Source of the DNA: Candidatus Doudnabacteria bacterium | GTDB lineage: Bacteria > Patescibacteriota > Doudnabacteria > UBA920 > O2-02-FULL-48-8 | Assembly: GCA_039931165.1 (NCBI GenBank) | Contig: JBDTSL010000002.1 | Coordinates: forward strand, 71,134-135,133 | Reading direction: 5' to 3' | Length of the DNA stretch: 64,000 bases | Shown: piece after piece, positions 1 to 64,000 of the stretch | Numbering within the stretch: position 1 is the stretch's first letter | Layout: every line of letters starts with the position of its first letter | Position numbers and translations under genes: made by a program | Notes under the pieces: model-generated | What the model was told of the DNA's origin: nothing | The model's database searches: none | What the model saw: the letters and a program-made list of their open reading frames with translations, nothing else

Positions 1-39
1 CTGAATACTGGATACTTTATACTTAATACTTTAAACTAT

Positions 40-261
40 ATGCCCGCACCAATGAATGTAAAAAAGCCGTGCCTGTTCTGTACCGAGAAGATCTCCTTCG
101 TCGATTATAAAGACACGCAGTTCATGCGCCGCTTCATGTCCCCGCATGCCAAAATCCTGTCATCCAATAGAACCGGCACCTGCGCCAAGCATCAGCGCAT
201 GGTCAGTCAAGCTCTCAAAAGAGCAAGGCACATGGCACTGCTGCCGTTTGTAAGCACTTAA
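40..261 (+). CDS. rpsR: 30S ribosomal protein S18
   Basis: 73 aa; conserved S18 core 'RTGTCAKHQRMVSQALKRARHMALLPF' matches the S18 signature (RTGLCAxHQR...AIKRAR). Start could be the second Met at 52. Confidence 0.85.
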   Translation: MPAPMNVKKPCLFCTEKISFVDYKDTQFMRRFMSPHAKILSSNRTGTCAKHQRMVSQALKRARHMALLPFVST

Positions 262-342
262 ATAGTATAAAGGGAAAAGTATAAAGTATTAAGGACTTTA
301 TATCGCCCTTTATACTTTCCCCTTCATACTTTATACTTTTTT
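262..342. repeat. AT-rich imperfect palindrome built from GTATAAAG / CTTTATAC units
   Basis: agtataaaggg...agtataaagta...ccctttatact...catactttatact. Five copies of the 8-mer in both orientations in 1-340, including tactttatactt at 18-29 and 327-338. Confidence 0.5.
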
Positions 343-915
343 ATGGCTGTTTTAGATTTCTCCGACCTCAAAGGAACGGGACAAATTATCAAATTCAACG
401 ATGAACCATACCAGATTATCTGGTCTAATTTTATGCGCACGGCCCAGAGAAAACCGGTGATCCAGGCCAAGCTGCGCAACCTCATGACCGGTAAAGTCAT
501 GGAATACTCGTTTAAATACGGGGAAAAAATCCCGGAGGCTGACGTGGTCAAGCGGAAATGCCAATACCTTTACTCGGACGATGAAGGCGCGCACTTTATG
601 AACCCGGAAACTTTCGAGACGATCATGGTGCCCAAAGCTTTGGTCGAAGACCAGATCAAGTTTCTGAAAGATGGCACTGAGACAGTGATCATGTTTTTTG
701 AAGACAAACCGATAGCTCTCGACCTGCCGGTTAAGATCGATCTCAAGGTCACGGAAACCGCTCCCGGAATCAAAGGCGACACAGCCACCGGCGGCACCAA
801 ACCCGCGACCCTCGAAACCGGGCACGTAGTCAATGTTCCCCTGTTTATCAAAGAAGGCGATACGGTCAGGATTGATACGCGGTCCGGCAATTACGTGGAA
901 CGGGCAAGCCAGTAG
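343..915 (+). CDS. efp: elongation factor P
   Basis: 190 aa; EF-P-like N-terminal KOW region 'KGTGQIIKFNDEPYQII...QRKPVIQAKLRNLMTGKVME'; 'GDTATGGTKPATLETG...VPLFI' loop typical of EF-P. Confidence 0.9.
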   Translation: MAVLDFSDLKGTGQIIKFNDEPYQIIWSNFMRTAQRKPVIQAKLRNLMTGKVMEYSFKYGEKIPEADVVKRKCQYLYSDDEGAHFMNPETFETIMVPKALVEDQIKFLKDGTETVIMFFEDKPIALDLPVKIDLKVTETAPGIKGDTATGGTKPATLETGHVVNVPLFIKEGDTVRIDTRSGNYVERASQ

Positions 916-950
916 AATCTGGAATTTAGAATATAGAATATAGAAAAAAT

Positions 951-998
951 CCTCTCCCGACTTCCGCCAGTTGGCGGACGGGAGAGGATTTTTTTATT
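951..998. terminator. bidirectional rho-independent terminator (efp / convergent lipoprotein gene)
   Basis: Perfect stem cctctcccg...cgggagagg with inner ccgccagttggcgg palindrome. A-run before and T-run after the stem. Confidence 0.7.
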
Positions 999-1002
999 TA
1001 TC

Positions 1003-1368
1003 TTACGGTGTGACAATTACCGAGCCATGCATGCTTGGATTCGTATGATCATGGAAACCCCAGGTGCCCACTTTTGTGAAAGTATAGGCATAAGTGTTGC
1101 CTGTCGCGATTGTTTGCAAGGCATCAAATCCGGGAAGAACAGTATGCAGAGGATGCGGATTGGAAGCCACCCAATGCCCTTCAGTGTCGGTATTTTTAAA
1201 CACTACCGTAGTGCCGGCTTTGACCGTTATATCGGCCGGGATGAATCCGCTGGACGTCATATCGATCTCGGTTGTGCCGCTTAGCACCTGGGTAGAGACT
1301 TGAGATTTATTATTGCATCCCGCGGCAAGAAGAACCAGGCCCAGTCCCACGAAAATTATCTTTCTCAT
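1003..1368 (-). CDS. cupredoxin-like domain lipoprotein (no Cys copper ligand)
   Basis: 121 aa; lipoprotein signal 'LLAAGC'. 'FIPADITVKAGTTVVFKNTDTEGHWVAS' resembles Cupredoxin_1-type beta-sandwich; His present but the blue-copper Cys is absent. Confidence 0.5.
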   Translation of the reverse strand: MRKIIFVGLGLVLLAAGCNNKSQVSTQVLSGTTEIDMTSSGFIPADITVKAGTTVVFKNTDTEGHWVASNPHPLHTVLPGFDALQTIATGNTYAYTFTKVGTWGFHDHTNPSMHGSVIVTP

Positions 1369-1371
1369 CTA

Positions 1372-2613
1372 TTATATTCCCCTGTCACGCATGGCCTGGG
1401 CTATGCGATTAATTGCCAAAATAAACGCCGCGTTGCGAAAATCCGTGTGATATTTTTCTTTGGCGGAGACAACTCCTTTCCATGCCACGAACATGTAACT
1501 TGTCAGTTTTTTCAGCACCTCGGCTTTGCTCCAATAATTCCCGCTTAAGTTCTGCGACCATTCCAGATAAGAGGTTGCCACACCGCCGGAATTCGCCAGC
1601 ACATCCGGAATGACCCAAATACCTTTCTTACGCAATATTATATCAGCTTCCGGCGCGGTCGGTCCATTGGCCATTTCCAAGACCAGTTTTGCTTTGATCT
1701 TTTTGGCATTGCCTTTATGAATCTGGTTCTCAAGAGCCGCCGGCACCAGAACGTCCACGGGCAATTCCAAAAGTTTTTCATTTGTGACATCAACCGTGCC
1801 AGGAAACCCTTTCAATCCTCCCCGCTCCCGCTTATGGTCGTGGATTTTTTTTATATCGAGCCCACGGGGGTTGTAAATTCCGCCCTTGGAATCGGACAGC
1901 GCCACAACCCTAAAACCGGCCTCGACCGCGAGTTGCGCAAAGAACGACCCGACATTGCCGAAACCCTGAACCGCGATGCTCGTTCCTTTTTTTAGTTTCA
2001 AAGCTTTTGCCGCAAGTTTCAAAATCTCGACCCCGCCAAACCCGGTCGCTTCCTCGCGGCCTTGCGACCCGCCCATACTTAGAGGTTTTCCGGTGATCAC
2101 CGCCGGCGTAAACTTACCGACCAGCTTGGAATATTCGTCCACCATCCAGCCCATGATCTGCGGAGTGGTGTTGACATCGGGTGCTGGCACATCGACATTT
2201 GGACCGATGTCTTTATAAATCAGGTCTATAAATTTCCGGCTTAGCCGTTCCAGTTCGCCTACTGACAGTTTTTTCGGATCGACGATAATCCCGCCCTTGC
2301 CTCCGCCGTAAGGCACGCCTACCACCGCGTTTTTTATGCTCATCCAAAAAGCCAGTGCCTTGACCTCGTCCATATTCACCTTCGGATGATAGCGCAGCCC
2401 GCCTTTGAAAGGCCCTCTGGCGTCATTATATTGCACCCTGAAGCCGACAAAGATTTTTGTCTCGCCGTTATCCATCCTTACCGGAATCGAAACTTCGATA
2501 ATTCTGGCGGGATGTTTCAGCAAGGTATGGATTTCTTTATTTAAGCTTAAAGCCTTCGCGGCATTATCCAGCTGCCGCATGGCCGATTTGAACGGATTGA
2601 TCTTAATTGGCAT
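1372..2613 (-). CDS. gdhA: Glu/Leu/Phe/Val-family amino acid dehydrogenase (glutamate dehydrogenase-like)
   Basis: 413 aa; catalytic Lys motif 'PYGGGKGG'; Rossmann 'GFGNVGSF'; overall ELFV dehydrogenase layout. Confidence 0.85.
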   Translation of the reverse strand: MPIKINPFKSAMRQLDNAAKALSLNKEIHTLLKHPARIIEVSIPVRMDNGETKIFVGFRVQYNDARGPFKGGLRYHPKVNMDEVKALAFWMSIKNAVVGVPYGGGKGGIIVDPKKLSVGELERLSRKFIDLIYKDIGPNVDVPAPDVNTTPQIMGWMVDEYSKLVGKFTPAVITGKPLSMGGSQGREEATGFGGVEILKLAAKALKLKKGTSIAVQGFGNVGSFFAQLAVEAGFRVVALSDSKGGIYNPRGLDIKKIHDHKRERGGLKGFPGTVDVTNEKLLELPVDVLVPAALENQIHKGNAKKIKAKLVLEMANGPTAPEADIILRKKGIWVIPDVLANSGGVATSYLEWSQNLSGNYWSKAEVLKKLTSYMFVAWKGVVSAKEKYHTDFRNAAFILAINRIAQAMRDRGI

Positions 2614-2618
2614 ACTTT

Positions 2619-3542
2619 TTACCCCTGATCCATATGAAGATATTTTTCCGCGTCGAGGGCGGCCATGCAGCCCCAGCCGGCGGCGGTCACAGCCTGCCTA
2701 TACCGATAATCGCGGACATCGCCCGCCACGAAAACTCCCTCGACATTGGTTTTGGTCTGATCAATGGGCTCTATATAACCTTTGGCATCAAGTTTGAGCT
2801 GGCCCGCAAAAATTTCCGTGTTCGGTTTGTGGCCAATGGCAATAAACGCCCCTTCGATCGGACGTTCCTCAATCTTGCCCGAAATTGAATCTTTCACTTT
2901 CACACCCGCGAGGCGGTCACTGCCTAAAAACTCTTCCACGGCTTTATTGTATTCAATGCTTATCTTCGGATTCGCTTTGGCCCTGTCCTGCATGATCTGG
3001 GAGGCCCGCAGTTTATCGCTCCGGTTCAGTATTGTAACTTTTTTTGCGAATTTCGTCAGATATAAAGCTTCTTCCAACGCCGCGTCGCCGCCGCCCACGA
3101 CAATTATGTCCTTTTCCTTGAAAAAAAATCCGTCGCAGGTGGCGCAGGAGGAAATTCCTTTACCGCGGAATTTTTCTTCCGAAGGCAGGCCCAGCCAGAT
3201 CGAGGAAGCGCCGGTGGCGACAATGATGCTTTCGGTTTGATAAGTCTTGCTCCCCGATGTAACGCTGAATGGCTTTTGGCCAAATTCAACTTTGACAGCA
3301 TCTTCAAAAATAATCTCCGCGCCAAACCTCTTTGCCTGATCGATCATTTTTTGCATCAATTCCGGACCCTGAACTCCTTCGGGAAATCCCGGAAAATTCT
3401 CCACTTCCGACGTGATCATCAGTTGTCCGCCGTAAGTAAACCCGCCGATGACCAAAGGCTTGAGATTGGCTCTGGCCGCGTATAGGGCGGCAGTAAGGCC
3501 AGCCGGGCCGGAACCAATGATGATGAGCTTATGCGTATCCAT
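2619..3542 (-). CDS. trxB: thioredoxin-disulfide reductase
   Basis: 307 aa; FAD motif 'IIGSGPAGLTAA'; redox-active 'CATCDGFFF'; NADPH GxGxxA 'VVGGGDAALEEA'. Confidence 0.85.
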   Translation of the reverse strand: MDTHKLIIIGSGPAGLTAALYAARANLKPLVIGGFTYGGQLMITSEVENFPGFPEGVQGPELMQKMIDQAKRFGAEIIFEDAVKVEFGQKPFSVTSGSKTYQTESIIVATGASSIWLGLPSEEKFRGKGISSCATCDGFFFKEKDIIVVGGGDAALEEALYLTKFAKKVTILNRSDKLRASQIMQDRAKANPKISIEYNKAVEEFLGSDRLAGVKVKDSISGKIEERPIEGAFIAIGHKPNTEIFAGQLKLDAKGYIEPIDQTKTNVEGVFVAGDVRDYRYRQAVTAAGWGCMAALDAEKYLHMDQG

Positions 3543-3620
3543 AGTTTAGTTAGTAGTAGGTAGTTAGTAGTAGGTAGTCTACATACTACCTCACTACGTA
3601 CTACCTACTCACTTAATTCT
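3543..3620. repeat. TAGTAGGTAG direct/inverted repeat cluster between the two trxB paralogs
   Basis: ttagtagtaggtag twice in tandem, followed by inverted ctacctact copies. Could form a stem-loop. Related GTAGG/CCTAC-rich tract at 33001-33060. Confidence 0.5.
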
Positions 3621-4565
3621 CTTAATTTGCGTCCAATCGCTAGACAAACCTACACTGCCTTTTTTCCGCATCATCCAATCATAACATGCCAATGCCGCAG
3701 CTGCTCCTTCTCCGGCGGAGACCACAGCCTGCTTGTACGGCCGGTTGGTCGCATCACCTGCGGCAAAAATTCCGGCGCAGGAAGTGGTTTGATCTGAATC
3801 CACGACTATTTGTTCCTGCTCATCTAACTTTACTATATTTTGCAAAAAATGGGAATTAACAATGTATCCGAGCTCGACGAATAGTCCGTGCAAAAAAAGC
3901 TCTTCCTGTCTGCCTGTTTTCAGATGCATAAGCTTGATGCCGGACAATATTGTTTCTCCCATGATCTCTTGGATCTGAATGAAAGGCACTAATTCCACGT
4001 TTTTTTTCTTAAACAATGCTTTAGTCAACTCGGAATGCGCCAGCAGTTTGTCGGTTTTGGACAAGATATAAACTTTTTTGGCGTATTTTGCGCACAACAA
4101 GCCCGCGTCAGCCGCGATATCCCCTATTCCGGCGATGGCCACCACTTTGCCTTTGAACAATGGCGCGTCGCAAGTGGCGCAATACGAAATTCCTTTACCT
4201 TTAAGGGCCTGTTCGCCCGGTATTCCCAGATCCCTGGGTGTTTTCCCGTACGCCAATATCAACCCTTGGCTTTTGTATTGCTTGCCATAAGCCGTCACCA
4301 CAAAAGCATCAGGCGAGGTTTTTAGTTTTGTCACTTCCGACTGCAAATATTCCGCCCCAAATTTTTCCGCCTGGTTCCTGATCTGGTTGACCAGTTCAAA
4401 CCCGCCAATTTCTTCAATCCCAGGAAAATTTTCAATCGTATCGGTATAATTCGCCTGGCCTGCGACATCCTTGCCGATGACCAGAGTTTTCAGCCCCCGG
4501 CGAGACGCAAATAAAGCTGCTGAAAATCCGGCCACACCCGCTCCGATAATTATGACATCAAACAT
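3609..4565 (-). CDS. thioredoxin reductase-like flavoprotein (second paralog)
   Basis: 318 aa; 'IIIGAGVAGFSAA' FAD motif; 'SYCATCDAPLFKGK' CxxC redox motif; 'IAGIGDIAADAG'. Confidence 0.7.
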   Translation of the reverse strand: MFDVIIIGAGVAGFSAALFASRRGLKTLVIGKDVAGQANYTDTIENFPGIEEIGGFELVNQIRNQAEKFGAEYLQSEVTKLKTSPDAFVVTAYGKQYKSQGLILAYGKTPRDLGIPGEQALKGKGISYCATCDAPLFKGKVVAIAGIGDIAADAGLLCAKYAKKVYILSKTDKLLAHSELTKALFKKKNVELVPFIQIQEIMGETILSGIKLMHLKTGRQEELFLHGLFVELGYIVNSHFLQNIVKLDEQEQIVVDSDQTTSCAGIFAAGDATNRPYKQAVVSAGEGAAAALACYDWMMRKKGSVGLSSDWTQIKRIK

Positions 4566-5412
4566 GGAATTTTTTTATGAAGGATGCATTCGCAACAACG
4601 TTCTCAAGCAACTTGGCCACAGTGATCGGCCCGACTCCTCCGGGGGTCGGAGTGATCAGCGACGCGACATTTCTAACATTTTCGAAGTTTACATCGCCGT
4701 GCATTTTTTTATTGACAAACGACACGCCGGCGTCAATCACAATTGTCCCTTTATTGACCATGCGAGCCTGAATTAAATTAGCTTTACCGACTCCGGTTAC
4801 TAAAATATCGGCCTTGCGGGTCAACTCTGCCAAATTCCTGGTATCTTTATTGCAGGTGGTGAGAGTAACCGGCAAATGCATGAGCAGATTTGCCAAGGGC
4901 CTGCCGATCAGGTCTCCCTGGCCGACCAGGACGATATGTTTGCCGCGCAAATTGACGTGGTAATAGTCTAAAATTTCAAGAACCGCGCCCGGGCTTGGCG
5001 GAGTGAGAGTGTTTTCCGCGATCACCAATTTACCCAGCGATTCCCAGGTCAAAAAATCCACGTCTATTTCGGGATTGATCGCGTTGAGGATTTTTTTCTT
5101 GTCCAAATTTTTTGGCAGAGGAAGCTGAACGATTATGCCCGACAGATCCTGCTTCTGGATCTTTTTGATCGCGGCGATCAATTTGTCCTGCTTGATGGTG
5201 GACGGAAATTTATACAGAGAAAATTTTACGCCAATGCCGAGCGCGGCTTCCTGTTTTTTGCGGACATAGGTTTCCGACGGCTTGTCGGAGCCGACCAAAA
5301 CCACAGCCAAATGCGGCCGCAGTTTCAATTTTTGGATCTGCACTTTCAACCGGTGTAAAATTTTTTGGGCGATTAATTTGCCGTTGACGATTTGAGTCAT
5401 ATGAGCCCTCAT
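4558..5412 (-). CDS. folD: bifunctional methylenetetrahydrofolate dehydrogenase / methenyl-THF cyclohydrolase
   Basis: 284 aa; 'VVLVGSDKPSETYVRKK' and 'GAVLEILDYY...GKHIVLVGQGDLIGRPL' typical FolD. Confidence 0.85.
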   Translation of the reverse strand: MRAHMTQIVNGKLIAQKILHRLKVQIQKLKLRPHLAVVLVGSDKPSETYVRKKQEAALGIGVKFSLYKFPSTIKQDKLIAAIKKIQKQDLSGIIVQLPLPKNLDKKKILNAINPEIDVDFLTWESLGKLVIAENTLTPPSPGAVLEILDYYHVNLRGKHIVLVGQGDLIGRPLANLLMHLPVTLTTCNKDTRNLAELTRKADILVTGVGKANLIQARMVNKGTIVIDAGVSFVNKKMHGDVNFENVRNVASLITPTPGGVGPITVAKLLENVVANASFIKKFHV

Positions 5413-5491
5413 ATTTTATCATTTTGGGGCCAAAACAAAAAGAGGCCATAATGCTATAATAAGTAACGATTATTCAGTTTTTTCGATAAAA

Positions 5492-6025
5492 ATGATACAA
5501 GAAAAAGACATACAAAACTTGGTTAGTCAGGCCCAAGAGGGCGATTCGGAGGCCTTTGGCCGGATTTATGACATTTTTTCGAAGCAGATTTACAACTTTT
5601 TATTCGGCAAGCTGAGACACCGGCAAACCGCGGAAGATCTGACTCACACCGTTTTTCTGAAGGCCTGGACCAATTTACGGTCATATAAACCCCGTTCCAG
5701 CGCCAAATTCTCCACTTGGCTTTATCAGATCGCCAACTTCACCCTGATCGATCACTGGCGGACCAGGAAAACTACAGCCGAACTTTCAGATATTGAAAAT
5801 TTGGCCCGGTTTGCCGAAGATCCTAAGCTTTATGAAGAATACGAATATCTTTGGATCGCCATTTCTGAACTTCCGCTGGAGTATCAGACGGTTTTGGACT
5901 TGAGGTTCAAACAGGCATTATCCGTGGAAGAAACCGCGCAAATAATGGACAAAAGCCGTGTCGGCATCCGAGTCCTGCAACATCGCGCCTTGAAAGCGCT
6001 CAAATCCAAGCTCAAACATTTATGA
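5492..6025 (+). CDS. ECF-type RNA polymerase sigma factor
   Basis: 177 aa; region 2 'FGRIYDIFSKQIYNFL...DLTHTVFLKAW' and region 4 HTH 'LSVEETAQIMDKSRVGIRVLQHRALKAL'. Confidence 0.8.
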   Translation: MIQEKDIQNLVSQAQEGDSEAFGRIYDIFSKQIYNFLFGKLRHRQTAEDLTHTVFLKAWTNLRSYKPRSSAKFSTWLYQIANFTLIDHWRTRKTTAELSDIENLARFAEDPKLYEEYEYLWIAISELPLEYQTVLDLRFKQALSVEETAQIMDKSRVGIRVLQHRALKALKSKLKHL

Positions 6026-6750
6026 ACCTCTTCAGCCGCAAATCCAATCAAGACCTGATCGAACAGCTGGCGAAATCCCGGCAGGATTTTCAGTTTGACC
6101 GCTTCGGCATAAAAAATAAATTGCTCATGAGCCTGGAAAACTCTCCGGAGGAGCCTGTTGCCCATAAATTTTTCACGATCAGGCTGATAAAATATTCCGC
6201 GACATTTGCCGGTCTGTTAATTTTTCTTTCAACCGCGCTTAGTTTTGCCTCAACCGCGAAACCTGGCGATAAATTATTTCCTCTCAATAAACTGGAGGAA
6301 AAAATGATTTTGAACCTGCCGCTGTCAGCGGAACAAAAAGCCGATCTGCAAGTGCGAATAGTCAGCAAACGGCTGGAGGCGCTGAAAGCAGTGGAAAATA
6401 CAACCAACAACGTAAGGCTTCAGGCCAAACAATTGGAGACAGTGAAAGAATCAGACGCAAGCATTAAACAAGCCGTGGACAGCGTGTCCGCCAATAAAAA
6501 CGCGCTCAAGGGTCCTGGTAAAACCGCGACCGAGCAAAAGCTTGACCAAGTGTTAAATCAGATCGATGATCTGGCCCAAAAACACGAGCAGCGGATCCAA
6601 AGCTTGGAAGACTCCGCGTCTGATAAAAACATTAAGCAATCGCTTAACCAGCATCTGAATGAAATAAAAAATTCCAGGCACAAGGCTCAGAATGAGATAA
6701 AATCGCAAGACCACCGGGACCCGGATCATGAAAAAAAATCCGGCGATTAA
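6022..6750 (+). CDS. putative anti-sigma factor (single TM helix + coiled coil)
   Basis: Start overlaps the sigma stop (ATGA); one TM helix 'FAGLLIFLSTALSFAST'; C-terminal Q/K/E-rich coiled coil. No recognisable catalytic motif. Confidence 0.35.
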   Translation: MNLFSRKSNQDLIEQLAKSRQDFQFDRFGIKNKLLMSLENSPEEPVAHKFFTIRLIKYSATFAGLLIFLSTALSFASTAKPGDKLFPLNKLEEKMILNLPLSAEQKADLQVRIVSKRLEALKAVENTTNNVRLQAKQLETVKESDASIKQAVDSVSANKNALKGPGKTATEQKLDQVLNQIDDLAQKHEQRIQSLEDSASDKNIKQSLNQHLNEIKNSRHKAQNEIKSQDHRDPDHEKKSGD

Positions 6751-7517
6751 CCCTCCAGGTAAGCGGCTAATCCTGATAAAAATTCCTTCCTGGTCTCCAG
6801 TTGGCGCTTAACCCCTTCCCAGACCAGCTGTTTGGTATCGCGATCGAACACGATCTTATCCAGGATATGGCTTGAATTCACCACGTAATTGGCGCCGGAA
6901 TTGCCTTGTGTCGACAAAATCTCCAGGTCTTTATTGCCGAGGGCGGTATTTTTTTTGAGCATTTCCAGGATCGCCAGATTCTCCTCCTTGACCGCCCGCT
7001 CGGCAGCGGCGTATGCCCCGACCGCGGTTTGCCATTCGGATGACGAATAGACATCCGACATCTCGGCGATATAATTCCGGGTTTGCTCTTTCAGCACTGC
7101 CCGTCCGATGTCTTCTGTCTTCAGACCCAGCGCCAAAAGCAAGTACTGCCAAAGCGCGCGGTGGGCAGTGCCTTCCGGATCTTCCTGCCTTTTTTTATCC
7201 AGGATTTCTAAAGCGCTTTCGGCGGTCGGATCGTCTGATTCGGATAAATTGGCGATCGCGAAACGCAAAAATCCCGGATCGCCTTCTCTGGCGCCCAAAA
7301 AAGCCTCGGCCGCCAAAAATTTCTGGAGCATGAATTTTTTTATCTTCTCCGGCCTTGGTTTCGCTGCCTTTATCCGGATAACCGCTGGCCAGGCTTTTAT
7401 TTGCCGGCTGATGTGATCCATGAGCCATTCTATAAACTGTTCGCCCATGAATTGATCCACTGCCTGCTCGGGATTATTTATGATATTGGTATTGTCGGTT
7501 AGCTCATTCATGCTCAT
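6747..7517 (-). CDS. hypothetical all-alpha protein (possibly heme-oxygenase-like / PqqC-TenA-like fold)
   Basis: 256 aa, helical, Glu/Ala-rich. No diagnostic motif found; the fold guess is weak. Confidence 0.35.
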   Translation of the reverse strand: MSMNELTDNTNIINNPEQAVDQFMGEQFIEWLMDHISRQIKAWPAVIRIKAAKPRPEKIKKFMLQKFLAAEAFLGAREGDPGFLRFAIANLSESDDPTAESALEILDKKRQEDPEGTAHRALWQYLLLALGLKTEDIGRAVLKEQTRNYIAEMSDVYSSSEWQTAVGAYAAAERAVKEENLAILEMLKKNTALGNKDLEILSTQGNSGANYVVNSSHILDKIVFDRDTKQLVWEGVKRQLETRKEFLSGLAAYLEG

Positions 7518-7579
7518 AGTTTAGTCATGATTGCTTATTTGCGCAACAGTGCTTTTAGGTTATGATGTAAACGCAAGTT

Positions 7580-8401
7580 ATGCTCCGACTTACAAAAAAA
7601 TTTATCAAAAGCCGCGACGGTAAGGACCTCTACTACGAGGTGCGCGCTGCAGGGACGGACAAGCCAACCCTATTTTTCCTGCATGGGGTCGGCGGTGATC
7701 TGGATGCCTGGCACTTTGTCGAAAGCGCGCTTAACGCCCAAGGCTTTTCGAGCATTGCCATGGATCTGCGCGGCCACGGACACTCCGCCCATCCCGATAA
7801 GGCAGAAAGTTATGGGATCAATCACCTGGTTGAGGATGTGAGTGTAATTTTAAGGCAGGAGAAGCCCGATAAAATCATTTTGATCGGCCATTCGTTCGGC
7901 GCGATCGTGGCTTACCACTTTGCCCAAGCTTTCCCGGAATCCTTGAAAAAATTGGTTCTAATCTCCCCGATTTTCCATGCTCCTGCTTATTTGAGATCAG
8001 GAGGTTCGAAGAAATTGGCTCACAAGGCAATTGACGTTTTGGCCGGCCTTTCGCCTAAGCCCATCCGCCCCGGACATTCTAAGTATCCGGCCGGCAAATT
8101 CCATAAAGACTATGAAATATTCGGTTTAATTAGGACAATTATGCGGAATTCACTGAAAAGTTACCTGTTGAACTCCAAAATTTCAATAGATCTGGATTCG
8201 GAATCAAACGCTCACCAGCTTCAAACCGAAACCTTGATCATCGCCGGGGACAAAGACAGCGTTTTCCCCGTGGAAAGCACAAAAAGAATTCAATCTAAAA
8301 TCCCGAGGTCAAAAATAGAAATAATCGAGGGCGGCAATCACGTGGTTATTCTCAATAACGCGGATGAAGTTACCCGTTCAATACTGAACTTTTTGAAATA
8401 A
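7580..8401 (+). CDS. alpha/beta-fold hydrolase
   Basis: 273 aa; 'LFFLHGVGGD' oxyanion region; nucleophile elbow 'IGHSFGA'; C-terminal 'GGNHVV' His region. Confidence 0.75.
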   Translation: MLRLTKKFIKSRDGKDLYYEVRAAGTDKPTLFFLHGVGGDLDAWHFVESALNAQGFSSIAMDLRGHGHSAHPDKAESYGINHLVEDVSVILRQEKPDKIILIGHSFGAIVAYHFAQAFPESLKKLVLISPIFHAPAYLRSGGSKKLAHKAIDVLAGLSPKPIRPGHSKYPAGKFHKDYEIFGLIRTIMRNSLKSYLLNSKISIDLDSESNAHQLQTETLIIAGDKDSVFPVESTKRIQSKIPRSKIEIIEGGNHVVILNNADEVTRSILNFLK

Positions 8402-8489
8402 AAGTATAAAAAAACTTGATTAAAAATGAAAATTGTGCTATAATATATATGTAAATGAAATCTTTGACTGAAACTAAAATAAAAACAAA

Positions 8490-8969
8490 ATGGAACAAGA
8501 AGAAGTTAATAATATCAGCGCGCTTTTCAAAAAACCGCTTGTCCCAACTCCACAATTAGACAAACCGACGGTAAGGAATACTCCGCCGCCGAGTAATGTC
8601 CGTACTCCGGCACCAACCACCGATCGCTTTGCCCAAGTCCGCGAGACAGCACGCAAAACGCAAATCAGCGCTCCTGTAAAAAATAATCCGGTCAAAAAAG
8701 ATTTTGGCGTGATCGATTTTTCAAAAAAAAGTGTCGTGCGCGGCGTATCCAATACTGAAAAAACCCGCTCTCAGCTCTACAAACAGCTGGGTGGCGTATT
8801 TAACAGCTCAACACAGAGATCAGAGGTTACCAAAGAATTGGGCCGTCAGATTTCATCCGGCGGCATAGTCACTAGAGGTAGTGCGAAAAAAGCCCTTTGG
8901 AATTTGCAAAAAGCCGGGAAGCTTACAAGCGGACAAGTCAGCCGCACCTTCAAAAAATTGGGAATGTGA
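8490..8969 (+). CDS. hypothetical basic Pro/Thr-rich protein
   Basis: 159 aa ORF with own promoter-like ttgatt...tgctataat upstream; no recognisable domain. Confidence 0.4.
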   Translation: MEQEEVNNISALFKKPLVPTPQLDKPTVRNTPPPSNVRTPAPTTDRFAQVRETARKTQISAPVKNNPVKKDFGVIDFSKKSVVRGVSNTEKTRSQLYKQLGGVFNSSTQRSEVTKELGRQISSGGIVTRGSAKKALWNLQKAGKLTSGQVSRTFKKLGM

Positions 8970-9010
8970 TCTGGAAGTAAAAAATTTAAATTAAAAATTC
9001 AATCAAAACT

Positions 9011-9037
9011 AGGCTTGAAAAATTAAGCCTTTTTTTG
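9011..9037 (+). terminator. rho-independent terminator
   Basis: aggcttgaaaaattaagcct hairpin followed by T7. Confidence 0.7.
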
Positions 9038-9061
9038 TATAATAACCTAGCTTTAGTTATG

Positions 9062-9179
9062 TTTACGAACAAAAGTAGGTGCACAGCGAAGCGAGCACGA
9101 TTTTTGTCCGAGAGGAGCAGTATGTCGACCGTAGCATATCCGCCATCAAGCGGATTGCGAAATGTCGACCAACTGCGAC
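9062..9179 (+). ncRNA. structured non-coding element, family 1, copy a
   Basis: About 75% identical to 37063-37194. Shares closing stem acgaacaaaa / ttttgt(c/t)cg and core gagaggagcagt...ccgtagc...gcgaa...caactgcgacga. Internal hairpin shows compensatory change (ccgc..gcgg here vs ccga..tcgg in copy b). Preceded by a tataat -10. Confidence 0.55.
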
Positions 9180-9214
9180 GAGGTCCCATCGTCTAACGGT
9201 TAGGACGCCAGGTT
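9180..9214 (+). other. partial duplicate of tRNA-Glu 5' half (35 nt, up to anticodon position 35)
   Basis: ggtcccatcgtctaacggttaggacgccaggtttt is identical to 9511-9545; diverges after the anticodon-loop T-run. Confidence 0.8.
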
Positions 9215-9268
9215 TTTCCCGCGAAGCGGGACCACGCTTCGCGTGGCATCCTCCTTAATTTACAATGT

Positions 9269-9532
9269 ATGCATTATCTGTATATTCTCAAAAGCCAATC
9301 CAAAGATTGGTACTATGTAGGAATGACGGACAATCTAAAAAAACGACTAGCACAACATAATTTAGGAAAAACTAAATCAACCAAACCTTATAGGCCATTC
9401 AAGATAGTGTATACTGAAACCTATCAAAGCAAGACTGAATGTAGGAAGCGAGAGTTGTTTATAAAAAATAACCACGCTGCTAAACAAGCTATTGTAGAAA
9501 ACATGTATATGGTCCCATCGTCTAACGGTTAG
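9269..9532 (+). CDS. GIY-YIG nuclease superfamily protein (YhbQ/UPF0213-like)
   Basis: 87 aa; 'YLYILKSQSKDWYYVGMTDNLKKRLAQHNLGK' GIY-YIG motif plus conserved Arg/Glu. Last 7 codons (MVPSSNG) are encoded by the tRNA-Glu 5' end. Confidence 0.7.
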   Translation: MHYLYILKSQSKDWYYVGMTDNLKKRLAQHNLGKTKSTKPYRPFKIVYTETYQSKTECRKRELFIKNNHAAKQAIVENMYMVPSSNG

Positions 9533-9585
9533 GACGCCAGGTTTTCATCCTGGTAATCCGGGTTCGATTCCCGGTGGGATCACCA
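9511..9585 (+). tRNA. tRNA-Glu (anticodon UUC)
   Basis: Cloverleaf: acceptor ggtccca/tgggatc; D-loop tctaacggttagg; anticodon stem ccagg/cctgg with loop ttTTCat; T-arm ccgggttcgattcccgg; encoded CCA. Confidence 0.85.
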
Positions 9586-9691
9586 AAGAATTTTAAATGC
9601 AAACACAAACAACTACATCATCTTTGGGGCGCTGACCCCTGATTGCGGCTTGCATATCTTTCGTTTATAACAGGCCGGGCTTACGACAATC

Positions 9692-10609
9692 ATGAACATC
9701 TGGACTATTTTATTGACTGTGGCCGGACTTTGTTTGTTCGAGGTGGTTAACAGCATAGACAACGCGATCATCAATGCCGAAGTGCTGAGTACCATGAAAG
9801 AAAAAAGCCGGAAGTGGTTCCTGCTTTGGGGAATCCTGTTTGCCGTGTTTATCGTCCGCGGAATACTGCCGTGGCTGATAGTATTCGCGACCACTCCGTC
9901 TTTGGGCCTTCTTGGCTCTTTTGCAGCGACTTTCAGCAATGACCAGGCAGCCATAAGGGCCATAGAACAATCGACTCCGATCCTGTTTTTGGGCAGCGGC
10001 ACATTTTTGATCTTCCTTTTTTTTCACTGGCTGTTTCTGGAGCCAAAAACGGTCGGATTGCCGGGAGAATCTTTCTTCATAAGACAAGGCGCGTGGTTTT
10101 ACGCCCTGGTCTCGGTAATTCTGACCGGCATCGTCTGGCTGGCTCTGAAACAAAACCCCCTTGCCGCCTTCGGCGCTGTGGTCGGCTCCACCGCGTTTTT
10201 CATTACCCACGGATTTAAGGAAAACGCCGAGCAGGCGGAAAAAAAACTGATGAAAGGCGGAATGTCAGATACCGCCAAGATCATGTATTTGGAAGTCATC
10301 GACACGACATTTTCGATCGACGGGATCTTGGGCGCGTTCGCATTTACCCTCTCGGTTCCTTTGATCGTTCTGGGAAACGGGTTGGGCGCTTTTGTGGTGC
10401 GGCAAATGACCGTGGGCAACATAGAAAAGATCAAACAGTACCGTTATCTGAAGAATGGCGCGATGTATTCGATACTGGTCTTGGGCACGATAATGCTCCT
10501 GGACGGATTCGGGATTCACTCTGCCCCGTGGGTTTCTCCGGTCATAACTTTTGCGATCATCAGTTATTTCTTTTTTAAATCAAAACAATTGATAAAGCCG
10601 GCCCAATAG
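9692..10609 (+). CDS. TerC/DUF475-like integral membrane protein
   Basis: 305 aa, about 8 TM segments; 'NSIDNAIINAEVL' resembles the TerC-family (E/S)xDNAxx motif. Confidence 0.5.
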   Translation: MNIWTILLTVAGLCLFEVVNSIDNAIINAEVLSTMKEKSRKWFLLWGILFAVFIVRGILPWLIVFATTPSLGLLGSFAATFSNDQAAIRAIEQSTPILFLGSGTFLIFLFFHWLFLEPKTVGLPGESFFIRQGAWFYALVSVILTGIVWLALKQNPLAAFGAVVGSTAFFITHGFKENAEQAEKKLMKGGMSDTAKIMYLEVIDTTFSIDGILGAFAFTLSVPLIVLGNGLGAFVVRQMTVGNIEKIKQYRYLKNGAMYSILVLGTIMLLDGFGIHSAPWVSPVITFAIISYFFFKSKQLIKPAQ

Positions 10610-10613
10610 GCAC

Positions 10614-10639
10614 TTAGTCATGAGCATGCTCATGACTAA
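10614..10639. repeat. perfect 26-bp palindrome
   Basis: ttagtcatgagca|tgctcatgactaa, between two convergent genes; followed by a second 16-bp palindrome agttgatttatcaact. Confidence 0.8.
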
Positions 10640-10676
10640 ACTAAGTAGTGTAGTCAGTTGATTTATCAACTCCGGC

Positions 10677-10709
10677 AGAAAAAACCGCCTCGTTTATCGA
10701 GGCGGTTTT
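10677..10709. terminator. bidirectional rho-independent terminator
   Basis: aaaaccgcctcg ttta tcgaggcggtttt: A-run, 10-bp stem, T-run. Confidence 0.75.
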
Positions 10710-10724
10710 AAGTACGCTATAAAT

Positions 10725-11924
10725 TTAGAGAGAACTCAACGCGTCCGGTTTGACCTTGATTATTTTATCATCGCCCGAACGAACTGTTCCCCGTCCGTCT
10801 CGGTTGGATGTCGTGATATACAAATATCCGTCAGGTCCCAAAACCACAGCGCGTAAACGGCCATACGTCCCTTTCAGGTGTCCCACGAAAGCTGCGATCT
10901 TGCCATCCGAGCCCAATTTCGCTTCATAAAGAGCGGAGCCTTTCAACCCGCCAAAGAACAGGCTGTGATTGACATAAACAATTCCTCCCGGCGCCCAAAT
11001 GCTCCTGCCGGAATGTTTTATCGGTCCCACGGTTCCGGCTGCTACATTATCGCCGACGCTGTTTGGCCATCCGTAATTTTTCCCTTTTTCTATCAGATTT
11101 AATTCATCCTGACAGCAGTTGGGCCAAGTTGCTGAAGGACCGTGTTCCGTCTCCCACATCCGGCCCCTGTCGTCCCAGACAATCCCTTGCGGGTTGCGGT
11201 GGCCGTATGACCAGACCGCGGTTCCGAACGGATTATTCGCCGGGATCGCGCCGTCGGCTGTTAAGCGCAAAATTTTGCCGTTCAAAGAATTCAAGTCCTG
11301 GGCTGAATTCGGATTTTGCGCGTCGCCTGTGGTGATATAGAGCATACCATCGGGCCCAAAAGCCATCCGTCCGCCGTCGTGATAAATGGATGAAGCAATA
11401 TTCCCGATAATGACCTTGTCTTCAGTAAGCTTGTCGCCATTTAGCTTGAACCGGACGATCTGGTTCGTTTTGCCCGTGGTAGTATAGAATAAATAGATCA
11501 AAGAATTTTGCTCAAACTGCGGATGCAGGACCATGCCCATTAGTCCCCCTTCACCCACGTGCGCTACCGAAGGAATTGTTATGGTCGCCGGATGCGCGCC
11601 AATGCGCCTGATCGCTCCAGTCCGCTGAGTGACCATCATATCTCCCCCTGGCAGGAACACAATGTCCCAAGGAACATTCAGTCCGGTTGCCACAACCTGA
11701 ACCGGCCGAGCAGGCACGGGTGGTTTAACAACCGGCGGGGCTGATTGCGGAGATGTAGCGGAAGCGGTGGTCGGTTGAACGGGATCAGGCTGTTGGCCGG
11801 CAGGGACCGGTTGCATGGCTGTCTGGTTACAGCTGGCCGCAGTCAGTAAAACTAAGCCGGCGAGTAAAATAATTTTTTTTCCGGCGAAGCCGGATCCCGC
11901 TGGGCGGGACATTTTTATATTCAT
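10725..11924 (-). CDS. PQQ-dependent sugar (glucose/sorbosone) dehydrogenase family beta-propeller protein, secreted
   Basis: 399 aa; signal peptide/lipobox 'LLTAASC'; Pro-rich linker; 'GLNVPWDIVFLPGGDMMVTQRTG.IRRI' and 'HDGGRMAFGPDGMLYITTGD', 'YGWP' motifs of the soluble GDH/SGDH family. Confidence 0.75.
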   Translation of the reverse strand: MNIKMSRPAGSGFAGKKIILLAGLVLLTAASCNQTAMQPVPAGQQPDPVQPTTASATSPQSAPPVVKPPVPARPVQVVATGLNVPWDIVFLPGGDMMVTQRTGAIRRIGAHPATITIPSVAHVGEGGLMGMVLHPQFEQNSLIYLFYTTTGKTNQIVRFKLNGDKLTEDKVIIGNIASSIYHDGGRMAFGPDGMLYITTGDAQNPNSAQDLNSLNGKILRLTADGAIPANNPFGTAVWSYGHRNPQGIVWDDRGRMWETEHGPSATWPNCCQDELNLIEKGKNYGWPNSVGDNVAAGTVGPIKHSGRSIWAPGGIVYVNHSLFFGGLKGSALYEAKLGSDGKIAAFVGHLKGTYGRLRAVVLGPDGYLYITTSNRDGRGTVRSGDDKIIKVKPDALSSL

Positions 11925-11955
11925 GTAGTTTGATTATAGCAAGAATGGCTTTGAT

Positions 11956-13944
11956 TTAGAAACCATAGGCTCTGAAATCCGTTTCGTTGATATTGTGGAT
12001 CGAATCGGGATTCAATCCGAGAGTTGGAAGAGAATTGAATATCCCTACATTCCTTTTGCCACTGATAGAATATACGCTACCGTCTTGCGGGCGCATGATC
12101 AGGTCAGTAGCGGGAAAGTATGCCAATTCAGCTTGGTTAATAGTAACGATATCCGAGGCATGCCATCCGTAAGAATTAAAAACTTCCAGGCTGACGATGC
12201 CCCGCCTAGAACCGAGGTTATTCAAGACATATACCTCATCGTTGCCCGGCACGAGGACCAAAGAAGCCGAAGGAATCACATCCACAATGCTCTGCGGTAG
12301 GTCATAAACGGCGTCCAACGGAAAGGCCAGAGAACCTACCGTCGTTTTGGGGTCCACCGGAAGTTTTTTGTTGTTTTGGATGACATACACTATTTTATCT
12401 GCCATGCCGCGGATGAGCATTCCGTCAGGGTATTGATTTTGAGGACCGGCATAGGCCGAAGCCGAGGCCAGAACTTTCATATAACTATTCTGGACATCCA
12501 GTTGTACCAGGACAACACTGGAATTGTTGTCATACCGCCCCTCAATAAAATGCTGGCGTGGATCGACGTTGAACGACAGGCGGTAAACGCCGCTTGGCAT
12601 ATCAGTAATGTCAATAAATTGATCGGGCAGGGAATATAAATACACATCCGCCCACCCCACCGACACGCCTTGCCGACCTTTGTTGCATGTTGTAAAAAAT
12701 TTTTTTCTTGACGCGCCATTCAAGCTCAGATTCACTGCCAGGTCGTCGCGCATGCAGAACGTCGTTTTTTGCCTAACCTCGGGAGGGATGATTAACGGGG
12801 CCTGGTCCGTTACCGGCTTTACCGGCTCGAGGACATAATCGGCAAAGTCACTGAAATGAAAATGCAAGTGTGCCTGATGCCACAAAAAATTCCCCACTAC
12901 CTTGTCGCGGATATTGCCGCTAGGATCGATAATGTGCTGAAACGATTCCAAATATATGTCACCTTTAACTTTCGCAAGCGTGGGATCCGTGATCAGGTCC
13001 AGCCTGCCGTTTCCCTGGTTCCAAAAATTGGAAGTAAATCCCAGAATAGTCCGGCCGCTTCTGGTAGCCAAATAAACATCCTGCATCGGAAACGGAACCA
13101 GATCAGGCAAAGCATTCTCTTCCCCCGGAAACAACAATCTGGTGGTCAGCTCAGTGATCTGTTCTGCTTCCTGATAACGGTCCAGGACGGTGCTTGATAC
13201 CGATACCACATTTGTCCAACGGAAACCCTGTACCCGGAACGCCTCCGGTGAAAGTATCCAACGTTTCATCCCGTTCAGAATATAATATACTTTTGGATCA
13301 GAAATGGCCTGGACCAAAGTTCCGTCAGTTAAAATTGCCGAATCCGGCAGAACTTTTCTGTTGATAACCGAACCGGCAACATTTCCATTTGAAACAGCAG
13401 CCGTGTCTTTATAATTCAGCGGGTCCAGATCAGGCAAAGCCAAATCCGCGCCATTTGCAGGCACCACGCTGTTCGTTTGCCAATTCCAGGAATTAAAAAC
13501 CTTAATATCCGGAATTAACTGCTTTCCATTGTTAACAACTTTAAATATAGCAGGGCCGATTTTTATCAATGCCCCTGGCGGGTGGGGCAGATCTTCCGAA
13601 ATCACCGGCTGGCCAGCCGGATAATCAGATAGGTTCGCTTTTACTGTCTGTGAAAATTTGTACCCCAGACCGGTAAACACTTCCGGGCTTACAAATCCGC
13701 GCTTTATGCCGGAATCAATAATGTATATTGTCCCATGATTATCGGACGTATCAAGTACAAGAATCCCATCGGCCAACAGGGTATCTGCTATGGCGCTCGC
13801 GGCTAAGGGCGCAATTCCAATTGCCAGTACCAGCAAAAAAGAACCGAACATGATACTGATTCGGTTTTGCAAAAGTAATGCTATAATTGGCTTCTCAAGG
13901 CTTGAAGAAGGGTGGCTCATCGCTTTTTGTTTTGGGTTCTGCAA
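11956..13944 (-). CDS. secreted lysyl oxidase-like copper amine oxidase domain protein with flanking ~45-aa repeats
   Basis: 662 aa. Residues ~350-475 'WHQAHLHFHFSDFADY...RQKTTFCMRDD...GWADVYLYSLPDQFIDITDMPSGVYRLSFNVDP...YDNNSS' align with the LOX catalytic domain (WEWHSCHQHYHSMDEFSHY...GHKASFCLEDT...[20 protein letters not shown]...SDYSNN). His triad, LTQ Lys and Tyr are conserved. Signal peptide from Met32. At least 5 copies of a motif 'hYhI.nG.KR.I.S.E.F...G(Y/F/W)....V..V....L..Y'. Confidence 0.7.
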   Translation of the reverse strand: MQNPKQKAMSHPSSSLEKPIIALLLQNRISIMFGSFLLVLAIGIAPLAASAIADTLLADGILVLDTSDNHGTIYIIDSGIKRGFVSPEVFTGLGYKFSQTVKANLSDYPAGQPVISEDLPHPPGALIKIGPAIFKVVNNGKQLIPDIKVFNSWNWQTNSVVPANGADLALPDLDPLNYKDTAAVSNGNVAGSVINRKVLPDSAILTDGTLVQAISDPKVYYILNGMKRWILSPEAFRVQGFRWTNVVSVSSTVLDRYQEAEQITELTTRLLFPGEENALPDLVPFPMQDVYLATRSGRTILGFTSNFWNQGNGRLDLITDPTLAKVKGDIYLESFQHIIDPSGNIRDKVVGNFLWHQAHLHFHFSDFADYVLEPVKPVTDQAPLIIPPEVRQKTTFCMRDDLAVNLSLNGASRKKFFTTCNKGRQGVSVGWADVYLYSLPDQFIDITDMPSGVYRLSFNVDPRQHFIEGRYDNNSSVVLVQLDVQNSYMKVLASASAYAGPQNQYPDGMLIRGMADKIVYVIQNNKKLPVDPKTTVGSLAFPLDAVYDLPQSIVDVIPSASLVLVPGNDEVYVLNNLGSRRGIVSLEVFNSYGWHASDIVTINQAELAYFPATDLIMRPQDGSVYSISGKRNVGIFNSLPTLGLNPDSIHNINETDFRAYGF

Positions 13945-13980
13945 GATTTCACTATGTTCTTATTATAGCATAAAATAAAG

Positions 13981-14029
13981 AGAATAGCAAATATAATGAG
14001 TTGACAAATCCTCTGAAATATGCTATTCT
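13981..14029. promoter_or_regulatory. 9-bp inverted repeat AGAATAGCA...TGCTATTCT flanking a TTGACA hexamer in a divergent promoter region
   Basis: agaatagcaaatataatgagttgacaaatcctctgaaatatgctattct between the divergently transcribed LOX-like gene and the M23 peptidase gene. Confidence 0.45.
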
Positions 14030-14069
14030 TTAAAGTTACTAGAGAAAGCATTACTTACAGGCTTAATAT

Positions 14070-14780
14070 ATGTTTAAAAAAGTTATCTTAATTATCGGCG
14101 TCATTCTGCTCACTCTGGGGCTTAATTTCTTATTTGCCAAAGAGCGTATTTCTGTTGCCCAAAACTCTGCGCAAAAGCCGGCCATAGCCGGGATATCAAC
14201 CACTACGTCAATACGAGGAGGGGTTGAGCCGCAAATAGCCGGGATCTCAACGACCGAAAACTCAGAGGCGACTGCCGCTCCGATTTTCACGGCTCCTATC
14301 AGCAATGCTTTGGCGAGGATAACAGCAAAACCACTCGGTATTTACATAACGCCCGAAACTTCCCCTGTTCCGGATGATATCTTTACCGGTTTCCACGCGG
14401 GCGTGGATTTTGAAATCACAGCGGCCGAACAAAATATAGACGTGCCTATCATGGCGATCTGCACCGGCAAATTAAGAACCAAGGAATGGGCGAAAGGATA
14501 CGGCGGTGTCGCGGTGCAGGATTGTATTTTGGACAACCAGCCTGTGACTATAATTTACGGCCACATGAAACTTGATAGCATCATTGCCATTGAAGGAGCA
14601 GAACTTAAGCAAGGTGATACACTGGGAATATTGGGCCAAGGATTTACTTCTGAAACCGACGGCAGACGAAAACATCTTCATTTAGGGATCCATAAAGGCA
14701 ACGGTCCCAGCATCTTGGGTTATGTCCCGGCCAAGCAAGATCTGGCAGAATATATTGATATCACAAATTATTTGAAATAA
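14070..14780 (+). CDS. M23 family metallopeptidase (LytM-like)
   Basis: 236 aa; N-terminal TM anchor; 'FHAGVDF' (HxxxD) and 'KHLHLGIH' (HxH) zinc motifs. Confidence 0.8.
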   Translation: MFKKVILIIGVILLTLGLNFLFAKERISVAQNSAQKPAIAGISTTTSIRGGVEPQIAGISTTENSEATAAPIFTAPISNALARITAKPLGIYITPETSPVPDDIFTGFHAGVDFEITAAEQNIDVPIMAICTGKLRTKEWAKGYGGVAVQDCILDNQPVTIIYGHMKLDSIIAIEGAELKQGDTLGILGQGFTSETDGRRKHLHLGIHKGNGPSILGYVPAKQDLAEYIDITNYLK

Positions 14781-14848
14781 AAAAACGTCTTCGCGACCGC
14801 CAAGTGTTATACTTTCAAAGCGGTCGCTCGCAAAGACAAAATATACTT

Positions 14849-15865
14849 ATGACAATCCTTGCAATAGAAACCAGCTGCGACGAAACTGCGGCTGCGGTGA
14901 TCACCGACGGAAAAATCAGATCCAGCATTATCGCTTCACAAGCGCTCAAGCTTCATGCCAAATACGGCGGTGTAGTGCCGGAAGTGGCGGCCAGAAGCCA
15001 CGTCACTGCGATCATACCTGTGATAGACCTGGCCTTGAAACAATCAAAAACAAAATTGACCGACATTGATTATATTGCGGTTACCCAAGGCCCGGGATTG
15101 GCCACGTCTTTAATGGTGGGTGTGGACACGGCCAAAGGGCTGGGAGCGGCGCTGAATATTCCCGTGATTCCGATCAACCATCTGGAGGGTCATATATATG
15201 CCAATTTTGTCGGCGCTGAGCGCTCAGCTCTGAGCGCTCAAACCTTCCCTGCACTTATTCTTACCGTTTCCGGAGGCCACACCCAGCTGGTTGAAATGAA
15301 AGGACATGGAAAGTACCGCATCCTGGGCGAAACAGTGGATGATGCCGCCGGCGAAGCTTTTGATAAGATCGCCAGAATGCTGGGACTCGGGTATCCCGGG
15401 GGCCCGCAATTGAGCCTGCTTGCCAAAAAAGGAGATCCAAAAGCATTTAATTTTCCCCGCCCCATGATCAATTCGGGTAATTTTAATTTTAGTTTTTCCG
15501 GCCTTAAGACAGCCGTTCTCTACAAGCTTAAGGAACTATCACCTACAACCTACAACCTAAAACCTAACATCGCCGCATCTACACAACAGGCGATCGTGGA
15601 CGTTCTGATCTCCAAACTGGAAAAAGCAATTATCCGATATAAGCCGAAAACCATCATGCTCGGCGGCGGAGTGGCAGCGAACGAATTACTTAGAAAAAGA
15701 TTTAAATTATTATCTATCAACTATCATCTCTCGTCTATTATTCCTGAGCTCAAGTACTGCACGGACAATGCGGCCATGATCGGCTTGGCGGCTTTTTACA
15801 GGATCGAACACAAAAATTTTCAGGCAAAAAACTTCTCCGTAAACCCAAATCTTGTGCTAAAATAA
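14849..15865 (+). CDS. tsaD: tRNA N6-adenosine threonylcarbamoyltransferase TsaD (Kae1/Gcp)
   Basis: 'ILAIETSCDETAAAVI', 'GGVVPEVAARSHV', 'GGGVAANELLR'. Probable start at the Met of MTILAIE (14849); the listed ORF begins 45 nt upstream. Confidence 0.85.
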   Translation: MTILAIETSCDETAAAVITDGKIRSSIIASQALKLHAKYGGVVPEVAARSHVTAIIPVIDLALKQSKTKLTDIDYIAVTQGPGLATSLMVGVDTAKGLGAALNIPVIPINHLEGHIYANFVGAERSALSAQTFPALILTVSGGHTQLVEMKGHGKYRILGETVDDAAGEAFDKIARMLGLGYPGGPQLSLLAKKGDPKAFNFPRPMINSGNFNFSFSGLKTAVLYKLKELSPTTYNLKPNIAASTQQAIVDVLISKLEKAIIRYKPKTIMLGGGVAANELLRKRFKLLSINYHLSSIIPELKYCTDNAAMIGLAAFYRIEHKNFQAKNFSVNPNLVLK

Positions 15866-15871
15866 TCAAGT

Positions 15872-18022
15872 ATGAAAGACATTCCGACACACTACGACCA
15901 GTCAAAAGAATCCGAGATTTACAAGCTCTGGGAAGAGTCGGGTTATTTCAATCCCGATAATTTAACCGGCGAACCGTTCACGATCATTATGCCGCCCCTG
16001 AATGCCAATGCGCCGCCGCATGTCGGGCATGCCCTGGGCCTGACTTTGGAAGACATCATGATCCGCTACCAGCGCATGCTGGGCAAAAAAACCTTATGGC
16101 TACCGGGCACTGATCACGCGGGGCTTGAAACGCAGGTCGTGTTCGAAAAAAAACTGGAAAAAGAAGGACGTTCGCGGTTTCAGATGACGCGGGAGGAATT
16201 TTACAAAGAAGTCTGGGATTTCGTCCAGCTCAACAAACACATTACCGAAGAAGGCATCCGCCGCCTGGGAGCGTCTTGCGACTGGTCACGCAACACCTTT
16301 ACTCTCGACCCCAAAATTGTGGAAATAGTTTACGATACGTTCCGGCAAATGCATTCTGTCGGCCTGATCTACCGCGGCAACCGGATATGCAACTGGTGCG
16401 TTAAGCATCAGACCAATCTCGCTGACCTCGAAACCAAATACATAGAACGGACAGATCCGCTGTATTACATCAAATACGGGCCGTTTGTGCTGGCTACTGT
16501 AAGACCCGAAACCAAATTTGGCGATACAGCATTGGCGGTTAATCCCAAAGACCTCCGGTACAAAAAATATATTGGACAAGAAATTGAAGCCATGGGATTA
16601 CTGGGTCCGATTAAGCTTAAGGTCATAGCGGACGAGGCTGTGGACCAGGAGTTCGGCACAGGTGTTGTGAAAGTAACTCCTGCTCACGACCCGGCCGACT
16701 ACGAAATCTGGATGCGGCACAAAGATGAAATTCCAGGACCCAAGCAGGTCATTGATTCCCGCGGCAAAATGGACCTGCCTGGAACAAAATATCACGGGCT
16801 GAAAGTGGCCGAAGCGCGCAAGATCGTGACTGAAGATTTGCAGAAAGCAGGCTTGATCGAAAAAATTGACGAAAATTACAAGCATAACGTCCAGGTCTGC
16901 TACAAATGTGGCAACATCATCGAACCGCTGATCATGCCTCAATGGTATATGGCAATGACCAAAAAGTTTAGAGTTGGGAGTTTAGGGTTGGGAGATAATC
17001 TCAAATCTAAAAACTCAAATCTCCAATCTCTTCGCGATATGGGAGTAGAGGCCGTAAAAAATGGTGGGACCAAAATCATGCCGGAAAGACTTGAAAAGGT
17101 CTTCATGCATTGGATGGAAAACATCCGCGACTGGCCGATCTCCAGAAAAACCTGGTGGGGCATTCCCATTCCGGTCTGGTATAAAGGAGATGAAATAAAA
17201 ATTTCTGAAACATCTCCGGGCGACGGTTGGACCCAAGATCCTGACACATTCGACACCTGGTTTTCGTCGGGCCAATGGCCTTATGCGACTTTAATGGTAC
17301 ACGGCGAAAAAGATTTTGAAACTTTTTATCCGACCCAAGTAATGGAAACGGGCTGGGACATCCTGTTCTTCTGGGTCGCGCGCATGATCATGTTCGGGCT
17401 ATATAAAACCGGCGAGGTCCCGTTTGAAACCGTGTACCTTCACGGTCTGGTGCGCGACAAAGACAAGCAAAAAATGAGCAAGTCCAAAGGCAACGTGGTT
17501 GACCCGCTTGGGGTAATCGACCAATTTGGCGTGGATGCTCTCCGTATGGCCCTGACTGTCGGCAATTTGCCGGGCAATGATCTGCCGTTATCCGAGGATA
17601 AGGTGCGCGGCTACCGCAACTTTGCCAACAAGATCTGGAACGCATCCCGGTTCGTGCTCCAAAATACGGAAGACTTTGATACAAAAACCAAATTAACTCC
17701 GGATGATCAAAAAATTCTCGGTGAACTGGCTGAACTTGTTAAAGATATCACCAAATTAATGGACAAATACGATTTTGCCCATGCTTCCGAAAATCTGTAC
17801 CATTATTTCTGGCACACCTTTGCCGATAAGATCATCGAAGAATCAAAAACCAAACTTGCCAGCCCGGGAACGAAAAAATCAACACAACTAATGCTGATAA
17901 CTGTGCTTGAAACCAGCCTGAAACTGCTTCACCCTTTTATGCCTTTTGTGACGGAAAGCGTCTGGCAGCAAACTCACAAGGATTTGCTGATAATCCAAAA
18001 ATGGCCAAAAGATTTGCATTAA
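15872..18022 (+). CDS. valS: valine--tRNA ligase (short form lacking C-terminal coiled coil)
   Basis: 716 aa class I aaRS; 'PPLNANAPPHVGHALG' HIGH region; editing 'TPAHDPADYE'; 'KMSKSKGN'. N-terminus resembles ValS rather than IleS/LeuS. Confidence 0.7.
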   Translation: MKDIPTHYDQSKESEIYKLWEESGYFNPDNLTGEPFTIIMPPLNANAPPHVGHALGLTLEDIMIRYQRMLGKKTLWLPGTDHAGLETQVVFEKKLEKEGRSRFQMTREEFYKEVWDFVQLNKHITEEGIRRLGASCDWSRNTFTLDPKIVEIVYDTFRQMHSVGLIYRGNRICNWCVKHQTNLADLETKYIERTDPLYYIKYGPFVLATVRPETKFGDTALAVNPKDLRYKKYIGQEIEAMGLLGPIKLKVIADEAVDQEFGTGVVKVTPAHDPADYEIWMRHKDEIPGPKQVIDSRGKMDLPGTKYHGLKVAEARKIVTEDLQKAGLIEKIDENYKHNVQVCYKCGNIIEPLIMPQWYMAMTKKFRVGSLGLGDNLKSKNSNLQSLRDMGVEAVKNGGTKIMPERLEKVFMHWMENIRDWPISRKTWWGIPIPVWYKGDEIKISETSPGDGWTQDPDTFDTWFSSGQWPYATLMVHGEKDFETFYPTQVMETGWDILFFWVARMIMFGLYKTGEVPFETVYLHGLVRDKDKQKMSKSKGNVVDPLGVIDQFGVDALRMALTVGNLPGNDLPLSEDKVRGYRNFANKIWNASRFVLQNTEDFDTKTKLTPDDQKILGELAELVKDITKLMDKYDFAHASENLYHYFWHTFADKIIEESKTKLASPGTKKSTQLMLITVLETSLKLLHPFMPFVTESVWQQTHKDLLIIQKWPKDLH

Positions 18023-18070
18023 AATTATATTAGCGCTAGCATTAAGATATATTAATTAAAGAAACTCACT

Positions 18071-18532
18071 ATGAGCGACAAAAACAAATATCTATGGATT
18101 GTAGGTGGTTTGGTAGTAGTAGCGTTAGCAATCTGGCTGATTGCCTCAAATTCTAACAATACTTCCGGGCCAAGCAATACTTATACGCCTCAAACCCCCA
18201 CCACTCAAACTCCGCCCACCACAACACCCTCGACCGCTCCTGGCGCTGCTAGCGCTGCCTATACCGCGGCTCTGACCAAGTACGCAGCCACCCGCATTCA
18301 GATCCAGAATAATTGCCAAGTGGTGCCGAATAGATCCGTCTACAAAACCGGCACGGCCATCATGCTGGATAACCGGACCAATGTTACCCGGACGGTCAAA
18401 CTGGACAGCACTTTCGTCATCCCCGCGTTTGGCTTTAAGATAACCACGTTGTCGGGCGGGACATTGCCGCGCACAATTTTGGTGGATTGCGACAAATCCC
18501 AAAACGTCGCGACGATTACGCTAGAAAAATAA
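18071..18532 (+). CDS. hypothetical membrane-anchored protein with Thr/Pro-rich linker
   Basis: 153 aa; N-terminal TM helix, 'TPQTPTTQTPPTTTPSTAP' linker; no known domain. Confidence 0.4.
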   Translation: MSDKNKYLWIVGGLVVVALAIWLIASNSNNTSGPSNTYTPQTPTTQTPPTTTPSTAPGAASAAYTAALTKYAATRIQIQNNCQVVPNRSVYKTGTAIMLDNRTNVTRTVKLDSTFVIPAFGFKITTLSGGTLPRTILVDCDKSQNVATITLEK

Positions 18533-18545
18533 AAAAGTTAAAAAA

Positions 18546-18576
18546 AGACCAGGCTTATTCCTGGTCTTTTTTTTAT
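18546..18576. terminator. bidirectional rho-independent terminator
   Basis: agaccagg cttatt cctggtct flanked by A-run and T9. Confidence 0.75.
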
Positions 18577-18581
18577 TCTTA

Positions 18582-19094
18582 TTATTTAAATCTTACCGGT
18601 ATGGCGTAAGCCGCGTCTCGGGCAGGATCTCCGGAAGGATTGTCTTTGTTTACAATCAACACGCCGTATTGCGCGTCTTTCGGGTCAAAGGTCATTGTCA
18701 CGGAAAAAGGGACATAGTCCGCGGTCATCCAGTCGCTTTGCGCCTGCGCCGGCCCTTGAAACAATACATTGCCTTGGTCATCTTTTAAAGTCACCGGCAT
18801 GGTGGCTTCAAAAAACCAGAACCCTTTTGCTTTTCCGGAAACCTTCATCGGGCTTGAGACCAGACCGCCGTATTGCGGCTGGTCCACCACCACTTCAGGC
18901 TCAGCTGATTGCTGTTCTTCAAAAGTCCGGCCATTAATGCCGCAAGTCACCGGTTCACCGCCAGTAATAATGCCGCCGGCCGTTTGGCAGGATGAAAAAT
19001 CCGTGATGACAGGTACCGGTTTGCGCTTGATCACAAACAGGGCAATCGCGGCAAAAATAATCAGAAATGCTATTTGAAGATATTTGTTGTTCAT
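18582..19094 (-). CDS. hypothetical membrane-anchored secreted protein
   Basis: 170 aa; N-terminal TM 'IAFLIIFAAIALFVI'; no known domain. Preceded on its strand by family-2 structured element. Confidence 0.4.
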   Translation of the reverse strand: MNNKYLQIAFLIIFAAIALFVIKRKPVPVITDFSSCQTAGGIITGGEPVTCGINGRTFEEQQSAEPEVVVDQPQYGGLVSSPMKVSGKAKGFWFFEATMPVTLKDDQGNVLFQGPAQAQSDWMTADYVPFSVTMTFDPKDAQYGVLIVNKDNPSGDPARDAAYAIPVRFK

Positions 19095-19140
19095 GGGAAT
19101 AGTATAAAGAGTTATCGCTTAGGAGTAAAGAGAAATGGTG

Positions 19141-19250
19141 GCGAATCTGCGAGCGAACGTCAGTTCGCGTGGCAGTCTATTCCAATGATCAGATTGCTTC
19201 GTCGCCGCCAAATTTAACCGACTTTGAAAAAGCGGCTCCTCGCAAATGCG
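19141..19250 (-). ncRNA. structured non-coding element, family 2, copy A (minus orientation)
   Basis: Reverse complement aligns to 48551-48674. Shared atttgcgaggagcc...gacgaagcaatct.ttcatt.ggatagact.cc.cgcga.c...tcgctcgcagat with ~9-bp closing stem atttgcgag/ctcgcagat. First internal hairpin is a different sequence but still a hairpin. 5' part overlaps the rpoC intrinsic terminator gcggctc...gagccgc+U5. Confidence 0.5.
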
Positions 19251-19290
19251 TTGAGCCGCTTCATATTACTTTTTTACTTATTACTTTTTT

Positions 19291-23169
<3,879 letters not shown>

Positions 23170-23196
23170 AAATGATCTATGATCTTGGATTAAGGA

Positions 23197-26100
23197 TTAT
23201 TTCTTCAGCTTTTTCTTCTTACCCGCTTTATCGCCGGCAAATTCCAATTCTTTCACTTTCTCTTCGACTCGATCCGTGGTGGTCATTTCCCGCAGCTCGG
23301 CCGCGTCATCCAAGGCCAGTTTCTCGCCGATCAATTCCACGTTCAGGCACAACGATTGCAGTTCCTTGACCAAAACCCGGAAAGATTCCGGAACGTTCGG
23401 CTTCTTGATCGGCTCACCTTTTACGATTGATTCGTAAGTTTTGGCCCGGCCGACCACGTCGTCGGATTTTATGGTCAGCATTTCCTGCAAAGTGTGGGCG
23501 GCGCCATATCCTTCCAAAGCCCAGACTTCCATTTCCCCGAATCTCTGGCCGCCGAACTGGGCTTTGCCGCCCAATGGCTGCTGGGTGATCAGGGAGTAGG
23601 GGCCGGTGGAGCGGGCGTGCATCTTGTCGTCAACCAAATGATGCAATTTCAGCATGTAAATTATTCCGACCGTGACTTTTTCAATAAATTGCGTGCCGGT
23701 TTTGCCGTCATACAAATATACTTTCCCATCTTCCGGGTATCCGGCTCGCTTCAGTTCCGCTTTGATGATTTCTTCCGGCACACCGTCCAGAGCGGGAGAG
23801 GCGACTTTATAACCCAATTTTTTCGCGGCTAATCCCAAATGAGTTTCCAAGATCTGTCCGATGTTCATACGAGAGGCCACACCCAAAGGATTTAAAATAA
23901 TATCGACAGGTGTGCCGTCGGCCATAAATGGCATGTTCTCAACCGGGATGACCTGGGAAATAACGCCTTTATTCCCGTGCCGGCCGGCCATTTTGTCGCC
24001 AACCTGGATTTTCCGCAATACCGCCACCGAGACCTGGATCGAGCGGATAACGCCTGAAGGCAGTTTGTCGCCCTGCTCTCTGGAAAATTCGCGGATGTTC
24101 ACGACTTTGCCGTATTCGCCGTGGGGCAGGGTCAGGGAAGTGTCTTTTACGTCGCGAGATTTCTCGCCGAAAATCACGCGCAGCAGCTTTTCTTCGGCTG
24201 TCAGGTCGGTTTCGCCTTTCGGCGTAATTTTGCCGACCAAAATATCTCCGGCCTTGATCTGAGCGCCGACGCGGATAACGCCGTTCTCGTCCAGATCTTT
24301 GAGTTTTTCCTCGCCGACGTTCGGAATATCGCGGGTAATGATCTCAGGTCCCAATTTCGTATCGCGCAAGTCAACTTTAAAATCTTCTATGTGGATCGAA
24401 GAATAGCGGTCCTGTTCCACGACGCGGGAAGAGATCAGGATCGCGTCTTCATAATTTCCGCCCTCCCAGGACATGAACGCCACCAGCATGTTTTGTCCCA
24501 AAGCCAACTCGCCTTTTTCTATGGCCGCGCCATCGGCGATCGGCTGACCGGCTTTGATCTCCTGGCCTTTGGTCACGGTCGGGTGCTGGTTGATAGAGGT
24601 GGATGTATTGGAACGGATAAATTTCTGGAGCAAATATTCTTTTTTTCCGGCGGAGCCGGATCCGGCTTTGCCGGACTTGCTTGGCAAAATAATAATCTTA
24701 TCACCTGTCACGCTCAAAACTATGCCGTCGGTTTCGGAAATCACTACCTGGCCCGAGTCGTAAGCGGCTTTGGCTTCCACGCCGGTACCAACAACCGGAG
24801 AATCGGGTTTGATGCAGGACACGGCCTGGCGCTGCATGTTCGAGCCCATCAAGGCGCGGTTGGCGTCGTCATGTTCCAAAAAAGGAATAAGAGAGGTTGT
24901 GACCGAAATGATCTGCTTAGGAGAAACTTCGACGAAATCAATGTCAGCCGTTTCGGCGATCGAAGGTTCGGCGTTGACCCTGGCCGAAGTCCGCAGTTCG
25001 GTGAAAGAACCGTCCGGTTCGGAAAGAACAGTTGCTTGGGCGATAACCGTGAATTGCTCTTCGTAGGCATCCAAATACTGGATGTCGTCGGTCATCCGGG
25101 GTTTGATCTTTAAAGCGGCAAGAGTTTTGTTTAGTGATAATTTTTCGGCCGCTTCTTTGGAAATTTTCTCGCCGGCGCTGACCACCACTTCTTCATTCGC
25201 ATCGAGCAGATCAACTAAAGCCGTCTCTCCGACAGCAGCCTTGCCGTCATTGGCCACATTCTTTTTGACTTTGCGGTAAGGAGTTTCGATAAACCCAAAA
25301 TCATTGATCCTCGCATAGCTGGCCAAATGCGCCACCAGGCCGATGTTCGGGCCTTCGGGAGTGGTGATAGGACAGAGGCGCCCATAGTGGGAGCGGTGAA
25401 CATCGCGGACCTCAAACCCGGCCCGCTCGCGGGAAAGTCCTCCCGGCCCCATGGCCGAAAGCCTGCGTTTATGCTCGAGCTCGGCTAAAGGATTGGTCTG
25501 GTCCATGAACTGGGAAAGCTGCGAGGATGAGAAAAACTCCTGAATGACCGCGACGATAGGACGGACGTGGATCAGCTGGGCCGGGGTCACGGTCTCAATC
25601 TCAGCCAGTGACATCCTGTCTTTGGCAATCCTGCTCATGCGGGCCAGACCGACGCGGAATTTTTGCTGGATCAGCTCGCCGACCGCTCGGACGCGGCGGT
25701 TGGACAAATGATCGATGTCGTCCATGATTCCCTGGGAGTTGTTCAGACGGATGATCTCGCGGATTATGTCGGTTAGATCTTCTTTGGTCAGGATCCGGTC
25801 TTCGCGGTCTTTTACGTTTAGGCGCTGATTGAGTTTGTACCGCCCGACCTCGGACAGGTCATACCGGTCGGCATGAAAAAACATCGCTTCGATCAGGGAG
25901 CGGGCATTATCCACCGTGGCCAGATCCCCGGGGCGGATCCTTTTATAAACTTCCTTGTAGCCCTCATCGGCGGATTTTGACGGATCTTTTTCCAGAGTAT
26001 TTTGGATATAGCGCATGTCGGGGTTGGTATCGACATCGGCAAAAGCCGCTAAAATTTCTTCATCAGTCCCGAATTTAAAGACGCGCATCAGGGCTGTGAT

Positions 26101-26703
26101 CGGGATGCGGCGCTTGCGGTCGATTTTCACGCTGATCACGCCATTGAGGTCGGTTTCCACCTCGAGCCAAGCCCCGCGGTTGGGAATGATCTTTGCGCCA
26201 TACCAATTCCTGCCCCTGGCTGGTTCGCCTGTGAAGAACACGCCCGGAGATTTCACAAGTTGCGACACGACCACGCGCTCCACTCCGTTGATCACAAATG
26301 TGCCGCGCGGCGTCATCAATGGAAAATCACCCAAGTAGACATCTTGGGTTTTGGTCTTGCCTGTGACCTTATTGACCAGCTTTACCGAAACATACAGAGG
26401 CGCTTCGAAAGTCGTATTGCGCTCTTTGGCGGTTTTTTCGTCGTACTTCGGTTTATCCAAATAGTAATCGCCAAAAAACAATTCCAAATTCTTGCCGGTA
26501 AAGTCCTTGATGGAGTTGATTTCGGCAAAAAGTTCTTTCAAGCCCGTTTCCCACAACCATTTGTAGGATCGAATCTGCGATTCGATCAAGTTGGGCATTG
26601 CCAAAACTTCGTGAAAAGGAGTAAAAAACTTTCGGAGACCCTGTTGACGGTTGGGACCTGGCAAATTAAGGCTTAAATTAGCCATTTTTACTTTTTGAGG
26701 CAT
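23197..26703 (-). CDS. rpoB: DNA-directed RNA polymerase subunit beta
   Basis: 1168 aa; 'PNLIESQIRSY' N-terminus; 'GDKMAGRHGNKGV' rif-region/active-site motifs; 'EMEVWALEGYGAAHTLQEMLT'. Confidence 0.95.
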   Translation of the reverse strand: MPQKVKMANLSLNLPGPNRQQGLRKFFTPFHEVLAMPNLIESQIRSYKWLWETGLKELFAEINSIKDFTGKNLELFFGDYYLDKPKYDEKTAKERNTTFEAPLYVSVKLVNKVTGKTKTQDVYLGDFPLMTPRGTFVINGVERVVVSQLVKSPGVFFTGEPARGRNWYGAKIIPNRGAWLEVETDLNGVISVKIDRKRRIPITALMRVFKFGTDEEILAAFADVDTNPDMRYIQNTLEKDPSKSADEGYKEVYKRIRPGDLATVDNARSLIEAMFFHADRYDLSEVGRYKLNQRLNVKDREDRILTKEDLTDIIREIIRLNNSQGIMDDIDHLSNRRVRAVGELIQQKFRVGLARMSRIAKDRMSLAEIETVTPAQLIHVRPIVAVIQEFFSSSQLSQFMDQTNPLAELEHKRRLSAMGPGGLSRERAGFEVRDVHRSHYGRLCPITTPEGPNIGLVAHLASYARINDFGFIETPYRKVKKNVANDGKAAVGETALVDLLDANEEVVVSAGEKISKEAAEKLSLNKTLAALKIKPRMTDDIQYLDAYEEQFTVIAQATVLSEPDGSFTELRTSARVNAEPSIAETADIDFVEVSPKQIISVTTSLIPFLEHDDANRALMGSNMQRQAVSCIKPDSPVVGTGVEAKAAYDSGQVVISETDGIVLSVTGDKIIILPSKSGKAGSGSAGKKEYLLQKFIRSNTSTSINQHPTVTKGQEIKAGQPIADGAAIEKGELALGQNMLVAFMSWEGGNYEDAILISSRVVEQDRYSSIHIEDFKVDLRDTKLGPEIITRDIPNVGEEKLKDLDENGVIRVGAQIKAGDILVGKITPKGETDLTAEEKLLRVIFGEKSRDVKDTSLTLPHGEYGKVVNIREFSREQGDKLPSGVIRSIQVSVAVLRKIQVGDKMAGRHGNKGVISQVIPVENMPFMADGTPVDIILNPLGVASRMNIGQILETHLGLAAKKLGYKVASPALDGVPEEIIKAELKRAGYPEDGKVYLYDGKTGTQFIEKVTVGIIYMLKLHHLVDDKMHARSTGPYSLITQQPLGGKAQFGGQRFGEMEVWALEGYGAAHTLQEMLTIKSDDVVGRAKTYESIVKGEPIKKPNVPESFRVLVKELQSLCLNVELIGEKLALDDAAELREMTTTDRVEEKVKELEFAGDKAGKKKKLKK

Positions 26704-26991
26704 GCCTTTTAGTAGGAAAATTACTTAATAATTTATTAAACGATAAAATAATTCGCGGAAAAAATTAATCCCAGTAGAATTTGGCTAACATTAGCCATTA
26801 TATATGTTTCGAGGATACGAAACATATACCGAATTTCTTCTACAGGGCATAAAAACAACTCCCTTTTTCGCATATGCAAAAAAGAGCCGTCGTGGGCTAT
26901 ACTCTTATTAAATTAAATATCACTTGTGTATAATAAACTTTTTTAGAAAGTTGTCAAGTTTAGAGTTTTGAGACTTCGATTTTGAAAAAAC

Positions 26992-27017
26992 TAATTACGT
27001 AATTAAATATGTAATTC
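26992..27017. repeat. 26-bp terminal inverted repeat, left copy (taattacgtaattaaatatgtaattc)
   Basis: Exact reverse complement of 30615-30640; itself contains the palindrome taattacgtaatta. Confidence 0.85.
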
Positions 27018-27047
27018 AGTATATATTCGTTAGTATCCATTCTTAGA

Positions 27048-30000
27048 TTATTTGTTTTCCAGTCTACAAATTTCTAAATACGTTTGATTAACCATTTTAT
27101 CAATATTAATAATGGTTTTCTCATCAGAATAATTTTTATGTGCTAGTTTTGAAAAGTCAGATAGCTGTTTATGACGCTGATTGCTCTTAGAATATCGTGG
27201 AATAAAAACCGGAGGGCGAATCTTAAAGCTTCTTGAATCAGAGGAATTCGTAATAAACCTTTGGGTAATGGGCGCATTCAAGATTGCGCAGACAAAGTGT
27301 GCTTCGTCAGTAGAAATAAATTCTCCATCTTCTCTTTCACACATTGAAACAGCGTGATTTTGGAATACCGGGCGCTTTTTACCTCCCCAATCTGTTTCTA
27401 TTTCTTCTACAACCGCTGCCTGCCATTTTGTGTTATCGCGAAAAGTTACATATGTTTTTGCGAAGCTATATGCACCGACGCGCGCTAGTGCATAAAATTC
27501 CTTCTCCCTTTTGCCGATGATCTTCTCGTTATAGGCTGTCTGAGCTTCAATCGCCGCTTTATTATCGAGTATGTATTTAGCTAGATTGGGTGATTTCTTT
27601 CTTAGTTCACTAAGAATGAGTGGAACTCGAGTACTGAAAGATTTTTCATATGGAAAAGGTACGACAAATTCAGAATCTACATTGAGATGATACCTCTCGA
27701 TATTGATACCTTTTATTAAAGGATATACGAACATCTTTTCAAACAAAACATCCTGAGCGGGAATTTTATGTTTTGAATGTTCATTTTGATAGTTGTTTAA
27801 ATAGATCTCATTTTTTCTTTTTGGCATTTCATCGTCTATTTCAAAAAGAAATAGTTCTTGAGGGTAAAACTCAACTCCCTCTCTACCTATATAGCTAGAC
27901 TTACCGGAGATTACCCTGAATTGTTCTAAATCTTTGGATGAATCAGCGTACGAAAAGTTAGTGCTTCCTTTTATGCATTGCCCCATTAATTTATGCTCAA
28001 TCCTAAAAGAATCCCTTACTTCATCATAGCGGATATGTTCGTTAATTTTCTCTATCTTGTTACCAGATTTTTTTATAAAGAATGATACATCAATTCCTTT
28101 TTCGTAATCTGTAACTTTGTCGGAAATAAAATAGGTCAAAAATTTATGTTGTACGGGTTGAAAAGGATGTCCTGCCTTAGTCCAATCAAAGATATTTTGG
28201 AAATATAATCGTTCGCCATTAGAAAGATAGAAGTTTCGGAAACCCTCATAAGTCTGAAGGAGCATTAAGTTTTGTGGCATTAGGAATGCCAAGATGCCAT
28301 TTTTATTCAACCAGTTATCAGCCGCTACGTTAGCGATCAATGCACAGACGTTTAGATTTATGCCGCCAGTTAAACCATCGCCGGAAAATAGGTGGCGTTC
28401 AATACATAGTGATTTAATTCTGTTTCGATAACCTTCTGGTAAATTACGCCAATCAATCCAAGGAGGGTTTCCTACAATTAATTCAAATCTACCAAGGCTC
28501 GCAGTTGTGAGAAAATTAGTAACTATTCGCGCCCAAATACCATTCCATTCATTTTTTTCCAGATCAATAAATTTCTTTGCCAATTCATCAATTTTTTCAC
28601 TTATCTCTGGTATTAGTTCTTTTGAGTTGGCAAGACCCTTTATCTTTGTTGCAACTGCTGACCAGTCTAAAGATTTAATATCGTATTCAATCTCAGTCAT
28701 TGTCTGTGAAAAACGATCAGTATTTGAGACAACGCTTTTAGGTAAAACAATATCAATGGACCCCTTTAAGGTTTTAATGTGGTAACCAAGACACTCAACA
28801 TCTTTTATCTTCTGCGGTTCTGGTACATAAGATGAATCCCCGAGATAAATTGGGATATTAAAACGAATACCTTCTTCAATAAGATGTGCTGTATTTATAA
28901 AATAATTTACTCGACCTGTTAGAACCGACAAGGGATTAAGATCAATTCCTTTAACACGAGATAGTATCTCCTTTATTCTATCTGTACGATTTTCAGATTG
29001 CGTTTCCTCAAGAACTTTCTGAATGCCCACTATCAAAAAAGTACCCGAACCTGATGTTGGATCTAGCATCCTCCAATTATCCTTTTTCTTTAGTTGCGAA
29101 ATTGACTCCAGTACTAAGTTATCAGCTAGCCATGCTGGCGTGTAAAATTCTCCCAAACTATGTCGAACCTTTGAGGGCACAATATGCTGGTATAACTCTT
29201 TGAAGAGATCGTGTGTCCTTACTTGCTCATGCACAAGAACCTTATCCTCATATTTTGAAAGGACTTGTACGACTTCAACAATCTTTTTATGTATCTCTTT
29301 TGACCATTGTTGCTTTGATGCGTACCAAGAGAAATAATCACCCTCCAACAAATTGTTTATACCAATAGTCCTGAAGATCTCACCATCTTCAAGAGAGAGC
29401 ATTTTCATTTGAAGAACGGCTGAGTTGGCTTGAGCTATGTCACCAAATTCAAAAATGTTTTTATTAAAATAGATTTTACTTACCACTTTAAAAGCGATGA
29501 GCTTAACAATCAGAGCGTAGGTCGTTTGCAGAGCATAGAGGGCAAGGTATTCCTCTCTATTTGTCTTTATACCAACATCGATAGCAGTAGACAGTTCTTT
29601 GCGCCGGTCTTGCAGATCTCGTTGTTGAGAAGTGTCATCGTGAGATAGTTTGAAAAGCTCCTGCCACTCTTCAAACAACATTTCAGTCTTTGGTTTCATC
29701 TCATCGAGGAGCGTTTTGTAAAATACCTTTGTTAGTTGTTTTGCGAGATTGTCATCCAAAGGTTCACAAAAATCTCGAATTAAATTATCCGACGTGAGAG
29801 CTATCTGCTCCAATAGGATAATAGTTTTTACTAATCTATCTAATGAAGTTGGCGAAATGTCCATCCAAGCCTCTGTGTAAATTTGGCCACCCTCACTTCG
29901 GATAAACCTGCAAATAACACCATCAGTAACTAGGCCAAGATAATCTGTGGGGTTTTTTACATTTAGACCCCGCAGGTAATCTTCAAGCTGTGAGGAAGCC

Positions 30001-30380
30001 TTTTCTTTAAGTGTCGAAGTTTTTAGCTTGCTAGGATGTTTAAATTCAATAACAAATGCCCCGTACTTACTGTCGATTCTTCCTTGAGCAATATGCCTTT
30101 CTGTTCCGACGAATTTTTCTTTTTCAGGATAATACTTAAGACCAAGTTCGTTATTAATGAAGGAAAAAAGATTTAGTTCAAAACTGCTGACAACGGTTGC
30201 TTCATTTTCAGCAGTTTCGGAGCGCCTTTTAATAGCTAAAACAAGGCCCGGGAGCTTATTTCGATAGTCTGTAGAATATAATTTCTTAGTTACTGATTCA
30301 TTCATGATGTTATCTAACAAAATAGCGGCTAGTTTACCCGTTTTCTGATTTAATTCTAAACCAAATACGGCCAGACTCAA
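27048..30380 (-). CDS. Type IIG/IIL restriction-modification fusion enzyme (MmeI-family-like: PD-(D/E)xK nuclease + gamma-class N6-adenine MTase + TRD)
   Basis: 1110 aa, ~33% GC. N-terminal 'GRIDSKYGAFVIEFKHP' matches the MmeI D-x9-E-x-K nuclease motif; 'GEFYTPAW' motif X; 'MLDPTSGSGTFLI' motif I; 'GNPPWIDW' motif IV; long C-terminal target-recognition region. Confidence 0.7.
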   Translation of the reverse strand: MSLAVFGLELNQKTGKLAAILLDNIMNESVTKKLYSTDYRNKLPGLVLAIKRRSETAENEATVVSSFELNLFSFINNELGLKYYPEKEKFVGTERHIAQGRIDSKYGAFVIEFKHPSKLKTSTLKEKASSQLEDYLRGLNVKNPTDYLGLVTDGVICRFIRSEGGQIYTEAWMDISPTSLDRLVKTIILLEQIALTSDNLIRDFCEPLDDNLAKQLTKVFYKTLLDEMKPKTEMLFEEWQELFKLSHDDTSQQRDLQDRRKELSTAIDVGIKTNREEYLALYALQTTYALIVKLIAFKVVSKIYFNKNIFEFGDIAQANSAVLQMKMLSLEDGEIFRTIGINNLLEGDYFSWYASKQQWSKEIHKKIVEVVQVLSKYEDKVLVHEQVRTHDLFKELYQHIVPSKVRHSLGEFYTPAWLADNLVLESISQLKKKDNWRMLDPTSGSGTFLIVGIQKVLEETQSENRTDRIKEILSRVKGIDLNPLSVLTGRVNYFINTAHLIEEGIRFNIPIYLGDSSYVPEPQKIKDVECLGYHIKTLKGSIDIVLPKSVVSNTDRFSQTMTEIEYDIKSLDWSAVATKIKGLANSKELIPEISEKIDELAKKFIDLEKNEWNGIWARIVTNFLTTASLGRFELIVGNPPWIDWRNLPEGYRNRIKSLCIERHLFSGDGLTGGINLNVCALIANVAADNWLNKNGILAFLMPQNLMLLQTYEGFRNFYLSNGERLYFQNIFDWTKAGHPFQPVQHKFLTYFISDKVTDYEKGIDVSFFIKKSGNKIEKINEHIRYDEVRDSFRIEHKLMGQCIKGSTNFSYADSSKDLEQFRVISGKSSYIGREGVEFYPQELFLFEIDDEMPKRKNEIYLNNYQNEHSKHKIPAQDVLFEKMFVYPLIKGINIERYHLNVDSEFVVPFPYEKSFSTRVPLILSELRKKSPNLAKYILDNKAAIEAQTAYNEKIIGKREKEFYALARVGAYSFAKTYVTFRDNTKWQAAVVEEIETDWGGKKRPVFQNHAVSMCEREDGEFISTDEAHFVCAILNAPITQRFITNSSDSRSFKIRPPVFIPRYSKSNQRHKQLSDFSKLAHKNYSDEKTIINIDKMVNQTYLEICRLENK

Positions 30381-30436
30381 ACGAGTTTACTTCTTCCAAT
30401 TATTGATCCGACTTCGCCAAAGTCTTGTCTGACAAG

Positions 30437-30613
30437 TCAATTTTTCCAGTCTTTAATTATCAAATGCCTGCCCTGGAGTTTGACTACCACCTTCTGTTTC
30501 TCGCGCCAGCCGAGTTTTTCAATCATTTCTATAGGCAAAGTCACGGCTAAAGACTTCTTGCCAAGGCGAGTTATCTTGCGAATATTCTGTTCACTTTGTT
30601 TTCTGACTCCCAT
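30437..30613 (-). CDS. AbrB/MazE/SpoVT-type swapped-hairpin DNA-binding protein (58 aa), absent from the ORF track
   Basis: Hand translation MGVRKQSEQNIRKITRLGKKSLAVTLPIEMIEKLGWREKQKVVVKLQGRHLIIKDWKN. 'LAVTLPIEMIEKLGW...VVKLQGRHLII' fits the AbrB/MazE fold consensus. 56 nt upstream of the RM gene on the same strand. Confidence 0.6.
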   Translation of the reverse strand: MGVRKQSEQNIRKITRLGKKSLAVTLPIEMIEKLGWREKQKVVVKLQGRHLIIKDWKN

Positions 30614-30614
30614 G

Positions 30615-30640
30615 GAATTACATATTTAATTACGTAATTA
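30615..30640. repeat. 26-bp terminal inverted repeat, right copy
   Basis: gaattacatatttaattacgtaatta; exact reverse complement of 26992-27017; begins 2 nt upstream of the AbrB-like start codon. Confidence 0.85.
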
Positions 30641-30686
30641 AAAACCATTGCGATTTGCCTTTATTCTGGCATAATTTTATTTTTAA

Positions 30687-31907
30687 TCAAATCTCTACCG
30701 GCTGCCGCGGGCGGAGGGAAAGTCCGAACAGCAACAGGAGCATTCCCAAAGACGCCATGACCCAGCTCAAGCTCACTTTATCAGCCAAAATTCCAACTAT
30801 TATGGTGGGCAGGGTGGCCGCCACCTGGAGCAGGATATTCAGGGTCCCGTAAATCCGGCCGCGGAGATGCGACAGGGCATAAGTTTGGAGCAGAGAATGA
30901 CTGGGAGCGAATATATGAGCGTTAAAAAACCCGATGGCGAAGGCGATAATTGAATAATATACATACCTGTAAGTAAAGTATTCGATCAAAGACAAAGCCA
31001 TGATCATGGCGCCCATTCCGATAAATCCGGCAAAAATCAGAGTTTTTTTCGAAAAACGCCGCTCTTCTACACCCAAAAGCAGGGATCCGATCAAAATCCC
31101 AATTCCCAGAGGCGCGACCACAAGCAAAGAGCCTCTGTTCAAATTAATGCCGATCTCCTGCTGCATGAAAGCCGGCGCGATCGTGATCATCATGCCGTTG
31201 ACCACTTGAATCGCGATCAGGCTCATCAGCGGAAAATGCAGGGTTTTGTTTTCCAGCGCGTGCCTGATCCCTTCCATGATCTCATGCCAAATTTTGACCA
31301 ATGAAAAAGTATTATTCGTCTTTCTTTCCGGCGGCAAGGCAGGAAGGGATAGTGTCGCCAATCCGGCCAGGATCAAAAGAATAACGCCCAAAAAATACGG
31401 AGCGCTCTGGCCAAAAGCCAGGATTACCGGGCCAGCCGCGGCAAATCCCACGATCAATGCCACGCTTCCGGTAAAAGCAAAATAGCTGTTGGCAATTAAA
31501 ATCTGCTCCTTCGGCACCAACATCGGGATCGAAGGCGCTTCGGCGGGAATATAAAACTGATTCAGGGAAGAATACAGAAAAGTGATAATGATCAGGCCAG
31601 AAATATTGTCGCCGACCAAAAAATACAGACCAATGCTCGCGGCCTGGAGAAAATTTATTACGGTCAGGATCCATTTGCGGTCAAACCGGTCGGAAAAAGC
31701 CCCGGCTATGCTTCCAAAAAAAATCGTGCCCAGGCCGAACGCAATGATGATCAGCGAAACCGAAACCGACGAATTGGTCAGCTGAAAAACTTTGATCAGA
31801 ATGGCAAAGCTCAACAGGTAATTGGTCAGCTGGGAAGCAGCCTGTGAGATCCAAAGCTTGGTGAAGTCCCAGTTCTTGAGTACCGCCAAATATGATTTGA
31901 AGCTCAT
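30687..31907 (-). CDS. MFS transporter
   Basis: 406 aa, 12 predicted TM helices; N-terminal 'WDFTKLWISQAASQLTNYL' typical of the MFS family. Confidence 0.8.
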   Translation of the reverse strand: MSFKSYLAVLKNWDFTKLWISQAASQLTNYLLSFAILIKVFQLTNSSVSVSLIIIAFGLGTIFFGSIAGAFSDRFDRKWILTVINFLQAASIGLYFLVGDNISGLIIITFLYSSLNQFYIPAEAPSIPMLVPKEQILIANSYFAFTGSVALIVGFAAAGPVILAFGQSAPYFLGVILLILAGLATLSLPALPPERKTNNTFSLVKIWHEIMEGIRHALENKTLHFPLMSLIAIQVVNGMMITIAPAFMQQEIGINLNRGSLLVVAPLGIGILIGSLLLGVEERRFSKKTLIFAGFIGMGAMIMALSLIEYFTYRYVYYSIIAFAIGFFNAHIFAPSHSLLQTYALSHLRGRIYGTLNILLQVAATLPTIIVGILADKVSLSWVMASLGMLLLLFGLSLRPRQPVEI

Positions 31908-32296
31908 AAGGATTTTTTTGCCAGGGTAATATGTGGGTTTTGGGCGTAAAAAGGCTTGACCATGCCGAACCCCGGCCTGGACAATAAACCTATGAGGGAT
32001 TTTGAGCTGTTGGCTTTGACCGGCAAGATTTTAATGCCCAAGCCAAATCCCAGAGCATTGGCCACTGCCACCGAGCTCCGCGTTTTGGCAAACGGGCCGG
32101 GCCCGACCACAACCGCAAGCTTGGACAGATCGGAAAATTTGAACTTATTTTTTTTAAAAAACTTTTTGATCTCTAAAATTAACCGTTCGGATAGATTTTC
32201 GTTCACAAACTTATGTTCGGCCAAAAAATTTTCGGACACTATAGCTAATCGGGCAAAATCATGGTCGCTGGCATCGATAAAAAGTATTTTTTGCAT
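31904..32296 (-). CDS. tsaB: tRNA threonylcarbamoyladenosine biosynthesis protein TsaB-like (truncated YeaZ)
   Basis: 130 aa; 'ILFIDASDH...LAIV' and 'LAVVVGPGPFAKTRSSVAVANALGFGLGIKIL' match the TsaB N-terminal ASKHA half. Confidence 0.6.
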   Translation of the reverse strand: MQKILFIDASDHDFARLAIVSENFLAEHKFVNENLSERLILEIKKFFKKNKFKFSDLSKLAVVVGPGPFAKTRSSVAVANALGFGLGIKILPVKANSSKSLIGLLSRPGFGMVKPFYAQNPHITLAKKSL

Positions 32297-32421
32297 TCAA
32301 TTTATTTCTTAAGCGAGGATGCTGGTTGCAAAAGAATTGCGAAGGCCGTCTTAATCGGCCGAGCCTTAGCGAAAATTTTAATTAAAATTTTCGCGTCTTT
32401 TCAAACAGCATCCGAGCGGCT

Positions 32422-32991
32422 TCATGACGCTTCTTCCCATTTATGGCTTTTTTCCCTGTCATTAACGCGGATAAGCTTAATGACTTTGTCCACCAGGCGC
32501 TTGGGATCATCATCAAACACGATCCGCTTCCGGCCGCGCTTCGCCAATTTCAAAATGTGGTCGATGTCCTGCTCAATCCCGCCTGTTTTGGTCAAAACCC
32601 CGACCACTCTGCGGTCTTCGAAGGCCGTAGTGAATTCATTCAGTGTGCCGATCCTGCCGCAAACCACGATCACTCCGTCCGAGGACCTGGTCATGAGCAT
32701 ATTCCGTCCGGAATAATCGAACCCCGTATAAATAATCAGGTCCATGTAGTTGGTTGGCAGATGGTATGTGTTGACGTGGGCTTGCTTGGACACGGCCGGC
32801 GACAGCCCGATTGAAATCCCTCCCACGGATTTCGCGCCCCGAGTGGCCCAAGCCGTCACTCCGATCGTGGCTCCGGTGACCAAAACGCAGCCATGCAACG
32901 CGACTTGCCTGCCAACTTCAAAAGCTTTTTTATACGCGCCGCGAGTACAATTGTTTTCGGCGGAACCGGAAACGGCTATTTTATATTTCAT
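32422..32991 (-). CDS. LOG-family / TIGR00725-type Rossmann-fold protein
   Basis: 189 aa; 'KIAVSGSAE...GCVLVTGATIGV...GGISIGLSP' pattern of the TIGR00725/LOG lysine-decarboxylase-like family. Confidence 0.55.
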   Translation of the reverse strand: MKYKIAVSGSAENNCTRGAYKKAFEVGRQVALHGCVLVTGATIGVTAWATRGAKSVGGISIGLSPAVSKQAHVNTYHLPTNYMDLIIYTGFDYSGRNMLMTRSSDGVIVVCGRIGTLNEFTTAFEDRRVVGVLTKTGGIEQDIDHILKLAKRGRKRIVFDDDPKRLVDKVIKLIRVNDREKSHKWEEAS

Positions 32992-33046
32992 AAAATTAGG
33001 TTATAAGTTAGTAGGTTTCAGGTTATAGTCTATTACCTACAACCTA

Positions 33047-34009
33047 TCACCTGTAACCTCTTAAAAGTTTTCTGCCTTGCTTATAAACATTATACCAGAT
33101 TGGGGAAAAGATCAGGTCAAAACTGCCAGGATAATTTACTTCAAACCCGCCGAAGCCTTTTTTAAACCTGGTGATGCCGGCCCAGGAATGATCTTTTTCT
33201 CCATCGGGGGCAATGCCGCCGAAATCATAAAATTTCATGCCGGAATTTTTAGCCAGCTTGATGGCTTCCCAGTGCAGAACATAAGGAGACATGGCTTCTT
33301 TCATCTTCACCGATGTTCCGCCGTGCAGGTAGGTGGCGGTGGATCCGAATAAGGTCAGGATCATGGCGGACAGAGCCTGTCCTTTATATTCCGCGATCAA
33401 AATTTTCAAATACTGCGGCTCCAGATGCTCCCACATCTTAAAATAATAATCCTGCGGGTGCAGTTTTATCTTATTTCTCCCGGCGGTTTCCATGAACAAT
33501 TGCCAGACCTGGATCAGATCCTGCCAGCCGGCCTGACGCACAGTGACACCTTTGCGCTGGGCGAGATTGATGTTGTATCGGGTTTTTGGTTTCATCGAGA
33601 TCAGTAATTCTTCCTCGGTTTTTTCTCCGCCAGAGGCGGATCCGCCTTCGGCGGACAAACTCAGCATCCAATTATTCACCGGCTGGATGTCTTTGACAGC
33701 GCGCGGCAAGCGTACGATTTGCCCCGGTTCAACGCGAGAAAAAATAATCGAATGATCGGAATCCAATTTTTTCAGATCATCCAGAGCCGCATCGATATTC
33801 CCCAGAGGTCCGCGCGGGCAGTAGACGAATTTTTTGCCTAGAGGCAGATCCGTCTCGATTCCCAAATTCACAAAGTCATCCCCGGAAAAACGGTGAATTT
33901 TTTGGCCCAAGGACTGCTGAAATTCGCCCCAAGCGAAAGATTGCAAAATCGAGCCGCCGAGCTCGATTGTTTTTTTGTCCCATAATTCTTGGGTGAGGTT
34001 TGATATCAT
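33047..34009 (-). CDS. FemAB-family peptidoglycan interpeptide bridge aminoacyltransferase-like protein
   Basis: 320 aa; 'ALSAMILTLFGSTATYLHGGTS', 'KLAKNSGMKFYDFGGI' typical of FemAB/MurM GNAT-fold peptidyltransferases. Confidence 0.7.
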   Translation of the reverse strand: MISNLTQELWDKKTIELGGSILQSFAWGEFQQSLGQKIHRFSGDDFVNLGIETDLPLGKKFVYCPRGPLGNIDAALDDLKKLDSDHSIIFSRVEPGQIVRLPRAVKDIQPVNNWMLSLSAEGGSASGGEKTEEELLISMKPKTRYNINLAQRKGVTVRQAGWQDLIQVWQLFMETAGRNKIKLHPQDYYFKMWEHLEPQYLKILIAEYKGQALSAMILTLFGSTATYLHGGTSVKMKEAMSPYVLHWEAIKLAKNSGMKFYDFGGIAPDGEKDHSWAGITRFKKGFGGFEVNYPGSFDLIFSPIWYNVYKQGRKLLRGYR

Positions 34010-34010
34010 A

Positions 34011-34577
34011 TTATCTTTGCAGTGCTTTCAGCGCCATTTTTACTTTCGCCTGCAAATTCGAGATCTCTAGGGGCACGGTTTTCAGGGCGTCCCTGGCTTC
34101 CTGCTGCGAATAACCCAAACTGACCAAGGCATCCATAGCATCCGAGTGTTCTTTCGCCACAGGCATGGATGACTTTTCGTCTTTCAATTTTTCTTTCAAT
34201 TCGACTATTACCCGCTCCGCGGTTTTGCGGCCGATGCCGGAAACTTTTGTAAACACGGACGGGTCTTCCGAGACGATCGCGGATTTGAGCATTTCGATTG
34301 ATGCCAGAGACATGATCGCCAGCGCGGATTTAGGACCTACTCCTGATACCGTCAGCAGCATTTCGAAAAATTCCATATCCGGCAAGCCGGGAAAGCCGTA
34401 CAAAGCCAGCTGGTCTTCCCGGACATGAGTATAGATCACCAGGTATAACTCCTGGTTTAATTTCAAACCTAAAAGCATTACTTGCGGCAGAGCCACTTTG
34501 TAGCCCACGCCCGAGGTTTCAAGGATGATGTAATTCGCTCCCTTTTGTGTAACTTTTCCTTTAAGTGATCCGATCAT
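34011..34577 (-). CDS. ruvA: Holliday junction branch migration complex subunit RuvA
   Basis: 188 aa; 'MIGSLKGKV...YIILETSGVGYKV' OB domain; two HhH motifs 'VSGVGPKSALAIM', 'VSGIGRKTAERV'. Confidence 0.85.
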   Translation of the reverse strand: MIGSLKGKVTQKGANYIILETSGVGYKVALPQVMLLGLKLNQELYLVIYTHVREDQLALYGFPGLPDMEFFEMLLTVSGVGPKSALAIMSLASIEMLKSAIVSEDPSVFTKVSGIGRKTAERVIVELKEKLKDEKSSMPVAKEHSDAMDALVSLGYSQQEARDALKTVPLEISNLQAKVKMALKALQR

Positions 34578-34659
34578 ATAAGAGAATTATAGCAATGTCG
34601 GAGACATTGACAAAACCGGAAAATAGCATTAATATCCAAGCCTCAAGGAGGTAACGTGT

Positions 34660-34899
34660 ATGGTTAAGAAATTGAAGGAAATCCTATTGGCGGCCTGGAA
34701 TCAAATCTCGCATCCGATTCTCGTCCGTCCTCTCACAAAATTTCAACACGCGAATTGTTTTTACTGCGGAAGGGTTGCGACACACGAAGCCGTCCTCGAA
34801 CCGCACACGGTAAAATGTTGCAAACGGTTTGATTGTACTATCGCGGCCAAGAAGCAGTTGCAGGAGATGGATTTGCGCCTGAATTCACGCCTCCAGTAA
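34660..34899 (+). CDS. hypothetical small Cys-rich protein
   Basis: 79 aa with strong SD aaggaggt; 'CFYCGRV...HTVKCCKRFDC' possible zinc ribbon; no family assignment. Confidence 0.3.
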   Translation: MVKKLKEILLAAWNQISHPILVRPLTKFQHANCFYCGRVATHEAVLEPHTVKCCKRFDCTIAAKKQLQEMDLRLNSRLQ

Positions 34900-34971
34900 C
34901 CTGGAACGCGTGATTTTTTTATTGCCGTCACTATACAAGGCTCTATTAATTTTGCTATAATAAAATTTGCT

Positions 34972-36972
34972 ATGAAATTCCAACTTCAATCCGAATTCAA
35001 ACCCGCGGGCGACCAGCCGCAGGCCATTGAAAAACTGGTCAAGGGCCTGGAAAAAAAATACCGTTACCAAACCTTGCTCGGCGTTACCGGTTCAGGCAAG
35101 ACTTTTACCATGGCCAATATCGTACAGCAGGTCCAGCGGCCGACATTAATAATTTCCCACAACAAAACCTTAGCCGCCCAGCTCGCCTCGGAGTTTACGG
35201 ATTTTTTTCCGGATAATGCCGTGCATTACTTCGTCTCATACTACGATTACTACCAGCCGGAGGCCTACATCCCCCGTTCTGACACATATATCGAAAAAGA
35301 AACCCAGATCAACGAAGAGATCGACAAATTGCGGAACGCAGCCACGCAAAGCCTGCTGTCGCGCAAGGATGTTTTGATCGTCGCTTCCGTGTCCTGCATT
35401 TACGGCCTTGGCAATCCCGGCAATTACTTGGAACTGTCCATTCCGCTGAAAGTCGGCCAGGAAATCAAGCGCGATAAATTCCTGCGGCGCCTGACTGATC
35501 TGCAGTTTTTACGCAATGACATAAATCTGACCCGCGGCACTTACCGCGTGCGGGGGGATGTCATTGAATTCATCCCGGCATCGGCGGACAAGATCACCAG
35601 GCTGAATTTTAACGGCGACGAGCTGGAAAAAATCTCGGAGCACGATCCGCTGACCGGCCAAGATTTCGGCAATCTAGCTGAACTGACTATTTTCCCGGCC
35701 AAACATTTCGTCACGCCCAAAGAAAAACTGTTCGCCGCCGTCGGCAACATCCGCAATGAGCTGGCTGATCAGATTAAATTTTTTAAATCGCAAGGCAAGG
35801 ACATCGAAGCCCAGCGCATCGAACAGCGGACGAACTTTGACATCGAAATGATGCTGGAAACCGGTTTCGTCGCCGGTATCGAAAACTACTCGCGGCAGTT
35901 GGATTTCCGCAAACCCGGCGAGCCGCCGAGCACCCTGCTCGATTATTTTCCGGATGATTTTCTGCTTTTCATCGACGAATCGCACATCACCCTGCCGCAG
36001 ATCTCCGGCATGTATCTCGGCGACCAGTCGCGGAAAAAAACTCTGGTCGATTACGGGTTCAGGCTGCCCTCCGCCATGGACAACCGGCCGCTGCAGTTCG
36101 AGGAATTCGAAAAAAAAATCGGCCAGACGATATTCGTCTCCGCCACTCCGGTTCAGGACCGGGAGATAAAAATTTCGAAAGTCGTGGCCGAGCAGCTGAT
36201 CCGGCCGACAGGGCTGCTTGATCCCGAAATTGAGATCCGCCCGACCAAAAACCAGATCGACGACCTGATGGAAGAGATCCAAAAAAGGGTCAAGAAAAAA
36301 CAGCGCGTGCTGGTCACGACCCTGACCAAAAATATGGCCGAGGAACTGTCGCAATATCTGGTGGAGTACGGCATCCGCGGGCAATACCTCCACGCCGACA
36401 TCGAGACTTTGGAGCGCCTGGAGATCCTGCGCGACCTGAGATTGGGAGTTTACGATGTGGTGGTCGGCATCAACCTGCTGCGTGAAGGTTTGGATTTACC
36501 GGAAGTATCCTTGGTCGCGATCTTGGATGCGGATAAAGAAGGATTTTTGCGCTCGGAAACTTCCCTGATCCAGACCATGGGCCGCGCTTCGCGCCACGTC
36601 GAAGGCCATGTCATCATGTACGCGGACAAGATCACGGGTTCGATGCAACGCGCCATGGATGAAGTTGAGCGCCGGCGCAAACTTCAGATAGCGTACAACA
36701 AAAAGCATGGCATTACTCCTCAAAGCATCATCAAAGCCATCAAAGAAACCCGGCTGGCCGGCAAGAAAGCCGAAGAAGAAAAAACCGAGGCTCTAAAGGA
36801 AATGGACCTGACCCGGATGACCAAACAGGACATTGCCTATGCCATCGAAGAACTGCGCGACCAGATGGATATGGCTTCGCGCAATCTGGATTTCGAAAAA
36901 GCCGCCGCTCTGCGCGACCAGATCACCGCCATCCGAACCAAAACCCGGATGAAAAAACATAAGTTTAAATAA
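34972..36972 (+). CDS. uvrB: excinuclease ABC subunit B
   Basis: 666 aa; '[14 protein letters not shown]' Walker A; helicase motifs; C-terminal UVR domain '[15 protein letters not shown]'. Confidence 0.95.
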
Positions 36973-37062
36973 GCCTTAACCTTGAACATTAATCAAAAAC
37001 TTGCTATTCTTTGTAAGCTAATCAGAGGTGTCGCCCTGAAATGCAATTTTTTAACTTTATTA

Positions 37063-37194
37063 TTTACGAACAAAATTAGGTGCGCAGTCCCGACCTGTCG
37101 GGGCGAGCACGAATTTTGTTCGAGAGGAGCAGTGAGGATACCGTAGCGCATTCCGACAAATCGGGATCGCGAAGGTAATCCCAACTGCGACGAC
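37063..37194 (+). ncRNA. structured non-coding element, family 1, copy b (rpsT 5' leader)
   Basis: Homolog of 9062-9179; ends exactly at the rpsT start codon; closing stem acgaacaaaat/attttgttcg; inner hairpin cccgacctgtcgggg. Confidence 0.55.
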
Positions 37195-37458
37195 ATGCCC
37201 AATACTAAATCTGCCATGAAAGCCATGCGCCAGAATGCCAAACGGCGCATTACCAATCTGAAAGCCCTGGACGCTATCCGGAAAACCGTGAAGAATGTCC
37301 GCAAGCTGGCGGAGGCCGGAAACAAATCGGATGCTCACAAAGCTCTGTCTGCCGCCTTTGCCGCGCTCGATAAGGCTGCCAAAAAGAACATCATCCATAA
37401 AAATAACGCGTCCCGCCGAAAAGCCCGCCTCGCGCAAATGGTCGGAAAACTCAAGTAA
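37195..37458 (+). CDS. rpsT: 30S ribosomal protein S20
   Basis: 87 aa; 'NTKSAMKAMRQNAKRRITNLKA' N-terminus and A/K-rich helices typical of S20. Confidence 0.85.
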   Translation: MPNTKSAMKAMRQNAKRRITNLKALDAIRKTVKNVRKLAEAGNKSDAHKALSAAFAALDKAAKKNIIHKNNASRRKARLAQMVGKLK

Positions 37459-37465
37459 ATTTTTT

Positions 37466-37503
37466 AAACCGCCTCTTGCATCCATCGCGAGCGGCGGTTT
37501 TAG
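37466..37503. terminator. bidirectional rho-independent terminator (rpsT / polA convergent)
   Basis: aaaccgcc...ggcggtttt stem flanked by A and T runs. Confidence 0.65.
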
Positions 37504-37615
37504 TTTGGGTTATATTTAGCCGCCGCGTGGCGATCTAACACAAGGATTGGATTGCTTCGTCGGCCGCCAAGCTAATTCTTTTTCAGAACACCCGGCCTCC
37601 TCGCAAAGACGGTGT

Positions 37616-40135
37616 TCATATCTCCAATTTTTCCATCTCCGCCCAGTTGGTCCCGGCTTTAGCTTCCGACACGATCGGCACCTTAAGTTTATATGCCGAT
37701 TCCATGATTTTTTTGATCTTTTGGGCGAAGTCTTCGGCTTTTCCCTTCTCGACCTCAAAAACCAGTTCGTCGTGCACGGTCAGGATCATATTCGCCTCCG
37801 GCATTTCTTTTTCAATTTCGATCATGCTCAGCTTCATAATATCCGCGGCCAGGGATTGGATGGGTGTGTTCACGGCTTGCCTCTCGGCAGCCCCCCTGAT
37901 CGCAAAATTCGGAGCTGAAATATCCGGGAAATACCTGATCCTGCCCAAGGCGTTGGTGATGAAGCCCTGCTTGCGGGTGGTTTCGATCAGGCCGTCGATG
38001 TATTTTTTCAATTTGGAAAAAGTCTCAAAATATTTTTTTATATGTTCTCCGGCCTCGGCCCGCGTCAGCTCGGATCTGGAAGAAAGTCCGAACGCCGAAA
38101 CGCCATAAAGCACGCTGAAATTGATGGTTTTGGCGTCCCGGCGCTGATTTGAAGTGACCTTATCTTCAGGGACATTGAAGATCCTGGCCGCGGTTGCCCG
38201 GTGGAAATCCCCGCCGGCTTTGAAAATCTTCATCATTTCATCGTCGCCCGATAAAGACGCGGCAATTCGCAGTTCGATCTGCGAGTAATCCAAAGACAGA
38301 AGTACTTTGCCTTTCTCGGAAATAAAAGATTTGCGGACCTCGTTGCCCAGCTCGGTCCGGATGGGGATGTTCTGCAGGTTCGGATTGATCGAAGACAGCC
38401 TTCCCGTAGCCGCAATGGTCTGGCTGTACGTCGTGTGCACCCGTCCGTCATCTTTGGACACCAGCAAAGGAAGCGAATCTACGTAAGTCGATTTGAGTTT
38501 GGTCAGCTCGCGGTATTCGAAAAGCAGCTCGATGACCGGATGCAGTCCGCGCATTTTCTCCAGTTCTCCTGCCGCGGTCGAAATGCCGCCGGATTTTTTA
38601 TTTTTCTTGAGATTATCCGTGGGGATCCTCAGTTTTTCGAACAAAATTTCCGATAGCTGCTTCGGCGAGGAAATATTGAACTCCTGCCCGGCGAGTTTGT
38701 GAATTTCTTTGATCAGCTGGCCGATCCGCTTTTCCAGCCTGACGCTTAAAGACTCAAGCCAAGCCAGGTCCAGCTTCACGCCGCGGTTTTCCATGGCGAT
38801 CAAAACTTCTGCCAGCGGTTTTTCGATCTCATCATAGATCTTTAGAATATTTTTGGCTTTCAGTTCTTTTTCCAGCTCCTGTGTGCGGGCAAAAATTTCG
38901 GAAAAATCTTCCGGCTCATAGCTTCTCTGCCCAGGATTGGCCAAATACGAAGCAAGAAGCACATCGAATGTCATGGGCAGCAATTCGATGCCCGAGCTCA
39001 AAAATATCTGATGCAAAGTTTTCAGATCAAATCCGATCTTTTCGATCTTCGGGTCCTCTAGAACGTCTTTCAGTTCGGAAACTTTCTCCATAGGGATCTG
39101 ATAAATCTCGTGCTTGCTCCAGCCGATCAATAAGTTATCATCTTTCGCCATCAGCGCGATCTGTTTTTGCTTCTGCAATTTATCCGCATTCCGCAGAGCA
39201 GGAAAATTATTTTTCGGGGGAGCCAAAAGCTCGGACTGGGCGCCTTTGGAAACTTTCGGCAATCTGGAAACCAGAGATTTGATACCTAAATCGGCCAATA
39301 ATTTGATGACTTTGGACTGGTCATAGTCGCCCATTTCTGTTTTTTCAAAATCGAAATCCAACTCGCCTTTTTGATCTATATACGCCAGTTTTTGGGATAA
39401 ATACGCCTTGGGTTTGCCCTCAACCAATTTTTTTATGGTTCCTTCCTTGATTTTCTTTGACCCTCGCTCGGCCGCCTCGTACACACTGTCCAAACTGCCG
39501 AACTCTTTCATCAGATCCATCGCCCCTTTCTCGCCGATGCCCGGCACTCCCGGGATATTGTCGGACAGGTCGCCGCGGATGGCTTTATAGTCCACCCACT
39601 GGCCGGGATGCAAGCCATAAATTTCCACCATTTTATCAATATCAAAAATCTGGATGTCGGAAAACCCCGTTTTGAACCGGTACACCTGCGTATGGTTGTC
39701 GATCAGTTGCAACAGATCCAGATCTCCGGTAACAATGATGCTCAAAACATCTTTCGGCGTTTTGTGCGCGATGATCCCCAGCAGGTCATCCGCTTCAAAT
39801 CCGGCTCTTTCGTAAATCGGGATGTCCAATGCAATTAAAATTTCTTTGATCTTCGGCAGCTGCATCAGAAGTTCGTCCGGCGCTGGCTTGCGCGTGGCTT
39901 TATAATCCGAGGTTAACTTGTCGCGGAAGGTCGGTCCTTTCACATCAAAAGTCACCAGCGCATGACTCGGTTTTATGTCTACCAGAGCCTTGAAGAGCAT
40001 GGAAAAAAATCCGAAAATGGCTCCGGTCGGAAATCCGTCTTTGTTCGACATGGCCGGCAAGGCGTGAAAAGCGCGATGAAACAGGGCATGCCCGTCAATT
40101 AGTAAAAGTTTTCGTTTAAATTCGTTCATAGACAA
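37616..40135 (-). CDS. polA: DNA polymerase I (5'-3' exonuclease + polymerase; reduced 3'-5' exo region)
   Basis: 839 aa; 'LLLIDGHALFHRAFHA' 5' nuclease N-terminus; pol motifs 'DYSQIELR', 'RRDAKTINFSVLYG', 'VHDELVFE'. Confidence 0.9.
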   Translation of the reverse strand: MSMNEFKRKLLLIDGHALFHRAFHALPAMSNKDGFPTGAIFGFFSMLFKALVDIKPSHALVTFDVKGPTFRDKLTSDYKATRKPAPDELLMQLPKIKEILIALDIPIYERAGFEADDLLGIIAHKTPKDVLSIIVTGDLDLLQLIDNHTQVYRFKTGFSDIQIFDIDKMVEIYGLHPGQWVDYKAIRGDLSDNIPGVPGIGEKGAMDLMKEFGSLDSVYEAAERGSKKIKEGTIKKLVEGKPKAYLSQKLAYIDQKGELDFDFEKTEMGDYDQSKVIKLLADLGIKSLVSRLPKVSKGAQSELLAPPKNNFPALRNADKLQKQKQIALMAKDDNLLIGWSKHEIYQIPMEKVSELKDVLEDPKIEKIGFDLKTLHQIFLSSGIELLPMTFDVLLASYLANPGQRSYEPEDFSEIFARTQELEKELKAKNILKIYDEIEKPLAEVLIAMENRGVKLDLAWLESLSVRLEKRIGQLIKEIHKLAGQEFNISSPKQLSEILFEKLRIPTDNLKKNKKSGGISTAAGELEKMRGLHPVIELLFEYRELTKLKSTYVDSLPLLVSKDDGRVHTTYSQTIAATGRLSSINPNLQNIPIRTELGNEVRKSFISEKGKVLLSLDYSQIELRIAASLSGDDEMMKIFKAGGDFHRATAARIFNVPEDKVTSNQRRDAKTINFSVLYGVSAFGLSSRSELTRAEAGEHIKKYFETFSKLKKYIDGLIETTRKQGFITNALGRIRYFPDISAPNFAIRGAAERQAVNTPIQSLAADIMKLSMIEIEKEMPEANMILTVHDELVFEVEKGKAEDFAQKIKKIMESAYKLKVPIVSEAKAGTNWAEMEKLEI

Positions 40136-40958
40136 TATTTTCCATAATTTCTTTTGTATACGGAGTGAAGGAGCTCGGATACCTCCATAGTGAACGGATA
40201 ACCATATACAGATTAAATTCTGTTTTGTATTTCACCAAAAAATCTTCGCCATAACCTCTTATAAAAGAAGTTATTACCTCCAAATCATTTTTATTTTCCG
40301 GATTATCAGTATGAATATACGTTCCATTAGGACTATGGTCAACAATAGTTACTAAATCATAAGGATGATGACCGGAAAAAATTTCTGAACCTTTATCATA
40401 TAGTACAATCTCTTCGTTCTTCCCTAAAGTATTACCAGTATGAAGATCGCAGTGCAGCAAAGAATAAACGATGTTGTTGGAATCTAAAGCGAGAATTCTA
40501 CCATTTACATATTTGGATATATCTTTTAAAAAGCTGGCAGATAAATCACTTTTCTTCTCAATTTGTTCTTCCGTGGCTTTTTGAAAAGCGCCCGATAAAA
40601 AACTCTTCCAATCCAGCTTCTCTTCCTTGCCCTCGCTTGTAATTCTAAAGCAATACTCATAGTGGATCGAGTGCAATTTTCTTACAATTTTTCCAAACCT
40701 TTCATAGTCTTGTGCTGATCCGAAAATCAAACCACCAGCTGAATGCGGTATATACTCTAGTAATAACTGATCATTTTTGAGATTTGGGGCCTCAATAATA
40801 TTCAGTGTAGGAAACCCTCGGTCCTTCAACTCTTTCAAATACACTTTTTCGGTTGCTATCTCTTGAGGTTCTGCAGTTTTTAACACGAACTGTTTACCAT
40901 CAATTTCCACCAATTCTACTTTAGAACTATATGAATCAAATTGTTTTATAACTTTCAT
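40116..40958 (-). CDS. aminoglycoside/choline-kinase-like phosphotransferase (APH fold)
   Basis: 280 aa; Brenner motif 'LLHCDLHTGNTL' (HxDxxxxN) and downstream 'D' region; AT-rich relative to neighbours; stop overlaps the polA start by 20 nt. Confidence 0.6.
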   Translation of the reverse strand: MKVIKQFDSYSSKVELVEIDGKQFVLKTAEPQEIATEKVYLKELKDRGFPTLNIIEAPNLKNDQLLLEYIPHSAGGLIFGSAQDYERFGKIVRKLHSIHYEYCFRITSEGKEEKLDWKSFLSGAFQKATEEQIEKKSDLSASFLKDISKYVNGRILALDSNNIVYSLLHCDLHTGNTLGKNEEIVLYDKGSEIFSGHHPYDLVTIVDHSPNGTYIHTDNPENKNDLEVITSFIRGYGEDFLVKYKTEFNLYMVIRSLWRYPSSFTPYTKEIMENIVYERI

Positions 40959-41182
40959 GGTTAAATCATACCAAAAAACCGCCCTTTGGGCGATTAGATT
41001 ATTTTTTTATATAAAGAATGCGAGCCTTAGAAAAATTTAGTCAGAATTTGAAGAGAGCAACCACCCCGGACTTGATCCGGGGTCCACTTCCTTAATTAAA
41101 CCAGTTGGTGATAATGATGGTAGTGGATCCCAGCTTTCGCTGGGATGGTTATCATTTTTTCTTGAAGCAATTTTTTTTGCGC

Positions 41183-42817
41183 CTACTCTTCTGTCACCCG
41201 GAAAACTTCTTCCACGTCGGTGACTCCCTGCAATGCTTTCAAAATCCCGTCCTGGGCCATGGTGATCATGCCGTCAAGTACGGCCTGATTTTTCAGTTCC
41301 GTGGTTGTGGCCCCTTTGGTGATCAGTTTTTCGATCTCGTCATTGATCGTGAAAACCTCATACACTCCCATCCGCCCTTTATAACCCAACCCGTTGCATT
41401 TGACGCATCCGGGGCTGTGATAAAAGATAAGTTTTTTCGGCACATCGGCCTTGGAATTTTTGGGAATGGTTTTCAGGATCATCTCAACTCTGGACTGCAA
41501 ATTATCCGGCAATTTATATTCCTGTTTGCAGAATGTGCAAATTTTACGGACCAGCCGCTGGCCGATGATAATGTTTATCGCCGGCGCGAGCACAAATGGC
41601 TTGATCCCCATGTCCAAAAGCCTCGGGATAGCCGAGGGGGCATCATTGGTATGCAGGGTCGAAAGCACGATATGGCCGGTGAGCGCCGCTTGCGCCGCGA
41701 TCTCGGCGGTTTCCAGATCCCGCATTTCCCCGACCATCACGATATCCGGGTCTTGCCGCAGAATCGCGCGCAACCCGGCGGCAAAGGTCATGCCTGCCCG
41801 GGCATCGATCGGGGTTTGGGTAATGCCGGAAATTTTATACTCCACAGGATCTTCCAGGGTGATGATCTTCACTCCAGGCTGATTGAGCTTGTTTAAAATC
41901 GCGTACAGGGTCGTGGTTTTGCCCGAGCCGGTGGGACCGGTGGTCAGGAGCATGCCGTTGGGCTTTTCCATTTCGTGAACGATGCGGTCGTGGGCGAATC
42001 CGATTATTCCAAGCTCTTCAAACTTCAGCGCCCCTTTATCCTGGCGCAAAATTCTCATCACGATCGATTCGCCGAAAGCCGAAGGGATGACCGAGACCCT
42101 GATGTCTATCGGGGCGTTATCGTAGGTGAAGCTAAAACTGCCGTCCTGCGGAGTCACCAGAACATTCAGCTTCAGTTTGGACAGGATCTTGATGCGCGAA
42201 ATAATCTGATGATACAGATCCAAATGGAGGGAGACGGCATCCTGCAAAACCCCGTCAATCCGAAACCGGACTTTTACGTAGAACGATTCCGGCTCGAGAT
42301 GAATATCTGACGCGTCCAAATGAAGGGCGTCGCCCAAAATCTGCTCCATGAATTCGGTGGCCGAAACCGTGGTGAATTTCGCGGCCAGTTCCTTCAGAGA
42401 GGTGATCTGAAAATCCACGCTGGCCAGATCCATCGTAGCCGACTTGCGCTGCGTGGTGATGACTTTCTCGTAACCTTCCAGAACGTGGGTCAAGCTGGAA
42501 ACGGAAATTATATAAGAATCGATAAAATAGCCCTGCTCCTGCAATTGTTTGAAAACCCGGTTGATCTCGTCGGAGGGTGCTACCATCCCCACTTTCAAAT
42601 TCCGGCCTTCTTTATAAAAAACAACAACCCGCAAGGCAGCTGCCGTCTCCTGCGGGATCAAGCCCAAAGCCTGCGTATCGACCGGGAACCCATAGAGGTT
42701 GATATACGCGACTTCCTGCTGTTCGGCTTTTTTTTGTGTTTCTTCTTCTTCGTATTTGCGGTCAAGCTCGGAATAAACCTGCTTGACGTGCATGGCTCTG
42801 TCTTGCAAAGACGGCAT
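41183..42817 (-). CDS. pilB: type II secretion / type IV pilus assembly ATPase (GspE/PilB family)
   Basis: 544 aa; 'LLTTGPTGSGKTTTLYA' Walker A; 'DPDIVMVGEMRD' Asp box; tetracysteine 'CTFCKQ...CVKCNGLG'. Confidence 0.85.
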   Translation of the reverse strand: MPSLQDRAMHVKQVYSELDRKYEEEETQKKAEQQEVAYINLYGFPVDTQALGLIPQETAAALRVVVFYKEGRNLKVGMVAPSDEINRVFKQLQEQGYFIDSYIISVSSLTHVLEGYEKVITTQRKSATMDLASVDFQITSLKELAAKFTTVSATEFMEQILGDALHLDASDIHLEPESFYVKVRFRIDGVLQDAVSLHLDLYHQIISRIKILSKLKLNVLVTPQDGSFSFTYDNAPIDIRVSVIPSAFGESIVMRILRQDKGALKFEELGIIGFAHDRIVHEMEKPNGMLLTTGPTGSGKTTTLYAILNKLNQPGVKIITLEDPVEYKISGITQTPIDARAGMTFAAGLRAILRQDPDIVMVGEMRDLETAEIAAQAALTGHIVLSTLHTNDAPSAIPRLLDMGIKPFVLAPAINIIIGQRLVRKICTFCKQEYKLPDNLQSRVEMILKTIPKNSKADVPKKLIFYHSPGCVKCNGLGYKGRMGVYEVFTINDEIEKLITKGATTTELKNQAVLDGMITMAQDGILKALQGVTDVEEVFRVTEE

Positions 42818-42854
42818 AGATTTTATTTTTTAATCTAGCCTAAGTATAACACAA

Positions 42855-43991
42855 TTACTTGCCGTTAAATTTCGCCGCTTGCGGACCGAGCTGGGACAAA
42901 ACCAGCTTTTCGGCATTGAGCACGGAATCCGGCACCACGAACTTGATTGTCTGCGGGCCTGAAACCTGGGGCTGGTAGCGCGAAAAAAGTTCAGCAAGAT
43001 TGATCGGCACTATGGATTGCAAAAAAACGGTGGTCTGATTTTCCGCATCTTCTTTCAAAAACAAAAAGATCTTGGCAAAAGACAGCTGGCTGGCCATTTC
43101 CTTGATGATGGCCCGTGCGTCTTCTTCTGTCGCTCCGGCCTTGGCCAGATCGGATTGATTGACCTGCGAATACACCAAAAGATTGTCAAAGTCCTGGCTT
43201 AAACGCGCCAGGACCCGGCCCCATAATTTCAGCAGGCCCAGAGATTTGCTCTTATACAGGTGGCCGACGATCTCCTGCTGCTTGGCGCCCAGGCTGACCA
43301 GCTGGGAGGCTTTCAAGAATACCTGGGGCGTGGTCCTGATGTGCTGGAAGCTGTTGGTTTCGGCGATGATGCCGGTCAGAAGCTGAGTGGCGATATTTTC
43401 GTCGATCAGACTGCCTTCAAATTTATTGATCAGATCCAGAATTATTTCCGAACATGAGGTGGCGGTCAGGTCTATAAAATTAATCAACCCGTAATTTTCG
43501 TTGCTGGGCCGAAAATCAATATTGATGACCGGGGTTTGGAAAAACAATTGCGCGTTCCGGCTGTAAAACTCCCCCAATTGCTCGAGGCCGGTTATGCCGA
43601 CCATGACCACCAGGTCAAACGGAAAATTCGAGGCGTCAAATGTGATGTCATTGGAAGTAAATTCGCCCTTCGAAGGCTTGAGAATTATAGAAAGCTGCTC
43701 CGGAGTTTTTTTGTAGCTGAGTTCCGCCACCTGGATCTTTTTGGTGGCGACATTGATTACCAGGCTTTTGGTCAGGTCGATCTGCGTCTGAACCTGCGAA
43801 CTTTCGGGCAAAAATCCGAACTTCGCGGAAACTTCCGTGTAGCTGAGCAAGGTCACTTCTTTTTCCAGTTTTCTCAAAAAAGCCCCTAAAGCCAATGAAG
43901 CGGCCAGGCTGTCGCCATTGGTCCCGGTGGCGATGATCAGAACGCTTTTGGCCGGTGATAGTTTGGAGATGATTTGCTGTACTTCGTCCAT
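42855..43991 (-). CDS. hypothetical protein with degenerate DHH-phosphoesterase-like motifs
   Basis: 378 aa; 'VLIIATGTNGDSLAASLAL' resembles DHH motif I, but the DHH triad position reads 'INIDFRP'. Weak assignment. Confidence 0.3.
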   Translation of the reverse strand: MDEVQQIISKLSPAKSVLIIATGTNGDSLAASLALGAFLRKLEKEVTLLSYTEVSAKFGFLPESSQVQTQIDLTKSLVINVATKKIQVAELSYKKTPEQLSIILKPSKGEFTSNDITFDASNFPFDLVVMVGITGLEQLGEFYSRNAQLFFQTPVINIDFRPSNENYGLINFIDLTATSCSEIILDLINKFEGSLIDENIATQLLTGIIAETNSFQHIRTTPQVFLKASQLVSLGAKQQEIVGHLYKSKSLGLLKLWGRVLARLSQDFDNLLVYSQVNQSDLAKAGATEEDARAIIKEMASQLSFAKIFLFLKEDAENQTTVFLQSIVPINLAELFSRYQPQVSGPQTIKFVVPDSVLNAEKLVLSQLGPQAAKFNGK

Positions 43992-44113
43992 AAATATGTG
44001 ATTAGATAATCATAACAGTATAGTTGATTTCTTCTCCGCCGTCAAGACTAGAATAAAAAAGGACTTCAAGTCTGGACTCGAAAGTCCAAAACCAAAAGTC
44101 CGAAAACCCACGG

Positions 44114-44476
44114 CTACTGGCCGGCGCGAAACGCGTCGATCTTGGCCTGGCACACGGCGCAGCGGTCCTGACCGAGGTGAAACCCGACCGCGTGTTTGAG
44201 CGAAAAATTCTCACCGGCGATTGCGTAACCCTGGAGGATGTTGTTCTCAGGGCAACGAGCCCGCCAGTCGAGCGCGATCATCCGCTGGCAGTAATCGGCG
44301 CACGAGGCGATGTGCTCGCACTCCTCAGCCGTCAGGATCGGCGCGATCCGGGGATTTAGAACCAGTTTCGAGAACGTAAGGCACTGTTCGGTCCGGTTGC
44401 GATGGCGGTTGGGAGCACTTTCCTCCCTTTTTTCACCGAGCTCTCGGAGCATGTCCCCAAAGGGTTTCAACGCCAT
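44114..44476 (-). CDS. hypothetical Cys-rich protein on a GC-rich patch
   Basis: 120 aa; 'CEHIASCADYCQ...CPENN...CAVCQ'. Local GC clearly above the window average, which suggests foreign origin. Confidence 0.35.
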   Translation of the reverse strand: MALKPFGDMLRELGEKREESAPNRHRNRTEQCLTFSKLVLNPRIAPILTAEECEHIASCADYCQRMIALDWRARCPENNILQGYAIAGENFSLKHAVGFHLGQDRCAVCQAKIDAFRAGQ

Positions 44477-44595
44477 TTCGTCCTCCTCCTTAACACGATC
44501 ATCATCAGTACCTTGACACTCAAAACCGTATTCTGGTTTTGGCTAGGCAGTATAATACTTATAGGAACTTACGTCAAGACTTGCTAGAATAAAGC

Positions 44596-45018
44596 ATGCT
44601 TACCTACCGCAATTTGACCCTGAAGGAAACTCAAAACCTAGCCGCTGGTCTGGCAGACGAATTACGCCACCGCGGTGCGGTTATTGGCCTAATTGGCGAG
44701 CTCGGCAGCGGTAAGACGACCTTTACTAAGGCCTTTGCCAAACAACTAGGCATAAAAAAGATCACCAGCCCGACCTTTGTCACTACTCATGAATATAACA
44801 TCAGGCAAGGCAAACTCTATCACTTGGATTTTTACCGGCTGAAAAAATCCCATGAACTGCTGCCGATCGGGTTTTCCGAAATGCGCCAAAACAAAAATCT
44901 GGTGCTGGTGGAATGGGTCGACCGTTTCCCGCAGATAAAAAGGCAATGTGATATACTGATTAGCCTTAAATACAGAGAACACAACAAACGAGATGTCATT
45001 ATCCAAGCTCAAAATTAA
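44596..45018 (+). CDS. tsaE: tRNA threonylcarbamoyladenosine biosynthesis ATPase TsaE
   Basis: 140 aa; 'VIGLIGELGSGKTTFTKAFAKQLGI' P-loop; 'SPTFV...YHLDFYRL' TsaE signature. Confidence 0.8.
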   Translation: MLTYRNLTLKETQNLAAGLADELRHRGAVIGLIGELGSGKTTFTKAFAKQLGIKKITSPTFVTTHEYNIRQGKLYHLDFYRLKKSHELLPIGFSEMRQNKNLVLVEWVDRFPQIKRQCDILISLKYREHNKRDVIIQAQN

Positions 45019-46219
45019 CACCATTGCGAGGAGCGCAAGCGACGAAGCAATCTTAACCATGGGCCAGATTGCCGCGGCCTGCGGCCTCGCAATGGTTATA
45101 TTTTTTTCTTTTGCCATTCCTAAACCCGCCCATGCCAAAACTTTATCTTTCGGAGACAAAAAATGGGAGCTTGAACCCAATTTTGTTCAAACAGTTGACG
45201 AAATTTCGGTCCGCAACGACTTCGATCTTTTGGAGCTGTCGCGTGCCGCGATGTTTGGCAGCGAATTAAAGCAAACCACCAGGCTGTTTGACGAAGCCAC
45301 GATCAGCGCTGTGGATCAAGTGGAGCTGGACGTGGACCAGCAAACGCATGACGCGGTTTTAAAAATCGACAACCATACCGCCACGTTCTTCGATCCCGGC
45401 CAAAACGGCCAGGCACTGGACCTGTACGCGCTGCGCGATCTTCTGACCTCCGATAGTCCTTTGGTTGACCTGCCTGTTTTGATCTCTTTGCCCAAGCATT
45501 CTCTGGGGCAAACCAATGATCTGGGGATCAAGGAACTCGTCGCCACAGGTGAGTCCAATTTCAAAGGGTCGCCATCCAACAGAATTCATAATATCAAAAT
45601 CGGGGCCCAGAAATTCAACGGAGTCGTGGTCGGGGCCGGCGAAGAATTTTCTTTTAACAAATTTTTGGGCGACGTCGACGATAAGCATGGATTTTTGCCG
45701 GAACTGGTGATCAAGCCGGAAGGCGTGATCCCGGAATTCGGCGGCGGCCTGTGCCAGGTCTCGACCACTACTTTCCGCGCGGCCATGAATGCCGGCCTGC
45801 CCATCACCGCCCGCCGCAACCACAGCTTTGCCGTGCAGTATTACGCGCCGCAGGGCACAGATGCCACGATTTATCCCGGCTCATCGGACCTGAAATTCAC
45901 TAACAACCTAGCGAGCGCTCTGCTCATCCGGACCAGAATTGAGGACAGAAAATTATACTTTGATTTTTATGGCACTAAAGATGACCGAAGCATCAGTTTT
46001 GACGGGCCAACCGTGTATGACAGAAAAACCGACGGTTCCATGAAAGCCACCTGGACCAGGCATGTGACTCTGAATGACCAAACTACGGATCAGACTTTCA
46101 GAAGCACTTATCTGCCGCCGGCGCTGTTCCATCACGACGCGGTGGTGGTACCCAGTATCCCCAATCCGCAGATAGCCGGCGAAACCCTGGTTCCAATAAC
46201 ACCGCCGGTGGTACAATAA
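44993..46219 (+). CDS. VanW family protein
   Basis: 408 aa; N-terminal TM anchor; 'EFGGGLCQVSTTTFRAAMNAGLPITARRNHSFAVQYY' is the VanW domain core. Confidence 0.75.
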   Translation: MSLSKLKINTIARSASDEAILTMGQIAAACGLAMVIFFSFAIPKPAHAKTLSFGDKKWELEPNFVQTVDEISVRNDFDLLELSRAAMFGSELKQTTRLFDEATISAVDQVELDVDQQTHDAVLKIDNHTATFFDPGQNGQALDLYALRDLLTSDSPLVDLPVLISLPKHSLGQTNDLGIKELVATGESNFKGSPSNRIHNIKIGAQKFNGVVVGAGEEFSFNKFLGDVDDKHGFLPELVIKPEGVIPEFGGGLCQVSTTTFRAAMNAGLPITARRNHSFAVQYYAPQGTDATIYPGSSDLKFTNNLASALLIRTRIEDRKLYFDFYGTKDDRSISFDGPTVYDRKTDGSMKATWTRHVTLNDQTTDQTFRSTYLPPALFHHDAVVVPSIPNPQIAGETLVPITPPVVQ

Positions 46220-46223
46220 ATAT

Positions 46224-47462
46224 ATGTCATACCATCCAAACAAAAAAATACTCGACCGCTATGCCGCAGTTTTGGTTCACTTCGCCCTTGGCGGAGGCAA
46301 AGGGATAAAAAAAGGCGACGTGGTCAGGGTTTCCAGCAACGAATCGGCCAAACCGCTGTTCATGGCCGTGTGCAATGCGGTCGTGGACGGAGGCGGTCAC
46401 GTCATTTCGCATTACGCTCCCGACGACGAGCGAGGAGACAAGCGCCGAAACGAAAGCTTCACCAGATATTTTTATGAAAACGCCAAAGACCATCAAATAG
46501 ATTTTTTCCCGGCCAAATATCTGAAGGGGCTGGTCGATGAAATGCACCATTCGCTGTTCATCCTTTCGGATGTGGACCCGCATGCGCTCAAAGGCGTAGA
46601 CCCAAAAAAGATCATGCGCCGAGGCATAGCTCTCAAGCAATTCATGGATTGGCGGCATGAGAAGGAATGGAAAGGCAATTTCACCTGGACCATCGGCCTG
46701 TACGGAACCAAAGCCATGGCCCGGGAAGCGGGGCTATCGGAAAAAGCCTACTGGAACCAGATCATAAAAGCATGTTTTCTGGACCAGAGGGATCCGATCG
46801 CGAAATGGAAACAGGTTTACCGGGATCTGGAACATTACCGCGCCAAACTCAACAAACTCGCTCCCAGCATCGACCGCCTGCATGCGGTCGGCCCCGATAT
46901 GGACCTCTGGGTCAAATTTGGCGACAAGCGCAGCTGGCTCGGCGGCAGCGGACGGAACATCCCGAGCTTCGAACTGTTCACATCCCCGGATTGGCGCGGC
47001 ACCGAAGGCTGGATCCGGTTCAATCAGCCGCTTTACCGCTACGGCAATAAGATCACAGGCATTCAGCTCTGGTTTGTGAATGGCCGGGTGGTAAAAAGTT
47101 CCGCGACCTCGAACTATAAACTCCTGAAAGAAATGATCGCCACCAAAGGCGCGGATAAGATCGGAGAATATTCCCTGACCGACCGGCGCTATTCCCGCAT
47201 TACCAAATTCATGGCCGAAACTTTGTTTGACGAAAACATGGGAGGCCCCCATGGCAACACGCACATCGCGCTCGGCATGTCCTACCGCGACACTTATTCC
47301 GGCAATGTTTCGAAACTGACGAAAAAACAATCCGAGGCGCTGGGGTTCAATGACTCCTCGGTGCATACTGATATCATCTCAACAACCCCGCGGACAGTTA
47401 CCGCGCATCTAAAAAACGGCAAAGAGAAGATCATCTACGCCCACGGCCAATTTGTGCTGTAA
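46224..47462 (+). CDS. aminopeptidase, M29 (AmpS/PepS thermophilic metalloprotease) family
   Basis: 412 aa; N-terminal 'LDRYAAVLVHFALGGGKGIKKGDVV' and C-terminal 'HIALG...TDII' layout of M29 aminopeptidases. Confidence 0.65.
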   Translation: MSYHPNKKILDRYAAVLVHFALGGGKGIKKGDVVRVSSNESAKPLFMAVCNAVVDGGGHVISHYAPDDERGDKRRNESFTRYFYENAKDHQIDFFPAKYLKGLVDEMHHSLFILSDVDPHALKGVDPKKIMRRGIALKQFMDWRHEKEWKGNFTWTIGLYGTKAMAREAGLSEKAYWNQIIKACFLDQRDPIAKWKQVYRDLEHYRAKLNKLAPSIDRLHAVGPDMDLWVKFGDKRSWLGGSGRNIPSFELFTSPDWRGTEGWIRFNQPLYRYGNKITGIQLWFVNGRVVKSSATSNYKLLKEMIATKGADKIGEYSLTDRRYSRITKFMAETLFDENMGGPHGNTHIALGMSYRDTYSGNVSKLTKKQSEALGFNDSSVHTDIISTTPRTVTAHLKNGKEKIIYAHGQFVL

Positions 47463-47498
47463 AAAAAGCGGTCCTAATCGTGGTATACTGAAAGTGCC

Positions 47499-48533
47499 AT
47501 GATCACCCAAGATTCCGATGAAACCAACATTATCAGCCCTGCTCCCGTTTCCGACGAAACGCTTTTTGAGGCAACTTTAAGGCCGCAAAAACTGGCAGAT
47601 TACGTCGGCCAGGAAAAGATCAAAGAAAATCTGAAGATCCTGGTCGAGGCGGCGTCCGCGCGCAAAGAAACACTGGAGCACATCCTGCTTTACGGCCCGC
47701 CGGGACTGGGCAAAACCACGCTGGCCCATATCATCGCCCGCGAGATCGGCGCAAATATCAAGATCACTTCCGGCCCGGCCATAGAAAAAGCCGGAGACCT
47801 CGCTTCAATTCTGACCAACCTCGGCGAAAACGATGTTTTGTTTATTGATGAAATTCACAGGTTGAATAAAGTGGTGGAAGAAATTCTTTATCCGGCCATG
47901 GAAGATTATTGCCTGGACATTGTCCTGGGCAAAGGCGCCGGAGCCAAAGCCCTGCGCCTGGATCTGCCGAAATTCACGCTGATCGGGGCCACGACCCGCA
48001 TCGGCCTGCTTACCGGTCCGTTCCGCGACCGGTTCGGCATGACCTATCGTTTGGATTATTATGAAGAAAATGAAATTGAACAGATCATTGAGCGGGCGGC
48101 CAAAATTCTGAATATTAAAATTGATTCCGACGGCAAAGCCGAGATCGCCAAAAGAGCCAGGCGCACCCCGAGAGTGGCCAATCGCCTGCTGAAACGCGTG
48201 CGGGACTTTGCGCAAGTCAAAGCCGGTGGTAAAATTAATCAAACGGTGTCCCAGCAGGCCCTGGCCCAGCTGGAAGTGGATACCTTGGGCCTCGATGGCA
48301 ATGACCGCCGGATATTGGAGGCTTTGATCGATAAATTTTCGGGCGGGCCGGTGGGACTTTCCTCTATTGCCGCGGCCACCTCCGAAGATATGGGCACGAT
48401 CGAGGAAATTTACGAACCTTTTCTGCTGCGCCTGGGGCTGATCGCCCGCACACCCAAAGGGCGCGTGGCCACCGCTGCGGCTTATGATCATCTTAAAAAA
48501 ATCCCAAAACAAACAGCGCAAACTCTACTCTAA
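47499..48533 (+). CDS. ruvB: Holliday junction branch migration DNA helicase RuvB
   Basis: 344 aa; '[19 protein letters not shown]', '[18 protein letters not shown]' Walker A, 'LFIDEIHRL' Walker B. Confidence 0.95.
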
Positions 48534-48550
48534 TAGATACATTAAATAAA

Positions 48551-48674
48551 AATAATCCGAATTTGCGAGGAGCCCTGTACCAGCGCTCGGTACGGGGCGA
48601 CGAAGCAATCTATTCATTAGGATAGACTACCGCGCGACCGCCATGATTAAGACTCAAAAGATATAGCGGTCGCT
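48551..48674 (+). ncRNA. structured non-coding element, family 2, copy B
   Basis: Homolog (in + orientation) of 19141-19250; closing stem atttgcgag/ctcgcagat; lies between ruvB and a small membrane-protein gene. Confidence 0.5.
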
Positions 48675-48699
48675 CGCAGATGCGTAAAAGTTAAAATAT

Positions 48700-48921
48700 A
48701 TGACACCATATCAACCAACCTCCCTCTGGCCCACCATCCTGGCTCTGGTTTTCTATATCCTCATGGCCGCGTACGTCCTCTACAGCCTGCTGGCAATTTA
48801 CGCCCTGGTGAAATTCGGCCGGTCCAAAGGCCTGGCGATCCTGGTCTCGCTTTTTTACCTGGCGATTTCATCGGGCCTGTACGCGGCAGCCGTGATAAAC
48901 CTGAATAATATTAAATTTTAA
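48700..48921 (+). CDS. hypothetical small membrane protein (two TM helices)
   Basis: 73 aa hydrophobic ORF immediately downstream of family-2 element copy B. Confidence 0.35.
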   Translation: MTPYQPTSLWPTILALVFYILMAAYVLYSLLAIYALVKFGRSKGLAILVSLFYLAISSGLYAAAVINLNNIKF

Positions 48922-48946
48922 TCTTCTATTTTCTATTTTCTAGCTT

Positions 48947-49516
48947 ATGAATTGGCCTAGCTTCAAACCTTCTTTTTTCCCCGGACAGCAGGAGAACGAA
49001 AGAATCTGCCTGGTGGTGCGCGAACACTGGATGGTCCTGTTCTTCCGCCTTTCTGCCTGGCTGATATTTGCGGCGGTTTTGGTTTTGTCCGACTGGTTTA
49101 TCGGCATGTACCTTCCGGCTCTCAAATCCGACCCTTGGGTTGCGTGGGTCAGCCTGCTGCGCTCCGTCTATCTCATGTTTCTGATGCTCGGACTGCTGAT
49201 CATCTGGGTCATCTATTACCTGAATGTGCAGATCATCACCAATGAGCGCGTGGTGGACATTGAGCAGGATTCGCTTCTGAAGCGGAGAGTGTCCGAACTG
49301 CACTTAAGCCGCTTGGAGGATGTCACCTCCGAGGTCAACGGCATATTCGGCACGTTTCTGAATTACGGCAATGTCTATATCCAGACCGCGGCCGAGACCG
49401 AACGGTTCACATTCTCCCGCGTCCCCGATCCGGCAGCCATCGAAAAAATGATCCTCGACCTGTACGAACAACTGCCGGAAAACGAAAAACTCCAAAAAGA
49501 ACCGCTAAAAAAATGA
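48947..49516 (+). CDS. membrane-flanked bacterial PH-domain protein (YdbS/bPH_2-like)
   Basis: 189 aa; two TM helices followed by 'ERVVDIEQDSLLKRRVSELHLSRLEDV...GNVYIQT' bPH_2 pattern. Confidence 0.55.
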   Translation: MNWPSFKPSFFPGQQENERICLVVREHWMVLFFRLSAWLIFAAVLVLSDWFIGMYLPALKSDPWVAWVSLLRSVYLMFLMLGLLIIWVIYYLNVQIITNERVVDIEQDSLLKRRVSELHLSRLEDVTSEVNGIFGTFLNYGNVYIQTAAETERFTFSRVPDPAAIEKMILDLYEQLPENEKLQKEPLKK

Positions 49517-49700
49517 AAAAAGACTCGAAAGAGTCTTTTTTCATCCCGAGGCCGTTTGGCCGAGGGATCTGCAACTTACCGCCGAAAGGCGGTTTTTTCA
49601 TGCATCTGGCATATTCTCTCCCCTTTCAGGGGAGATGTCGCCATAGGCGACAGAGAGGTAGCTACCTCTCCCGAAAAAATCCGACTCAAGGGTTTTTTTT
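49516..49700. terminator. array of at least six consecutive perfect hairpins (convergent-gene terminator cluster)
   Basis: aaaaagactcgaaagagtctttttt; accgccgaaaggcggtttttt; ctcccctttcaggggag; gtcgccataggcgac; gagaggtagctacctctc; followed by a T8 tract. Confidence 0.6.
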
Positions 49701-49844
49701 AGAAAAATCCGCCCAAAGCGACAATACTCCCACAGCGGCGAAAAGCGCCGCTTCCAGCCAATTGTTTTTTTGGACTGCCTCGATCAAAGCAATCCCGAAA
49801 AACAGGATAAAAACCGTAAGATTTGCGAATTTTATATTTTTCAT
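49686..49844 (-). CDS. possible 52-aa hydrophobic peptide (not in ORF track)
   Basis: Hand translation MKNIKFANLTVFILFFGIALIEAVQKNNWLEAALFAAVGVLSLWADFSKKNP; two hydrophobic segments; no homology support. Confidence 0.25.
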   Translation of the reverse strand: MKNIKFANLTVFILFFGIALIEAVQKNNWLEAALFAAVGVLSLWADFSKKNP

Positions 49845-49861
49845 AGTTGTAAAAAATTAAG

Positions 49862-49902
49862 GTTTATCTCCGACATTTGGAAAAATTTTGTCAGAATTCG
49901 AC
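49862..49902 (+). repeat. 41-bp direct repeat R1a
   Basis: gtttatctccgacatttggaaaaattttgtcagaattcgac; about 37/41 identical to 50025-50065; a looser third copy at 41036-41063. Confidence 0.75.
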
Positions 49903-49911
49903 CCGAGGCCC

Positions 49912-49982
49912 ATCCCAGACATTAGCTGGCCTTGGGCTCAGCCCGAGGCCTAATGCTATCGGAAGCTGGGATCTAAACCTGC
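49912..49982 (+). repeat. nested-helix element E1 (related to 51715-51746)
   Basis: P1 atcccag/ctgggat, P2 cattag/ctaatg, P3 ggcct/aggcc, apical gggctcagccc. Core g.ctcagcccgag..c.aatgct.tcgg shared with E2. Confidence 0.6.
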
Positions 49983-50024
49983 AGTTTAATACTTAGCCTC
50001 GACCGTTTGAAAAATTTATAGGCA

Positions 50025-50065
50025 GTTTATTTTCGACACTTGGAAAAATTATGTCAGAATTCGAC
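50025..50065 (+). repeat. 41-bp direct repeat R1b
   Basis: gtttattttcgacacttggaaaaattatgtcagaattcgac. Confidence 0.75.
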
Positions 50066-50156
50066 GCGTGAGCTAAGAATTCTGGATAATTTTTCCCGTG
50101 TCGCCAATTTTTGGCGCCACCTTTTGTTTGGCACAAAAGGTGGCATAAAAAAATAA

Positions 50157-50459
50157 CTATTCGCTGGATTTGGATTTGCCGGCTAAATTCGCCAACCCCA
50201 CAGCCACGCAGTGCTGGCAAAAAAATCCTTTGCGGGAACTGCAGGTGCATTTCCATCTCAGCCCGTTCGGTGTGGACTCCAGCATCACGGTCCGGCGCTG
50301 ACCGTCCCCATGCTTGACCCGAGCCTCGATCCTGAAGGTCTTTTTTTCGTGAATTTGCACATCGCCGGCATCCGCGATGGCCTGGCCATAGCGAAAATGC
50401 GACCTGCTCGACAGGTCTTTTAATTCTTCCAAGGTTAACAATGAATTCAGAGGCTTCAT
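50157..50459 (-). CDS. SWIM zinc-finger domain protein
   Basis: 100 aa; 'WKCTCSSRKGFFCQHCVAV' = CxCx(n)CxH SWIM signature; start overlaps the stop of the upstream nuclease gene by 4 nt. Confidence 0.7.
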   Translation of the reverse strand: MKPLNSLLTLEELKDLSSRSHFRYGQAIADAGDVQIHEKKTFRIEARVKHGDGQRRTVMLESTPNGLRWKCTCSSRKGFFCQHCVAVGLANLAGKSKSSE

Positions 50460-51196
50460 GAATTTGCTTTAGCCAGCGCCAAAATATCCTTTTGGTACTC
50501 GCAGTCTTCGCAGTCAGCCGTATATTTCGGGAGCTTATCACTATGCAGTAATTTCTTAATATCCATCAGCGCCTTCTCTATCCATTTATCGCTTCCTTTG
50601 TATGGCAGAACCGTGATCTCAAAATCAAGCCTTCCGTCAAAAGCCTTTCTGTCTTTTTTACCGTTGCAATACACAAAGTACCCGGTATTGGAAACCTTGA
50701 AGCCATTCATCCGCAGAAGCCACTGGTAAACTTCCATCTGCCGCTTATAACTCATCTGCCAGTCGGCATCCAGCGTTACTTCGTCATTTTTTGATGTGGC
50801 CTTGTAATCGGCCACGATCAGCTCCCCGTTTGGCTTGACCCAAACATCATCCACCGCGCCGGTAACATAGAGATTGGTTTTTTTATGGTGAAATTGTACG
50901 CCTTTAAAATTTTCCCTCCATTCATTCATCTTTTCATGCGGAAACGGAACCGCATCAATCCCGTATTTTTTTAACAGCGGGTGCTTGCTGCCCTTGGCGC
51001 GATGAGCATCGAATTCCTGTTTCAATAAATAGTCTACCGCGTTATTCAGGGTATACGGAGCGCAGCCCGACGGGCCGATGTTCAGTTTTCTGTCCAGATA
51101 AAAACACCGCGGACAGCGGACAAAGCCTTCTATCCCCGACCGGCTCATTTTATATGAATCAAGCGAGTCTTTATCGTATTTTCCTCGATATGGCAT
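50456..51196 (-). CDS. Cas4/RecB-like PD-(D/E)xK nuclease with 4-Cys cluster
   Basis: 246 aa; N-terminal 'CPRCFY' and C-terminal 'ADCEDCEY' cysteines; 'GAVDDVWV...GELIVADYKATS' matches the RecB/Cas4 motif II-III (IVDYKTG). Confidence 0.7.
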   Translation of the reverse strand: MPYRGKYDKDSLDSYKMSRSGIEGFVRCPRCFYLDRKLNIGPSGCAPYTLNNAVDYLLKQEFDAHRAKGSKHPLLKKYGIDAVPFPHEKMNEWRENFKGVQFHHKKTNLYVTGAVDDVWVKPNGELIVADYKATSKNDEVTLDADWQMSYKRQMEVYQWLLRMNGFKVSNTGYFVYCNGKKDRKAFDGRLDFEITVLPYKGSDKWIEKALMDIKKLLHSDKLPKYTADCEDCEYQKDILALAKANS

Positions 51197-51233
51197 ATAT
51201 CCTATGTAATTAAAAGCGAAGCTGGCGCGCCGC

Positions 51234-51632
51234 CTACTTATTCAAATAAGTAATTGTTAGTTGTAAGACCGTCGCGAACGATACCCACAGAAGATATGGA
51301 ATATTGGCATAGACAATCCACCGAAAATGCGGATAAATGGCCACCAGCGCCCAGATGAGCGTAGCGAGCACCAGTACTATATCTATAGCCGCGAGCAGAT
51401 TATTTTTTAACCCGAACTGCAAAGGAGTAAAAGCAAAATTAAAAATCAGGTTAAGTACGAACGGCAAGGCGACTATCCAAGGTAATTTTCCGGTAAAAGT
51501 TTTGTAGAAAACAGTGCCGAAACTAACCGCAATGATCGCGTACAGCACTGTCCACACCGGGCCGAAAAGCCAGCTCGGCGGCGCCCACGCCGGCTTTATG
51601 AGAGTTGAATACCAATTGTAAGCTTTATTCAT
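51234..51632 (-). CDS. tspO: TspO/MBR family tryptophan-rich sensory protein
   Basis: 132 aa, 4-5 TM; 'LIKPAWAPPSWLFGPVWTVLY' conserved N-terminal motif. Confidence 0.8.
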   Translation of the reverse strand: MNKAYNWYSTLIKPAWAPPSWLFGPVWTVLYAIIAVSFGTVFYKTFTGKLPWIVALPFVLNLIFNFAFTPLQFGLKNNLLAAIDIVLVLATLIWALVAIYPHFRWIVYANIPYLLWVSFATVLQLTITYLNK

Positions 51633-51714
51633 ATTGGTTTAATTATAAATTATTTTTTCGAATTACGCCTGCCTGCCGGCAGACGGGTAATTGCCGCCGG
51701 AGGACATGAGCTTT

Positions 51715-51746
51715 CTCGGACTCAGCCCGAGCACAATGCTCTCGGG
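51715..51746 (+). repeat. element E2 (related to E1); overlapping alternative hairpins
   Basis: ctcggactcagcccgagcacaatgctctcggg: ctcgg/ccgag and cccgag/ctcggg stems are mutually exclusive. Confidence 0.55.
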
Positions 51747-51764
51747 TCCGCACCTGTGGATAAC

Positions 51765-51834
51765 TTGACATCTAAGGTCTACCTATGCTATAATTGAAAT
51801 ATAAATGGGGACTGCGTAGCGGGCCCCGTTTTTT
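51765..51834 (+). promoter_or_regulatory. consensus sigma-70-like promoter (TTGACA-18-TATAAT) followed within ~40 nt by a hairpin + T6
   Basis: ttgaca 51765-51770, tataat 51789-51794; ggggac...gggcccc followed by tttttt at 51829-51834; no ORF downstream on this strand. Confidence 0.5.
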
Positions 51835-52090
51835 ATTTTGGAAAAATCATAATTCCATGTCCTATAATCTTGCCTTTTGAATCTTTTCTTAGTTTACTCT
51901 TAATAACTTGAAAATCTTCTTTGCTTTGTTATTTTATATATCTCATCCACCAACTGCATGGATTTCTGCCACACTATCAAGTCTTTGAAATTATGTATAG
52001 TCATGGTTTTACTTAGGGTGGAGGTTTGAGCGCCCAGCGCGCGGTAGGTTTGAGGTTTCAGCGCCCACCCGAGGGTTCATTCTGAGCGCT

Positions 52091-52145
52091 CCCCCCTGCA
52101 CCCTGACCCCTACTTTCCTGACCCCTCGGCGCTGACCCCTTCCCC
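52091..52145 (-). repeat. G-run cluster (GGGGTCAG x3 plus further G4-6 runs), potential G-quadruplex, minus strand
   Basis: On the + strand: cccccc...ccc..cccc...cccc...cccc..cccc within 55 nt; embedded in a GC-rich 170-bp tract (51980-52150) with gcgccca repeats inside AT-rich DNA. Confidence 0.5.
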
Positions 52146-52152
52146 TGGCAAT

Positions 52153-52515
52153 CTACCCTCTTTTTCGAACGTTTACTTTTATATAACTTATTTTCGGAAT
52201 TCTTTTTAGAAATGCTCTATTTTTTGACATAATAGTTACTTTGGCGACCTTGCGGCCAGAATGCCATCCAAGCTTAGGCGCGCCATTTACTCTCGGAGCG
52301 TTCACAAATTTTGTATGATTACAATTTTTACAGGCTGTAACGAAATTTTCAATTCCATCATATCCACCCTTACTGACTGGAATGATATGGTCTACGTTCA
52401 ATGAACTAGATTTCTTCCGAACACCGCAATAACCGCAAATATATTTATCCCTGATATATACTCGCTTTCTGAGTGCTGGCTGGATAGTCTTTCTTGTTTT
52501 ATCCCTAAATGCCAT
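52153..52515 (-). CDS. HNH endonuclease
   Basis: 120 aa; 'CGYCG...NVDHIIPVSKGGYDGIENFVTACKNCNHTK' canonical HNH with Cys4 zinc site. Confidence 0.8.
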   Translation of the reverse strand: MAFRDKTRKTIQPALRKRVYIRDKYICGYCGVRKKSSSLNVDHIIPVSKGGYDGIENFVTACKNCNHTKFVNAPRVNGAPKLGWHSGRKVAKVTIMSKNRAFLKRIPKISYIKVNVRKRG

Positions 52516-52641
52516 TTGTTTTCTTTAAATTACTTCCTTGGCAATCCTCACCACTTTCGCAATATTTTTTTTCATATTTTAATTATTGAAATTTTAATAA
52601 ATATAATAACAACTTCTGATTAAAGTTCTCAGGCTAAGAAT

Positions 52642-54078
52642 TTATGCTTCCAAATCAGCATTCTCTAATACAATAAGTGCCTTATTCTTATCAACTAAAT
52701 TCAAATTAAATCCTGTTTCGTCATAAGATAATCCATGTACCCACCCAATTGCAGACATTGTGTGCTTAGCGTGTTTTAGATAATTACCTCTCACGTTCTT
52801 TGCTGTTACCCCTTTAGTTTTATCGAACTGTTTATTGAATTGTTTAATAAGTAATTCTTGCTCAGGCTGGGTTAATTTTCTAAACATGAGTACCAAATCA
52901 CGAATAAATAATAAATCAGTCATAGAATCAGCGTGCATTACAAATAGATAAAATTCTTCCAAACTTATATATTCTAGTTCTAACAATAACTTTATTATAA
53001 AACTTACCATATTTACTCCACCCCAAGTCATCATGGATGTGTTATTAGTATAAATATCTTTCTCACAATCCAAATTCTTACAAACAGCAAATTTAATACC
53101 CGATTCTGTTAAGGTTAATTTGGAGTTATCTTCTTTATTCTTATTCTTGAGTAAATGGGTTGCTAATCCCAACCTTATTAAATAATTTTTTTCTTGCCTA
53201 ATAAATAAGTCTCTAGGTCTTGTTTTATGTTTTTTCTTTTTAAATTTAATTTTAAGGCTGTTAAGAATAGTTATTAATTCTTTACTTTTTTTTGATATAT
53301 CAATATAACCCTTTTTACCTAACTTAGACTTAATTAAGATAACAATTTTTTTTAAGTTGGAGACTAAATTATTATCAATGTAGCCTTGGTCTGGAATAAT
53401 GTACCACCCTCTCCAGAGTGAATTTGTAAAATCACTTTTCACCTGTTTTTTCTTTTTAGAAATACCTATCCAAGATTTAATAAAATCAAACAGTACTTTT
53501 GATACTTTTTTGCTTTCGCTAGAAAATTTAACAATTTCAATTTCTTTTTTCACTTCTCGTTTTAGTCGCTCTCTATCCTGCCATTCTTTAAGAATTACAT
53601 CAGTTACTTCAAAACACTTATCATTATCCCAAAGATATTCAAAAAACATTAAAGATTGTTCAACTGTATTGTTTTTATTTGATTCGGGATCAATAAATAT
53701 ACTCGCTTCTACATTCTGCAAAAAAGCCGCTCTACTAAAGTTTGCAGATCCAACCAAACAGACCCAGGCTCCATTTTTTTCGGAAAGCCACATTTTAGGA
53801 TGAAAGGTGCCTGCTTCAAATTTGCATATTTTAACTTCAACTCCAACCCCTATCAACCTTCTAATTGCTGTTGGTTGAGTTATATCCATATCATTGCTAC
53901 ATATAATTCTAATGTCTCCCTTATTGATAATGATGGATTTCAAATCATCAATTAACATATCAACACCACTATTTCTAATATATGCTACAGCCAAAAATAA
54001 CTTATCGCTATCTTTTAATAGTTCCTTTATCTTTTTTAGATGATTGGGTAGAGAAATGATCTGATTTTGAATAAACAT
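52642..54078 (-). CDS. PLD-family (HKD) nuclease domain protein with long uncharacterised C-terminal region
   Basis: 478 aa; N-terminal domain 'LFLAVAYI...HPKMWLSEKNGAWVCLVGSANFSRAAF' = single HxK...GSxN PLD motif (BfiI/NgoFVII/Nuc-like). C-terminal ~300 aa Lys-rich, no match. Confidence 0.6.
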   Translation of the reverse strand: MFIQNQIISLPNHLKKIKELLKDSDKLFLAVAYIRNSGVDMLIDDLKSIIINKGDIRIICSNDMDITQPTAIRRLIGVGVEVKICKFEAGTFHPKMWLSEKNGAWVCLVGSANFSRAAFLQNVEASIFIDPESNKNNTVEQSLMFFEYLWDNDKCFEVTDVILKEWQDRERLKREVKKEIEIVKFSSESKKVSKVLFDFIKSWIGISKKKKQVKSDFTNSLWRGWYIIPDQGYIDNNLVSNLKKIVILIKSKLGKKGYIDISKKSKELITILNSLKIKFKKKKHKTRPRDLFIRQEKNYLIRLGLATHLLKNKNKEDNSKLTLTESGIKFAVCKNLDCEKDIYTNNTSMMTWGGVNMVSFIIKLLLELEYISLEEFYLFVMHADSMTDLLFIRDLVLMFRKLTQPEQELLIKQFNKQFDKTKGVTAKNVRGNYLKHAKHTMSAIGWVHGLSYDETGFNLNLVDKNKALIVLENADLEA

Positions 54079-54087
54079 AAGGACTAT

Positions 54088-55332
54088 TCAATATTTAACC
54101 AAGTATTCATAAATATCTTTTAATAATTCTCGATTGTAGTTTTTCATTCCACCAGCGAGATCACCTTTATACTTAACATTTTTTCCGTTTTCGGCATGAA
54201 TAAAATTATGATCGAAATCTTCAAGATCTATTTCGTTTTCTGTTATATTAAGAATCATATTCCGGTTTCCATTTTTCCCTATTTCGGCATGCTTATTCTT
54301 TTCTAGGTATAATAAATTTTTCCAATGATCAATCATTTTTAGTTCTTCTTTGTTACGAGCTGCATTAAAAGGAACAATATGATGCAATTCAAAACTAATG
54401 GATCGCTTTATGCTGTGTTTCACAAAATATTCTTGTTTAGCTCCTAGGCTTCTGAGCTGAACTCTGACATCAGAAAATAAACCATAACGGCCCGTATTTA
54501 AAGTTAAACTATTACGAGTAATTTCAAAATATACAGTATTTTTTAAAAGGCTAAATATTTGTTGGGACTCGTTCTTCCAATTATGGAAATCGCGGTCGTC
54601 CGTTTTGGATCCAGAAAAATTAACTGGATTGCAATATAGCTTTATTAAATCTATGGCTTTATTTTGCTGCCAACGCTTTAAACTACGATAAGAATCAATG
54701 AGTACAATCTTAAACTCTTTGGGAACCCCTTTTCTGTCATCAGATAAAATAAACATAAACTCATAAATACCTATCGGATCGTTTTTATAATTACTATAAT
54801 ATAAAGTTTCCGCTAACTGAGTTATTTGATCTTGAAATAAAACATCTAGCGCATCGGTGAAAACCTTATATTTGATCGAAATAGATCTGGTTGTGGCGAA
54901 TTCAGTAGCTTTTTTAGTTAACCCGCAATAGAAAATTTGACCTCGTGTCCCAATATCTAAGAGGTTTTCATTTTTATCATATCTATCCAAAAAACCCATT
55001 CTTTGAAAATCAACAAAAAAATTTTTCTTAATAGAATTAACTGTCCCAATTCCTATACTACTTTTAACTTTTTTAACTATTTCATAATACTGTACACAAT
55101 CCCTCTCCCTCGTACCATCATCATCACCTAAGGGTATCCTGAATTTACTATTCCCTACTACACTATGAATTGCCTCAACTATTCCAGATAACCTATCCAA
55201 ATCATATCTATTGTGTTGGGATATATGTAACCCGCGATAATCCTTATCTTTTATTCTTTCAACTATATAATGCAAAAATAAGTTATCTTTGTCTATCGAT
55301 AATATTTCTTTCAGAATATTATTTACGTTCAT
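54088..55332 (-). CDS. HNH-like nuclease domain protein, putative restriction endonuclease
   Basis: 414 aa; C-terminal 'SFELHHIVPFNAARNKEELKMIDHWKNLLYLEKNKH' HNH-type His-Asn-His pattern; start overlaps the upstream MTase stop. Confidence 0.45.
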   Translation of the reverse strand: MNVNNILKEILSIDKDNLFLHYIVERIKDKDYRGLHISQHNRYDLDRLSGIVEAIHSVVGNSKFRIPLGDDDGTRERDCVQYYEIVKKVKSSIGIGTVNSIKKNFFVDFQRMGFLDRYDKNENLLDIGTRGQIFYCGLTKKATEFATTRSISIKYKVFTDALDVLFQDQITQLAETLYYSNYKNDPIGIYEFMFILSDDRKGVPKEFKIVLIDSYRSLKRWQQNKAIDLIKLYCNPVNFSGSKTDDRDFHNWKNESQQIFSLLKNTVYFEITRNSLTLNTGRYGLFSDVRVQLRSLGAKQEYFVKHSIKRSISFELHHIVPFNAARNKEELKMIDHWKNLLYLEKNKHAEIGKNGNRNMILNITENEIDLEDFDHNFIHAENGKNVKYKGDLAGGMKNYNRELLKDIYEYLVKY

Positions 55333-56110
55333 TTTTATTCAAACTCTTGAGACGATTACTGGCTATTTTAACATACTCCTTATCTGAATCATTACCAACA
55401 AAATTACGTCCTAGTTTCGTGGCGGCCACAGCAGTTGTACCGCTACCTATAAAACAATCCAATACTAAATCACCTTTATTAGAACTCGCCAAAACCATCC
55501 TCTCAATCATATCTAAAGGCTTCGGGGTCAAATGAGGCAGCTTCTGTACCTTACCATTAACCTTGTGCTTGTGTCTTTCACTGGTTATATGCCAAACTTC
55601 GCCTACTACCTTGCCTTTTTCATTAGGAAACCATCTTTTCCCGTTTTTTAGGATTCCTCTAACCTTCGCATGTTCAATTCTCTCTGTTGAATCATAGGGT
55701 ACTCTTACATCATTATAATTAAAAGTGTGGTTATGCTCTTTGGTGAAAAAAAGAATAGTTTCTTGACCATTACTGTACCTTTGCTTTGCGCTACCTAAAC
55801 CGTCGCGTTTATCCCATGTTATCCAATTTTGGAATACTAATCTTCTTTTTATTAAATACTCTAAAATAAATGCTGAATTGTATGGTGTATTAAATATATA
55901 AATGCTGGAATCTTTCTTAAGTTTTGGAATGAGTGCGTCTATCCATTTAAATGTAAACTCTAAAAACTTTTTATGGTTTCTAAAAGTATCCCAATCCGCC
56001 TTATGCATATTATAAGGGGGATCTAATATAGCCAAATTAACAGTATTATTATCAATTTGTTTTAAAAAATCAAAGCAATCTAAATTGTAAATTTTGTTAA
56101 TTTTAAGCAT
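55319..56110 (-). CDS. DNA methyltransferase, beta-class amino-MTase (N6-adenine or N4-cytosine)
   Basis: 263 aa; motif IV 'DPPYNM' near N-terminus, motif I 'DLVLDCFIGSGTTAVAA' near C-terminus (beta-class order). Confidence 0.85.
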   Translation of the reverse strand: MLKINKIYNLDCFDFLKQIDNNTVNLAILDPPYNMHKADWDTFRNHKKFLEFTFKWIDALIPKLKKDSSIYIFNTPYNSAFILEYLIKRRLVFQNWITWDKRDGLGSAKQRYSNGQETILFFTKEHNHTFNYNDVRVPYDSTERIEHAKVRGILKNGKRWFPNEKGKVVGEVWHITSERHKHKVNGKVQKLPHLTPKPLDMIERMVLASSNKGDLVLDCFIGSGTTAVAATKLGRNFVGNDSDKEYVKIASNRLKSLNKNERK

Positions 56111-56726
56111 TTATTATAAATTCTTTTAAAATTTCACTCATTGGTTCTAAGTCTGGAACTGCTTTTGTGTAAGCAGGATTAGGCATCCAGCTTGCAAGTG
56201 GAGGTAGCCCAATTGAGTACCCAGCAAGGCATACACTTTTGTCGTCATCTAATAAAAATGCTTGTACATAAAAATCTGCCTTTGAATTTTGTTTTTGATC
56301 AATTAATAAATTAAGGGGCATTCCGTTTAATTTTAGTCCTTTAAATATTTGGTCTAAAGATACTTTATTATTTTCGTAAGTTTTTATATCAATGGTCTTA
56401 TTTTTGATTTTAAACTCAAATCCCTCATCAAATTTCCCAATGACAATCCCATAAGAAAACTCTACTCTTTTATGAAGTATTTGCCATCTGTCTAGGGGTT
56501 CAATCGCTCCAAAATTATTATTGAGGTAACTAAAAATATATTCTAAAAATGCAAGTTCGCCTAAAATTCCCGTCTTAATTTTATTGATATGTGATATTTT
56601 TTCGTAACTACCATAGCCCCGGCGTGGATATTCAAATAAACTCCTTTTCTCGGCCACATACTCGGCCACATGGTTCATCTCGTCTGTTATAGCTATAACT
56701 ATTAGATTACTCTTATTTACAGACAT
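56103..56726 (-). CDS. hypothetical protein sandwiched between the two MTase genes (possible restriction/nicking subunit)
   Basis: 207 aa; overlaps both neighbours (translational coupling); 'GILGELAFLEY' plus Asp/Glu/Lys-rich segments; no confident motif. Confidence 0.4.
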   Translation of the reverse strand: MSVNKSNLIVIAITDEMNHVAEYVAEKRSLFEYPRRGYGSYEKISHINKIKTGILGELAFLEYIFSYLNNNFGAIEPLDRWQILHKRVEFSYGIVIGKFDEGFEFKIKNKTIDIKTYENNKVSLDQIFKGLKLNGMPLNLLIDQKQNSKADFYVQAFLLDDDKSVCLAGYSIGLPPLASWMPNPAYTKAVPDLEPMSEILKEFIINA

Positions 56727-57556
56727 AATTTTAATTTGATAACTTTTTCATAACTCTTGGAGATTTCATAACCAACATATTTCCTATCTAACTCCTTGGC
56801 CACTTTTAATGTAGTCCCGGAACCGACAAATGGGTCTAGAATGAGTTCTCCAACGAAACTATAAAGTCTAACACATCTTTTAACTATTTCCTCTGGCATA
56901 ATTGCTGAATGCTCACCAAAGGCAATGTCCCCTCTGCCTGGGATTGGAATATTCCAGATTTGCTTTGTATATTCTATCCACTCCTTCTGAGTCAATTTGC
57001 TTCGTTCTTTTATTTTATGAGTAAAATTATTTTCAGGGATACCATCCTTGACATAAATTGTAATAAACTCTGTCGTATTCTGGGCATAAAAATTTCTAGG
57101 AAATGGGTAGCTCCCAAACATAAGTCTTTTACTAGGATTTGTTCTATTCCAAATAAATAAATCCATTAAATATAAATTGGTATTTCTTAAAATAGAATGC
57201 TGAATATCGCTATTGATATCAAAAATATGCCTATTATAATGTGTAGTCATGTTCTTTTTCAAAATTGGCATTAAGGGGCTATTTATAGCGATTTTTCCAT
57301 TCGGTTTCAGCACACGATGGCATTCTTCCCAAACTTTTAGCATCTCTTCAATGTATTTATTATATTCCGGAATGTCTCCTATTTGGCCATTTACTTTTTC
57401 CGATGTTTTATTCTTTTGATAACCATCGAGTGAATAATCCTTAATGTTAAAATAGGGCGGGCTGGTGACGATGAGCTGAACAGAATTATCTGGAAGCTCT
57501 TTCATCATTCGCGCGTCCTTAAAGAATACCTTATTTATGTAATCAATTTGTTTCAT
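56717..57556 (-). CDS. DNA methyltransferase, beta-class amino-MTase (second)
   Basis: 279 aa; motif IV 'SPPYFN', motif I 'ILDPFVGSGTT'; ParB-less, MTase only. Confidence 0.85.
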   Translation of the reverse strand: MKQIDYINKVFFKDARMMKELPDNSVQLIVTSPPYFNIKDYSLDGYQKNKTSEKVNGQIGDIPEYNKYIEEMLKVWEECHRVLKPNGKIAINSPLMPILKKNMTTHYNRHIFDINSDIQHSILRNTNLYLMDLFIWNRTNPSKRLMFGSYPFPRNFYAQNTTEFITIYVKDGIPENNFTHKIKERSKLTQKEWIEYTKQIWNIPIPGRGDIAFGEHSAIMPEEIVKRCVRLYSFVGELILDPFVGSGTTLKVAKELDRKYVGYEISKSYEKVIKLKLCL

Positions 57557-57667
57557 CGATACCTACTGACGCTACTATAATGCCATAAAAACTCTAGATT
57601 GACAATAAAAATAGCGGCGTTTTTTCTGCAAAAAGTCAAATTCATTCCCTCAAGATTAAAGCTTAGA

Positions 57668-58234
57668 TCAACCAGTAAAACCAATCGTCCGTGGGTTACT
57701 GGAATATTCCAAATCCTTCAGCAAACTGACGTACTCTTTCAGCATTTCCGCCGGGATGTTTTCCTGCGCCGTATCCAGAATCAGATTATAGTAGGCCATC
57801 ATGTGCTGTCTCGAGGCATTAAACTTATCCCAAAATTTGTCCCCGTAAATTTTCAGGTTGTCTTTCAAGTCCCGCATATTGGATATAGCATCCGCGGATT
57901 TGAGAAACATGGCCATTTTTGACCGCCCCATCCGGACAAGTACATCATCTTTCCGCTTGATCCAATCCTTGATCGCTTTATTTTCGGTGACCATATCCAC
58001 CAGCTCGGCCACACCCGGCCCGAACTCCTGCCGCATTTCTTCCGATGTGTATTTGGTATCCTCGATGGTATCGTGCAGGATCGCTGCGGCGATAACCTCT
58101 TCGTTTGGAGTAAACCTGGCCATCAGCATGGCGACTTCCAAAGGATGGACGATGAACGGTGTTTCCTCATCCTTGCGCAGCTGGCCCTGATGCAGGGTCA
58201 TGGCTTTAATTGTAGCTTTTCTGACTAATCCCAT
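57668..58234 (-). CDS. HD-domain (p)ppGpp hydrolase-like protein (small alarmone hydrolase, RelA/SpoT HD family)
   Basis: 188 aa; 'FIVHPLEVAMLM...AAILHDTIEDT' is the RelA/SpoT hydrolase HD signature. Confidence 0.75.
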   Translation of the reverse strand: MGLVRKATIKAMTLHQGQLRKDEETPFIVHPLEVAMLMARFTPNEEVIAAAILHDTIEDTKYTSEEMRQEFGPGVAELVDMVTENKAIKDWIKRKDDVLVRMGRSKMAMFLKSADAISNMRDLKDNLKIYGDKFWDKFNASRQHMMAYYNLILDTAQENIPAEMLKEYVSLLKDLEYSSNPRTIGFTG

Positions 58235-58482
58235 ATTTTTCCTTTCGTTTAAAAATTAAAAAACTCTTCCCACGAGGAAAGAGAAATAAAAAATCGACCA
58301 TTTATCTTTCCCCGAAGGGCTGAAGTTGGCACCTTCTTTAGGTTATCAATCTAAAGGGTTGCCGGTAGGGTCATAAGGTCAGTTCCTTCGCCTACTCTCT
58401 TGATAGTTAACTATTCAATTGTAAATTAATTATACTCCTATTTCGTAAAATAGTCAAATTTTACCACAATTTCTAATACAAA
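58235..58482 (-). promoter_or_regulatory. long structured 5' leader with intrinsic terminator (riboswitch/attenuator-like) upstream of the HD-hydrolase gene
   Basis: Minus-sense: ...aggagtataat... then multiple helices (cccuucgggg UUCG tetraloop; cuuuag/cuaaag; gaagg/ccuuc pairs), then cucuuuccucgugggaagag+UUUUUU about 45 nt before the ATG. Confidence 0.45.
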
Positions 58483-59367
58483 TTACTTTAGTTGTGGAAA
58501 TTTAATTTTTCTAGGAGCTTTATCCATAATAGTCTGCGGGGTATAAGACCAAAAGTTTATAAAACAATTTGGATTATTTGTACGTAATCCTTTTTTTGTC
58601 TGAAAAGAAATGGGTAAATTGTTTTTTCTACAAGCAGAATAAAATCTTTTAAGAACGTGGAATTTTTCCTCTTCGGCAGGAGTAAAATTAATTTCTTTAT
58701 TAGGTGTCGGAATTAGCTCCAATTGCTTGCTCTTAGTCCGTTCCCATTCGATGAATTTTTCAAAATGACCCCAGGAATAAGATCCTAAACCAGCAAACAA
58801 ATCCGAAACTTGTATTAAGGGCATGGAATGCGATGGGGTAGGAATAATCGATAACAATTTAACTCTCTGAAACTTAGAGACCATCCTAAAAAGATCATTA
58901 ACAAAATTATGTTTTTTACCATTAATACAATCCCACAAAACGTTCCAATCGACTGAGGATTGGTTGTCAGGAAACCATCTCCAAGAATGCCCGTCGATTG
59001 GCCATCTCTGGCTCAGTATTGACGAAATTAAATGATAATACATTCTAACCAAATTGGCATTATCATCTCTGTGTATTATTCCTCTATGCCTTGAGTCCAG
59101 TAAATCCCAAATAATTACATCTATTCTTAGTTTATCCCTGTTTAAAAAAATAAAATCGAGTATTTTTTCTGCTGCAAATCGGTACTTCGCACTGCTCAAT
59201 TTTCCCCATTTAAATTCTTTGCCAACATCCGAATTTTTATAGATTTCTAAAAGACCTGCATTCAATCGTTTAATATGATCACGGTTTACAGTTAAAACTG
59301 CTAAACTATTGAAGCGGCCCTGATGATGTTTCGAATCATCCGAAAAAGCAAAATGTGTTGGTAGCAT
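58483..59367 (-). CDS. DUF3800-like protein
   Basis: 294 aa; N-terminal 'FAFSDDSKHHQGRFNSLAVL' and C-terminal 'LIQVSDLFAGL' resemble the DUF3800 D...S / Q(V/L)ADL.A signature. Confidence 0.5.
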   Translation of the reverse strand: MLPTHFAFSDDSKHHQGRFNSLAVLTVNRDHIKRLNAGLLEIYKNSDVGKEFKWGKLSSAKYRFAAEKILDFIFLNRDKLRIDVIIWDLLDSRHRGIIHRDDNANLVRMYYHLISSILSQRWPIDGHSWRWFPDNQSSVDWNVLWDCINGKKHNFVNDLFRMVSKFQRVKLLSIIPTPSHSMPLIQVSDLFAGLGSYSWGHFEKFIEWERTKSKQLELIPTPNKEINFTPAEEEKFHVLKRFYSACRKNNLPISFQTKKGLRTNNPNCFINFWSYTPQTIMDKAPRKIKFPQLK

Positions 59368-59490
59368 AAATTTATAATATTAGTGGGAAAATCATCACAC
59401 AAACTACTTGAAAAATCAACCTAAATTCCAATATCTAAAAAGAATAAAAAACCGGATCCCATGGAAATTGTTCCACGAAACCCGGAGGGA

Positions 59491-59832
59491 CTACTTCGCA
59501 AACGCGCGGCGGAAATCGTCCACGCTCGAGCTGTTCGTAAACCGCGCGATGACCGGCCCGTGCAGATTATTCAGCCGCAGTTCGATCGACCCGCCGTCGG
59601 CATGAGCGTAGCTGAAGGCGTAAGGTTTGCCGCTGAGCTTGCACCACAGCACGTTGCACATCGAGCCTTGGTGGGAGCGGACCCGGATCGATCCCACGTC
59701 CACGTTGGCTACCAGATACCCGATGAGCGGGAAGACGATTGCCTTGATATTCGGCCCGTGGTGATTCGCCCGGCGAATGACGCCGGCAAAGTACTCCTTC
59801 AGTGTTTCCAGTGTCGTCACGTTTACTGACAT
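59491..59832 (-). CDS. hypothetical protein on a GC-rich (~60%) foreign patch
   Basis: 113 aa; composition protein-like, whereas the overlapping + strand ORF is Arg-rich antisense-like. No family assigned. Confidence 0.4.
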   Translation of the reverse strand: MSVNVTTLETLKEYFAGVIRRANHHGPNIKAIVFPLIGYLVANVDVGSIRVRSHQGSMCNVLWCKLSGKPYAFSYAHADGGSIELRLNNLHGPVIARFTNSSSVDDFRRAFAK

Positions 59833-59983
59833 AGAGCCTCCTCAAGGTTGCCCGGTCCCGTGTTTGTTTGGAGGCTAAGTATAGTCGGTACAGACGAAAG
59901 AATCAAGAGGAAGAACAGTGCAAACAAAAAGCCGCCTGGTGGAAAAAATCCCAGACGGCGCAAAGCAAACGTGGTCCAAGAAT

Positions 59984-60196
59984 TCAGCTCCTGGCGAGCC
60001 ATCCTTCCAGATCCCTGATCTGCTGATCGGTCTGGGCCGGGCAATCGCCGGTGATGCCCTCGACCGAATAGGGATCGGTGCCGCGGGCCCTGACCAGGTC
60101 CCGGAGGCGCTCGCGGATCCGATGCGGAGTTTCGACAGGAGCGGGCGCGGACGGCGCGGACGAACGGTCTAACAGTTCAGTAGCCGCTAGGCTCAT
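59984..60196 (-). CDS. hypothetical small protein on the GC-rich patch
   Basis: 70 aa; Ala/Pro/Arg-rich high-GC codon usage unlike the host genes. Confidence 0.3.
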   Translation of the reverse strand: MSLAATELLDRSSAPSAPAPVETPHRIRERLRDLVRARGTDPYSVEGITGDCPAQTDQQIRDLEGWLARS

Positions 60197-60250
60197 ATAC
60201 TACCTCCTTGAAAACGTATTTAAATTGTAAATCCATTTTTTTCGGTTGTC

Positions 60251-60294
60251 AAAAAAAGACCCTCCGCCAACTGGCGGATTGGGTCTTTTTTTTC
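60251..60294. terminator. bidirectional rho-independent terminator
   Basis: agaccc tccgccaactggcgga ttgggtct flanked by A7 and T8. Core ccgccaactggcgg is the reverse complement of the efp terminator core. Confidence 0.75.
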
Positions 60295-60305
60295 GTTTAG
60301 ATTTT

Positions 60306-61013
60306 CTACTTTTTGATCAAACTTGCGTTGGTGAAATTCGCCAGAGTTCCGGAAGCACTCAGCGTCACGTCTCTGCTGACCAGCGCGGTCAGATCTTGTT
60401 TGGTTTTCAGGTAAACCTTGGTCAAACCGGATACCACCATGTAGTTGCCCTTTGCTTGCTGGTCCGAGACGTGCAAACTGCCGGTGAATGTGACTTTGCC
60501 TTCGGTCTCGGCAGTGGGCGCGGAAGGCGCCTCGTTATCGGGTACGCCTCCCACATCAGCGCCTAAAACATCACCGGGCTTGGAGAGGCCCAGGAATGTA
60601 AATTTTTGCAGGGTTCCCTCGGCCCGCAGGTCCACGGCCTGGTCCATCAGGGTGGAGTAATCGCGCGCGGTGTGAATGTAAATTTTTCCTTTCGAACCAT
60701 CCACCACCAGATTGCCTTTGGCGGTGTTATCCGAAGTTTTCAGAACCCCGCTGGCGGCAATGTTGCCGGCAGAGTCCGTTTGCGCGGGCGAGGCAGGCTT
60801 AACGGTCAGTCCGTTTGAATTAACCGGCGGGGGCGGAACTTCGGCAGTATTGCCGGCAACGCTGTCGCCTGATTCCTGCTCCGGGTTTGGTTTATTCCCT
60901 ACTCTGGCCAGGACGATCAGCGCCACTATCACCACAATCAGACCGCCTATCATGTAAATTTGGGTTTTGGACTCTTTTAGATTTTTGTTTTGGCTGCTTT
61001 CGGTTTGGTCCAT
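60306..61013 (-). CDS. membrane-anchored protein with two ~70-aa internal repeats
   Basis: Probable start at MDQTES (61013); TM helix 'IYMIGGLIVVIVALIVLA'; repeats 'SGVLKTSDNTAKGNLVVDGSKGKIYIHTARDYSTL' / 'GSLHVSDQQAKGNYMVVSGLTKVYLKTKQDLTAL'. Confidence 0.45.
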   Translation of the reverse strand: MDQTESSQNKNLKESKTQIYMIGGLIVVIVALIVLARVGNKPNPEQESGDSVAGNTAEVPPPPVNSNGLTVKPASPAQTDSAGNIAASGVLKTSDNTAKGNLVVDGSKGKIYIHTARDYSTLMDQAVDLRAEGTLQKFTFLGLSKPGDVLGADVGGVPDNEAPSAPTAETEGKVTFTGSLHVSDQQAKGNYMVVSGLTKVYLKTKQDLTALVSRDVTLSASGTLANFTNASLIKK

Positions 61014-61148
61014 ATTGTTCCAAAAATTAATTGTAAAAGTCCGACATACTACGGATAGTATATATAAATATGGAAACTTTACAACCGGGGTCATATTCCC
61101 GCGATACCCTTGACAAAACCGTCATTTTAATGTAATCTTATATGTTAT

Positions 61149-61904
61149 ATGAGATTACGAATTCTTGCGACAACTACAGCTTCAATACTGTTACTGACAA
61201 TACCGTTATTTGTCGGCGCTTCTTCTCGCGTGGCCGTAAAGACCAAAACCATAGCCGCAACGGTTAAACCGGTTGCCCAAATCCGCGTCCCGGCCGCGAC
61301 TTTATTTGACCGAGTCAGCCCTTCGGTGGTTGAAGTCGGCTGTAATCTCGGCAGCGGCTTTGTATTTGACCATAACGGATATATTCTGACCAATGCTCAC
61401 GTCGTGGCAGGCTTCAGCACATGTAATATAAAACTGAACAATAATGTCATTTTGATCGGCACAGTTGTCGGGACCGACCCGGTCAACGATCTGGCTGTGA
61501 TCAAAATTGATCAAGACTTGCCGGTTCTGGCTTTGGGCGATTCTTCGCAGTCAGCGCTAACCCAAGGATCAAAAATCTATTTACTGGGCCATCCTCTGGG
61601 AGTATCGAACACCATCATCACTCAAGGAACCCTGACTTCAAGACATCAGATTTCTAATTTGAATTATTTGACCACTGACGCGGCCGTACAAGCCGGCAAC
61701 AGCGGCGGGCCGTGGGTCAATGAATCCGGCCAAGTGGTGGGTATGCACGAAGGTATTTTGGGAAATCCCGACGGCACAGCTTCCGGGATTGGGCTGGGCA
61801 TTCCGGTCAACACAATCAAAAACATGGTCCCGACATTAAAAGAGCCTGTTACGGCTACTGTTGCCGAAAAACTTCCGTTCGTCAGCTGGTTCGGCAGTTT
61901 CTAA
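61149..61904 (+). CDS. trypsin-like serine protease (S1 family, HtrA-type protease domain without PDZ)
   Basis: 251 aa; signal peptide; catalytic His 'LTNAHVV', Asp 'DLAVIKID', Ser 'GNSGGPWVN'. Confidence 0.8.
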   Translation: MRLRILATTTASILLLTIPLFVGASSRVAVKTKTIAATVKPVAQIRVPAATLFDRVSPSVVEVGCNLGSGFVFDHNGYILTNAHVVAGFSTCNIKLNNNVILIGTVVGTDPVNDLAVIKIDQDLPVLALGDSSQSALTQGSKIYLLGHPLGVSNTIITQGTLTSRHQISNLNYLTTDAAVQAGNSGGPWVNESGQVVGMHEGILGNPDGTASGIGLGIPVNTIKNMVPTLKEPVTATVAEKLPFVSWFGSF

Positions 61905-61914
61905 AACATTGCAA

Positions 61915-61951
61915 TAATAAAACAGCGGCTTCGCAGCCGCTGTTTTTTTTA
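61915..61951. terminator. bidirectional rho-independent terminator
   Basis: aacagcggc ttcg cagccgctgtt followed by T8; preceded by an A-rich run. Confidence 0.75.
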
Positions 61952-62338
61952 TTTACCGGCCTGTCTTCTTTTGTGCTCAGCGTTCCGCACTTGTCCTTCA
62001 TCCATGCCGAAGTGGTGGGCGATCTCGTGCCAGACGGTGTTTTTAACAATTTGCTTGACAATATCGGGATTATTTCCGGATGCCAGTTCGATCGGTTTGC
62101 GGAAGATCGTAATTTTATCCGGCAGGACCGAGGTATAATTCACGCCCCTTTTGTTCTGGGGCACGCCTTCATACAAGCCGAACAGAGTGCCGCCGTGGAC
62201 CAGATTAAATTTAGCCAGCTGGGCATACGTCGGCTCGTCGGCGATAGTGACCGCGACATTATCGAGCAGGTCCAAAAACTTTTTCGGGATCGCTTCCACG
62301 CCTTCATTCACCAGTTGTTCGAATTCTTCTTCGGTCAT
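61949..62338 (-). CDS. Zincin-like metallopeptidase family protein (HExxH)
   Basis: 129 aa; 'MTEEEFEQLVNEGVEAIP...VAVTIADEP' and 'VWHEIAHHFGMDE' match the Zincin_1/DUF1025-type pattern. Confidence 0.55.
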   Translation of the reverse strand: MTEEEFEQLVNEGVEAIPKKFLDLLDNVAVTIADEPTYAQLAKFNLVHGGTLFGLYEGVPQNKRGVNYTSVLPDKITIFRKPIELASGNNPDIVKQIVKNTVWHEIAHHFGMDEGQVRNAEHKRRQAGK

Positions 62339-62342
62339 GATG

Positions 62343-63413
62343 TTATTTTATAGTATTATTCTCTACTTTCAAAACCAGCGCGCCTTCGGAAACCCGCGGC
62401 AGATGGCGCTCTTCCGTGGAGGTGATAAAGATCTGGTGGCCGGACAGATTCTCGATCAGTTTCGCACGCCTGACCTCGTCCAGTTCCGAGAACACGTCGT
62501 CCAGAAGTATAATTGGTTTTTTGCCGGCCTCGGACAAATATTCGGCCTGAAGCAGTTTCAGGGCCAGGATCTGAGCCCGCAGTTCTCCTCTGGATGAGCT
62601 GTAAAGATTCGGTTCGTTGTTTTTTTTGATCTCAAAGTCATCCCGGTGCGGCCCGACCAAGTTTTTCCCGGAACGGATCTCGGCCTGCTTATGAACTTCT
62701 AAATATTCCAGGATTGCGGCTTCGGAACTCGCTTCGGTTCTTTTATATTCCACCAAATAACTATCGTTAAAGCCGGTTAAGTCCTGAATTTTGCCCTGTA
62801 TTTTCAAATTTAAAAAATCGATAAACTTTTGCCTGGTGTTTGTGATCCGAAACGCGATCGGGGCCAGCTGCTGGTTCCAAAAATCCAGCTGTTCGGTTTG
62901 CTCTGGCCCGGCTCCTGCGGTATAAATCTGCTCCAGCAAAGCCGATTTTTGCTTCAGGACATGGTCCAGGGATTCCAGGTCCATACTGTATGCCTGGTCT
63001 GTCTGGCTGAGGGTTTCGTCCAGATATTTGCGGCGCAGGATCGGGCCGAGATGGAACAGGTTCAGGTCATTGGGCACAAACAGCACCACCGGGAACGGCT
63101 GCCAAAAACCGCGTTTGGTTTTCAGGTCGTCCAGCTTGAACTGGCGCTTGAGAACCGGTACGGTCTGCAGTATCGCTTCCAGCTTCCGGGCGCCATAAAG
63201 TCCGGTCAGGCTGAAAAAATCTTCCTGGTTTTTCACCAGCAGGTTATCCGGTGCCCGAAACGATTTTAAGCGGGACAGAAAATAAATACTTTCCAAAAAA
63301 TTGGTTTTACCCGCGGCGTTGGGTCCCAGGATCAAAACTAAATCAGCATCAATTGCGATGCTGATCTTTTTGTAGTTGCGGAAATTTTCGAGCGAGATAT
63401 TTTGAAGGCGCAT
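62343..63413 (-). CDS. recF: DNA replication and repair protein RecF
   Basis: 356 aa; 'LILGPNAAGKTNFLESIYFLS' Walker A; 'ILLDDVFSELD' Walker B/signature region. Confidence 0.9.
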   Translation of the reverse strand: MRLQNISLENFRNYKKISIAIDADLVLILGPNAAGKTNFLESIYFLSRLKSFRAPDNLLVKNQEDFFSLTGLYGARKLEAILQTVPVLKRQFKLDDLKTKRGFWQPFPVVLFVPNDLNLFHLGPILRRKYLDETLSQTDQAYSMDLESLDHVLKQKSALLEQIYTAGAGPEQTEQLDFWNQQLAPIAFRITNTRQKFIDFLNLKIQGKIQDLTGFNDSYLVEYKRTEASSEAAILEYLEVHKQAEIRSGKNLVGPHRDDFEIKKNNEPNLYSSSRGELRAQILALKLLQAEYLSEAGKKPIILLDDVFSELDEVRRAKLIENLSGHQIFITSTEERHLPRVSEGALVLKVENNTIK

Positions 63414-63426
63414 AGGCCGAACTCTT

Positions 63427-64000
63427 TCAGAGCTTGATCGGCATGACTATATAAGTATAGTTGTCGCGGCCGGCGGGAGTGATCGCCGCCGGGGAAGCGT
63501 CGTTGATCATTTTGAAATTTATGCTTGGTTCAGAAAGATTATTCAGACAATCCAGCAGATAGCGGAAATTGAACACCGCTTTGTTTTCGTCCCCCGTGAC
63601 CTTGGCTTTGATCTTGGTGGTGTTCTCGCCTGAGGCCATGGAAGCGGCTGTCACGGTTATCCCCGTGGATTTTACTTCCAAATTGACATTGTTTGAGTCC
63701 GGGGCGAACAATGAAGCGGCCTTAAGCGCGTGCATGAACTCTTCCCGCTCTACCACGGCTTCGGTTTTGAATTCTTTGGGGATGATCTGCCGATAATCCG
63801 GATATGAGCCGTCGATCAGGCGGGAAATCAGTTCGGTTTCGTCAAACTTGAATAAAACCTGGCTATCGGAAAAGTAGATCTCTACCTGGCCCTGCCCGAT
63901 GGTCAGGATTTTGTACAGTTCAGCCACGGTCCTGGCCGGGATGATCACCTCTTTGGTGCCGGTGGCCGGTTCCAGAAGATGCGCTGTTCTTTCTGCCAGG
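63427..64000 (-). CDS. dnaN: DNA polymerase III subunit beta (C-terminal part; gene continues beyond the window)
   Basis: C-terminal '...NYTYIVMPIKL' clamp motif; typical recF-dnaN adjacency; the N-terminus lies past position 64000. Confidence 0.8.
   Translation of the reverse strand, partial: LAERTAHLLEPATGTKEVIIPARTVAELYKILTIGQGQVEIYFSDSQVLFKFDETELISRLIDGSYPDYRQIIPKEFKTEAVVEREEFMHALKAASLFAPDSNNVNLEVKSTGITVTAASMASGENTTKIKAKVTGDENKAVFNFRYLLDCLNNLSEPSINFKMINDASPAAITPAGRDNYTYIVMPIKL

Follow-up and report, generated by a model that had tools for sequence, protein, structure and literature searches.

Two copies of a structured element abut a tRNA-Glu fragment and rpsT

The window, a 64,000 nt stretch of a Candidatus Doudnabacteria genome, harbors two copies of a structured element on the forward strand. 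Relatives of its S20 likewise assign the window to Candidatus Doudnabacteria, within the Patescibacteria/CPR. Copy A directly abuts a 35 nt 5′ fragment of tRNA-Glu, with the intact tRNA-Glu located at 9511-9585, and copy B adjoins rpsT, the gene for ribosomal protein S20. The features of the two loci are as follows.

9011-9030: terminator-like hairpin of the upstream gene, overlapped by the promoter-like site
9015..9043, + strand: promoter-like site TTGAAA-17-TATAAT (sequence match, 11/12), which could drive copy A
9062..9066, + strand: 5′ flank of copy A, TTTAC, the last C of which is the first paired base of P1
9066-9181, + strand: copy A, 116 nt, refined boundaries
9066..9110, + strand: stem-loop 1 of copy A, with P1 (9066-9075 with 9101-9110), P2 GUGC/GCAC, the CAG...CGAG loop and a short tip hairpin, GC-GAA-GC
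9111..9116, + strand: invariant purine junction of copy A, (A)GAGGA, predicted to zip onto the 3′ tail
9117..9176, + strand: stem-loop 2 of copy A, with P3 GCAGU/ACUGC, P4 GUCGAC/GUCGAC, the (C)GUA/GAA loop and P5-P6
9177..9181, + strand: 3′ tail of copy A, GACGA, immediately before position 1 (9182) of the tRNA-Glu fragment
9182..9216, + strand: 35 nt 5′ duplicate of tRNA-Glu(UUC), identical to 9511-9545
37063..37067, + strand: 5′ flank of copy B, TTTAC
37067-37193, + strand: copy B, 127 nt, refined boundaries
37067..37122, + strand: stem-loop 1 of copy B, with P1 of 11 bp, P2 GUGC/GCAC and a long 7-bp tip stem
37123..37128, + strand: invariant junction of copy B, AGAGGA
37129..37188, + strand: stem-loop 2 of copy B, with P3 GCAGU/ACUGC, P4 GGAUACC/GGU(A)AUCC, the GUA/GAA loop and P5-P6
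37189..37193, + strand: 3′ tail of copy B, GACGA, followed by C 37194 and the rpsT ATG
37195..37458, + strand: rpsT (ribosomal protein S20), adjoining copy B

The original prediction held that the two copies align from end to end and that copy B stops at the S20 start codon. Both statements were borne out: the column identity is 76–83%, and the refined end of copy B is the GACGA at 37193, from which a single C leads to the rpsT ATG at 37195. The sole large difference between the copies is the hairpin tip, which is 11 nt longer in copy B. The flanks of copies A and B do not align, so that the similarity is confined to the element. This speaks against a segmental duplication extending beyond it, as does the identity of 66% between A and B in the structure-based alignment.

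A GIY-YIG gene (9269-9532, PF01541) lies between the tRNA-Glu duplicate and the intact tRNA-Glu, and GC-rich palindromes (9217-9245) adjoin the duplicate. The segment 9182-9216 is the old 5′ end of tRNA-Glu, displaced by the GIY-YIG cassette that restores an intact tRNA-Glu. The related locus L125 (5936-6328) has the same layout as the window at 9182-9585, but its tRNA fragment is 17 nt long. The GIY-YIG unit looks like a homing-type cassette that landed inside tRNA-Glu and brought a replacement 5′ part with it. The structured element is absent from the syntenic tRNA-Glu loci of L125 and L126. In L126 (7151-7190, − strand), the element-less tRNA-Glu leader ends in ..AGCAGTTGCAACGAGA, followed directly by GG; this end faintly resembles the junction (AGCAGU) plus the tail (GCGACGA) and could be a deletion remnant or a chance match.

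The fold is maintained by compensatory changes

The element consists of two stem-loops with an invariant GAGAGGAG junction between them and an invariant CGACGA tail at the end. The consensus fold of copies A and B comprises 33 pairs, 7 of which are compensatory in these two copies alone. The closing helix proposed from the sequence (CGAACAAAA.. / ..UUUUGUUCG) is predicted in both copies, and the compensatory hairpin CCGC/GCGG versus CCGA/UCGG was confirmed along with six further double changes between A and B. Stem-loops 1 (P2/P2a) and 2 (P5/P6) share no sequence.

Covariation was then assessed on additional copies, five members in all, where 18 of the 33 pairs show double compensatory changes. 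In the model-based alignment of the five members, 98.1% of the cells over the 33 pairs are paired. None of 500 shuffles reached the real value, and sliding the partners by 1–3 columns left only 29–43% paired. Selection acting on the RNA fold rather than on a reading frame, as the original prediction had it, is thus supported by the strong covariation of the five members and by the stop in the frame of copy B. There is no conserved ORF in the element; a peptide-coding role was rejected since the frame that is open in copy A meets a stop after four codons in copy B.

The predicted folding energies of copies A and B are −44.8 kcal/mol (z −5.9) and −63.8 kcal/mol (z −7.8), respectively, against dinucleotide shuffles, and 0 of 200 shuffles were as stable as the copies. 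The fold was kept when each copy was folded with its natural flanks, and the first ~15–20 nt of rpsT were unpaired in these context folds. Two Logan contigs with identical S20 (L081/L083) differ from copy B by one base at 37152, which turns a U·G pair of P6 into C-G and keeps the structure.

Several unpaired or internal positions are invariant among the five members: the CAG...CGAG loop in stem-loop 1, the junction GA-GAGGAGCAG, the ACCGUAGC opposite GCG(A)A that forms a GUA/GAA internal loop, and the tail CUG-CGACGA. The GUA/GAA internal loop resembles a loop-E or S-turn motif. The junction GAGGAG and the tail CGACGA may pair with each other through G-C pairs alternating with tandem G·A pairs; because the junction and tail bases never vary, this modeled pairing lies outside the reach of covariation. 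If it forms, the downstream gene would have its first base at the foot of the fold. Strand counts (two G·U and two A·C) are balanced, and the reverse strand folds about equally well; we read the element as a sense RNA because of its constant orientation and its position in transcribed leaders.

A small family in a subset of Doudnabacteria

When the 64-kb window was searched by covariance model with filters off, exactly two copies were found (E = 1.8e-40 and 2.9e-36), and the next matches (E >= 0.011) were reverse-strand self-matches or noise. A third-copy candidate at 14871 (CCAGCTGCGACGA) was discarded as a chance match inside the tsaD coding sequence. A three-block pattern scan of JGI metagenomes yielded 29 loci, 3 of which were kept by the covariance model and 26 of which were chance matches. 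The confirmed loci are L092, L105 and L109, the latter two carrying the same element, and one more member (L116) was found through S20 homologue look-ups. The family therefore counts five distinct members (copies A and B, L092, L105 and L116, three of them from metagenomes), which range from 115 to 127 nt.

The pairwise identity among the five members is 48–69% in the structure-based alignment: A and B, from one genome, are 66% identical, A and L105 69%, and L092 and L116 67%. This low identity indicates that the copies are old and did not arise by recent duplication.

No match was obtained in an exact-pattern scan of GTDB genomes, in viral contigs searched with three patterns, or by BLAST against phage and plasmid collections. 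Covariance models R2 and R3, applied to the full set of 126 loci, detected no distant members, for instance at the rpsT loci of Peribacteria, Gracilibacteria and Saccharibacteria. In Rfam 15, no family lies on the element at gathering score (whole window) or at E <= 10 (both loci), and no relevant description of a CPR tRNA/rpsT leader motif was found in the literature. Resemblances to 5S rRNA, SRP RNA or RNase P spotted by eye (CCGUAGCGC, CGAGAG) are not backed by any covariance model. A tRNA-like element was likewise dismissed: ARAGORN detects only the real tRNAs and no cloverleaf in the element. The element is best described as a previously uncatalogued structured RNA family, a portable two-hairpin leader cassette present in a subset of Doudnabacteria.

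The window does contain a SAM riboswitch (58299-58409, − strand, 56.8 bits), located upstream of a gene for an HD_4 (RelA/SpoT-type HD) protein. In the same segment (52642-58234, − strand), the genes after HD_4 encode two N6/N4 DNA methyltransferases and a PLD/NgoFVII-like restriction endonuclease. This gene set, unexpected downstream of a SAM riboswitch, lies in a low-GC island (0.36–0.40) at ~48–60 kb. Elsewhere, a 79-aa Cys-rich ORF with no Pfam match (34660-34899, + strand) is located between ruvA and uvrB, and the syntenic spot in two relatives (L117 and L122) holds a different gene or none.

The element is positioned at gene starts

All five copies are in sense orientation relative to the downstream gene. 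The distance from the tail to tRNA +1 is 0 nt in copy A (tRNA-Glu) and 3 nt in L105 (tRNA-Val(GAC)), and that from the tail to the rpsT ATG is 1 nt in copy B, 1 nt in L092 and 0 nt in L116. On the 5′ side, TTTAC flanks copies A, B and L105, and all five members conform to W3-AC. The flanks (TTTAC three times, TAAAC and AATAC) and the 3′ GACGA (5/5) come from few copies, and the flank is A/T-rich leader anyway. Neither a terminal inverted repeat (2–7 of 20 positions matching) nor a target-site duplication (length 0–1) was found in the five members, which speaks against a classical MITE.

The element had also been proposed to be a portable promoter/leader module. The leader part of this proposal fits best, as the same unit precedes tRNA-Glu, tRNA-Val and rpsT and is gained or lost as an exact unit. 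The promoter part is not supported: covariation includes the outer pairs of P1, and the final 12 nt do not resemble a −10 box. With covariation extending to the outermost pairs of the closing helix, transcription must begin upstream of the element, probably at host promoters. A near-consensus promoter-like site lies 23 nt upstream of copy A, and a TATAGT box immediately precedes the element in L105. The 5′UTR is longer at the rpsT-linked copies, which occupy its 3′ end.

In the window, ~50 genes were inspected and are not preceded by Shine-Dalgarno motifs. Many window genes carry a (TG)nTATAAT box 5–10 nt before the ATG, for example those at 34972, 34577 (− strand), 11924 (− strand), 44596, 46224 and 40958 (− strand), which implies widespread leaderless mRNAs or mRNAs with very short leaders. 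A function of GAGGAG as a Shine-Dalgarno sequence is not favored, given that the genome lacks Shine-Dalgarno usage and that the motif is equally invariant before tRNAs.

The element comes and goes as an exact unit at rpsT

Using covariance models R1-R3, we found the element upstream of rpsT in only three lineages (the window, L092 and L116); it is absent at this position from at least 14 related loci (L001-L003, L113-L115 and L117-L124). Two close comparisons define what is missing. Between the window and L003, the alignment extends to TATTATTTAC and resumes at CATGCCC, with CAATTA between them in L003; between L116 and its sister L119, it extends to TTAATA and resumes at the ATG, with ACCCCC between them in L119. 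In both cases the missing stretch is exactly the element, and TTTAC is retained at the empty L003 site. Six bases occupy the place of the element at the empty sites, namely CAATTA (L003 9993-9998), ACCCCC (L119) and TCCCCC (L121). The C-rich run following a −10-like hexamer there resembles a discriminator, as in a proximal promoter from which rpsT would be transcribed without a leader.

The distribution is patchy in the phylogeny. In a PolA tree, the window falls in a group with L003, L117 and L120 (~75% identity), all of which lack the element, while L116 groups with L119 (87%) and L002, both of which lack it as well. Hence these two lineages with the rpsT-linked element belong to different clades of the tree. 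By parsimony on this single-protein tree, the pattern would take about two gains at one site or six or more precise losses.

A different part of the rpsT leader is universally conserved. The block GCUAAUCA..GUGUCGC..UGAAA.GC is located downstream of a TGnTAT(T/C)CT −10 box, and the GCUAAUCA block is kept in all Doudnabacteria relatives with or without the element. Its positions are as follows.

37017-37045 in the window: conserved rpsT 5′UTR block
9945-9975 in L003: the same block
9823-9850 in L116: the same block
L119, L121, L092, L113, L115 and L117: further loci with the block

This block is a better candidate than the element for an S20-specific regulatory site.

A protein-less mobile cassette as the tentatively favored reading

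We tentatively favor, at somewhat less than even probability, the reading that the element is a protein-less mobile cassette residing in the leaders of conserved, highly transcribed genes, with its fold serving as a scaffold for protein recognition. The element would be transcribed within the leader of the host gene, where it would form two stem-loops. A trans-acting protein would recognize a surface made up of the invariant unpaired bases, namely the GAGAGGAG junction, the CGACGA tail and the GUA/GAA and CAG/CGAG loops. Always in sense, the non-autonomous unit would insert where an A/T-rich leader with a terminal ..AC meets a conserved gene start, and abutting this conserved start may be its means of finding or keeping the site. 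The adjacent conserved sequence could then act as the recognition or guide part, as in PATEs, protein-less derivatives of IS200/IS605 with TnpB omega-RNA scaffolds. Mobility, a protein partner and a guide-like role are what we infer from these features. The host would tolerate the element since RNase P removes tRNA leaders and translation is initiated without Shine-Dalgarno sequences. Its absence from at least 14 rpsT loci and two tRNA-Glu loci, including those of sister lineages, favors a portable unit over an S20 leader.

Several observations weigh against a mobile cassette. No transposase, TnpB-like or other nuclease gene adjoins any of the five copies, and eight window ORFs of 344–414 aa scanned as TnpB-size candidates gave none. 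The divergence within one genome (A-B 66%) equals that between genomes. The compensatory change in the possibly orthologous L092 and L116 points to selection acting at the site, consistent with a host function, and regulation would also fit the fact that all target genes belong to the translation machinery. The + strand GC skew is negative in the window; if the skew marks the direction of replication, the copies would lie on the strand opposite to the insertion bias of IS608.

A close rival, possible though rated below the mobile cassette, is a cis-acting leader that serves the host by defining or gating the 5′ end of the downstream RNA. Either a nuclease or the RNA itself would cut the 3′ boundary, or a bound factor would block access to it. 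In this way the leader would produce, or regulate, both the mature 5′ ends of tRNAs and a leaderless rpsT mRNA, and so coordinate genes of the translation machinery. The placement of all five sense copies 0–3 nt from a functional 5′ end of a translation-apparatus gene agrees with this, as does a genome that seemingly relies on leaderless mRNAs or very short leaders and does without Shine-Dalgarno sequences. A structure of −45 to −64 kcal/mol at the ATG should block ordinary initiation unless removed, the first ~15–20 nt of rpsT stay unpaired in the context folds, the invariant purine-rich junctions resemble catalytic or protein-binding cores, and the structure of these old copies is maintained by compensation. 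However, most orthologous rpsT and tRNA-Glu loci, including those of sister lineages, do without the element and differ by clean unit-sized indels. tRNA 5′ ends are already matured by RNase P, the L105 tail is inexact in lying 3 nt off tRNA +1, and copy A is intact although the tRNA fragment next to it is dead. A mobile cassette and a host-serving leader do not exclude each other.

A riboswitch or protein-binding regulatory aptamer for a growth-related signal is unlikely. The conserved covarying fold with invariant loops (98% paired, double changes in 18/33 pairs) in the 5′ leaders of translation genes would suit it, but there is no terminator after the element and no alternative structure sequestering the start codon, the ATG region being unpaired in the context folds; moreover, two members precede tRNAs, and the distribution is patchy among close relatives. 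There is a similarly small chance that the element is a self-processing leader, representing a new ribozyme class or a dedicated nuclease signal, that is cut at its own 3′ boundary and is movable between gene starts; in a bacterium lacking Shine-Dalgarno sequences, it would make the exact 5′ ends of mature tRNAs and of a leaderless S20 mRNA. The special case of this processing model in which a new class of self-cleaving ribozyme cuts its own 3′ boundary is a little less probable again. Compact covarying helices around invariant junction and loop bases, a patchy distribution over multiple contexts typical of small ribozymes, and a 3′ end flush with the downstream gene all point that way, against which the element has no match to hammerhead, twister, twister-sister, pistol, hatchet, HDV, hairpin or glmS ribozymes. 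Small ribozymes are not known to cleave at their very 3′ terminus. Cleavage by transesterification leaves a 5′-OH, a product that suits neither a tRNA nor a leaderless mRNA well.

It is improbable that the element is a gene for a trans-acting small RNA whose 3′ end is generated by RNase P cleavage of the adjacent tRNA: the tRNA-linked copies are located just downstream of good promoters and the fold is discrete and stable, yet the rpsT-linked copies sit inside a longer 5′UTR and have no tRNA to set the 3′ end. Least probable is the S20 autoregulatory leader of the original prediction, in which S20 would bind a mimic of its rRNA site and repress rpsT translation; three members do end 0–1 nt before the rpsT ATG, but at least 14 related rpsT loci lack the element, one of the five members precedes tRNA-Glu and another tRNA-Val, and it is the GCUAAUCA..GUGUCGC block, not the element, that is the universally conserved part of the rpsT 5′UTR.

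Genomes of the Candidate Phyla Radiation bacteria are tiny, and descriptions of their non-coding RNAs are few. The family reported here combines very clear structural covariation with an exact position at 5′ ends and a unit-wise coming and going between close relatives. Were the element a protein-less mobile scaffold RNA, selfish elements of the guide-RNA type would extend into Doudnabacteria, and a partner enzyme would be implied. Should it instead be a leader for processing or regulation, it would reveal how the 5′ ends of translation-machinery RNAs are produced or controlled in an organism that lacks Shine-Dalgarno sequences. On either reading, it is a compact, testable RNA with a ready covariance model.

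Comparison with known systems

HDV-like and hatchet ribozymes are likewise compact and patchily distributed, with an invariant core held in covarying helices, but they cut at the 5′ end, and no covariance model matches the element. Phage T7 RNase III sites and the t-elements of plant mitochondria also place a structured module against the end of a functional RNA. In contrast to these, the element has no tRNA-like fold (ARAGORN). Autoregulatory leaders of ribosomal proteins are structured 5′UTR RNAs that, like copy B, end at the start codon of a ribosomal protein gene, whereas the element is not conserved at orthologous rpsT loci, also precedes tRNAs and shows cassette-like gain and loss.

ERIC and Correia/NEMIS sequences share with the element a length of ~100–150 nt, a transcribed intergenic location, folding as RNA and variability between related genomes. 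They are single long imperfect palindromes with terminal inverted repeats, to which Correia adds a TA duplication. The element instead consists of two unrelated hairpins without terminal inverted repeats or target-site duplication, has one orientation and is fixed at gene starts.

The differences from PATEs are several. TnpA and TnpB were not seen adjoining the element copies or among the eight window ORFs scanned. The left-end and right-end hairpins of IS605 are alike, whereas the two stem-loops of the element are not, and the element has no match to the Rfam IS605-orfB or omega-RNA models even at E <= 10. Omega-RNA comprises four stems and a pseudoknot, as compared with two nested stem-loops here. 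The copies of the element are also old, diverged and always set against a gene start.

In other respects PATEs are the closest parallel in design. They likewise have no terminal inverted repeats or target-site duplication and are present or absent as exact units. The GACGA that ends all five members may correspond to their 3′-terminal motif, and the T-rich 5′ flank motif of the element contains TTAC. TTAC is the target of IS608. The scaffold of the ISDra2 omega-RNA measures 116 nt, and the bases immediately preceding its guide are paired to a segment upstream, some of them as G:A pairs (PMC10097598); the element has a scaffold of similar size, and its last bases before the flank may pair upstream in the same manner. 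Protein-less PATEs "often encode omega-RNAs" that are used in trans, and they rely on read-through transcription from the host (PMC10055086), a dependence that the element would have in common with them.

Follow-up and report, generated by a model that had tools for sequence, protein, structure and literature searches.

A palindrome-interrupted tRNA-Glu duplicate and a minimal GIY-YIG nuclease gene as one copy of a probable selfish cassette family resident in bacterial tRNA genes

Why should a bacterial tRNA gene be preceded by a second copy of its own 5' part, with a nuclease gene lodged between the two? The question is raised by the sole tRNA gene in a 64,000-nt stretch of a Candidatus Doudnabacteria MAG (the window), a tRNA-Glu(UUC) with encoded CCA that scores 64 bits against the Rfam tRNA model. 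Positions 1-35 of this gene, GGTCCCATCGTCTAACGGTTAGGACGCCAGGTTTT, form an exact direct repeat, found at 9182-9216 and again at 9511-9545, and 100 dinucleotide shuffles yielded 0 matches to it. An earlier note, made from the sequence alone, had recognised the duplication while placing the upstream copy 2 nt too far to the left, and had read the whole as a small mobile unit that left the tRNA gene intact. The survey described below shows the same architecture throughout a family of loci, with zero, one or two units in related Doudnabacteria, and in this respect supports that reading.

The two repeats are 294 bp apart and enclose about 50 nt of non-coding DNA and one 87-aa ORF (Table 1). Directly after the upstream copy come two adjoining perfect 15-nt hairpins, TCCCGCGAAGCGGGA (9217-9231) and CCACGCTTCGCGTGG (9232-9246), each a 6-bp GC stem with a 3-nt loop, and then CATCCT (9247-9252), which is identical to tRNA-Glu positions 36-41. 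The disabled copy therefore comprises tRNA positions 1-41, with a 30-nt insert (PAL30) after position 35. The hairpins, the remnant of tRNA continuation and the GIY-YIG ORF between the copies that the earlier note described are all present, at 9217-9252 and 9269-9532. Its statement that the tRNA supplies the end of the ORF also stands, and can be made more exact: the last 19 coding nucleotides and the stop lie inside the intact tRNA, which provides the last base of the Met81 codon, the residues VPSSNG and the TAG stop, the latter being part of the D-loop. The closest homologues, 70-76% identical and likewise 87 aa long, end in ...(A/V)(L/S)SSNG, so that there too the ORFs read into the 5' end of tRNA-Glu.

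Table 1. Features of the tRNA-Glu locus and solo palindromes in the window (coordinates of the window)
Feature	Coordinates	Strand	Basis or remark
Near-consensus sigma-70 promoter	9015-9043	+	TTGAAA-17-TATAAT, 11/12 matches
Structured leader RNA	9052-9181	+	homologous copies, RNAalifold
Disabled tRNA-Glu copy, positions 1-35	9182-9216	+	identical to intact gene
PAL30, 30-nt near-palindrome at anticodon positions 35/36	9217-9246		two 15-nt hairpins
CATCCT, continuation of disabled copy (tRNA 36-41)	9247-9252	+	same continuation 3' of insert in sister loci
GIY-YIG nuclease gene, 87 aa, Slx1/YhbQ (UPF0213) type	9269-9532	+	Pfam, PDB, Foldseek
Intact tRNA-Glu(UUC), functional copy	9511-9585	+	
Solo PAL30	11880-11909	minus-strand gene	in frame, N-terminus of 399-aa ORF, encodes SRPAGSGFAG
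Solo PAL30	24646-24675	minus-strand gene	in frame within rpoB, encodes SGKAGSGSAG
Solo PAL30	33626-33655	minus-strand gene	in frame within 320-aa ORF, encodes SAEGGSASGG

Two familiar identities can be set aside at once. No U-run follows the hairpins on either strand, which excludes an intrinsic terminator. As for a group I intron in the anticodon loop, which the earlier note had argued against, no ribozyme core was matched at E<=10, the non-coding DNA between the repeats amounts to about 50 nt and the downstream tRNA is complete; a scan of 8900-9750 with Rfam and intron models returned the tRNA as its sole match at E<=10.

The promoter upstream is presumably the native tRNA-Glu promoter, which now stands 5' of the leader, the disabled copy, the ORF and the tRNA; we infer that all four are co-transcribed from it. 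An equivalent promoter lies 5' of the unoccupied tRNA-Glu of another Doudnabacteria locus (L161) and of the cassettes of L163 and L165. Between promoter and disabled copy lies an RNA of about 130 nt, of which further copies were found in the window at 37052-37193, in L007 (3786-3923) and in L163 (812-951), all sharing an invariant GAGAGGAGCA and a 3' GCGACGA. It adjoins the +1 position of tRNA-Glu in three Doudnabacteria, and the ATG of rpsT (S20) in the case of window 37052-37193. For the four sequences RNAalifold predicts 41 pairs, 21 of them with compensatory changes, and no Rfam family matched, making the leader a candidate for a new cis-regulatory or processing RNA. Since the leader abuts +1 of the disabled copy, it is this copy that holds the native position of the tRNA. 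Elsewhere in the window, a region at about 48000-60000 has a G+C content of 0.355-0.40, as against about 0.47-0.50 in the remainder, and a more negative GC skew, and may be foreign or otherwise unusual.

The ORF encodes a GIY-YIG protein (Pfam PF01541, 63.3 bits against a cut-off of 22.6, E 2.7e-17). Its AlphaFold model, with a mean pLDDT of 86, has the three-stranded sheet packed on helices expected of this fold (beta 2-9, beta 15-20, alpha 23-31, beta 44-52, alpha 55-67, alpha 69-81), and disorder is predicted for residues 82-87, the tail that the tRNA encodes (pLDDT <50). Foldseek matched the model to 1zg2 first and then to Slx1, I-TevI being matched as well, and PDB profile searches gave 1zg2 (E 2.4e-9), 1ywl (2.6e-8) and SLX1 (2.5e-4). 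By both sequence and fold, the closest solved relatives are the UPF0213 proteins BH0048 and EF2693, followed by Slx1, with I-TevI and UvrC farther away, which places the protein in the Slx1 lineage. NCBIfam gave no match to the protein, and PADLOC only weak partial matches to PDC-S14. Across 169 ORFs of the family, Y5, Y16, R26, H30 and E62 are conserved at 99-100%; we take their catalytic roles to be those assigned by analogy with I-TevI. Beyond E62 only K66 is conserved, and no Asn reaches 85% in the same 169 ORFs, so that the C-terminal Asn is absent. The family members are 65-125 aa long (median 82), and the whole protein is a single catalytic domain in which Pfam and AlphaFold reveal no sequence-specific DNA-binding module. 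Among the window, L163, L165 and L166, dN/dS is about 0.08 with synonymous sites saturated: the ORF is under strong purifying selection. A GIY-YIG survey of 2006 described the Slx1 lineage as minimal, without the C-terminal Asn, and vertically inherited rather than selfish, Slx1 itself being a structure-specific nuclease that cuts branched DNA at junctions (PMC1564403).

The arrangement is far from peculiar to this locus. We collected 161 loci with 186 ORFs, 80 loci coming from contigs of one genome per species, 80 from metagenome contigs and one being the window; the hosts are Patescibacteria, Bacteroidota and others. A co-oriented tRNA lies within 150 nt of 160 of the 186 ORFs (86%) and an opposed one, within that distance, of none. 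The ORF precedes the tRNA in 130 of the 160 cases and follows it in 30. More than 20 anticodon classes are found beside the ORFs, among them those of Glu, Leu, Arg, Ser, Gln, Met, Pro and Thr, and further of Lys, Ala, Cys, Gly, His, Ile, Tyr and Phe. Beyond the ORF, on the side away from the tRNA, a collinear partial pseudo-copy of that tRNA, at least 12 nt long, is present in 122/160 cases, and at 73 loci an insert separates two collinear tRNA segments. Most of the other ORFs stand in tandem arrays, at contig ends or between unrecognised tRNA remnants. Interrupted copies are mostly cut to positions 1-25 or 1-45, two near-full-length ones carrying two inserts each (L013, L066), and nearly all are accompanied by an intact copy. 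The ORF tree groups by tRNA isotype across host phyla, and the type and position of the palindrome follow the ORF clade. In 33 of 48 loci the 14 nt immediately 5' of the palindrome are those of the neighbouring tRNA, as against 11 of 239 same-isotype tRNAs elsewhere. The recurrence of the same three parts at many tRNAs, in unrelated phyla, points to a selfish DNA element of wide distribution. A published description of a tRNA-linked GIY-YIG cassette or of its palindrome was sought and not found in the open-access literature, which may miss one.

The inserts themselves proved to be more than a scar. The earlier note had the unit target the anticodon loop; the breakpoint at 35/36 is the seat of a palindromic element of 30 nt, conserved and distinct from the ORF, and not the place at which ORF and tRNA copy join. 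Sister cassettes have their palindrome at 17/18 or 22/23, yet the tRNA copy continues to about position 37-45. The pair of GC hairpins is thus no accidental feature but a conserved component, present also as solo copies elsewhere, for instance within rpoB. Bacteroidota have as insert the perfect palindrome CCTGCCTGCCGGCAGGCAGG (PAL20), and so do the Leu- and Arg-type cassettes of CPR hosts. This 20-mer occurs exactly at 54 places in 878 kb; of its 91 near-matches, 78 have an ORF no more than 150 nt away, and 13 PAL20-like sites are farther off. Glu-, Ser-, Cys- and Lys-type CPR cassettes carry 15-nt hairpins, singly or in pairs, that follow the pattern TCCSSC-NNN-GSSGGA. An element of PAL30 type is found at position 35/36 also in L001, L004, L017, L028, L055, L081/82 and L163-166, and the 24 stem positions of PAL30 are identical in the window, L163, L165 and L166 despite the synonymous saturation of their ORFs, showing that purifying selection acts on the palindrome too. 

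Of 85 mapped insert sites, 56 belong to D-, anticodon- or T-loop classes and 15 to the D-stem class, in which the boundary is ambiguous by 1 nt or falls at the junction of loop and 3' stem (GGATA|GAGC and GGTTAG|GAC are examples of such boundaries). In L108 and L116 one palindrome is nested in the centre of another. The inserts are exactly 20 or 30 nt long and separate neighbouring tRNA positions, not one base of which is repeated, and this absence of a target-site duplication rules out a MITE. Palindromes also interrupt tRNA-Glu copies that have no ORF, one of them full-length with a 30-nt insert at 35/36 (L034) and the other partial with PAL30 at the same site (L004).

Outside tRNA genes, the three solo PAL30 copies of the window are all in frame (3/3), each coding for a Gly/Ser/Ala-rich decapeptide, and all three are preceded by a T-run on the + strand. 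Most aligned RpoB homologues, including P0186, a fragment of a closely related RpoB (72% identity in the search), lack about seven of the PAL30 residues at this loop, where two further homologues carry a different, shorter insert. GC skew has a single sign over the whole window, so that a replication-strand bias of the palindromes is possible, the four sites being too few for a test. Some further palindromes were also observed. A PAL20 variant in L157 (1048-1067) lies inside a 402-codon open frame, just 5' of a GGCVRDLL motif which we take to be typical of tRNA nucleotidyltransferases, and the frame is intact only with an effective insert of 21 nt. At 49619-49651 of the window, a further pair of 15-nt hairpins with different stems, TCCCCTTTCAGGGGA and GTCGCCATAGGCGAC separated by gat, may be a diverged palindrome element. 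In L134 (1-640), a GIY-YIG ORF has a direct repeat of about 130 nt on both sides; the repeat ends like a T-arm (GGGGTT...CGAGTCCCTC) with a palindrome in the T-arm-like loop, and the target may be a tmRNA or other tRNA-like gene instead of a tRNA.

How labile are these units? Among Doudnabacteria, tRNA-Glu carries no cassette in L161, where the promoter and the tRNA stand alone, one in the window and in L165, and two in tandem in L163/L164, with palindromes at 17/18, 22/23 and 35/36; the flanks of these loci are not syntenic. Tandem arrays are also found in L070, L078, L048 and L153, and a single tRNA cluster, in L111, holds six ORFs. This cluster includes a tRNA with anticodon CTA (2355-2428), labelled Pyl by ARAGORN, which may be an amber-reading tRNA. 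Decayed older cassettes adjoin newer ones. The most informative case is L129, whose flanks are shared syntenically with L099 and L106: the decayed remains of an older cassette, with the resident tRNA-Leu allele, come first, and after them a different cassette, in which the pseudo-copy and the intact tRNA-Leu both belong to another allele. The unit can therefore bring a whole tRNA, and the replacement is compatible with co-conversion of flanks. The earlier note had the unit carrying a tRNA 5' half, to which L129 shows that it is not confined. Loss can be seen as well: L158 and L159, at 99.7% identity, are told apart by a deletion of 63 nt between two palindromes, one route by which disabled copies become truncated.

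Related genomes offered an incomplete match to the empty site that the earlier note had expected. No empty site with the flanks of the window's locus was found, and synteny around it is not conserved; orthologues of the neighbouring DUF475 gene (about 75% identical) stand in another gene order with no tRNA upstream. One of these orthologue loci is L161, in which the unoccupied tRNA-Glu lies 2.9 kb away. Near-identical cassettes were found among the surveyed loci as tandem copies within a locus and never at different loci, so that recent movement is not demonstrated. Searches of phage collections and IMG/VR contigs gave no cassette match, and those of plasmids one distant match, B. subtilis yazA; no vector for spread between phyla is thus known. 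A second kind of element may use the tRNA-Glu of L166, immediately 3' of which, and convergent with it, lies a gene for a 508-aa large serine recombinase (1870-3396; Resolvase/Recombinase/Zn_ribbon_recom).

The reading that we favour, with a probability of roughly 0.6, is that selfish, homing-like cassettes reside in tRNA genes and spread by recombination-dependent copying, and that 9182-9585 is a member of this family. A cassette consists of a disabled copy of part or all of the host tRNA, interrupted by a palindrome in a tRNA loop, of a gene for a bare Slx1/YhbQ-type GIY-YIG nuclease, and of a second, intact copy of that tRNA; the clades of the ORF go with tRNA isotype, copy number varies, tRNA alleles are replaced and solo palindromes occur elsewhere. 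As to mechanism, a nuclease with no DNA-binding domain would recognise DNA structure: tRNA-gene DNA would fold into hairpins, which the enzyme would cut where loop meets stem. The siting of palindrome inserts mainly in tRNA loops or at loop/3'-stem junctions is indirect evidence for structure-specific cleavage. Repair of the break would use a cassette-bearing template, with the flanking tRNA segments as homology arms, and such homing-like copying would reproduce the partial tRNA duplication. Repeated rounds would give rise to tandem arrays, while the disabled copy would be worn down by recombination, either among palindromes or among the repeats. The intact tRNA would keep the host viable, and the tRNA promoter, once captured, would drive the ORF. 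The palindromes are probably the structure bound by the nuclease, and are probably mobilised in trans to other sites. Several points speak against the cassette reading. A bare 87-aa nuclease cannot by itself account for isotype specificity, and the intact tRNA copy should stay cleavable. Besides, it is the sequence of the palindrome, beyond its structure alone, that is conserved across phyla, for which the reading has no explanation, and the synonymous saturation among the tRNA-Glu relatives also fits long vertical persistence.

A two-component formulation seems to us possible, and we advance it tentatively. In it, a minimal GIY-YIG nuclease of the Slx1 lineage and its own perfect 20- or 30-bp palindromes would form a system, spanning Patescibacteria, Bacteroidota and other phyla, in which the palindromes insert at hairpin loops and the nuclease gene parks in tRNA genes. 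The targets would be tRNA-gene loops, the centres of other palindromes and coding T-run sites such as that in rpoB, the hairpin loops receiving palindromes while the DNA is single-stranded or extruded. In-frame copies would survive as Gly/Ser/Ala linkers, and the nuclease gene would propagate within tRNA genes, each time with a spare tRNA copy alongside.

The main rival of the cassette reading, to which we give a rather low probability and which is not exclusive of it, takes the palindrome for the primary mobile element and the GIY-YIG protein for a trans-acting mobilising nuclease in the manner of a RAYT. The nuclease gene would then lie by tRNAs because palindromes prefer loops of the tRNA type, and the tRNA duplication would be a by-product of break repair and no homing device. 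Several observations speak for it: the solo copies at 11880, 24646 (rpoB) and 33626, which all keep the frame and all have a T-run before them on one and the same strand, in a window of single-sign GC skew; the 13 PAL20-like sites more than 150 nt from ORFs, one of them in the 402-codon frame; the ORF-less tRNA-Glu copies of L034 and L004 with PAL30 at 35/36; the nested palindromes; and the way in which palindrome type tracks ORF clade. However, strand transfer by GIY-YIG enzymes is not known, the inserts show no target-site duplication, and this explanation would not tell why the tRNA segment adjoining the palindrome is that of the neighbouring tRNA, why ORF clades are isotype-specific, or how the L129 cassette came to carry its own tRNA allele.

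The remaining explanations fit the data poorly. That the protein is a housekeeping repair or RNA-processing factor of YhbQ/YazA type, domesticated, co-transcribed with tRNAs and immobile today, with tRNA fragments due to local slippage and hairpins acting as signals for transcript processing or stability, would agree with the strong purifying selection and long persistence at tRNA-Glu in Doudnabacteria, with the location of the ORF between the tRNA promoter and the tRNA, and with the view that prokaryotic Slx1-type proteins are vertically inherited repair proteins (PMC1564403). We consider it improbable nonetheless, given loci with 0 to 6 copies and tandem arrays, the same 20-mer palindrome and related ORFs at different tRNAs of unrelated phyla, the replaced resident allele in L129, the decayed cassettes beside newer ones and the palindromes in frame in rpoB. 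Far less credible still is the idea that the hairpin inserts are removed from RNA like introns, the interrupted copy being a functional split or intron-bearing tRNA gene. The inserts do lie in tRNA loops, and the full-length copy of L034 with its 30-nt insert and the near-full-length ones of L013 and L066 with two inserts would suit it; against this, an intact copy stands beside nearly every interrupted one, most interrupted copies are truncated, and no ribozyme or known intron model was matched. We know of no bulge-helix-bulge splicing endonuclease in bacteria. Finally, tRNA genes are the classic integration sites and a serine recombinase gene lies next to the L166 tRNA, so that the repeat might be thought the attachment-site duplication of an integrase-borne island, or else an artefact of assembly, which the earlier note had held out as what would undo its reading. 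Yet only 294 bp and one 87-aa ORF, with no integrase, separate the repeats, it is the 5' portion of the tRNA that is repeated, and the same architecture in more than 100 independent assemblies effectively refutes both.

If the cassette reading is correct, the Slx1/YhbQ branch of GIY-YIG proteins, held to consist of vertically inherited repair proteins (PMC1564403), would include a large selfish radiation specialised on tRNA genes. It would explain the genes annotated as "GIY-YIG nuclease family protein" and the odd tRNA fragments near tRNAs in CPR and Bacteroidota, and would reveal a source of tRNA-gene turnover and allele replacement, as well as a family of exact palindromes able to inactivate tRNA copies and to lengthen essential proteins, RpoB among them, by linkers of 10 residues. 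A nuclease that is bare and guided by structure, partnered by a defined 20-bp palindrome, would also be an experimentally tractable system. For annotation, such tRNA fragments and hairpins should not be taken for att sites, introns or terminators.

The cassettes can be compared with several known systems. With REP/RAYT elements they share short, GC-rich, dispersed palindromes and one nuclease-type gene flanked by the palindrome. RAYTs are HUH/Y1 transposases, and REPs are imperfect, extragenic and not aimed at tRNA loops; the protein being GIY-YIG, membership in this class is rejected. Fungal mitochondria harbour short mobile GC palindromes, such as the GC clusters of yeast and the PstI palindromes that flank tRNA genes in Neurospora, in AT-richer genomes rich in GIY-YIG genes. 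These differ from PAL20 and PAL30 in sequence and host, the likeness being a lead rather than a test, and we know of no demonstrated link between them and a specific nuclease gene. Like integrase islands in tRNA genes, the cassette duplicates part of the tRNA and leaves the gene intact; islands, though, have an integrase, usually a repeat of the 3' part and kilobases of cargo, whereas here there is no integrase, a repeat of the 5' part and 294 bp.

The Rickettsia palindromic elements are selfish palindromes lying in frame in protein-coding genes and also in RNA genes (reviewed in PMC10969869). PAL30 too is in frame in protein-coding genes (3/3 solo copies). It is 30 bp long, while the Rickettsia elements measure about 100-150 bp, are confined to Rickettsia and have no associated nuclease gene, and owing to these differences of size and taxon they are a resemblance only. 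In protein sequence and fold, the best matches remain Slx1-Slx4 and the UPF0213 proteins (YhbQ, YazA, BH0048, EF2693), likewise minimal and without the C-terminal Asn, although B. subtilis YazA is only 32% identical to the cassette protein. They are held to be repair factors passed on vertically, for which neither mobility nor linkage to tRNAs is known, unlike the cassettes. A further analogy is that of the Seg proteins of T-even phages. SegB is encoded in a tRNA gene cluster, acts in the tRNA region and is reported to promote segmental amplification there (PMC13096335). Like these free-standing homing endonuclease genes, the cassette is a selfish GIY-YIG gene placed between genes instead of in introns, and both, as we propose for the cassettes, would be copied by break repair. 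However, Seg proteins have 200-250 aa, DNA-binding domains and an origin in the UvrC/I-TevI lineage (PMC1564403), whereas the cassette protein is a bare 87-aa domain of the Slx1 lineage with no DNA-binding module, and its gene is chromosomal, in CPR and Bacteroidota, and accompanied by a disabled tRNA copy and a conserved palindrome.

Follow-up and report, generated by a model that had tools for sequence, protein, structure and literature searches.

A predicted lysyl-oxidase-family enzyme linked to a PQQ-type propeller dehydrogenase in Candidatus Doudnabacteria, and its possible role in cell-wall oxidation

The locus studied here raises the question of what a lysyl oxidase (LOX) does in a bacterium. 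The native role of prokaryotic LOX has been called 'enigmatic' and 'cryptic' (PMC4448552, PMC6452851), and the described representatives, found in five other bacterial phyla and in archaea, are almost all LOX-only proteins (PMC4448552). Their portrayal in the initial annotation of this DNA as sporadic and horizontally spread agrees with the account of Grau-Bove 2015 (PMC4448552). We analyzed the gene for such an enzyme, its neighbours and its relatives, starting from a stretch of 64,000 nucleotides, hereafter the window, on a contig of Candidatus Doudnabacteria, a CPR (Patescibacteria) bacterium with a tiny genome.

The LOX-family gene lies at 11956..13944 (-), where the longest open reading frame, read from the most upstream TTG, encodes 662 aa. 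Its start codon is ambiguous, the likely start being the TTG at 13872 (-), which yields 638 aa, as in the NCBI model of an identical protein named "lysyl oxidase family protein". A Sec-type signal peptide, read from the sequence by eye, spans residues 25-51 (13792..13872, (-)), ends in APLAASA/IAD and is retained under every start option (...LAIGIAPLAASA/IAD). NCBIfam holds no model for the protein, and a Pfam match to SAM_Ste50p, which at E 0.08 fell short of the gathering score, was set aside as spurious.

Assignment to the LOX family was made on sequence, motif and fold criteria. Pfam matches PF01186 to residues 353-486 (E 7e-15; 55.6 bits against a gathering score of 20.4), the match extending over no more than the C-terminal 60% of the profile, and phmmer aligns the protein with human LOXL2 (5ZE3) at E 2e-7. 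The catalytic core, delimited with Pfam, AF2 and Foldseek, comprises residues 268-500 (12445..13143, (-)). Within it, the copper-binding HxHxH motif (H359, H361 and H363; 12856..12870, (-)) aligns to LOXL2 H626/H628/H630, while the predicted lysine and tyrosine of the LTQ cofactor, K393 (12766..12768, (-)) and Y435 (12640..12642, (-)), align to K653 and Y689. The sole two cysteines, C397 and C420 (12685..12756, (-)), are equivalent to the LOXL2 disulfide C657-C673. The AF2 model of the core is confident (pLDDT 90.7, pTM 0.87), and in a Foldseek search of the PDB its only significant match is LOXL2 5ZE3 (E 4e-10, prob 1.0, TMq 0.58-0.63), a structure that by its title represents the precursor state; the next match has a TM of about 0.2. 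The Pfam search and structure prediction proposed with the initial annotation thus both bear out its LOX assignment, and every motif that it quoted is present in the reading frame; its numbering of the copper ligands as 356/358/360 was off by three and is corrected here from the LOXL2 alignment. We regard the domain identity, the intact catalytic residues and the fold as solid, and on sequence and model together the gene almost certainly encodes a secreted copper enzyme of lysyl-oxidase type.

A catalytically dead domain, serving as a structural or adhesin module, might be suspected from the retention of one of the five disulfides of the LOXL2 catalytic domain and from the partial coverage of the Pfam profile. 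Yet the entire domain is confidently modelled as a LOX fold, and 27/27 aligned relatives, only 40-55% identical overall, share H359/H361/H363, K393, Y435 and C397 without change, the copper ligands, both LTQ residues and the retained disulfide being preserved throughout; we consider loss of catalysis highly improbable.

The core is flanked on both sides by repeats, three N-terminal (R1-R3; residues 59-121, 123-182 and 207-270; 13135..13770, (-)) and three C-terminal (R4-R6; residues 507-563, 560-621 and 614-662; 11959..12426, (-)). An HMM seeded exclusively from other, non-LOX proteins scores R1 to R6 at 54.9, 30.8, 55.0, 14.2, 44.9 and 5.6 bits, the best of 500 shuffled sequences reaching 3.5. 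The repeats noticed in the initial annotation are therefore real and occupy both flanks, in six copies, but their unit measures some 55-62 aa rather than 45. Their description as unrecognised holds insofar as they have no Pfam model of their own, but some carriers match the Pfam EccB model and the repeat itself matches phrog_9616. Searching PDB sequences with the repeat profile gave no match and, as regards these flanks, the window LOX protein has no significant sequence match to PF05108 or any PDB chain. The repeat is confidently modelled (pLDDT 91.3) as a b-b-b-a-b-a unit, the topology described for the EccB1 repeat (a four-stranded sheet plus two helices, ~55 aa; PMC4769845), and the modelled fold appears to resemble EccB1 repeats, PlyCB and the wall-binding domains of endolysins. 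Occurrences elsewhere were sought with an exhaustive HMMER scan, a word-indexed profile search having proved uninformative (one match from 135 candidates). More than 11,000 protein clusters contain the repeat, for the most part alongside peptidoglycan hydrolases; 70 scanned carriers gave 32 matches to peptidoglycan-hydrolase families; by family, the carriers included SpoIID 14, Amidase_2 12, M23 3, Glucosaminidase 2, CHAP 1 and EccB 8. This association with wall hydrolases is solid and, together with the modelled fold, favours the earlier guess at a surface or substrate-binding module: the repeats probably target the enzyme to the wall. A very abundant, putatively wall-binding repeat for which a Pfam model is still wanting is thereby brought to notice.

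The partner gene, at 10725..11924 (-), begins 31 nt downstream of the LOX gene on the same strand and encodes a six-bladed propeller dehydrogenase of the GSDH/Asd type. An extended -10-like box, TGCTATAAT, stands upstream of LOX (13962..13970, (-)) and again 8 nt upstream of the GSDH ATG (11933..11941, (-)). The GSDH matches PF07995 at E 4e-78 and PaeAsd (3A9G) with 263 bits, and its N-terminus is lipoprotein-like (..LTAASC) and followed by a Pro-rich linker. The propeller motifs YHDGG (with the catalytic His), GHRNxQG and RxR (PQQ-binding) and EHG are invariant in 21/21 sequences. The partner is thus close to solved PQQ aldose dehydrogenases, and its motifs mark it as predicted PQQ-type. Since CPR bacteria are unable to make PQQ (preprint 10.64898/2026.07.10.737718), the propeller would depend on scavenged cofactor.

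The initial annotation correctly placed this dehydrogenase next to LOX but overlooked what is most telling about this locus: in the majority of relatives the two are fused. PF01186 and PF07995 occur in a single protein in 19/27 homologs. At GTDB loci of the clade the two are fused in 14/19 cases and adjacent in the remaining 5/19, against 0/11 at the loci of more distant bacterial LOX, and overall LOX is fused or adjacent to a propeller at 27/28 clade loci. Nine of the clade MAGs bear doubtful 'Gammaproteobacteria' and 'Binatia' titles. GSDH was likewise found in 0/67 distant LOX proteins, which consist of LOX alone or have CARDB, PPC, dockerin or T9SS tags; GSDH adjacency as a general trait of bacterial LOX is accordingly rejected. 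Within the clade the gene order of LOX and propeller varies between loci, LOX has been paired with propellers of two subfamilies that share just 24% identity, and sister LOX proteins devoid of repeats also have GSDH directly downstream. This gene linkage is solid, and LOX is very probably coupled to the propeller in function. Neither the coupling nor the LOX-repeat architecture was found in the literature searched.

Such constant pairing admits a different reading, in which the LOX domain is not mainly an amine oxidase and instead serves as the built-in electron acceptor of the propeller: electrons would pass from sugar to PQQ, from PQQH2 to the copper/quinone centre of LOX, and thence to O2, yielding H2O2. 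Where neither cytochromes nor a respiratory chain exist, the dehydrogenase would in this way become an extracellular oxidase complete in itself. LOX reduces O2 in its oxidative half-reaction, as this route demands. Six-bladed PQQ propellers elsewhere typically adjoin, or are fused to, a cytochrome c partner that CPR propellers do not have (preprint 10.64898/2026.07.10.737718), and it is LOX that holds the partner's position in nearly every clade locus; the recruitment of two propeller subfamilies beside the same LOX likewise suits a generic redox partner better than a substrate-specific pathway. The invariance of K393 does not discriminate between the models, because LTQ needs this lysine in both. 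Against the relay stand the three repeats (~165 aa) between LOX and propeller in the fusions, which argue against a rigid two-site channel. We also know of no precedent for transfer from PQQH2 to LTQ. We deem this reading rather unlikely, and unlikely too its evolutionary form, namely that in CPR bacteria, without cytochromes, respiratory quinones or PQQ synthesis, the Cu/LTQ centre of LOX was taken over to serve PQQ propellers as their dedicated redox partner, a built-in terminal oxidase. If true, it would constitute a novel two-quinocofactor, wall-anchored extracellular oxidase in place of the cytochrome c partner of other phyla.

On the other side of LOX, and divergent from it, lies an M23 metallopeptidase gene (14070..14780, (+)) whose PF01551 domain (38.3 bits against a gathering score of 28.7, E 1.6e-9) has its HxxxD and HLH motifs intact. 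Six orthologs, with 32-47% identity, all conserve the zinc-binding residues (H109..D113 and H202/H204). Both neighbours named in the initial annotation are thereby confirmed. An orthologous M23 gene adjoins LOX at 5/5 loci looked up individually and 11/19 GTDB loci as well as in the window, or about two thirds overall, so that the proposed extracellular oxidative and cell-wall cluster of LOX, GSDH and M23 corresponds to a linkage conserved in many genomes. LOX has no M23 beside it at a minimum of 6/19 GTDB loci, and four LOX-GSDH pairs (L025, L026, L039 and L041) lack the repeats; we therefore reject either as an obligatory part of the unit, neither being essential to the core pair. The GC content of the locus is 0.474, that of the window 0.464, and housekeeping genes (TsaD, ValRS, RpoB/C, EF-P and FolD) lie on either flank; on these grounds a recent horizontal island was rejected, there being no sign of recent transfer.

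These neighbours also bear on the possibility that a surface-held LOX has as its substrates small amines in solution (lysine, cadaverine, polyamines or aminoglycoside-like compounds), whether for ammonia release, for amine detoxification or for H2O2 directed against host or competitors, with the repeats merely holding it on the producer's own wall and GSDH independently oxidising free sugars. HTU-LOX, an archaeal enzyme and the one characterised prokaryotic LOX, is a Cu-dependent, BAPN-sensitive amine oxidase of relaxed specificity that accepts small free amines as well as glycine, taurine, aminoglycosides and polymyxin (PMC6452851); accordingly, the clade LOX need not have a polymer as its substrate. 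The repeat, moreover, is a generic anchor found on many unrelated secreted enzymes, among them S8 proteases, CAP proteins and a nuclease. Such a role would nevertheless leave unexplained both the recurrent orthologous M23 neighbour and the near-universal fusion or adjacency of LOX and propeller, which persists even through replacement of the propeller subfamily, and we judge it quite unlikely.

On balance, we lean towards an explanation in which a wall-docked LOX amine oxidase forms an obligate pair with the PQQ propeller in an M23-assisted oxidation of the wall. The Sec-secreted LOX would most likely generate its LTQ cofactor itself, from K393 and Y435, next to the copper that H359/H361/H363 bind. 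EccB/PlyCB-like repeats, three to a side, would dock it onto a cell-wall polymer, the likeliest being peptidoglycan or a wall glycopolymer attached to it, in the wall of the bacterium itself or of its host. There LOX and the product of the gene 31 nt downstream would act as an obligate pair, one polypeptide in most relatives. The neighbouring M23 endopeptidase might first cleave peptide cross-links and so expose amines; LOX could then turn primary amines of the wall, for instance Lys epsilon-NH2 groups on stem peptides or wall proteins, into aldehydes, with release of H2O2 and NH3; and the propeller dehydrogenase might work on the same polymer, taking either the LOX product or glycan reducing ends. 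From this evidence we infer the activity, the substrate, the order of the steps and the owner of the wall, and the specific chemistry is offered tentatively, being doubtful in its particulars.

The clade provides the first strong genomic-context clue to the role of bacterial lysyl oxidases, and with it the first strong contextual constraint on the function of prokaryotic LOX at large. It raises testable ideas: that wall peptides are oxidatively modified or cross-linked, that amine is converted in two steps to aldehyde and then acid, or that PQQ relays electrons to LTQ. Little has been described of the ways in which ultra-small episymbiotic bacteria deal with their own or a host's envelope, and to this the clade contributes a pair of oxidative enzymes.

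Among known systems, the fused architecture recalls quinoprotein-cytochrome fusions such as the fungal AA12 pyranose dehydrogenase with its AA8 cytochrome domain, a secreted protein whose six-bladed PQQ propeller is covalently linked to another redox domain. In the LOX-GSDH fusions, by contrast, that other domain is a copper/quinone amine oxidase instead of a haem domain, and inter-domain electron transfer is hypothetical. The partner GSDH shares PF07995 and the YHDGG, GHRNxQG and RxR motifs with PaeAsd (3A9G), the T. thermophilus enzyme (2ISM), E. coli Asd (2G8S) and sGDH (1C9U); it differs from these aldose and glucose dehydrogenases in its lipoprotein-like tether or fusion to LOX, and in belonging to a host lineage without PQQ synthesis or cytochrome partners (preprint 10.64898/2026.07.10.737718). 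For the repeats, the closest known systems are EccB1 (3X3M), PlyCB (4F87) and enterococcal endolysin wall-binding domains (6IST, 7D55), but here they form tandem beads on secreted enzymes, and neither a T7SS core component, as in EccB1, nor an octameric ring, as in PlyCB. With human LOXL2 (5ZE3) and the animal LOX and LOXL enzymes the clade LOX has in common PF01186, the fold, the HxHxH motif, the LTQ lysine and tyrosine and the C657-C673 disulfide. It differs from LOXL2 in its 19% identity, in retaining 1/5 disulfides and in being without SRCR domains or propeptide, a Pfam search of the window LOX having matched neither; the single retained disulfide and the lack of both SRCR and propeptide identify a member of the broad LOX family outside the animal LOX and LOXL subfamilies. 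The putatively wall-binding repeat flanks and the coupling to a PQQ propeller set the window LOX further apart from LOXL2, and its substrate cannot be collagen or elastin. Also comparable are HTU-LOX of Haloterrigena turkmenica and the other prokaryotic LOXs (Grau-Bove 2015; Pestov 2019), which like the clade LOX are secreted and conserve the copper and LTQ residues; to what has been described for them, the clade adds the repeats, the GSDH partner and the M23 neighbour.

The lysyl oxidase (LOX) open reading frame lies on the minus strand at 11956..13944 and encodes 662 aa from its most upstream TTG, the version on which residues are numbered throughout. NCBI already lists an identical protein of 638 aa, whose LOX label is an automatic annotation ('MAG: lysyl oxidase family protein [Candidatus Doudnabacteria bacterium]'), in keeping with the small-genome bacterium of the initial annotation. 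The start is ambiguous (TTG 13944, ATG 13920, TTG 13872, which is NCBI's choice, or ATG 13851), and a Sec-type signal peptide ending in ...APLAASA/IAD is kept with any of these candidates.

By every criterion tried, the protein belongs to the LOX family (PF01186). The Pfam scan matched residues 353-486 (E 7e-15; 55.6 bits vs a gathering score of 20.4), and a phmmer search of PDB sequences found human LOXL2 (5ZE3) at E 2e-7. In that alignment W355-H363 (WHQAHLHFH) falls on LOXL2 W622-H630, which identifies H359, H361 and H363 as the copper ligands (LOXL2 H626/H628/H630) and corrects the numbering 356/358/360 first assigned to the triad; K393 and Y435, rightly proposed as cofactor residues, align with K653 and Y689, the LTQ precursor residues, and C397 and C420 with the disulfide C657-C673. 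C397 and C420 are its only cysteines, which leaves one of the five disulfides of the LOXL2 catalytic domain. H359, H361, H363, K393, Y435 and C397 are invariant in 27/27 sequences (26 homologs plus the query, with core identity of just 40-55%), and a catalytically dead domain is very unlikely because these sites do not vary. For the AlphaFold2 model of residues 268-500, built on an alignment of 24 sequences (mean pLDDT 90.7, pTM 0.87), LOXL2 was the sole significant Foldseek match in the PDB (E 4e-10 and 6.7e-10, probability 1.0, TMq 0.58-0.63 across 247 columns), the next best reaching E 4.6e-3 at a TM of about 0.2. This only template for the core is in the precursor state, and the fold match takes in the N-terminal half of the domain, with its conserved LPDL motif, beyond the reach of the Pfam profile. 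Profile search and fold comparison alike thus bear out the LOX-like catalytic domain initially proposed.

The core is flanked on both sides by repeats, of which an HMM built from six non-LOX proteins only detects six copies (residues 59-121, 123-182, 207-270, 507-563, 560-621 and 614-662, scoring 54.9, 30.8, 55.0, 14.2, 44.9 and 5.6 bits), against a maximum of 3.5 bits among 500 shuffles. The novel repeat of at least five copies noticed at the outset is therefore real, but its unit, which opens with a DG(T/S)L(V/I) strand, measures about 55-62 aa and not 45. In an AF2 model of the three C-terminal copies (pLDDT 91.3, pTM 0.81) each unit is strand-strand-strand-helix-strand-helix; fold-match scores are weak, yet all point in one direction, EccB/PlyCB, and the EccB1 repeats consist of a four-stranded sheet with two helices and are PlyCB-like (PMC4769845). 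When 1.84 billion cluster representatives were scanned exhaustively with HMMER, 11,243 proteins carried the repeat at E<=1e-3, of which 1,271 passed E<=1e-30, and one 1423-aa protein had as many as 17 copies. Pfam domains in the 70 top carriers comprise SpoIID (14), Amidase_2 (12), the EccB model (8), Peptidase_S8 (4), M23 (3), Glucosaminidase (2), CHAP (1) and LGFP (1). The description 'unrecognised' holds in that no Pfam family covers the repeat in the window LOX or six other carriers, and its profile matched no PDB chain by sequence; it does not hold in view of those EccB models and of a match to phrog_9616, a phage family of unknown function (E 8e-17). We conclude that the repeat probably targets the cell wall, as a module with an EccB/PlyCB-type fold, and would bind there. 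Despite more than 11,000 cluster representatives (examples P0103-P0250) it has no dedicated Pfam family, and in two carriers (P0032, P0034) it is joined to an N-terminal domain without annotation (...SPKFLLVLxQKEQSL...), possibly a wall hydrolase.

The key to the LOX locus is its partner gene at 10725..11924 on the minus strand, which begins 31 nt past the LOX stop and encodes the PQQ-type sugar dehydrogenase that the initial annotation had placed there (GSDH; PF07995 glucose/sorbosone dehydrogenase, E 4e-78), with an N-terminus like that of a lipoprotein (..LTAASC) and then a Pro-rich linker. PF01186 and PF07995 share one polypeptide of ~800 aa in 19/27 LOX homologs found with the query, arranged as signal peptide, one repeat, LOX, three repeats and propeller. 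In two unfused homologs (P0023, P0025) LOX is immediately preceded by, and shares 4 bp with, a gene for a 533-aa propeller; this propeller is DUF7133/TrAA12-like, a subfamily other than that of the window GSDH, to which it is only 24% identical. A GTDB scan of one genome per species with a LOX-core profile yielded 30 loci, annotated with local HMMs. LOX is linked to a propeller in all 19 loci of the clade, 14 as fusions, three as LOX followed by a type-A propeller and two as a type-B propeller followed by LOX; the 11 more distant loci (titled Planctomycetaceae, Verrucomicrobiales, Chloroflexota, Actinomycetota, Myxococcaceae, Rubrivivax, Hydrogenedentota and others) show no propeller, M23 or repeat within about 7 kb. 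Another 67 LOX proteins from bacteria consist of LOX alone or bear CARDB, PPC, dockerin or T9SS tags. Among short, repeat-less sister proteins, GSDH lies directly downstream of P0038 and P0041 and not of P0043. YHDGG (with the catalytic His), GHRNxQG, EHG, RxR and NYGWP are invariant in 21/21 LOX-linked propellers. Fusion, adjacency in both orders and the recruitment of two propeller subfamilies argue strongly that LOX and propeller are functionally coupled. A scavenging or H2O2-weapon role of LOX on free amines is possible, but leaves the fusion unexplained. The main rival reading, a redox relay, starts from the six-bladed PQQ propellers of other phyla, which adjoin or are fused with cytochrome c partners (10.64898/2026.07.10.737718); in the clade LOX fills that position, so its Cu/quinone centre could be the electron sink from the PQQ propeller to O2. 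Separately, six of the 21 LOX-linked propellers carry a vicinal Cys-Cys (PNCCQ, residues 269-272 of the window GSDH) where the others have S-G; one or two pairs of cysteines are reported for the six-bladed PQQ proteins of CPR (10.64898/2026.07.10.737718).

Divergent from LOX, the Pfam scan placed at 14070..14780 on the plus strand the M23 peptidase that the initial annotation had also seen beside it. Five loci retrieved independently have orthologs of it (32-47% identical) beside LOX/GSDH, and HxGVD, HLH and several motifs specific to the family do not vary among them. The same type adjoins LOX in 11/19 clade loci of the GTDB set and is absent from at least six with sufficient flank, which makes it a frequent accessory and not an obligate part. 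Peptidase_C39_2 and MurJ recur nearby in some loci and were not found in the window. A 256-aa protein at 6747-7517 on the minus strand weakly matches TENA/THI-4/PQQC (23.7 bits vs GA 22) and Haem_oxygenas_2. A PQQ-dependent enzyme is encoded some 3 kb away, in a lineage that reportedly has no PQQ synthesis. A TenA or haem-oxygenase-like di-iron protein is the probable identity, and a PqqC-like role a less likely one. An 87-aa ORF at 9269-9532 on the plus strand (MHYLYILKSQSKDWYYVGMTDNLKKRLAQHN...) is, we presume from its motif, a stand-alone GIY-YIG nuclease-family protein.

The 9-mer TGCTATAAT occurs eight times in the window (5452, 8436, 11933, 13879, 13962, 34586, 34953 and 51786) vs 0.49 expected, a count reached in 0/100 shuffles. 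Most copies lie just upstream of gene starts, as at 5452 (ECF sigma gene at 5492) and 8436 (ORF at 8490), and the 9-mer is probably the organism's extended -10 promoter box. On the minus strand, the copy upstream of LOX (13962-13970) falls within the region's best promoter-like match, and that at 11933-11941 is 8 nt upstream of the GSDH ATG, suggesting a leaderless transcript. As no minus-strand terminator was found between the two genes, GSDH may be read both by read-through from LOX and from its own, possibly leaderless, start.

All findings on the LOX locus are computational, and the best-supported reading is a wall-docked LOX in an obligate pair with a propeller, with frequent help from M23. 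A Sec-secreted LOX-type amine oxidase would be held on wall polymer, its own or a host's, by the six repeats, paired with a membrane-tethered or fused PQQ dehydrogenase and often assisted by the endopeptidase. By analogy with LOX chemistry and with archaeal HTU-LOX, whose activity has been demonstrated (PMC6452851), it would turn primary amines into aldehydes, with H2O2 and NH3 given off. Peptidyl wall amines (Lys side chains, newly exposed amines) are the substrate suggested by the targeting to the wall and by the M23 partner. The substrate of the propeller would be that same polymer or what LOX makes of it. The analysis establishes the identity of the domains, their intact sites, the folds, the company that the repeats keep and the gene linkage; activity, substrate, sequence of steps and ownership of the wall are predicted.

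Nine clade MAGs bear non-CPR titles, eight 'uncultured Gammaproteobacteria bacterium' (TPA assemblies) and one 'Candidatus Binatia' (GTDB representatives L009, L010, L014, L019, L020, L021, L023 and others; L012). They carry the CPR-type repeat-LOX-repeat-GSDH fusion; the titles seem not to be reliable, or there may be contamination in the bins. In GCA_021733565.1 (L007) a second, Cys-rich LOX paralog of 630 aa at 1604-3496 on the plus strand, with motifs closer to animal LOX (HEHYHFSHY, RKQAFCLQ, GVAVGWIDEYQMGLECQWLDVTDV), precedes the LOX-GSDH fusion by about 2.5 kb, a sortase and the M23 gene lying between them. Within the window, GC falls from 0.46 overall to 0.37-0.39 at 26001-30000, where a 1110-aa Eco57I-like restriction-modification methylase lies (27048-30380), and to 0.32-0.34 at 52001-58000, where GC skew is strongly negative; both stretches may be horizontally acquired islands.

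Prokaryotic LOX has been described in five bacterial phyla and two archaeal groups, with almost all architectures LOX-only and no mention of PQQ or a dehydrogenase (Grau-Bove et al. 2015, PMC4448552). In the literature library searched, the only paper to bring lysyl oxidase and sugar dehydrogenase together was an unrelated PQQ review, and LOX goes unmentioned in the 15 best-ranked of 417 papers on lysyl oxidase, CPR/Patescibacteria and PQQ-dependent enzymes and in the 2026 preprint reporting six-bladed PQQ propellers in CPR genomes that lack PQQ synthesis (10.64898/2026.07.10.737718). No description appears to exist of the repeat-LOX-repeat-propeller architecture, of the obligate coupling between LOX and propeller or of the context of wall targeting, and through these features the function of prokaryotic LOX becomes testable. 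Set beside known systems, the window LOX is not a member of the animal LOX/LOXL subfamilies, and the window GSDH very closely resembles PQQ aldose dehydrogenases of known structure (3A9G, 263 bits; 2ISM, 247 bits).

Follow-up and report, generated by a model that had tools for sequence, protein, structure and literature searches.

A Type IIG restriction-modification cassette inserted upstream of rpoB in Doudnabacteria, with a putative AbrB-fold controller and paired candidate operators

To our knowledge, dedicated small regulators of restriction-modification (RM) systems are well known only as helix-turn-helix (HTH) controller (C) proteins, which mostly serve two-enzyme Type II systems, and we know of no described C-protein system with a second site at the far end. 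Patescibacteria have very few regulators and no genetics. Arrays of sites that lie at a gene's own start codon and differ between loci are the usual signature of autoregulation. C.Kpn2I is reported to act as a roadblock to elongation (PMC6237814), and BrxR/WYL-type proteins have been described as regulators of defence islands (PMC9122601, PMC9122589). In the part of the literature that was covered, no paper was found on an AbrB-fold RM controller or on the 24- or 26-bp repeat described below.

We analysed a 64-kb stretch of DNA (the window) in which an AbrB-like gene and a large RM gene lie between an MFS transporter gene and rpoB. An earlier note had described these genes as a cassette inserted upstream of rpoB and bounded by inverted repeats (arms). 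The features, in window coordinates, are the following:

26943..26957, minus strand: relic of the original MFS 3′ end, TTGACAACTTTCTAA, from the empty-site comparison
26958..30701, no strand: acquired DNA, from empty-site alignment and GC content
26992..27017, minus strand: distal arm, both boxes inverted, B′-A in gene direction
27048..30380, minus strand: predicted single-chain Type IIG RM enzyme, 1110-aa ORF from TTG
30437..30613, minus strand: AbrB/MazE/SpoVT-fold DNA-binding protein and putative cassette controller, 58 aa, from Pfam, profile and structural model
30615..30640, minus strand: proximal arm, box A AATTACGTAATT then box B AAATATGTAATT, 1 nt ahead of the abrB ATG
30663..30690, minus strand: predicted weak cassette promoter, TTGATT-16-CAGAAT, read by eye with computed positions
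30687..30701, minus strand: new MFS 3′ end, P-V-E-I-stop supplied by the insert in place of the ancestral L-T-T-(S/F)-stop

The cassette is an insertion of foreign DNA between the transporter gene and the rpoB promoter. Empty sites, which the earlier note had proposed to look for, were found in four related Doudnabacteria contigs (L010-L013), where MFS and rpoB are spaced by about 110 bp. Alignment of the window with these contigs resolved both junctions to 1-2 nt and delimited 3744 bp of horizontally acquired DNA, which comprises both arms, the abrB and Type IIG genes between them, and the predicted promoter. The GC content of the insert and of the segment between the repeats is about 36.5-36.6%, compared with 48-50% in the flanks; the 33% given previously for this segment was too low (36.6% measured). 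One edge of the insert coincides exactly with the −35 of the rpoB promoter, and the first six bases of the MFS relic double as this −35. At the mapped junctions neither a target-site duplication nor a loss was seen, and no transposase or recombinase was found inside the cassette or among the flanking genes in searches of the ORFs and with Pfam. The placement between rpoB and an MFS gene stood as described, but the missing rplJL, to which attention had been drawn, is not due to the cassette, because the MFS-rpoB neighbourhood is ancestral in this lineage, as seen in the empty-site contigs.

The arms (TAATTACGTAATTAAATATGTAATTC at 26992-27017 and its counterpart at 30615-30640) are complementary at 26 of 26 positions and lie 3597 nt apart. 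They are the only two matches to the arm in the 64-kb window at up to three mismatches, and 100 dinucleotide-preserving shuffles gave no match. Between them are exactly two ORFs, both on the minus strand (58 and 1110 aa). Each arm consists of two tandem 12-bp quasi-palindromic boxes, and its outer end is a 14-bp palindrome, TAATTACGTAATTA, the core of which is box A. The earlier description of perfect repeats that enclose two genes and each contain a palindrome was accurate in all three respects. The distal arm is located 30 nt past the RM stop codon and 34 nt ahead of the −35 of the rpoB promoter. No Rfam match was found in the region 26400-31000.

The 58-aa protein matched Pfam PF04014 with 32.5 bits (cut-off 24.7) over residues 16-53, and its family profile matched the AbrB N-domain in the PDB (E ~0.01). 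Its AlphaFold2 model (pLDDT 72) has four strands and one helix. The top ten Foldseek matches in the PDB were all MazE, AbrB or SpoVT, with probabilities of 0.44-0.98 (at least 0.84 for the top seven) and a query-normalised TM-score of about 0.5; the E-values were weak (0.1-1.2), which is normal when the model is a monomer of 58 residues. The PF04014 score and the predicted swapped-hairpin beta fold place the protein in the AbrB/MazE/SpoVT group, in agreement with its first assignment as AbrB/MazE-type. Neither the XRE-type HTH fold nor the C-box operator of the C-protein family was found. The gene layout is that of a C-protein gene: abrB lies immediately upstream of the nuclease gene in the same orientation, and palindromic sites lie at the 5′ end of abrB itself. 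Because PF04014 was the only Pfam match and no HTH family was matched, we regard the protein as C-like in its putative working and not as a member of the C family. A Type II toxin-antitoxin module was also considered and rejected, as the next gene encodes a 1110-aa RM enzyme and the protein stops five residues after the AbrB-domain match.

Judged by its full-length profile match and motifs, the product of the 1110-aa ORF is a Type IIG RM enzyme. Residues 38-1095 aligned with positions 3-1068 of 1100 of the PADLOC profile REase_MTase_IIG (PDLC03630; E 7.9e-159). The translation contains the nuclease motif D-x9-ExK at residues 103-114 (D103-x9-E112-F-K114) and the methyltransferase motifs LDPTSGSGTF at residue 439 and NPPW at residue 638, and Pfam detected Eco57I (35.1 bits, cut-off 25.3) and N6_Mtase (28.3, cut-off 20.4). 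Homologues are 1086-1090 aa long with a query coverage of 96-98%, and the true start of the gene is likely the ATG at 30305, which gives a product of 1085 aa. A PDB sequence search with the enzyme gave no match. The designation MmeI-like was imprecise for this Eco57I-domain enzyme: of the five Pfam models of the MmeI family only MmeI_Mtase (PF20473) matched, with 16.4 bits against a cut-off of 27, and MmeI_N, MmeI_hel, MmeI_TRD and MmeI_C gave no match. The closest relatives of the enzyme have HTH_3 or HTH_17 genes in the slot of abrB, and no flanking repeats were found at the closest RM homologues (L001, L002 and L005).

The predicted cassette promoter lies outside the proximal arm, where it overlaps the new MFS stop codon, and it scores under the threshold of the consensus scan. 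In L014, L166 and L217, similar −35/−10 pairs were seen by eye at 13-23 nt ahead of the arms, and the window locus and L217 have AATAAAGGCAAAT in common outside the proximal arm; we infer that the promoter of the cassette is located here. The arm itself was rejected as a promoter, as no consistent −35/−10 pair lies inside the arms and the consensus scan was empty there. The rpoB promoter, TTGACA-16-TATTAT, matches at 11 of 12 positions. Between the RM stop codon and this promoter no intrinsic terminator was predicted, and the arms fall in predicted transcribed leaders.

Box arrays recur with the AbrB homologues, and the distal arm is conserved. Two or three tandem 12-bp quasi-palindromes are present within 70 nt upstream of nearly all of the ~90 homologues, which come from Patescibacteria (candidate phyla radiation, CPR), to which the 58-aa family is almost wholly restricted. 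The arrays mostly adjoin the ATG and vary in sequence by locus; that of the window's proximal arm also precedes abrB homologues in L014, L021, L145, L166 and L217. Extra copies of a locus's own array occurred at 10.6 per Mb, and arrays taken from other loci at 1.24 per Mb. Whether box type and AbrB sequence vary together was examined with a crude test that left 62 of 89 loci unclassified; the result was not significant (identity 0.553 within and 0.544 between groups; a difference at least as large arose in 239 of 1000 permutations). The genes immediately downstream of the closest homologues (71-82% identity) belong to Type I, II, IIG and III RM systems and to a helicase system; the cargo of L014 is a true MmeI-family enzyme. 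Fic or RadC genes come after some of the more distant homologues.

Six of the seven informative cassettes of the closest clade, with Type I, IIG and III RM systems and helicases as cargo, have an inverted distal arm, and L018 (77% identity) is a cassette that lacks it. Arms equivalent to that of the window are found at the far end in L014, L015, L030, L215 and L216, with 21-24 of 24 positions conserved. Conservation is 96% for the distal arms, 67-82% for abrB (39-63% at third codon positions) and 27% for the flanks of the arms, which look random. The 24-nt core of the window's distal arm is the same as that of L030, L215 and L216, although the synonymous sites of abrB have diverged to saturation. 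In these three loci the distal arm is exact though the proximal array is displaced or altered; in them and in L016 this array is either altered or about 180-250 nt from abrB. Intrinsic terminators follow the distal arm in L014 and L030, and in L015, L215, L216 and inside L030 the inverted arm directly adjoins the ATG with which the following gene starts. Outside the closest clade, the second array copy is in direct orientation. The sequences immediately outside and inside the arms are unrelated between loci.

The exact 24-mer was also found in at least about 30 copies in metagenome contigs, in intergenic regions beside housekeeping genes and with no abrB within several kb. Neighbours of these solo copies include SecA, ThrRS, ValRS, ParAB, RelA, FtsZ and RuvB, and no small gene is common to them. 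At orthologous positions all 24 nucleotides are retained, where the flanks are 82-86% identical. In 13 of 14 contexts the solo copy closely follows a gene's 3′ end, and in 7 of the 14 it is located between convergent genes, where a promoter is not expected. In addition, fused B′-A-B palindromes of 36 bp occur: those of L180 and L199 are perfect, that of L121/L148 is nearly so, and L124, L134 and L167 have less perfect versions. The motif pattern had no match in viral contigs. A DNA-uptake or REP-like repeat was rejected, as two copies per 64 kb are far too few. The solo copies by housekeeping genes suggest a wider role of the element.

On balance, we think it probable that the locus is a defence cassette with an AbrB-fold analogue of a controller and paired operators, in which the distal arm perhaps serves as a roadblock and the arms are not transposon ends. 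The arms would be binding sites of AbrB-fold dimers, two sites per arm 12 bp apart, and the 58-aa protein would bind boxes A and B. When bound to the proximal arm, which lies past the predicted promoter and ahead of the start codon, the protein would throttle its own operon, which would stand in for the job of a Type II C protein. The distal arm would be a second site at the 3′ boundary, selected independently. Our preferred mechanism is that protein on this arm would block elongating RNA polymerase, and so would keep cassette transcription off the rpoBC promoter and antisense transcription out; by analogy with C.Kpn2I, the distal arm may have such a function. A roadblock would be unneeded in L014 and L030, because intrinsic terminators follow the distal arm there, and the distal arms of L015, L215 and L216, which abut the next ATG, suggest control of the next gene instead. 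Of the two roles for the repeats put forward earlier, the comparative data favour that of operators for the AbrB-like protein, as 12-bp boxes abut nearly every homologue's start. A bolder reading, which we regard as doubtful, is that the 24-bp A-B element and the 58-aa protein form a portable, protein-dependent transcription gate; solo copies of the element would punctuate housekeeping operons of these reduced genomes as sequence-specific roadblock terminators or insulators. If this were true, an inward-facing pair would free toxic transferred defence cassettes from their insertion context.

The other role put forward, that of terminal inverted repeats of a mobile RM cassette, appears unlikely. 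The arms would then be recombination or transposition sites of a non-autonomous cassette moved in trans, either as terminal repeats or as att-like sites derived from the 36-bp B′-A-B palindromes. Such sites would fit the perfect 26-nt repeats around cargo of foreign composition, the same arms around differing cargo in six loci, the resemblance of the B′-A-B palindromes to a circle junction from a crossover in the palindromic A box, and the 5-nt AAAAC that adjoins both arms. However, the insert extends 61 and 34 bp past the arms (26958/30701 versus 26992/30640), AAAAC lies away from the real junctions and was rejected as a target-site duplication, and the empty sites L010-L013 lack the A box. 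The arms are not the termini of the element, because the insert runs past them and neither a transposase ORF in or beside the cassette nor a real target duplication was found; a transposase acting in trans is possible. Moreover, the apparent promoter (by eye) and the motif common to L217 lie outside the proximal arm, so the functional unit would be larger than the segment between the repeats. Bordering sequences that are unrelated between loci, directly oriented second copies in other clades, distal arms that are exact where the proximal arm has moved or changed, and the lack of a match in viral contigs also argue against mobile ends. The repeat occurs with other cargo and alone, and the earlier note had itself listed repeats present without the RM genes as a finding against its cassette; the closest RM homologues carry no repeats. 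A dif/XerCD-like site was rejected by eye, as the 12+12 boxes are each internally palindromic and unlike 11-6-11, and an IS200/IS605-like element with subterminal hairpins was rejected, as the cassettes share no related DNA beyond the arms.

Another protein could be the binder, because the solo 24-mers lie without abrB within several kb. The 24-bp element would in that case be a dispersed chromosomal site, of which cassettes merely carry copies, for a host factor such as a protein that acts in termination or segregation or is associated with the nucleoid; we likewise consider this reading doubtful. It is favoured by the number of unrelated intergenic contexts, the full retention between orthologous positions and the placement after gene 3′ ends and between convergent genes. 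Locus-specific arrays ahead of almost all AbrB homologues and the confinement of both window copies to the cassette speak against it, and genomes with solo copies could encode the regulator elsewhere. We find it quite improbable that the window's distal arm is a functionless remnant of the operator that served an adjacent unit in the donor island, although inverted arms abut the following ATG in L015, L215, L216 and inside L030, and the window insert stops 34 nt past its distal arm with no such gene next. Here the 26/26 match of the arms and the core shared with L030, L215 and L216 at saturated abrB divergence count against a relic; recent transfer could also account for this identity. The least plausible reading, to which we give very little weight, is that the abrB-RM transcript pairs over 26 nt between its 5′ leader and its 3′ trailer, which would govern translation or stability. 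It would use the perfect complementarity, the apparent position of the proximal arm in a transcribed leader, and a distal arm 30 nt past the stop with no predicted terminator before it. Yet arm pairing is not the selected trait, because distal arms remain exact in loci whose proximal array has been altered or moved (L030, L215, L216 and L016). The element is also found alone, no Rfam family matched, and compensatory changes between arms have so far been absent across cassettes.

With the preferred reading, a defence cassette under a putative AbrB-fold controller, the locus can be set against described systems. Like non-autonomous transposons and pdif modules, it has short inverted repeats around genes, no recombinase of its own and variable cargo, but its insert ends differ from the repeats, there is no target duplication, and the site consists of two tandem 12-bp palindromes instead of the 11-6-11 of XerC/D. 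The enzyme has the domain order of MmeI-family IIG/IIL enzymes, in which one chain begins with a PD-ExK nuclease at the N-terminus and continues through a helical spacer and a gamma-class N6-adenine methyltransferase (NPPW) to a target-recognition domain; it differs in that the Pfam MmeI domains are missing or below cut-off and no solved structure is detectable by sequence. As with BrxR/WYL regulators, one family is found beside many defence systems and has repeats upstream of its own gene, which it would bind. The fold is unrelated, however, with no ligand-sensing domain, another site lies at the far end of the cassette, and the family is almost confined to Patescibacteria.

With the AbrB, MazE, VapB and SpoVT antitoxins and transition-state regulators, which are dimeric binders of palindromes at their own promoters, the protein shares PF04014, the predicted fold and the place of first gene in a two-gene operon with a toxic partner. 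In contrast to these, it has 58 aa with neither a C-terminal toxin-binding tail nor a tetramerisation domain, and its partner is an RM enzyme of ~1100 aa and not a small toxin. The likeness to C proteins (C.PvuII, C.AhdI, C.Esp1396I and C.Kpn2I) is in a small DNA-binding protein gene directly upstream of and co-oriented with the nuclease gene, in adjacent palindromic sites at its own promoter or leader, and in the presumed timing or limiting of nuclease expression after transfer; moreover, the closest relatives of the Type IIG enzyme have an HTH_3 gene in the abrB position. Unlike C proteins, the regulator is a predicted AbrB/MazE swapped hairpin and not an HTH protein, its 12-bp boxes bear no relation to C-boxes, the cassette has a further site, conserved and inverted, at its 3′ end, the enzyme is a single-chain Type IIG, and the regulator clade serves Type I, II, IIG, III and non-RM cargo. 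A different fold thus appears to take the role of RM controller, with one clade that travels with RM systems of all these types and other defence cargo, and the 58-aa protein with its 24-bp site offers a testable handle on how foreign toxic genes may be insulated beside the essential rpoBC.

The earlier note had described two perfect 26-nt inverted repeats, each containing a palindrome, that enclose two genes. This was fully borne out, as the following features of the window show:

26992-27017, distal arm, beyond the RM stop codon; 26/26 complementary to the proximal arm
27048-30380, minus strand, 1110-aa ORF (Type IIG RM enzyme), inside the arms
30437-30613, minus strand, 58-aa ORF (abrB), inside the arms
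30615-30640, proximal arm, just before abrB; 3597 nt separate the two arms

When searching the window for the 26-mer with up to three mismatches, only the two arms were found, and there were no matches in 100 shuffles. Each arm is a tandem pair of 12-bp quasi-palindromes, box A (AATTACGTAATT) and box B (AAATATGTAATT), which form the core 24-mer, and its outer end is the 14-bp palindrome TAATTACGTAATTA. The GC content of the arm-bounded segment, previously put at about 33%, was computed as 36.6%, compared to 48-50% on both sides.

The cassette is an insertion upstream of rpoB, as had been proposed. Homologues of the neighbouring MFS transporter gene (74-76% identity) were found on four contigs without the cassette (L010-L013), all of which have the gene order RuvA, FemAB, LOG-like, TsaB, MFS, rpoB, rpoC, with an MFS-rpoB gap of only about 110 bp. 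In the alignment with these empty sites, which belong to relatives only about 75% identical in protein, the window tracks them up to ...CGCGGCAG (30702) and picks up again at TTGACAACTTTCTAA (26957). The inserted DNA therefore comprises 26958-30701 (3744 bp). The target suffered neither loss nor duplication, and the last four MFS codons were replaced by the insertion. What resumes at 26957 is the former MFS 3′ end, and the −35 element of the rpoB promoter (TTGACA-16-TATTAT, 11 of 12 positions matching) is made up of its first six bases. Insertion took place within 1-2 nt of this −35 (window 26930-26957), with the promoter left intact. In this lineage the −35 hexamer of the conserved rpoB promoter lies in the last MFS codons (empty sites L010, 9206-9240, and L011, 5722-5756). 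Because the adjacency of MFS and rpoB is ancestral here, the absence of rplJL is unrelated to the cassette.

One reading of the repeats had been that they are the terminal inverted repeats of a mobile cassette. However, the insert overshoots the proximal arm by 61 bp and the distal arm by 34 bp, so that the arms were rejected as element ends; the AAAAC copies beside the arms do not coincide with the junctions, and neither the cassette nor the genes next to it include a recombinase. The transposon reading of the arms is thus not supported.

A second small insertion relative to the empty sites, of about 148 nt, lies between the 5′ UTR and the start (26685) of rpoB (window 26686-26844, minus strand). 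It brings a second copy of the rpoB start region (ATGGCTAATGTTAGCC at 26798-26783, ATGGCTAATTTAAGCC at 26685-26670), which yields a decoy ATG with a 20-codon ORF (MANVSQILLGLIFSANYFIV), and it also contains the hairpin tatatgtttcg...cgaaacatata. Another hairpin, in the rpoB 5′ UTR itself (26861-26886, minus strand; CTCTTTTTTGCATATGCGAAAAAGGG followed by a T-run), has a terminator-like score and is kept in all four related contigs. It had no match in Rfam and could serve rpoBC as a leader or attenuator.

The AbrB-type identity of the small gene, suggested earlier, is supported by three lines of evidence. The 58-aa protein matches Pfam PF04014 (AbrB/MazE/SpoVT) with a score above the cut-off, a profile from 46 homologues picked up a PDB entry, the AbrB N-domain of B. 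subtilis (E about 0.01), and the ten best Foldseek matches of its AlphaFold2 model (pLDDT 72) were MazE, AbrB and SpoVT. An alignment-based scan of the GTDB species genomes gave 339 relatives, nearly all from Patescibacteria. We surveyed 80 fetched loci of these relatives, together with loci from exact-protein look-ups, for boxes; gene maps of the fetched loci were made with a simple longest-ORF caller. Two to three 12-bp boxes are present in the 70 nt upstream of almost every abrB homologue; in most loci the boxes end no more than a few bases from the ATG, and their sequence varies by locus (e.g. AATACGTATT or AATTACTGAATT/AATTCAGTAATT). Within 10 kb, extra copies of a locus's own array occurred at 10.6 per Mb, compared to 1.24 per Mb for the arrays of other loci (8.5 times). 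We therefore favour the view, put forward as one option in the earlier note, that the repeats are AbrB operators, since the box pattern is the one expected of an autoregulator and its putative operator; co-variation of the protein with the box type, on the other hand, was not significant in a crude test.

In some loci the cognate array was found three times in direct orientation, each time before a successive gene or gene pair (L082, 6139-6172, 7800-7838 and 9961-10000; L020, 9961-10000, 13807-13842 and 14381-14399), a punctuated, cassette-array-like layout. A genome can have several abrB paralogues that differ in their box variant, and several MAGs have 2-4 loci (e.g. CAYNHB01: L059, L062, L076 and L092). 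L061 harbours a tandem duplication of abrB (4472-4648, 6029-6205) with upstream regions identical at 68/69 nt, and L023 has paralogues at 3557 and 4048.

Each of the closest abrB homologues (71-82% identity) immediately precedes a defence system, and the systems differ:

L014, MmeI-family enzyme
L015, Type IIG/ISP-like enzyme with SduA_C and PD-(D/E)xK genes
L016, L017 and L030, Type III system
L215, Type I system
L216, MazG and two SLFN-like helicases
L217, Dcm and Vsr
L219, N6_N4 methyltransferase

Downstream of more distant homologues we found RM parts, RadC and Fic, and also ordinary genes. In full-text literature searches we came across no account of this repeat or of an RM controller with an AbrB fold.

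The large protein of the window is covered end to end by the PADLOC Type IIG profile (7.9e-159), is also matched by Pfam Eco57I and N6_Mtase, and contains a D-x9-ExK nuclease motif, a SAM motif and NPPW. By Pfam the enzyme does not earn the previous label MmeI-like: of the five domains of that family only MmeI_Mtase gave any match, and its 16.4 bits fall short of the cut-off of 27. Since its homologues are 1086-1090 aa long, the true start of the enzyme is probably the ATG at 30305. In the closest Type IIG relatives (74-80% identity), the slot upstream of the enzyme is occupied by an HTH_3 gene in L005 (229-432) and an HTH_17 gene in L001 (1320-1502), and has no small gene in L002 (upstream of 5001). 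No flanking repeats were found around these three. Relatives carrying the same genes without repeats had been considered as a counter-case; these relatives do lack the repeats. The regulator slot appears to have been swapped between cassettes and, with different regulator folds or none in it, is interchangeable, as a C-protein-like function predicts.

The distal arm was compared among seven informative loci, namely those of the clade nearest to the window with at least 4.4 kb of downstream sequence. In six of them (the window, L014, L015, L030, L215 and L216) the inverted 24-mer is present at the cargo end farthest from abrB, L018 being the exception. Among these six, the abrB DNA is 67-82% identical (39-63% at third codon positions) and the 40 nt either side of the distal arm are at random level (27%), while the distal arms themselves are identical at 21-24 of 24 positions (mean 96%). 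These comparisons indicate that selection, not accident, maintains the distal arm.

The distal arm is exact in L215 and L030 despite their altered proximal array, and also in L216, whose proximal array stands about 180 nt from abrB because of a small inserted element. The array of L016 is displaced likewise (about 250 nt), in a fetched locus that ends before the far end. Exact distal arms combined with altered or displaced proximal arrays argue against functions requiring mutually matching arms, and on these grounds transposase ends, looping between identical arrays and 5′-3′ RNA pairing are all disfavoured. Tentatively, a protein bound to the distal arm would act as a roadblock to the elongating polymerase, for which C.Kpn2I (PMC6237814) is a precedent; no other single idea fits as many cases. 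The inverted arm is located 1-12 nt before the ATG of the following gene in L015, L215 and L216, and likewise at a site inside L030; terminator hairpins follow the distal arm in L014 and L030, and no intrinsic terminator was predicted between the RM stop and the rpoB promoter in the window. Weak promoters, read by eye and all outside the proximal arm, were predicted for the window cassette (30690-30663, TTGATT-16-CAGAAT), L217 (TTGCTT-17-CACAAT) and L014 (TTTGCA-17-TAAAAT), the motif AATAAAGGCAAAT being common to L217 and the window. Should they hold true, the arm would fall within the first 10-40 nt of the transcript and the functional unit would exceed the segment bounded by the inverted repeats.

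The element that parts the array from abrB (L016, 5772-5990; L216, 228-390; also in L017) contains ...gagcatattctactggggtaatt...cattcccgcgtaggcgggaatccatgc.... The small insertion upstream of rpoB has a similar stretch, attctactgggattaatt..ttccgcgaatt (window about 26740-26782). One possibility is that this is a MITE-like repeat in these genomes.

A metagenome motif scan, on taxonomically unassigned contigs, returned 117 stretches, about 45 of which have the exact 24-mer AATTACGTAATTAAATATGTAATT, in about 30 unrelated intergenic contexts and with abrB nearby in only five loci. The solo copies (range L105-L213; e.g. L175, 8375-8398; L153, 8539-8562; L173, 11602-11625) have housekeeping neighbours, among them those encoding SecA, ThrRS, ValRS, TsaD, ParAB, RelA, topoisomerase I, FtsZ, FtsW, RuvB and UPRTase. 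In 13 of 14 contexts the A side closely follows the 3′ end of a gene, and seven sites lie between convergent genes. At orthologous sites the 24-mer is unchanged, with flanks 82-86% identical (14-18% diverged). The repeat thus does occur without RM genes; a longer duplicated regulatory region without them had been named as a possible objection. Either the solo sites are further targets of an AbrB regulator encoded elsewhere in those genomes, or they are bound by another factor. A fused 36-bp palindrome, B′-A-B (B′ being inverted B), was found in seven loci: perfect in L180 (320-355), upstream of an abrB homologue, and in L199 (951-986), between GrpE-like and HIT-like genes, with one mismatch in L121 and L148, and less perfect in L124, L134 and L167. 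Of all these features, the solo copies and the conserved distal site most deserve follow-up.

Long hairpins on the palindrome ATTCGCGCGAAT (e.g. gactggacaattcgcgcgaattgtccagtc) occur within about 60 nt of the 24-mer on several unrelated contigs (L030, 6967-6995; near arms in L098, L105, L112, L123 and L174).

Compared with known systems, the cassette is neither a TIR transposon nor a toxin-antitoxin module, although the 58-aa protein has its fold in common with the AbrB/MazE antitoxins. In function it resembles the controller proteins of RM systems, but it has no HTH and is thus not a C protein. More broadly, the abrB clade resembles in function the BrxR/WYL regulators of defence islands.
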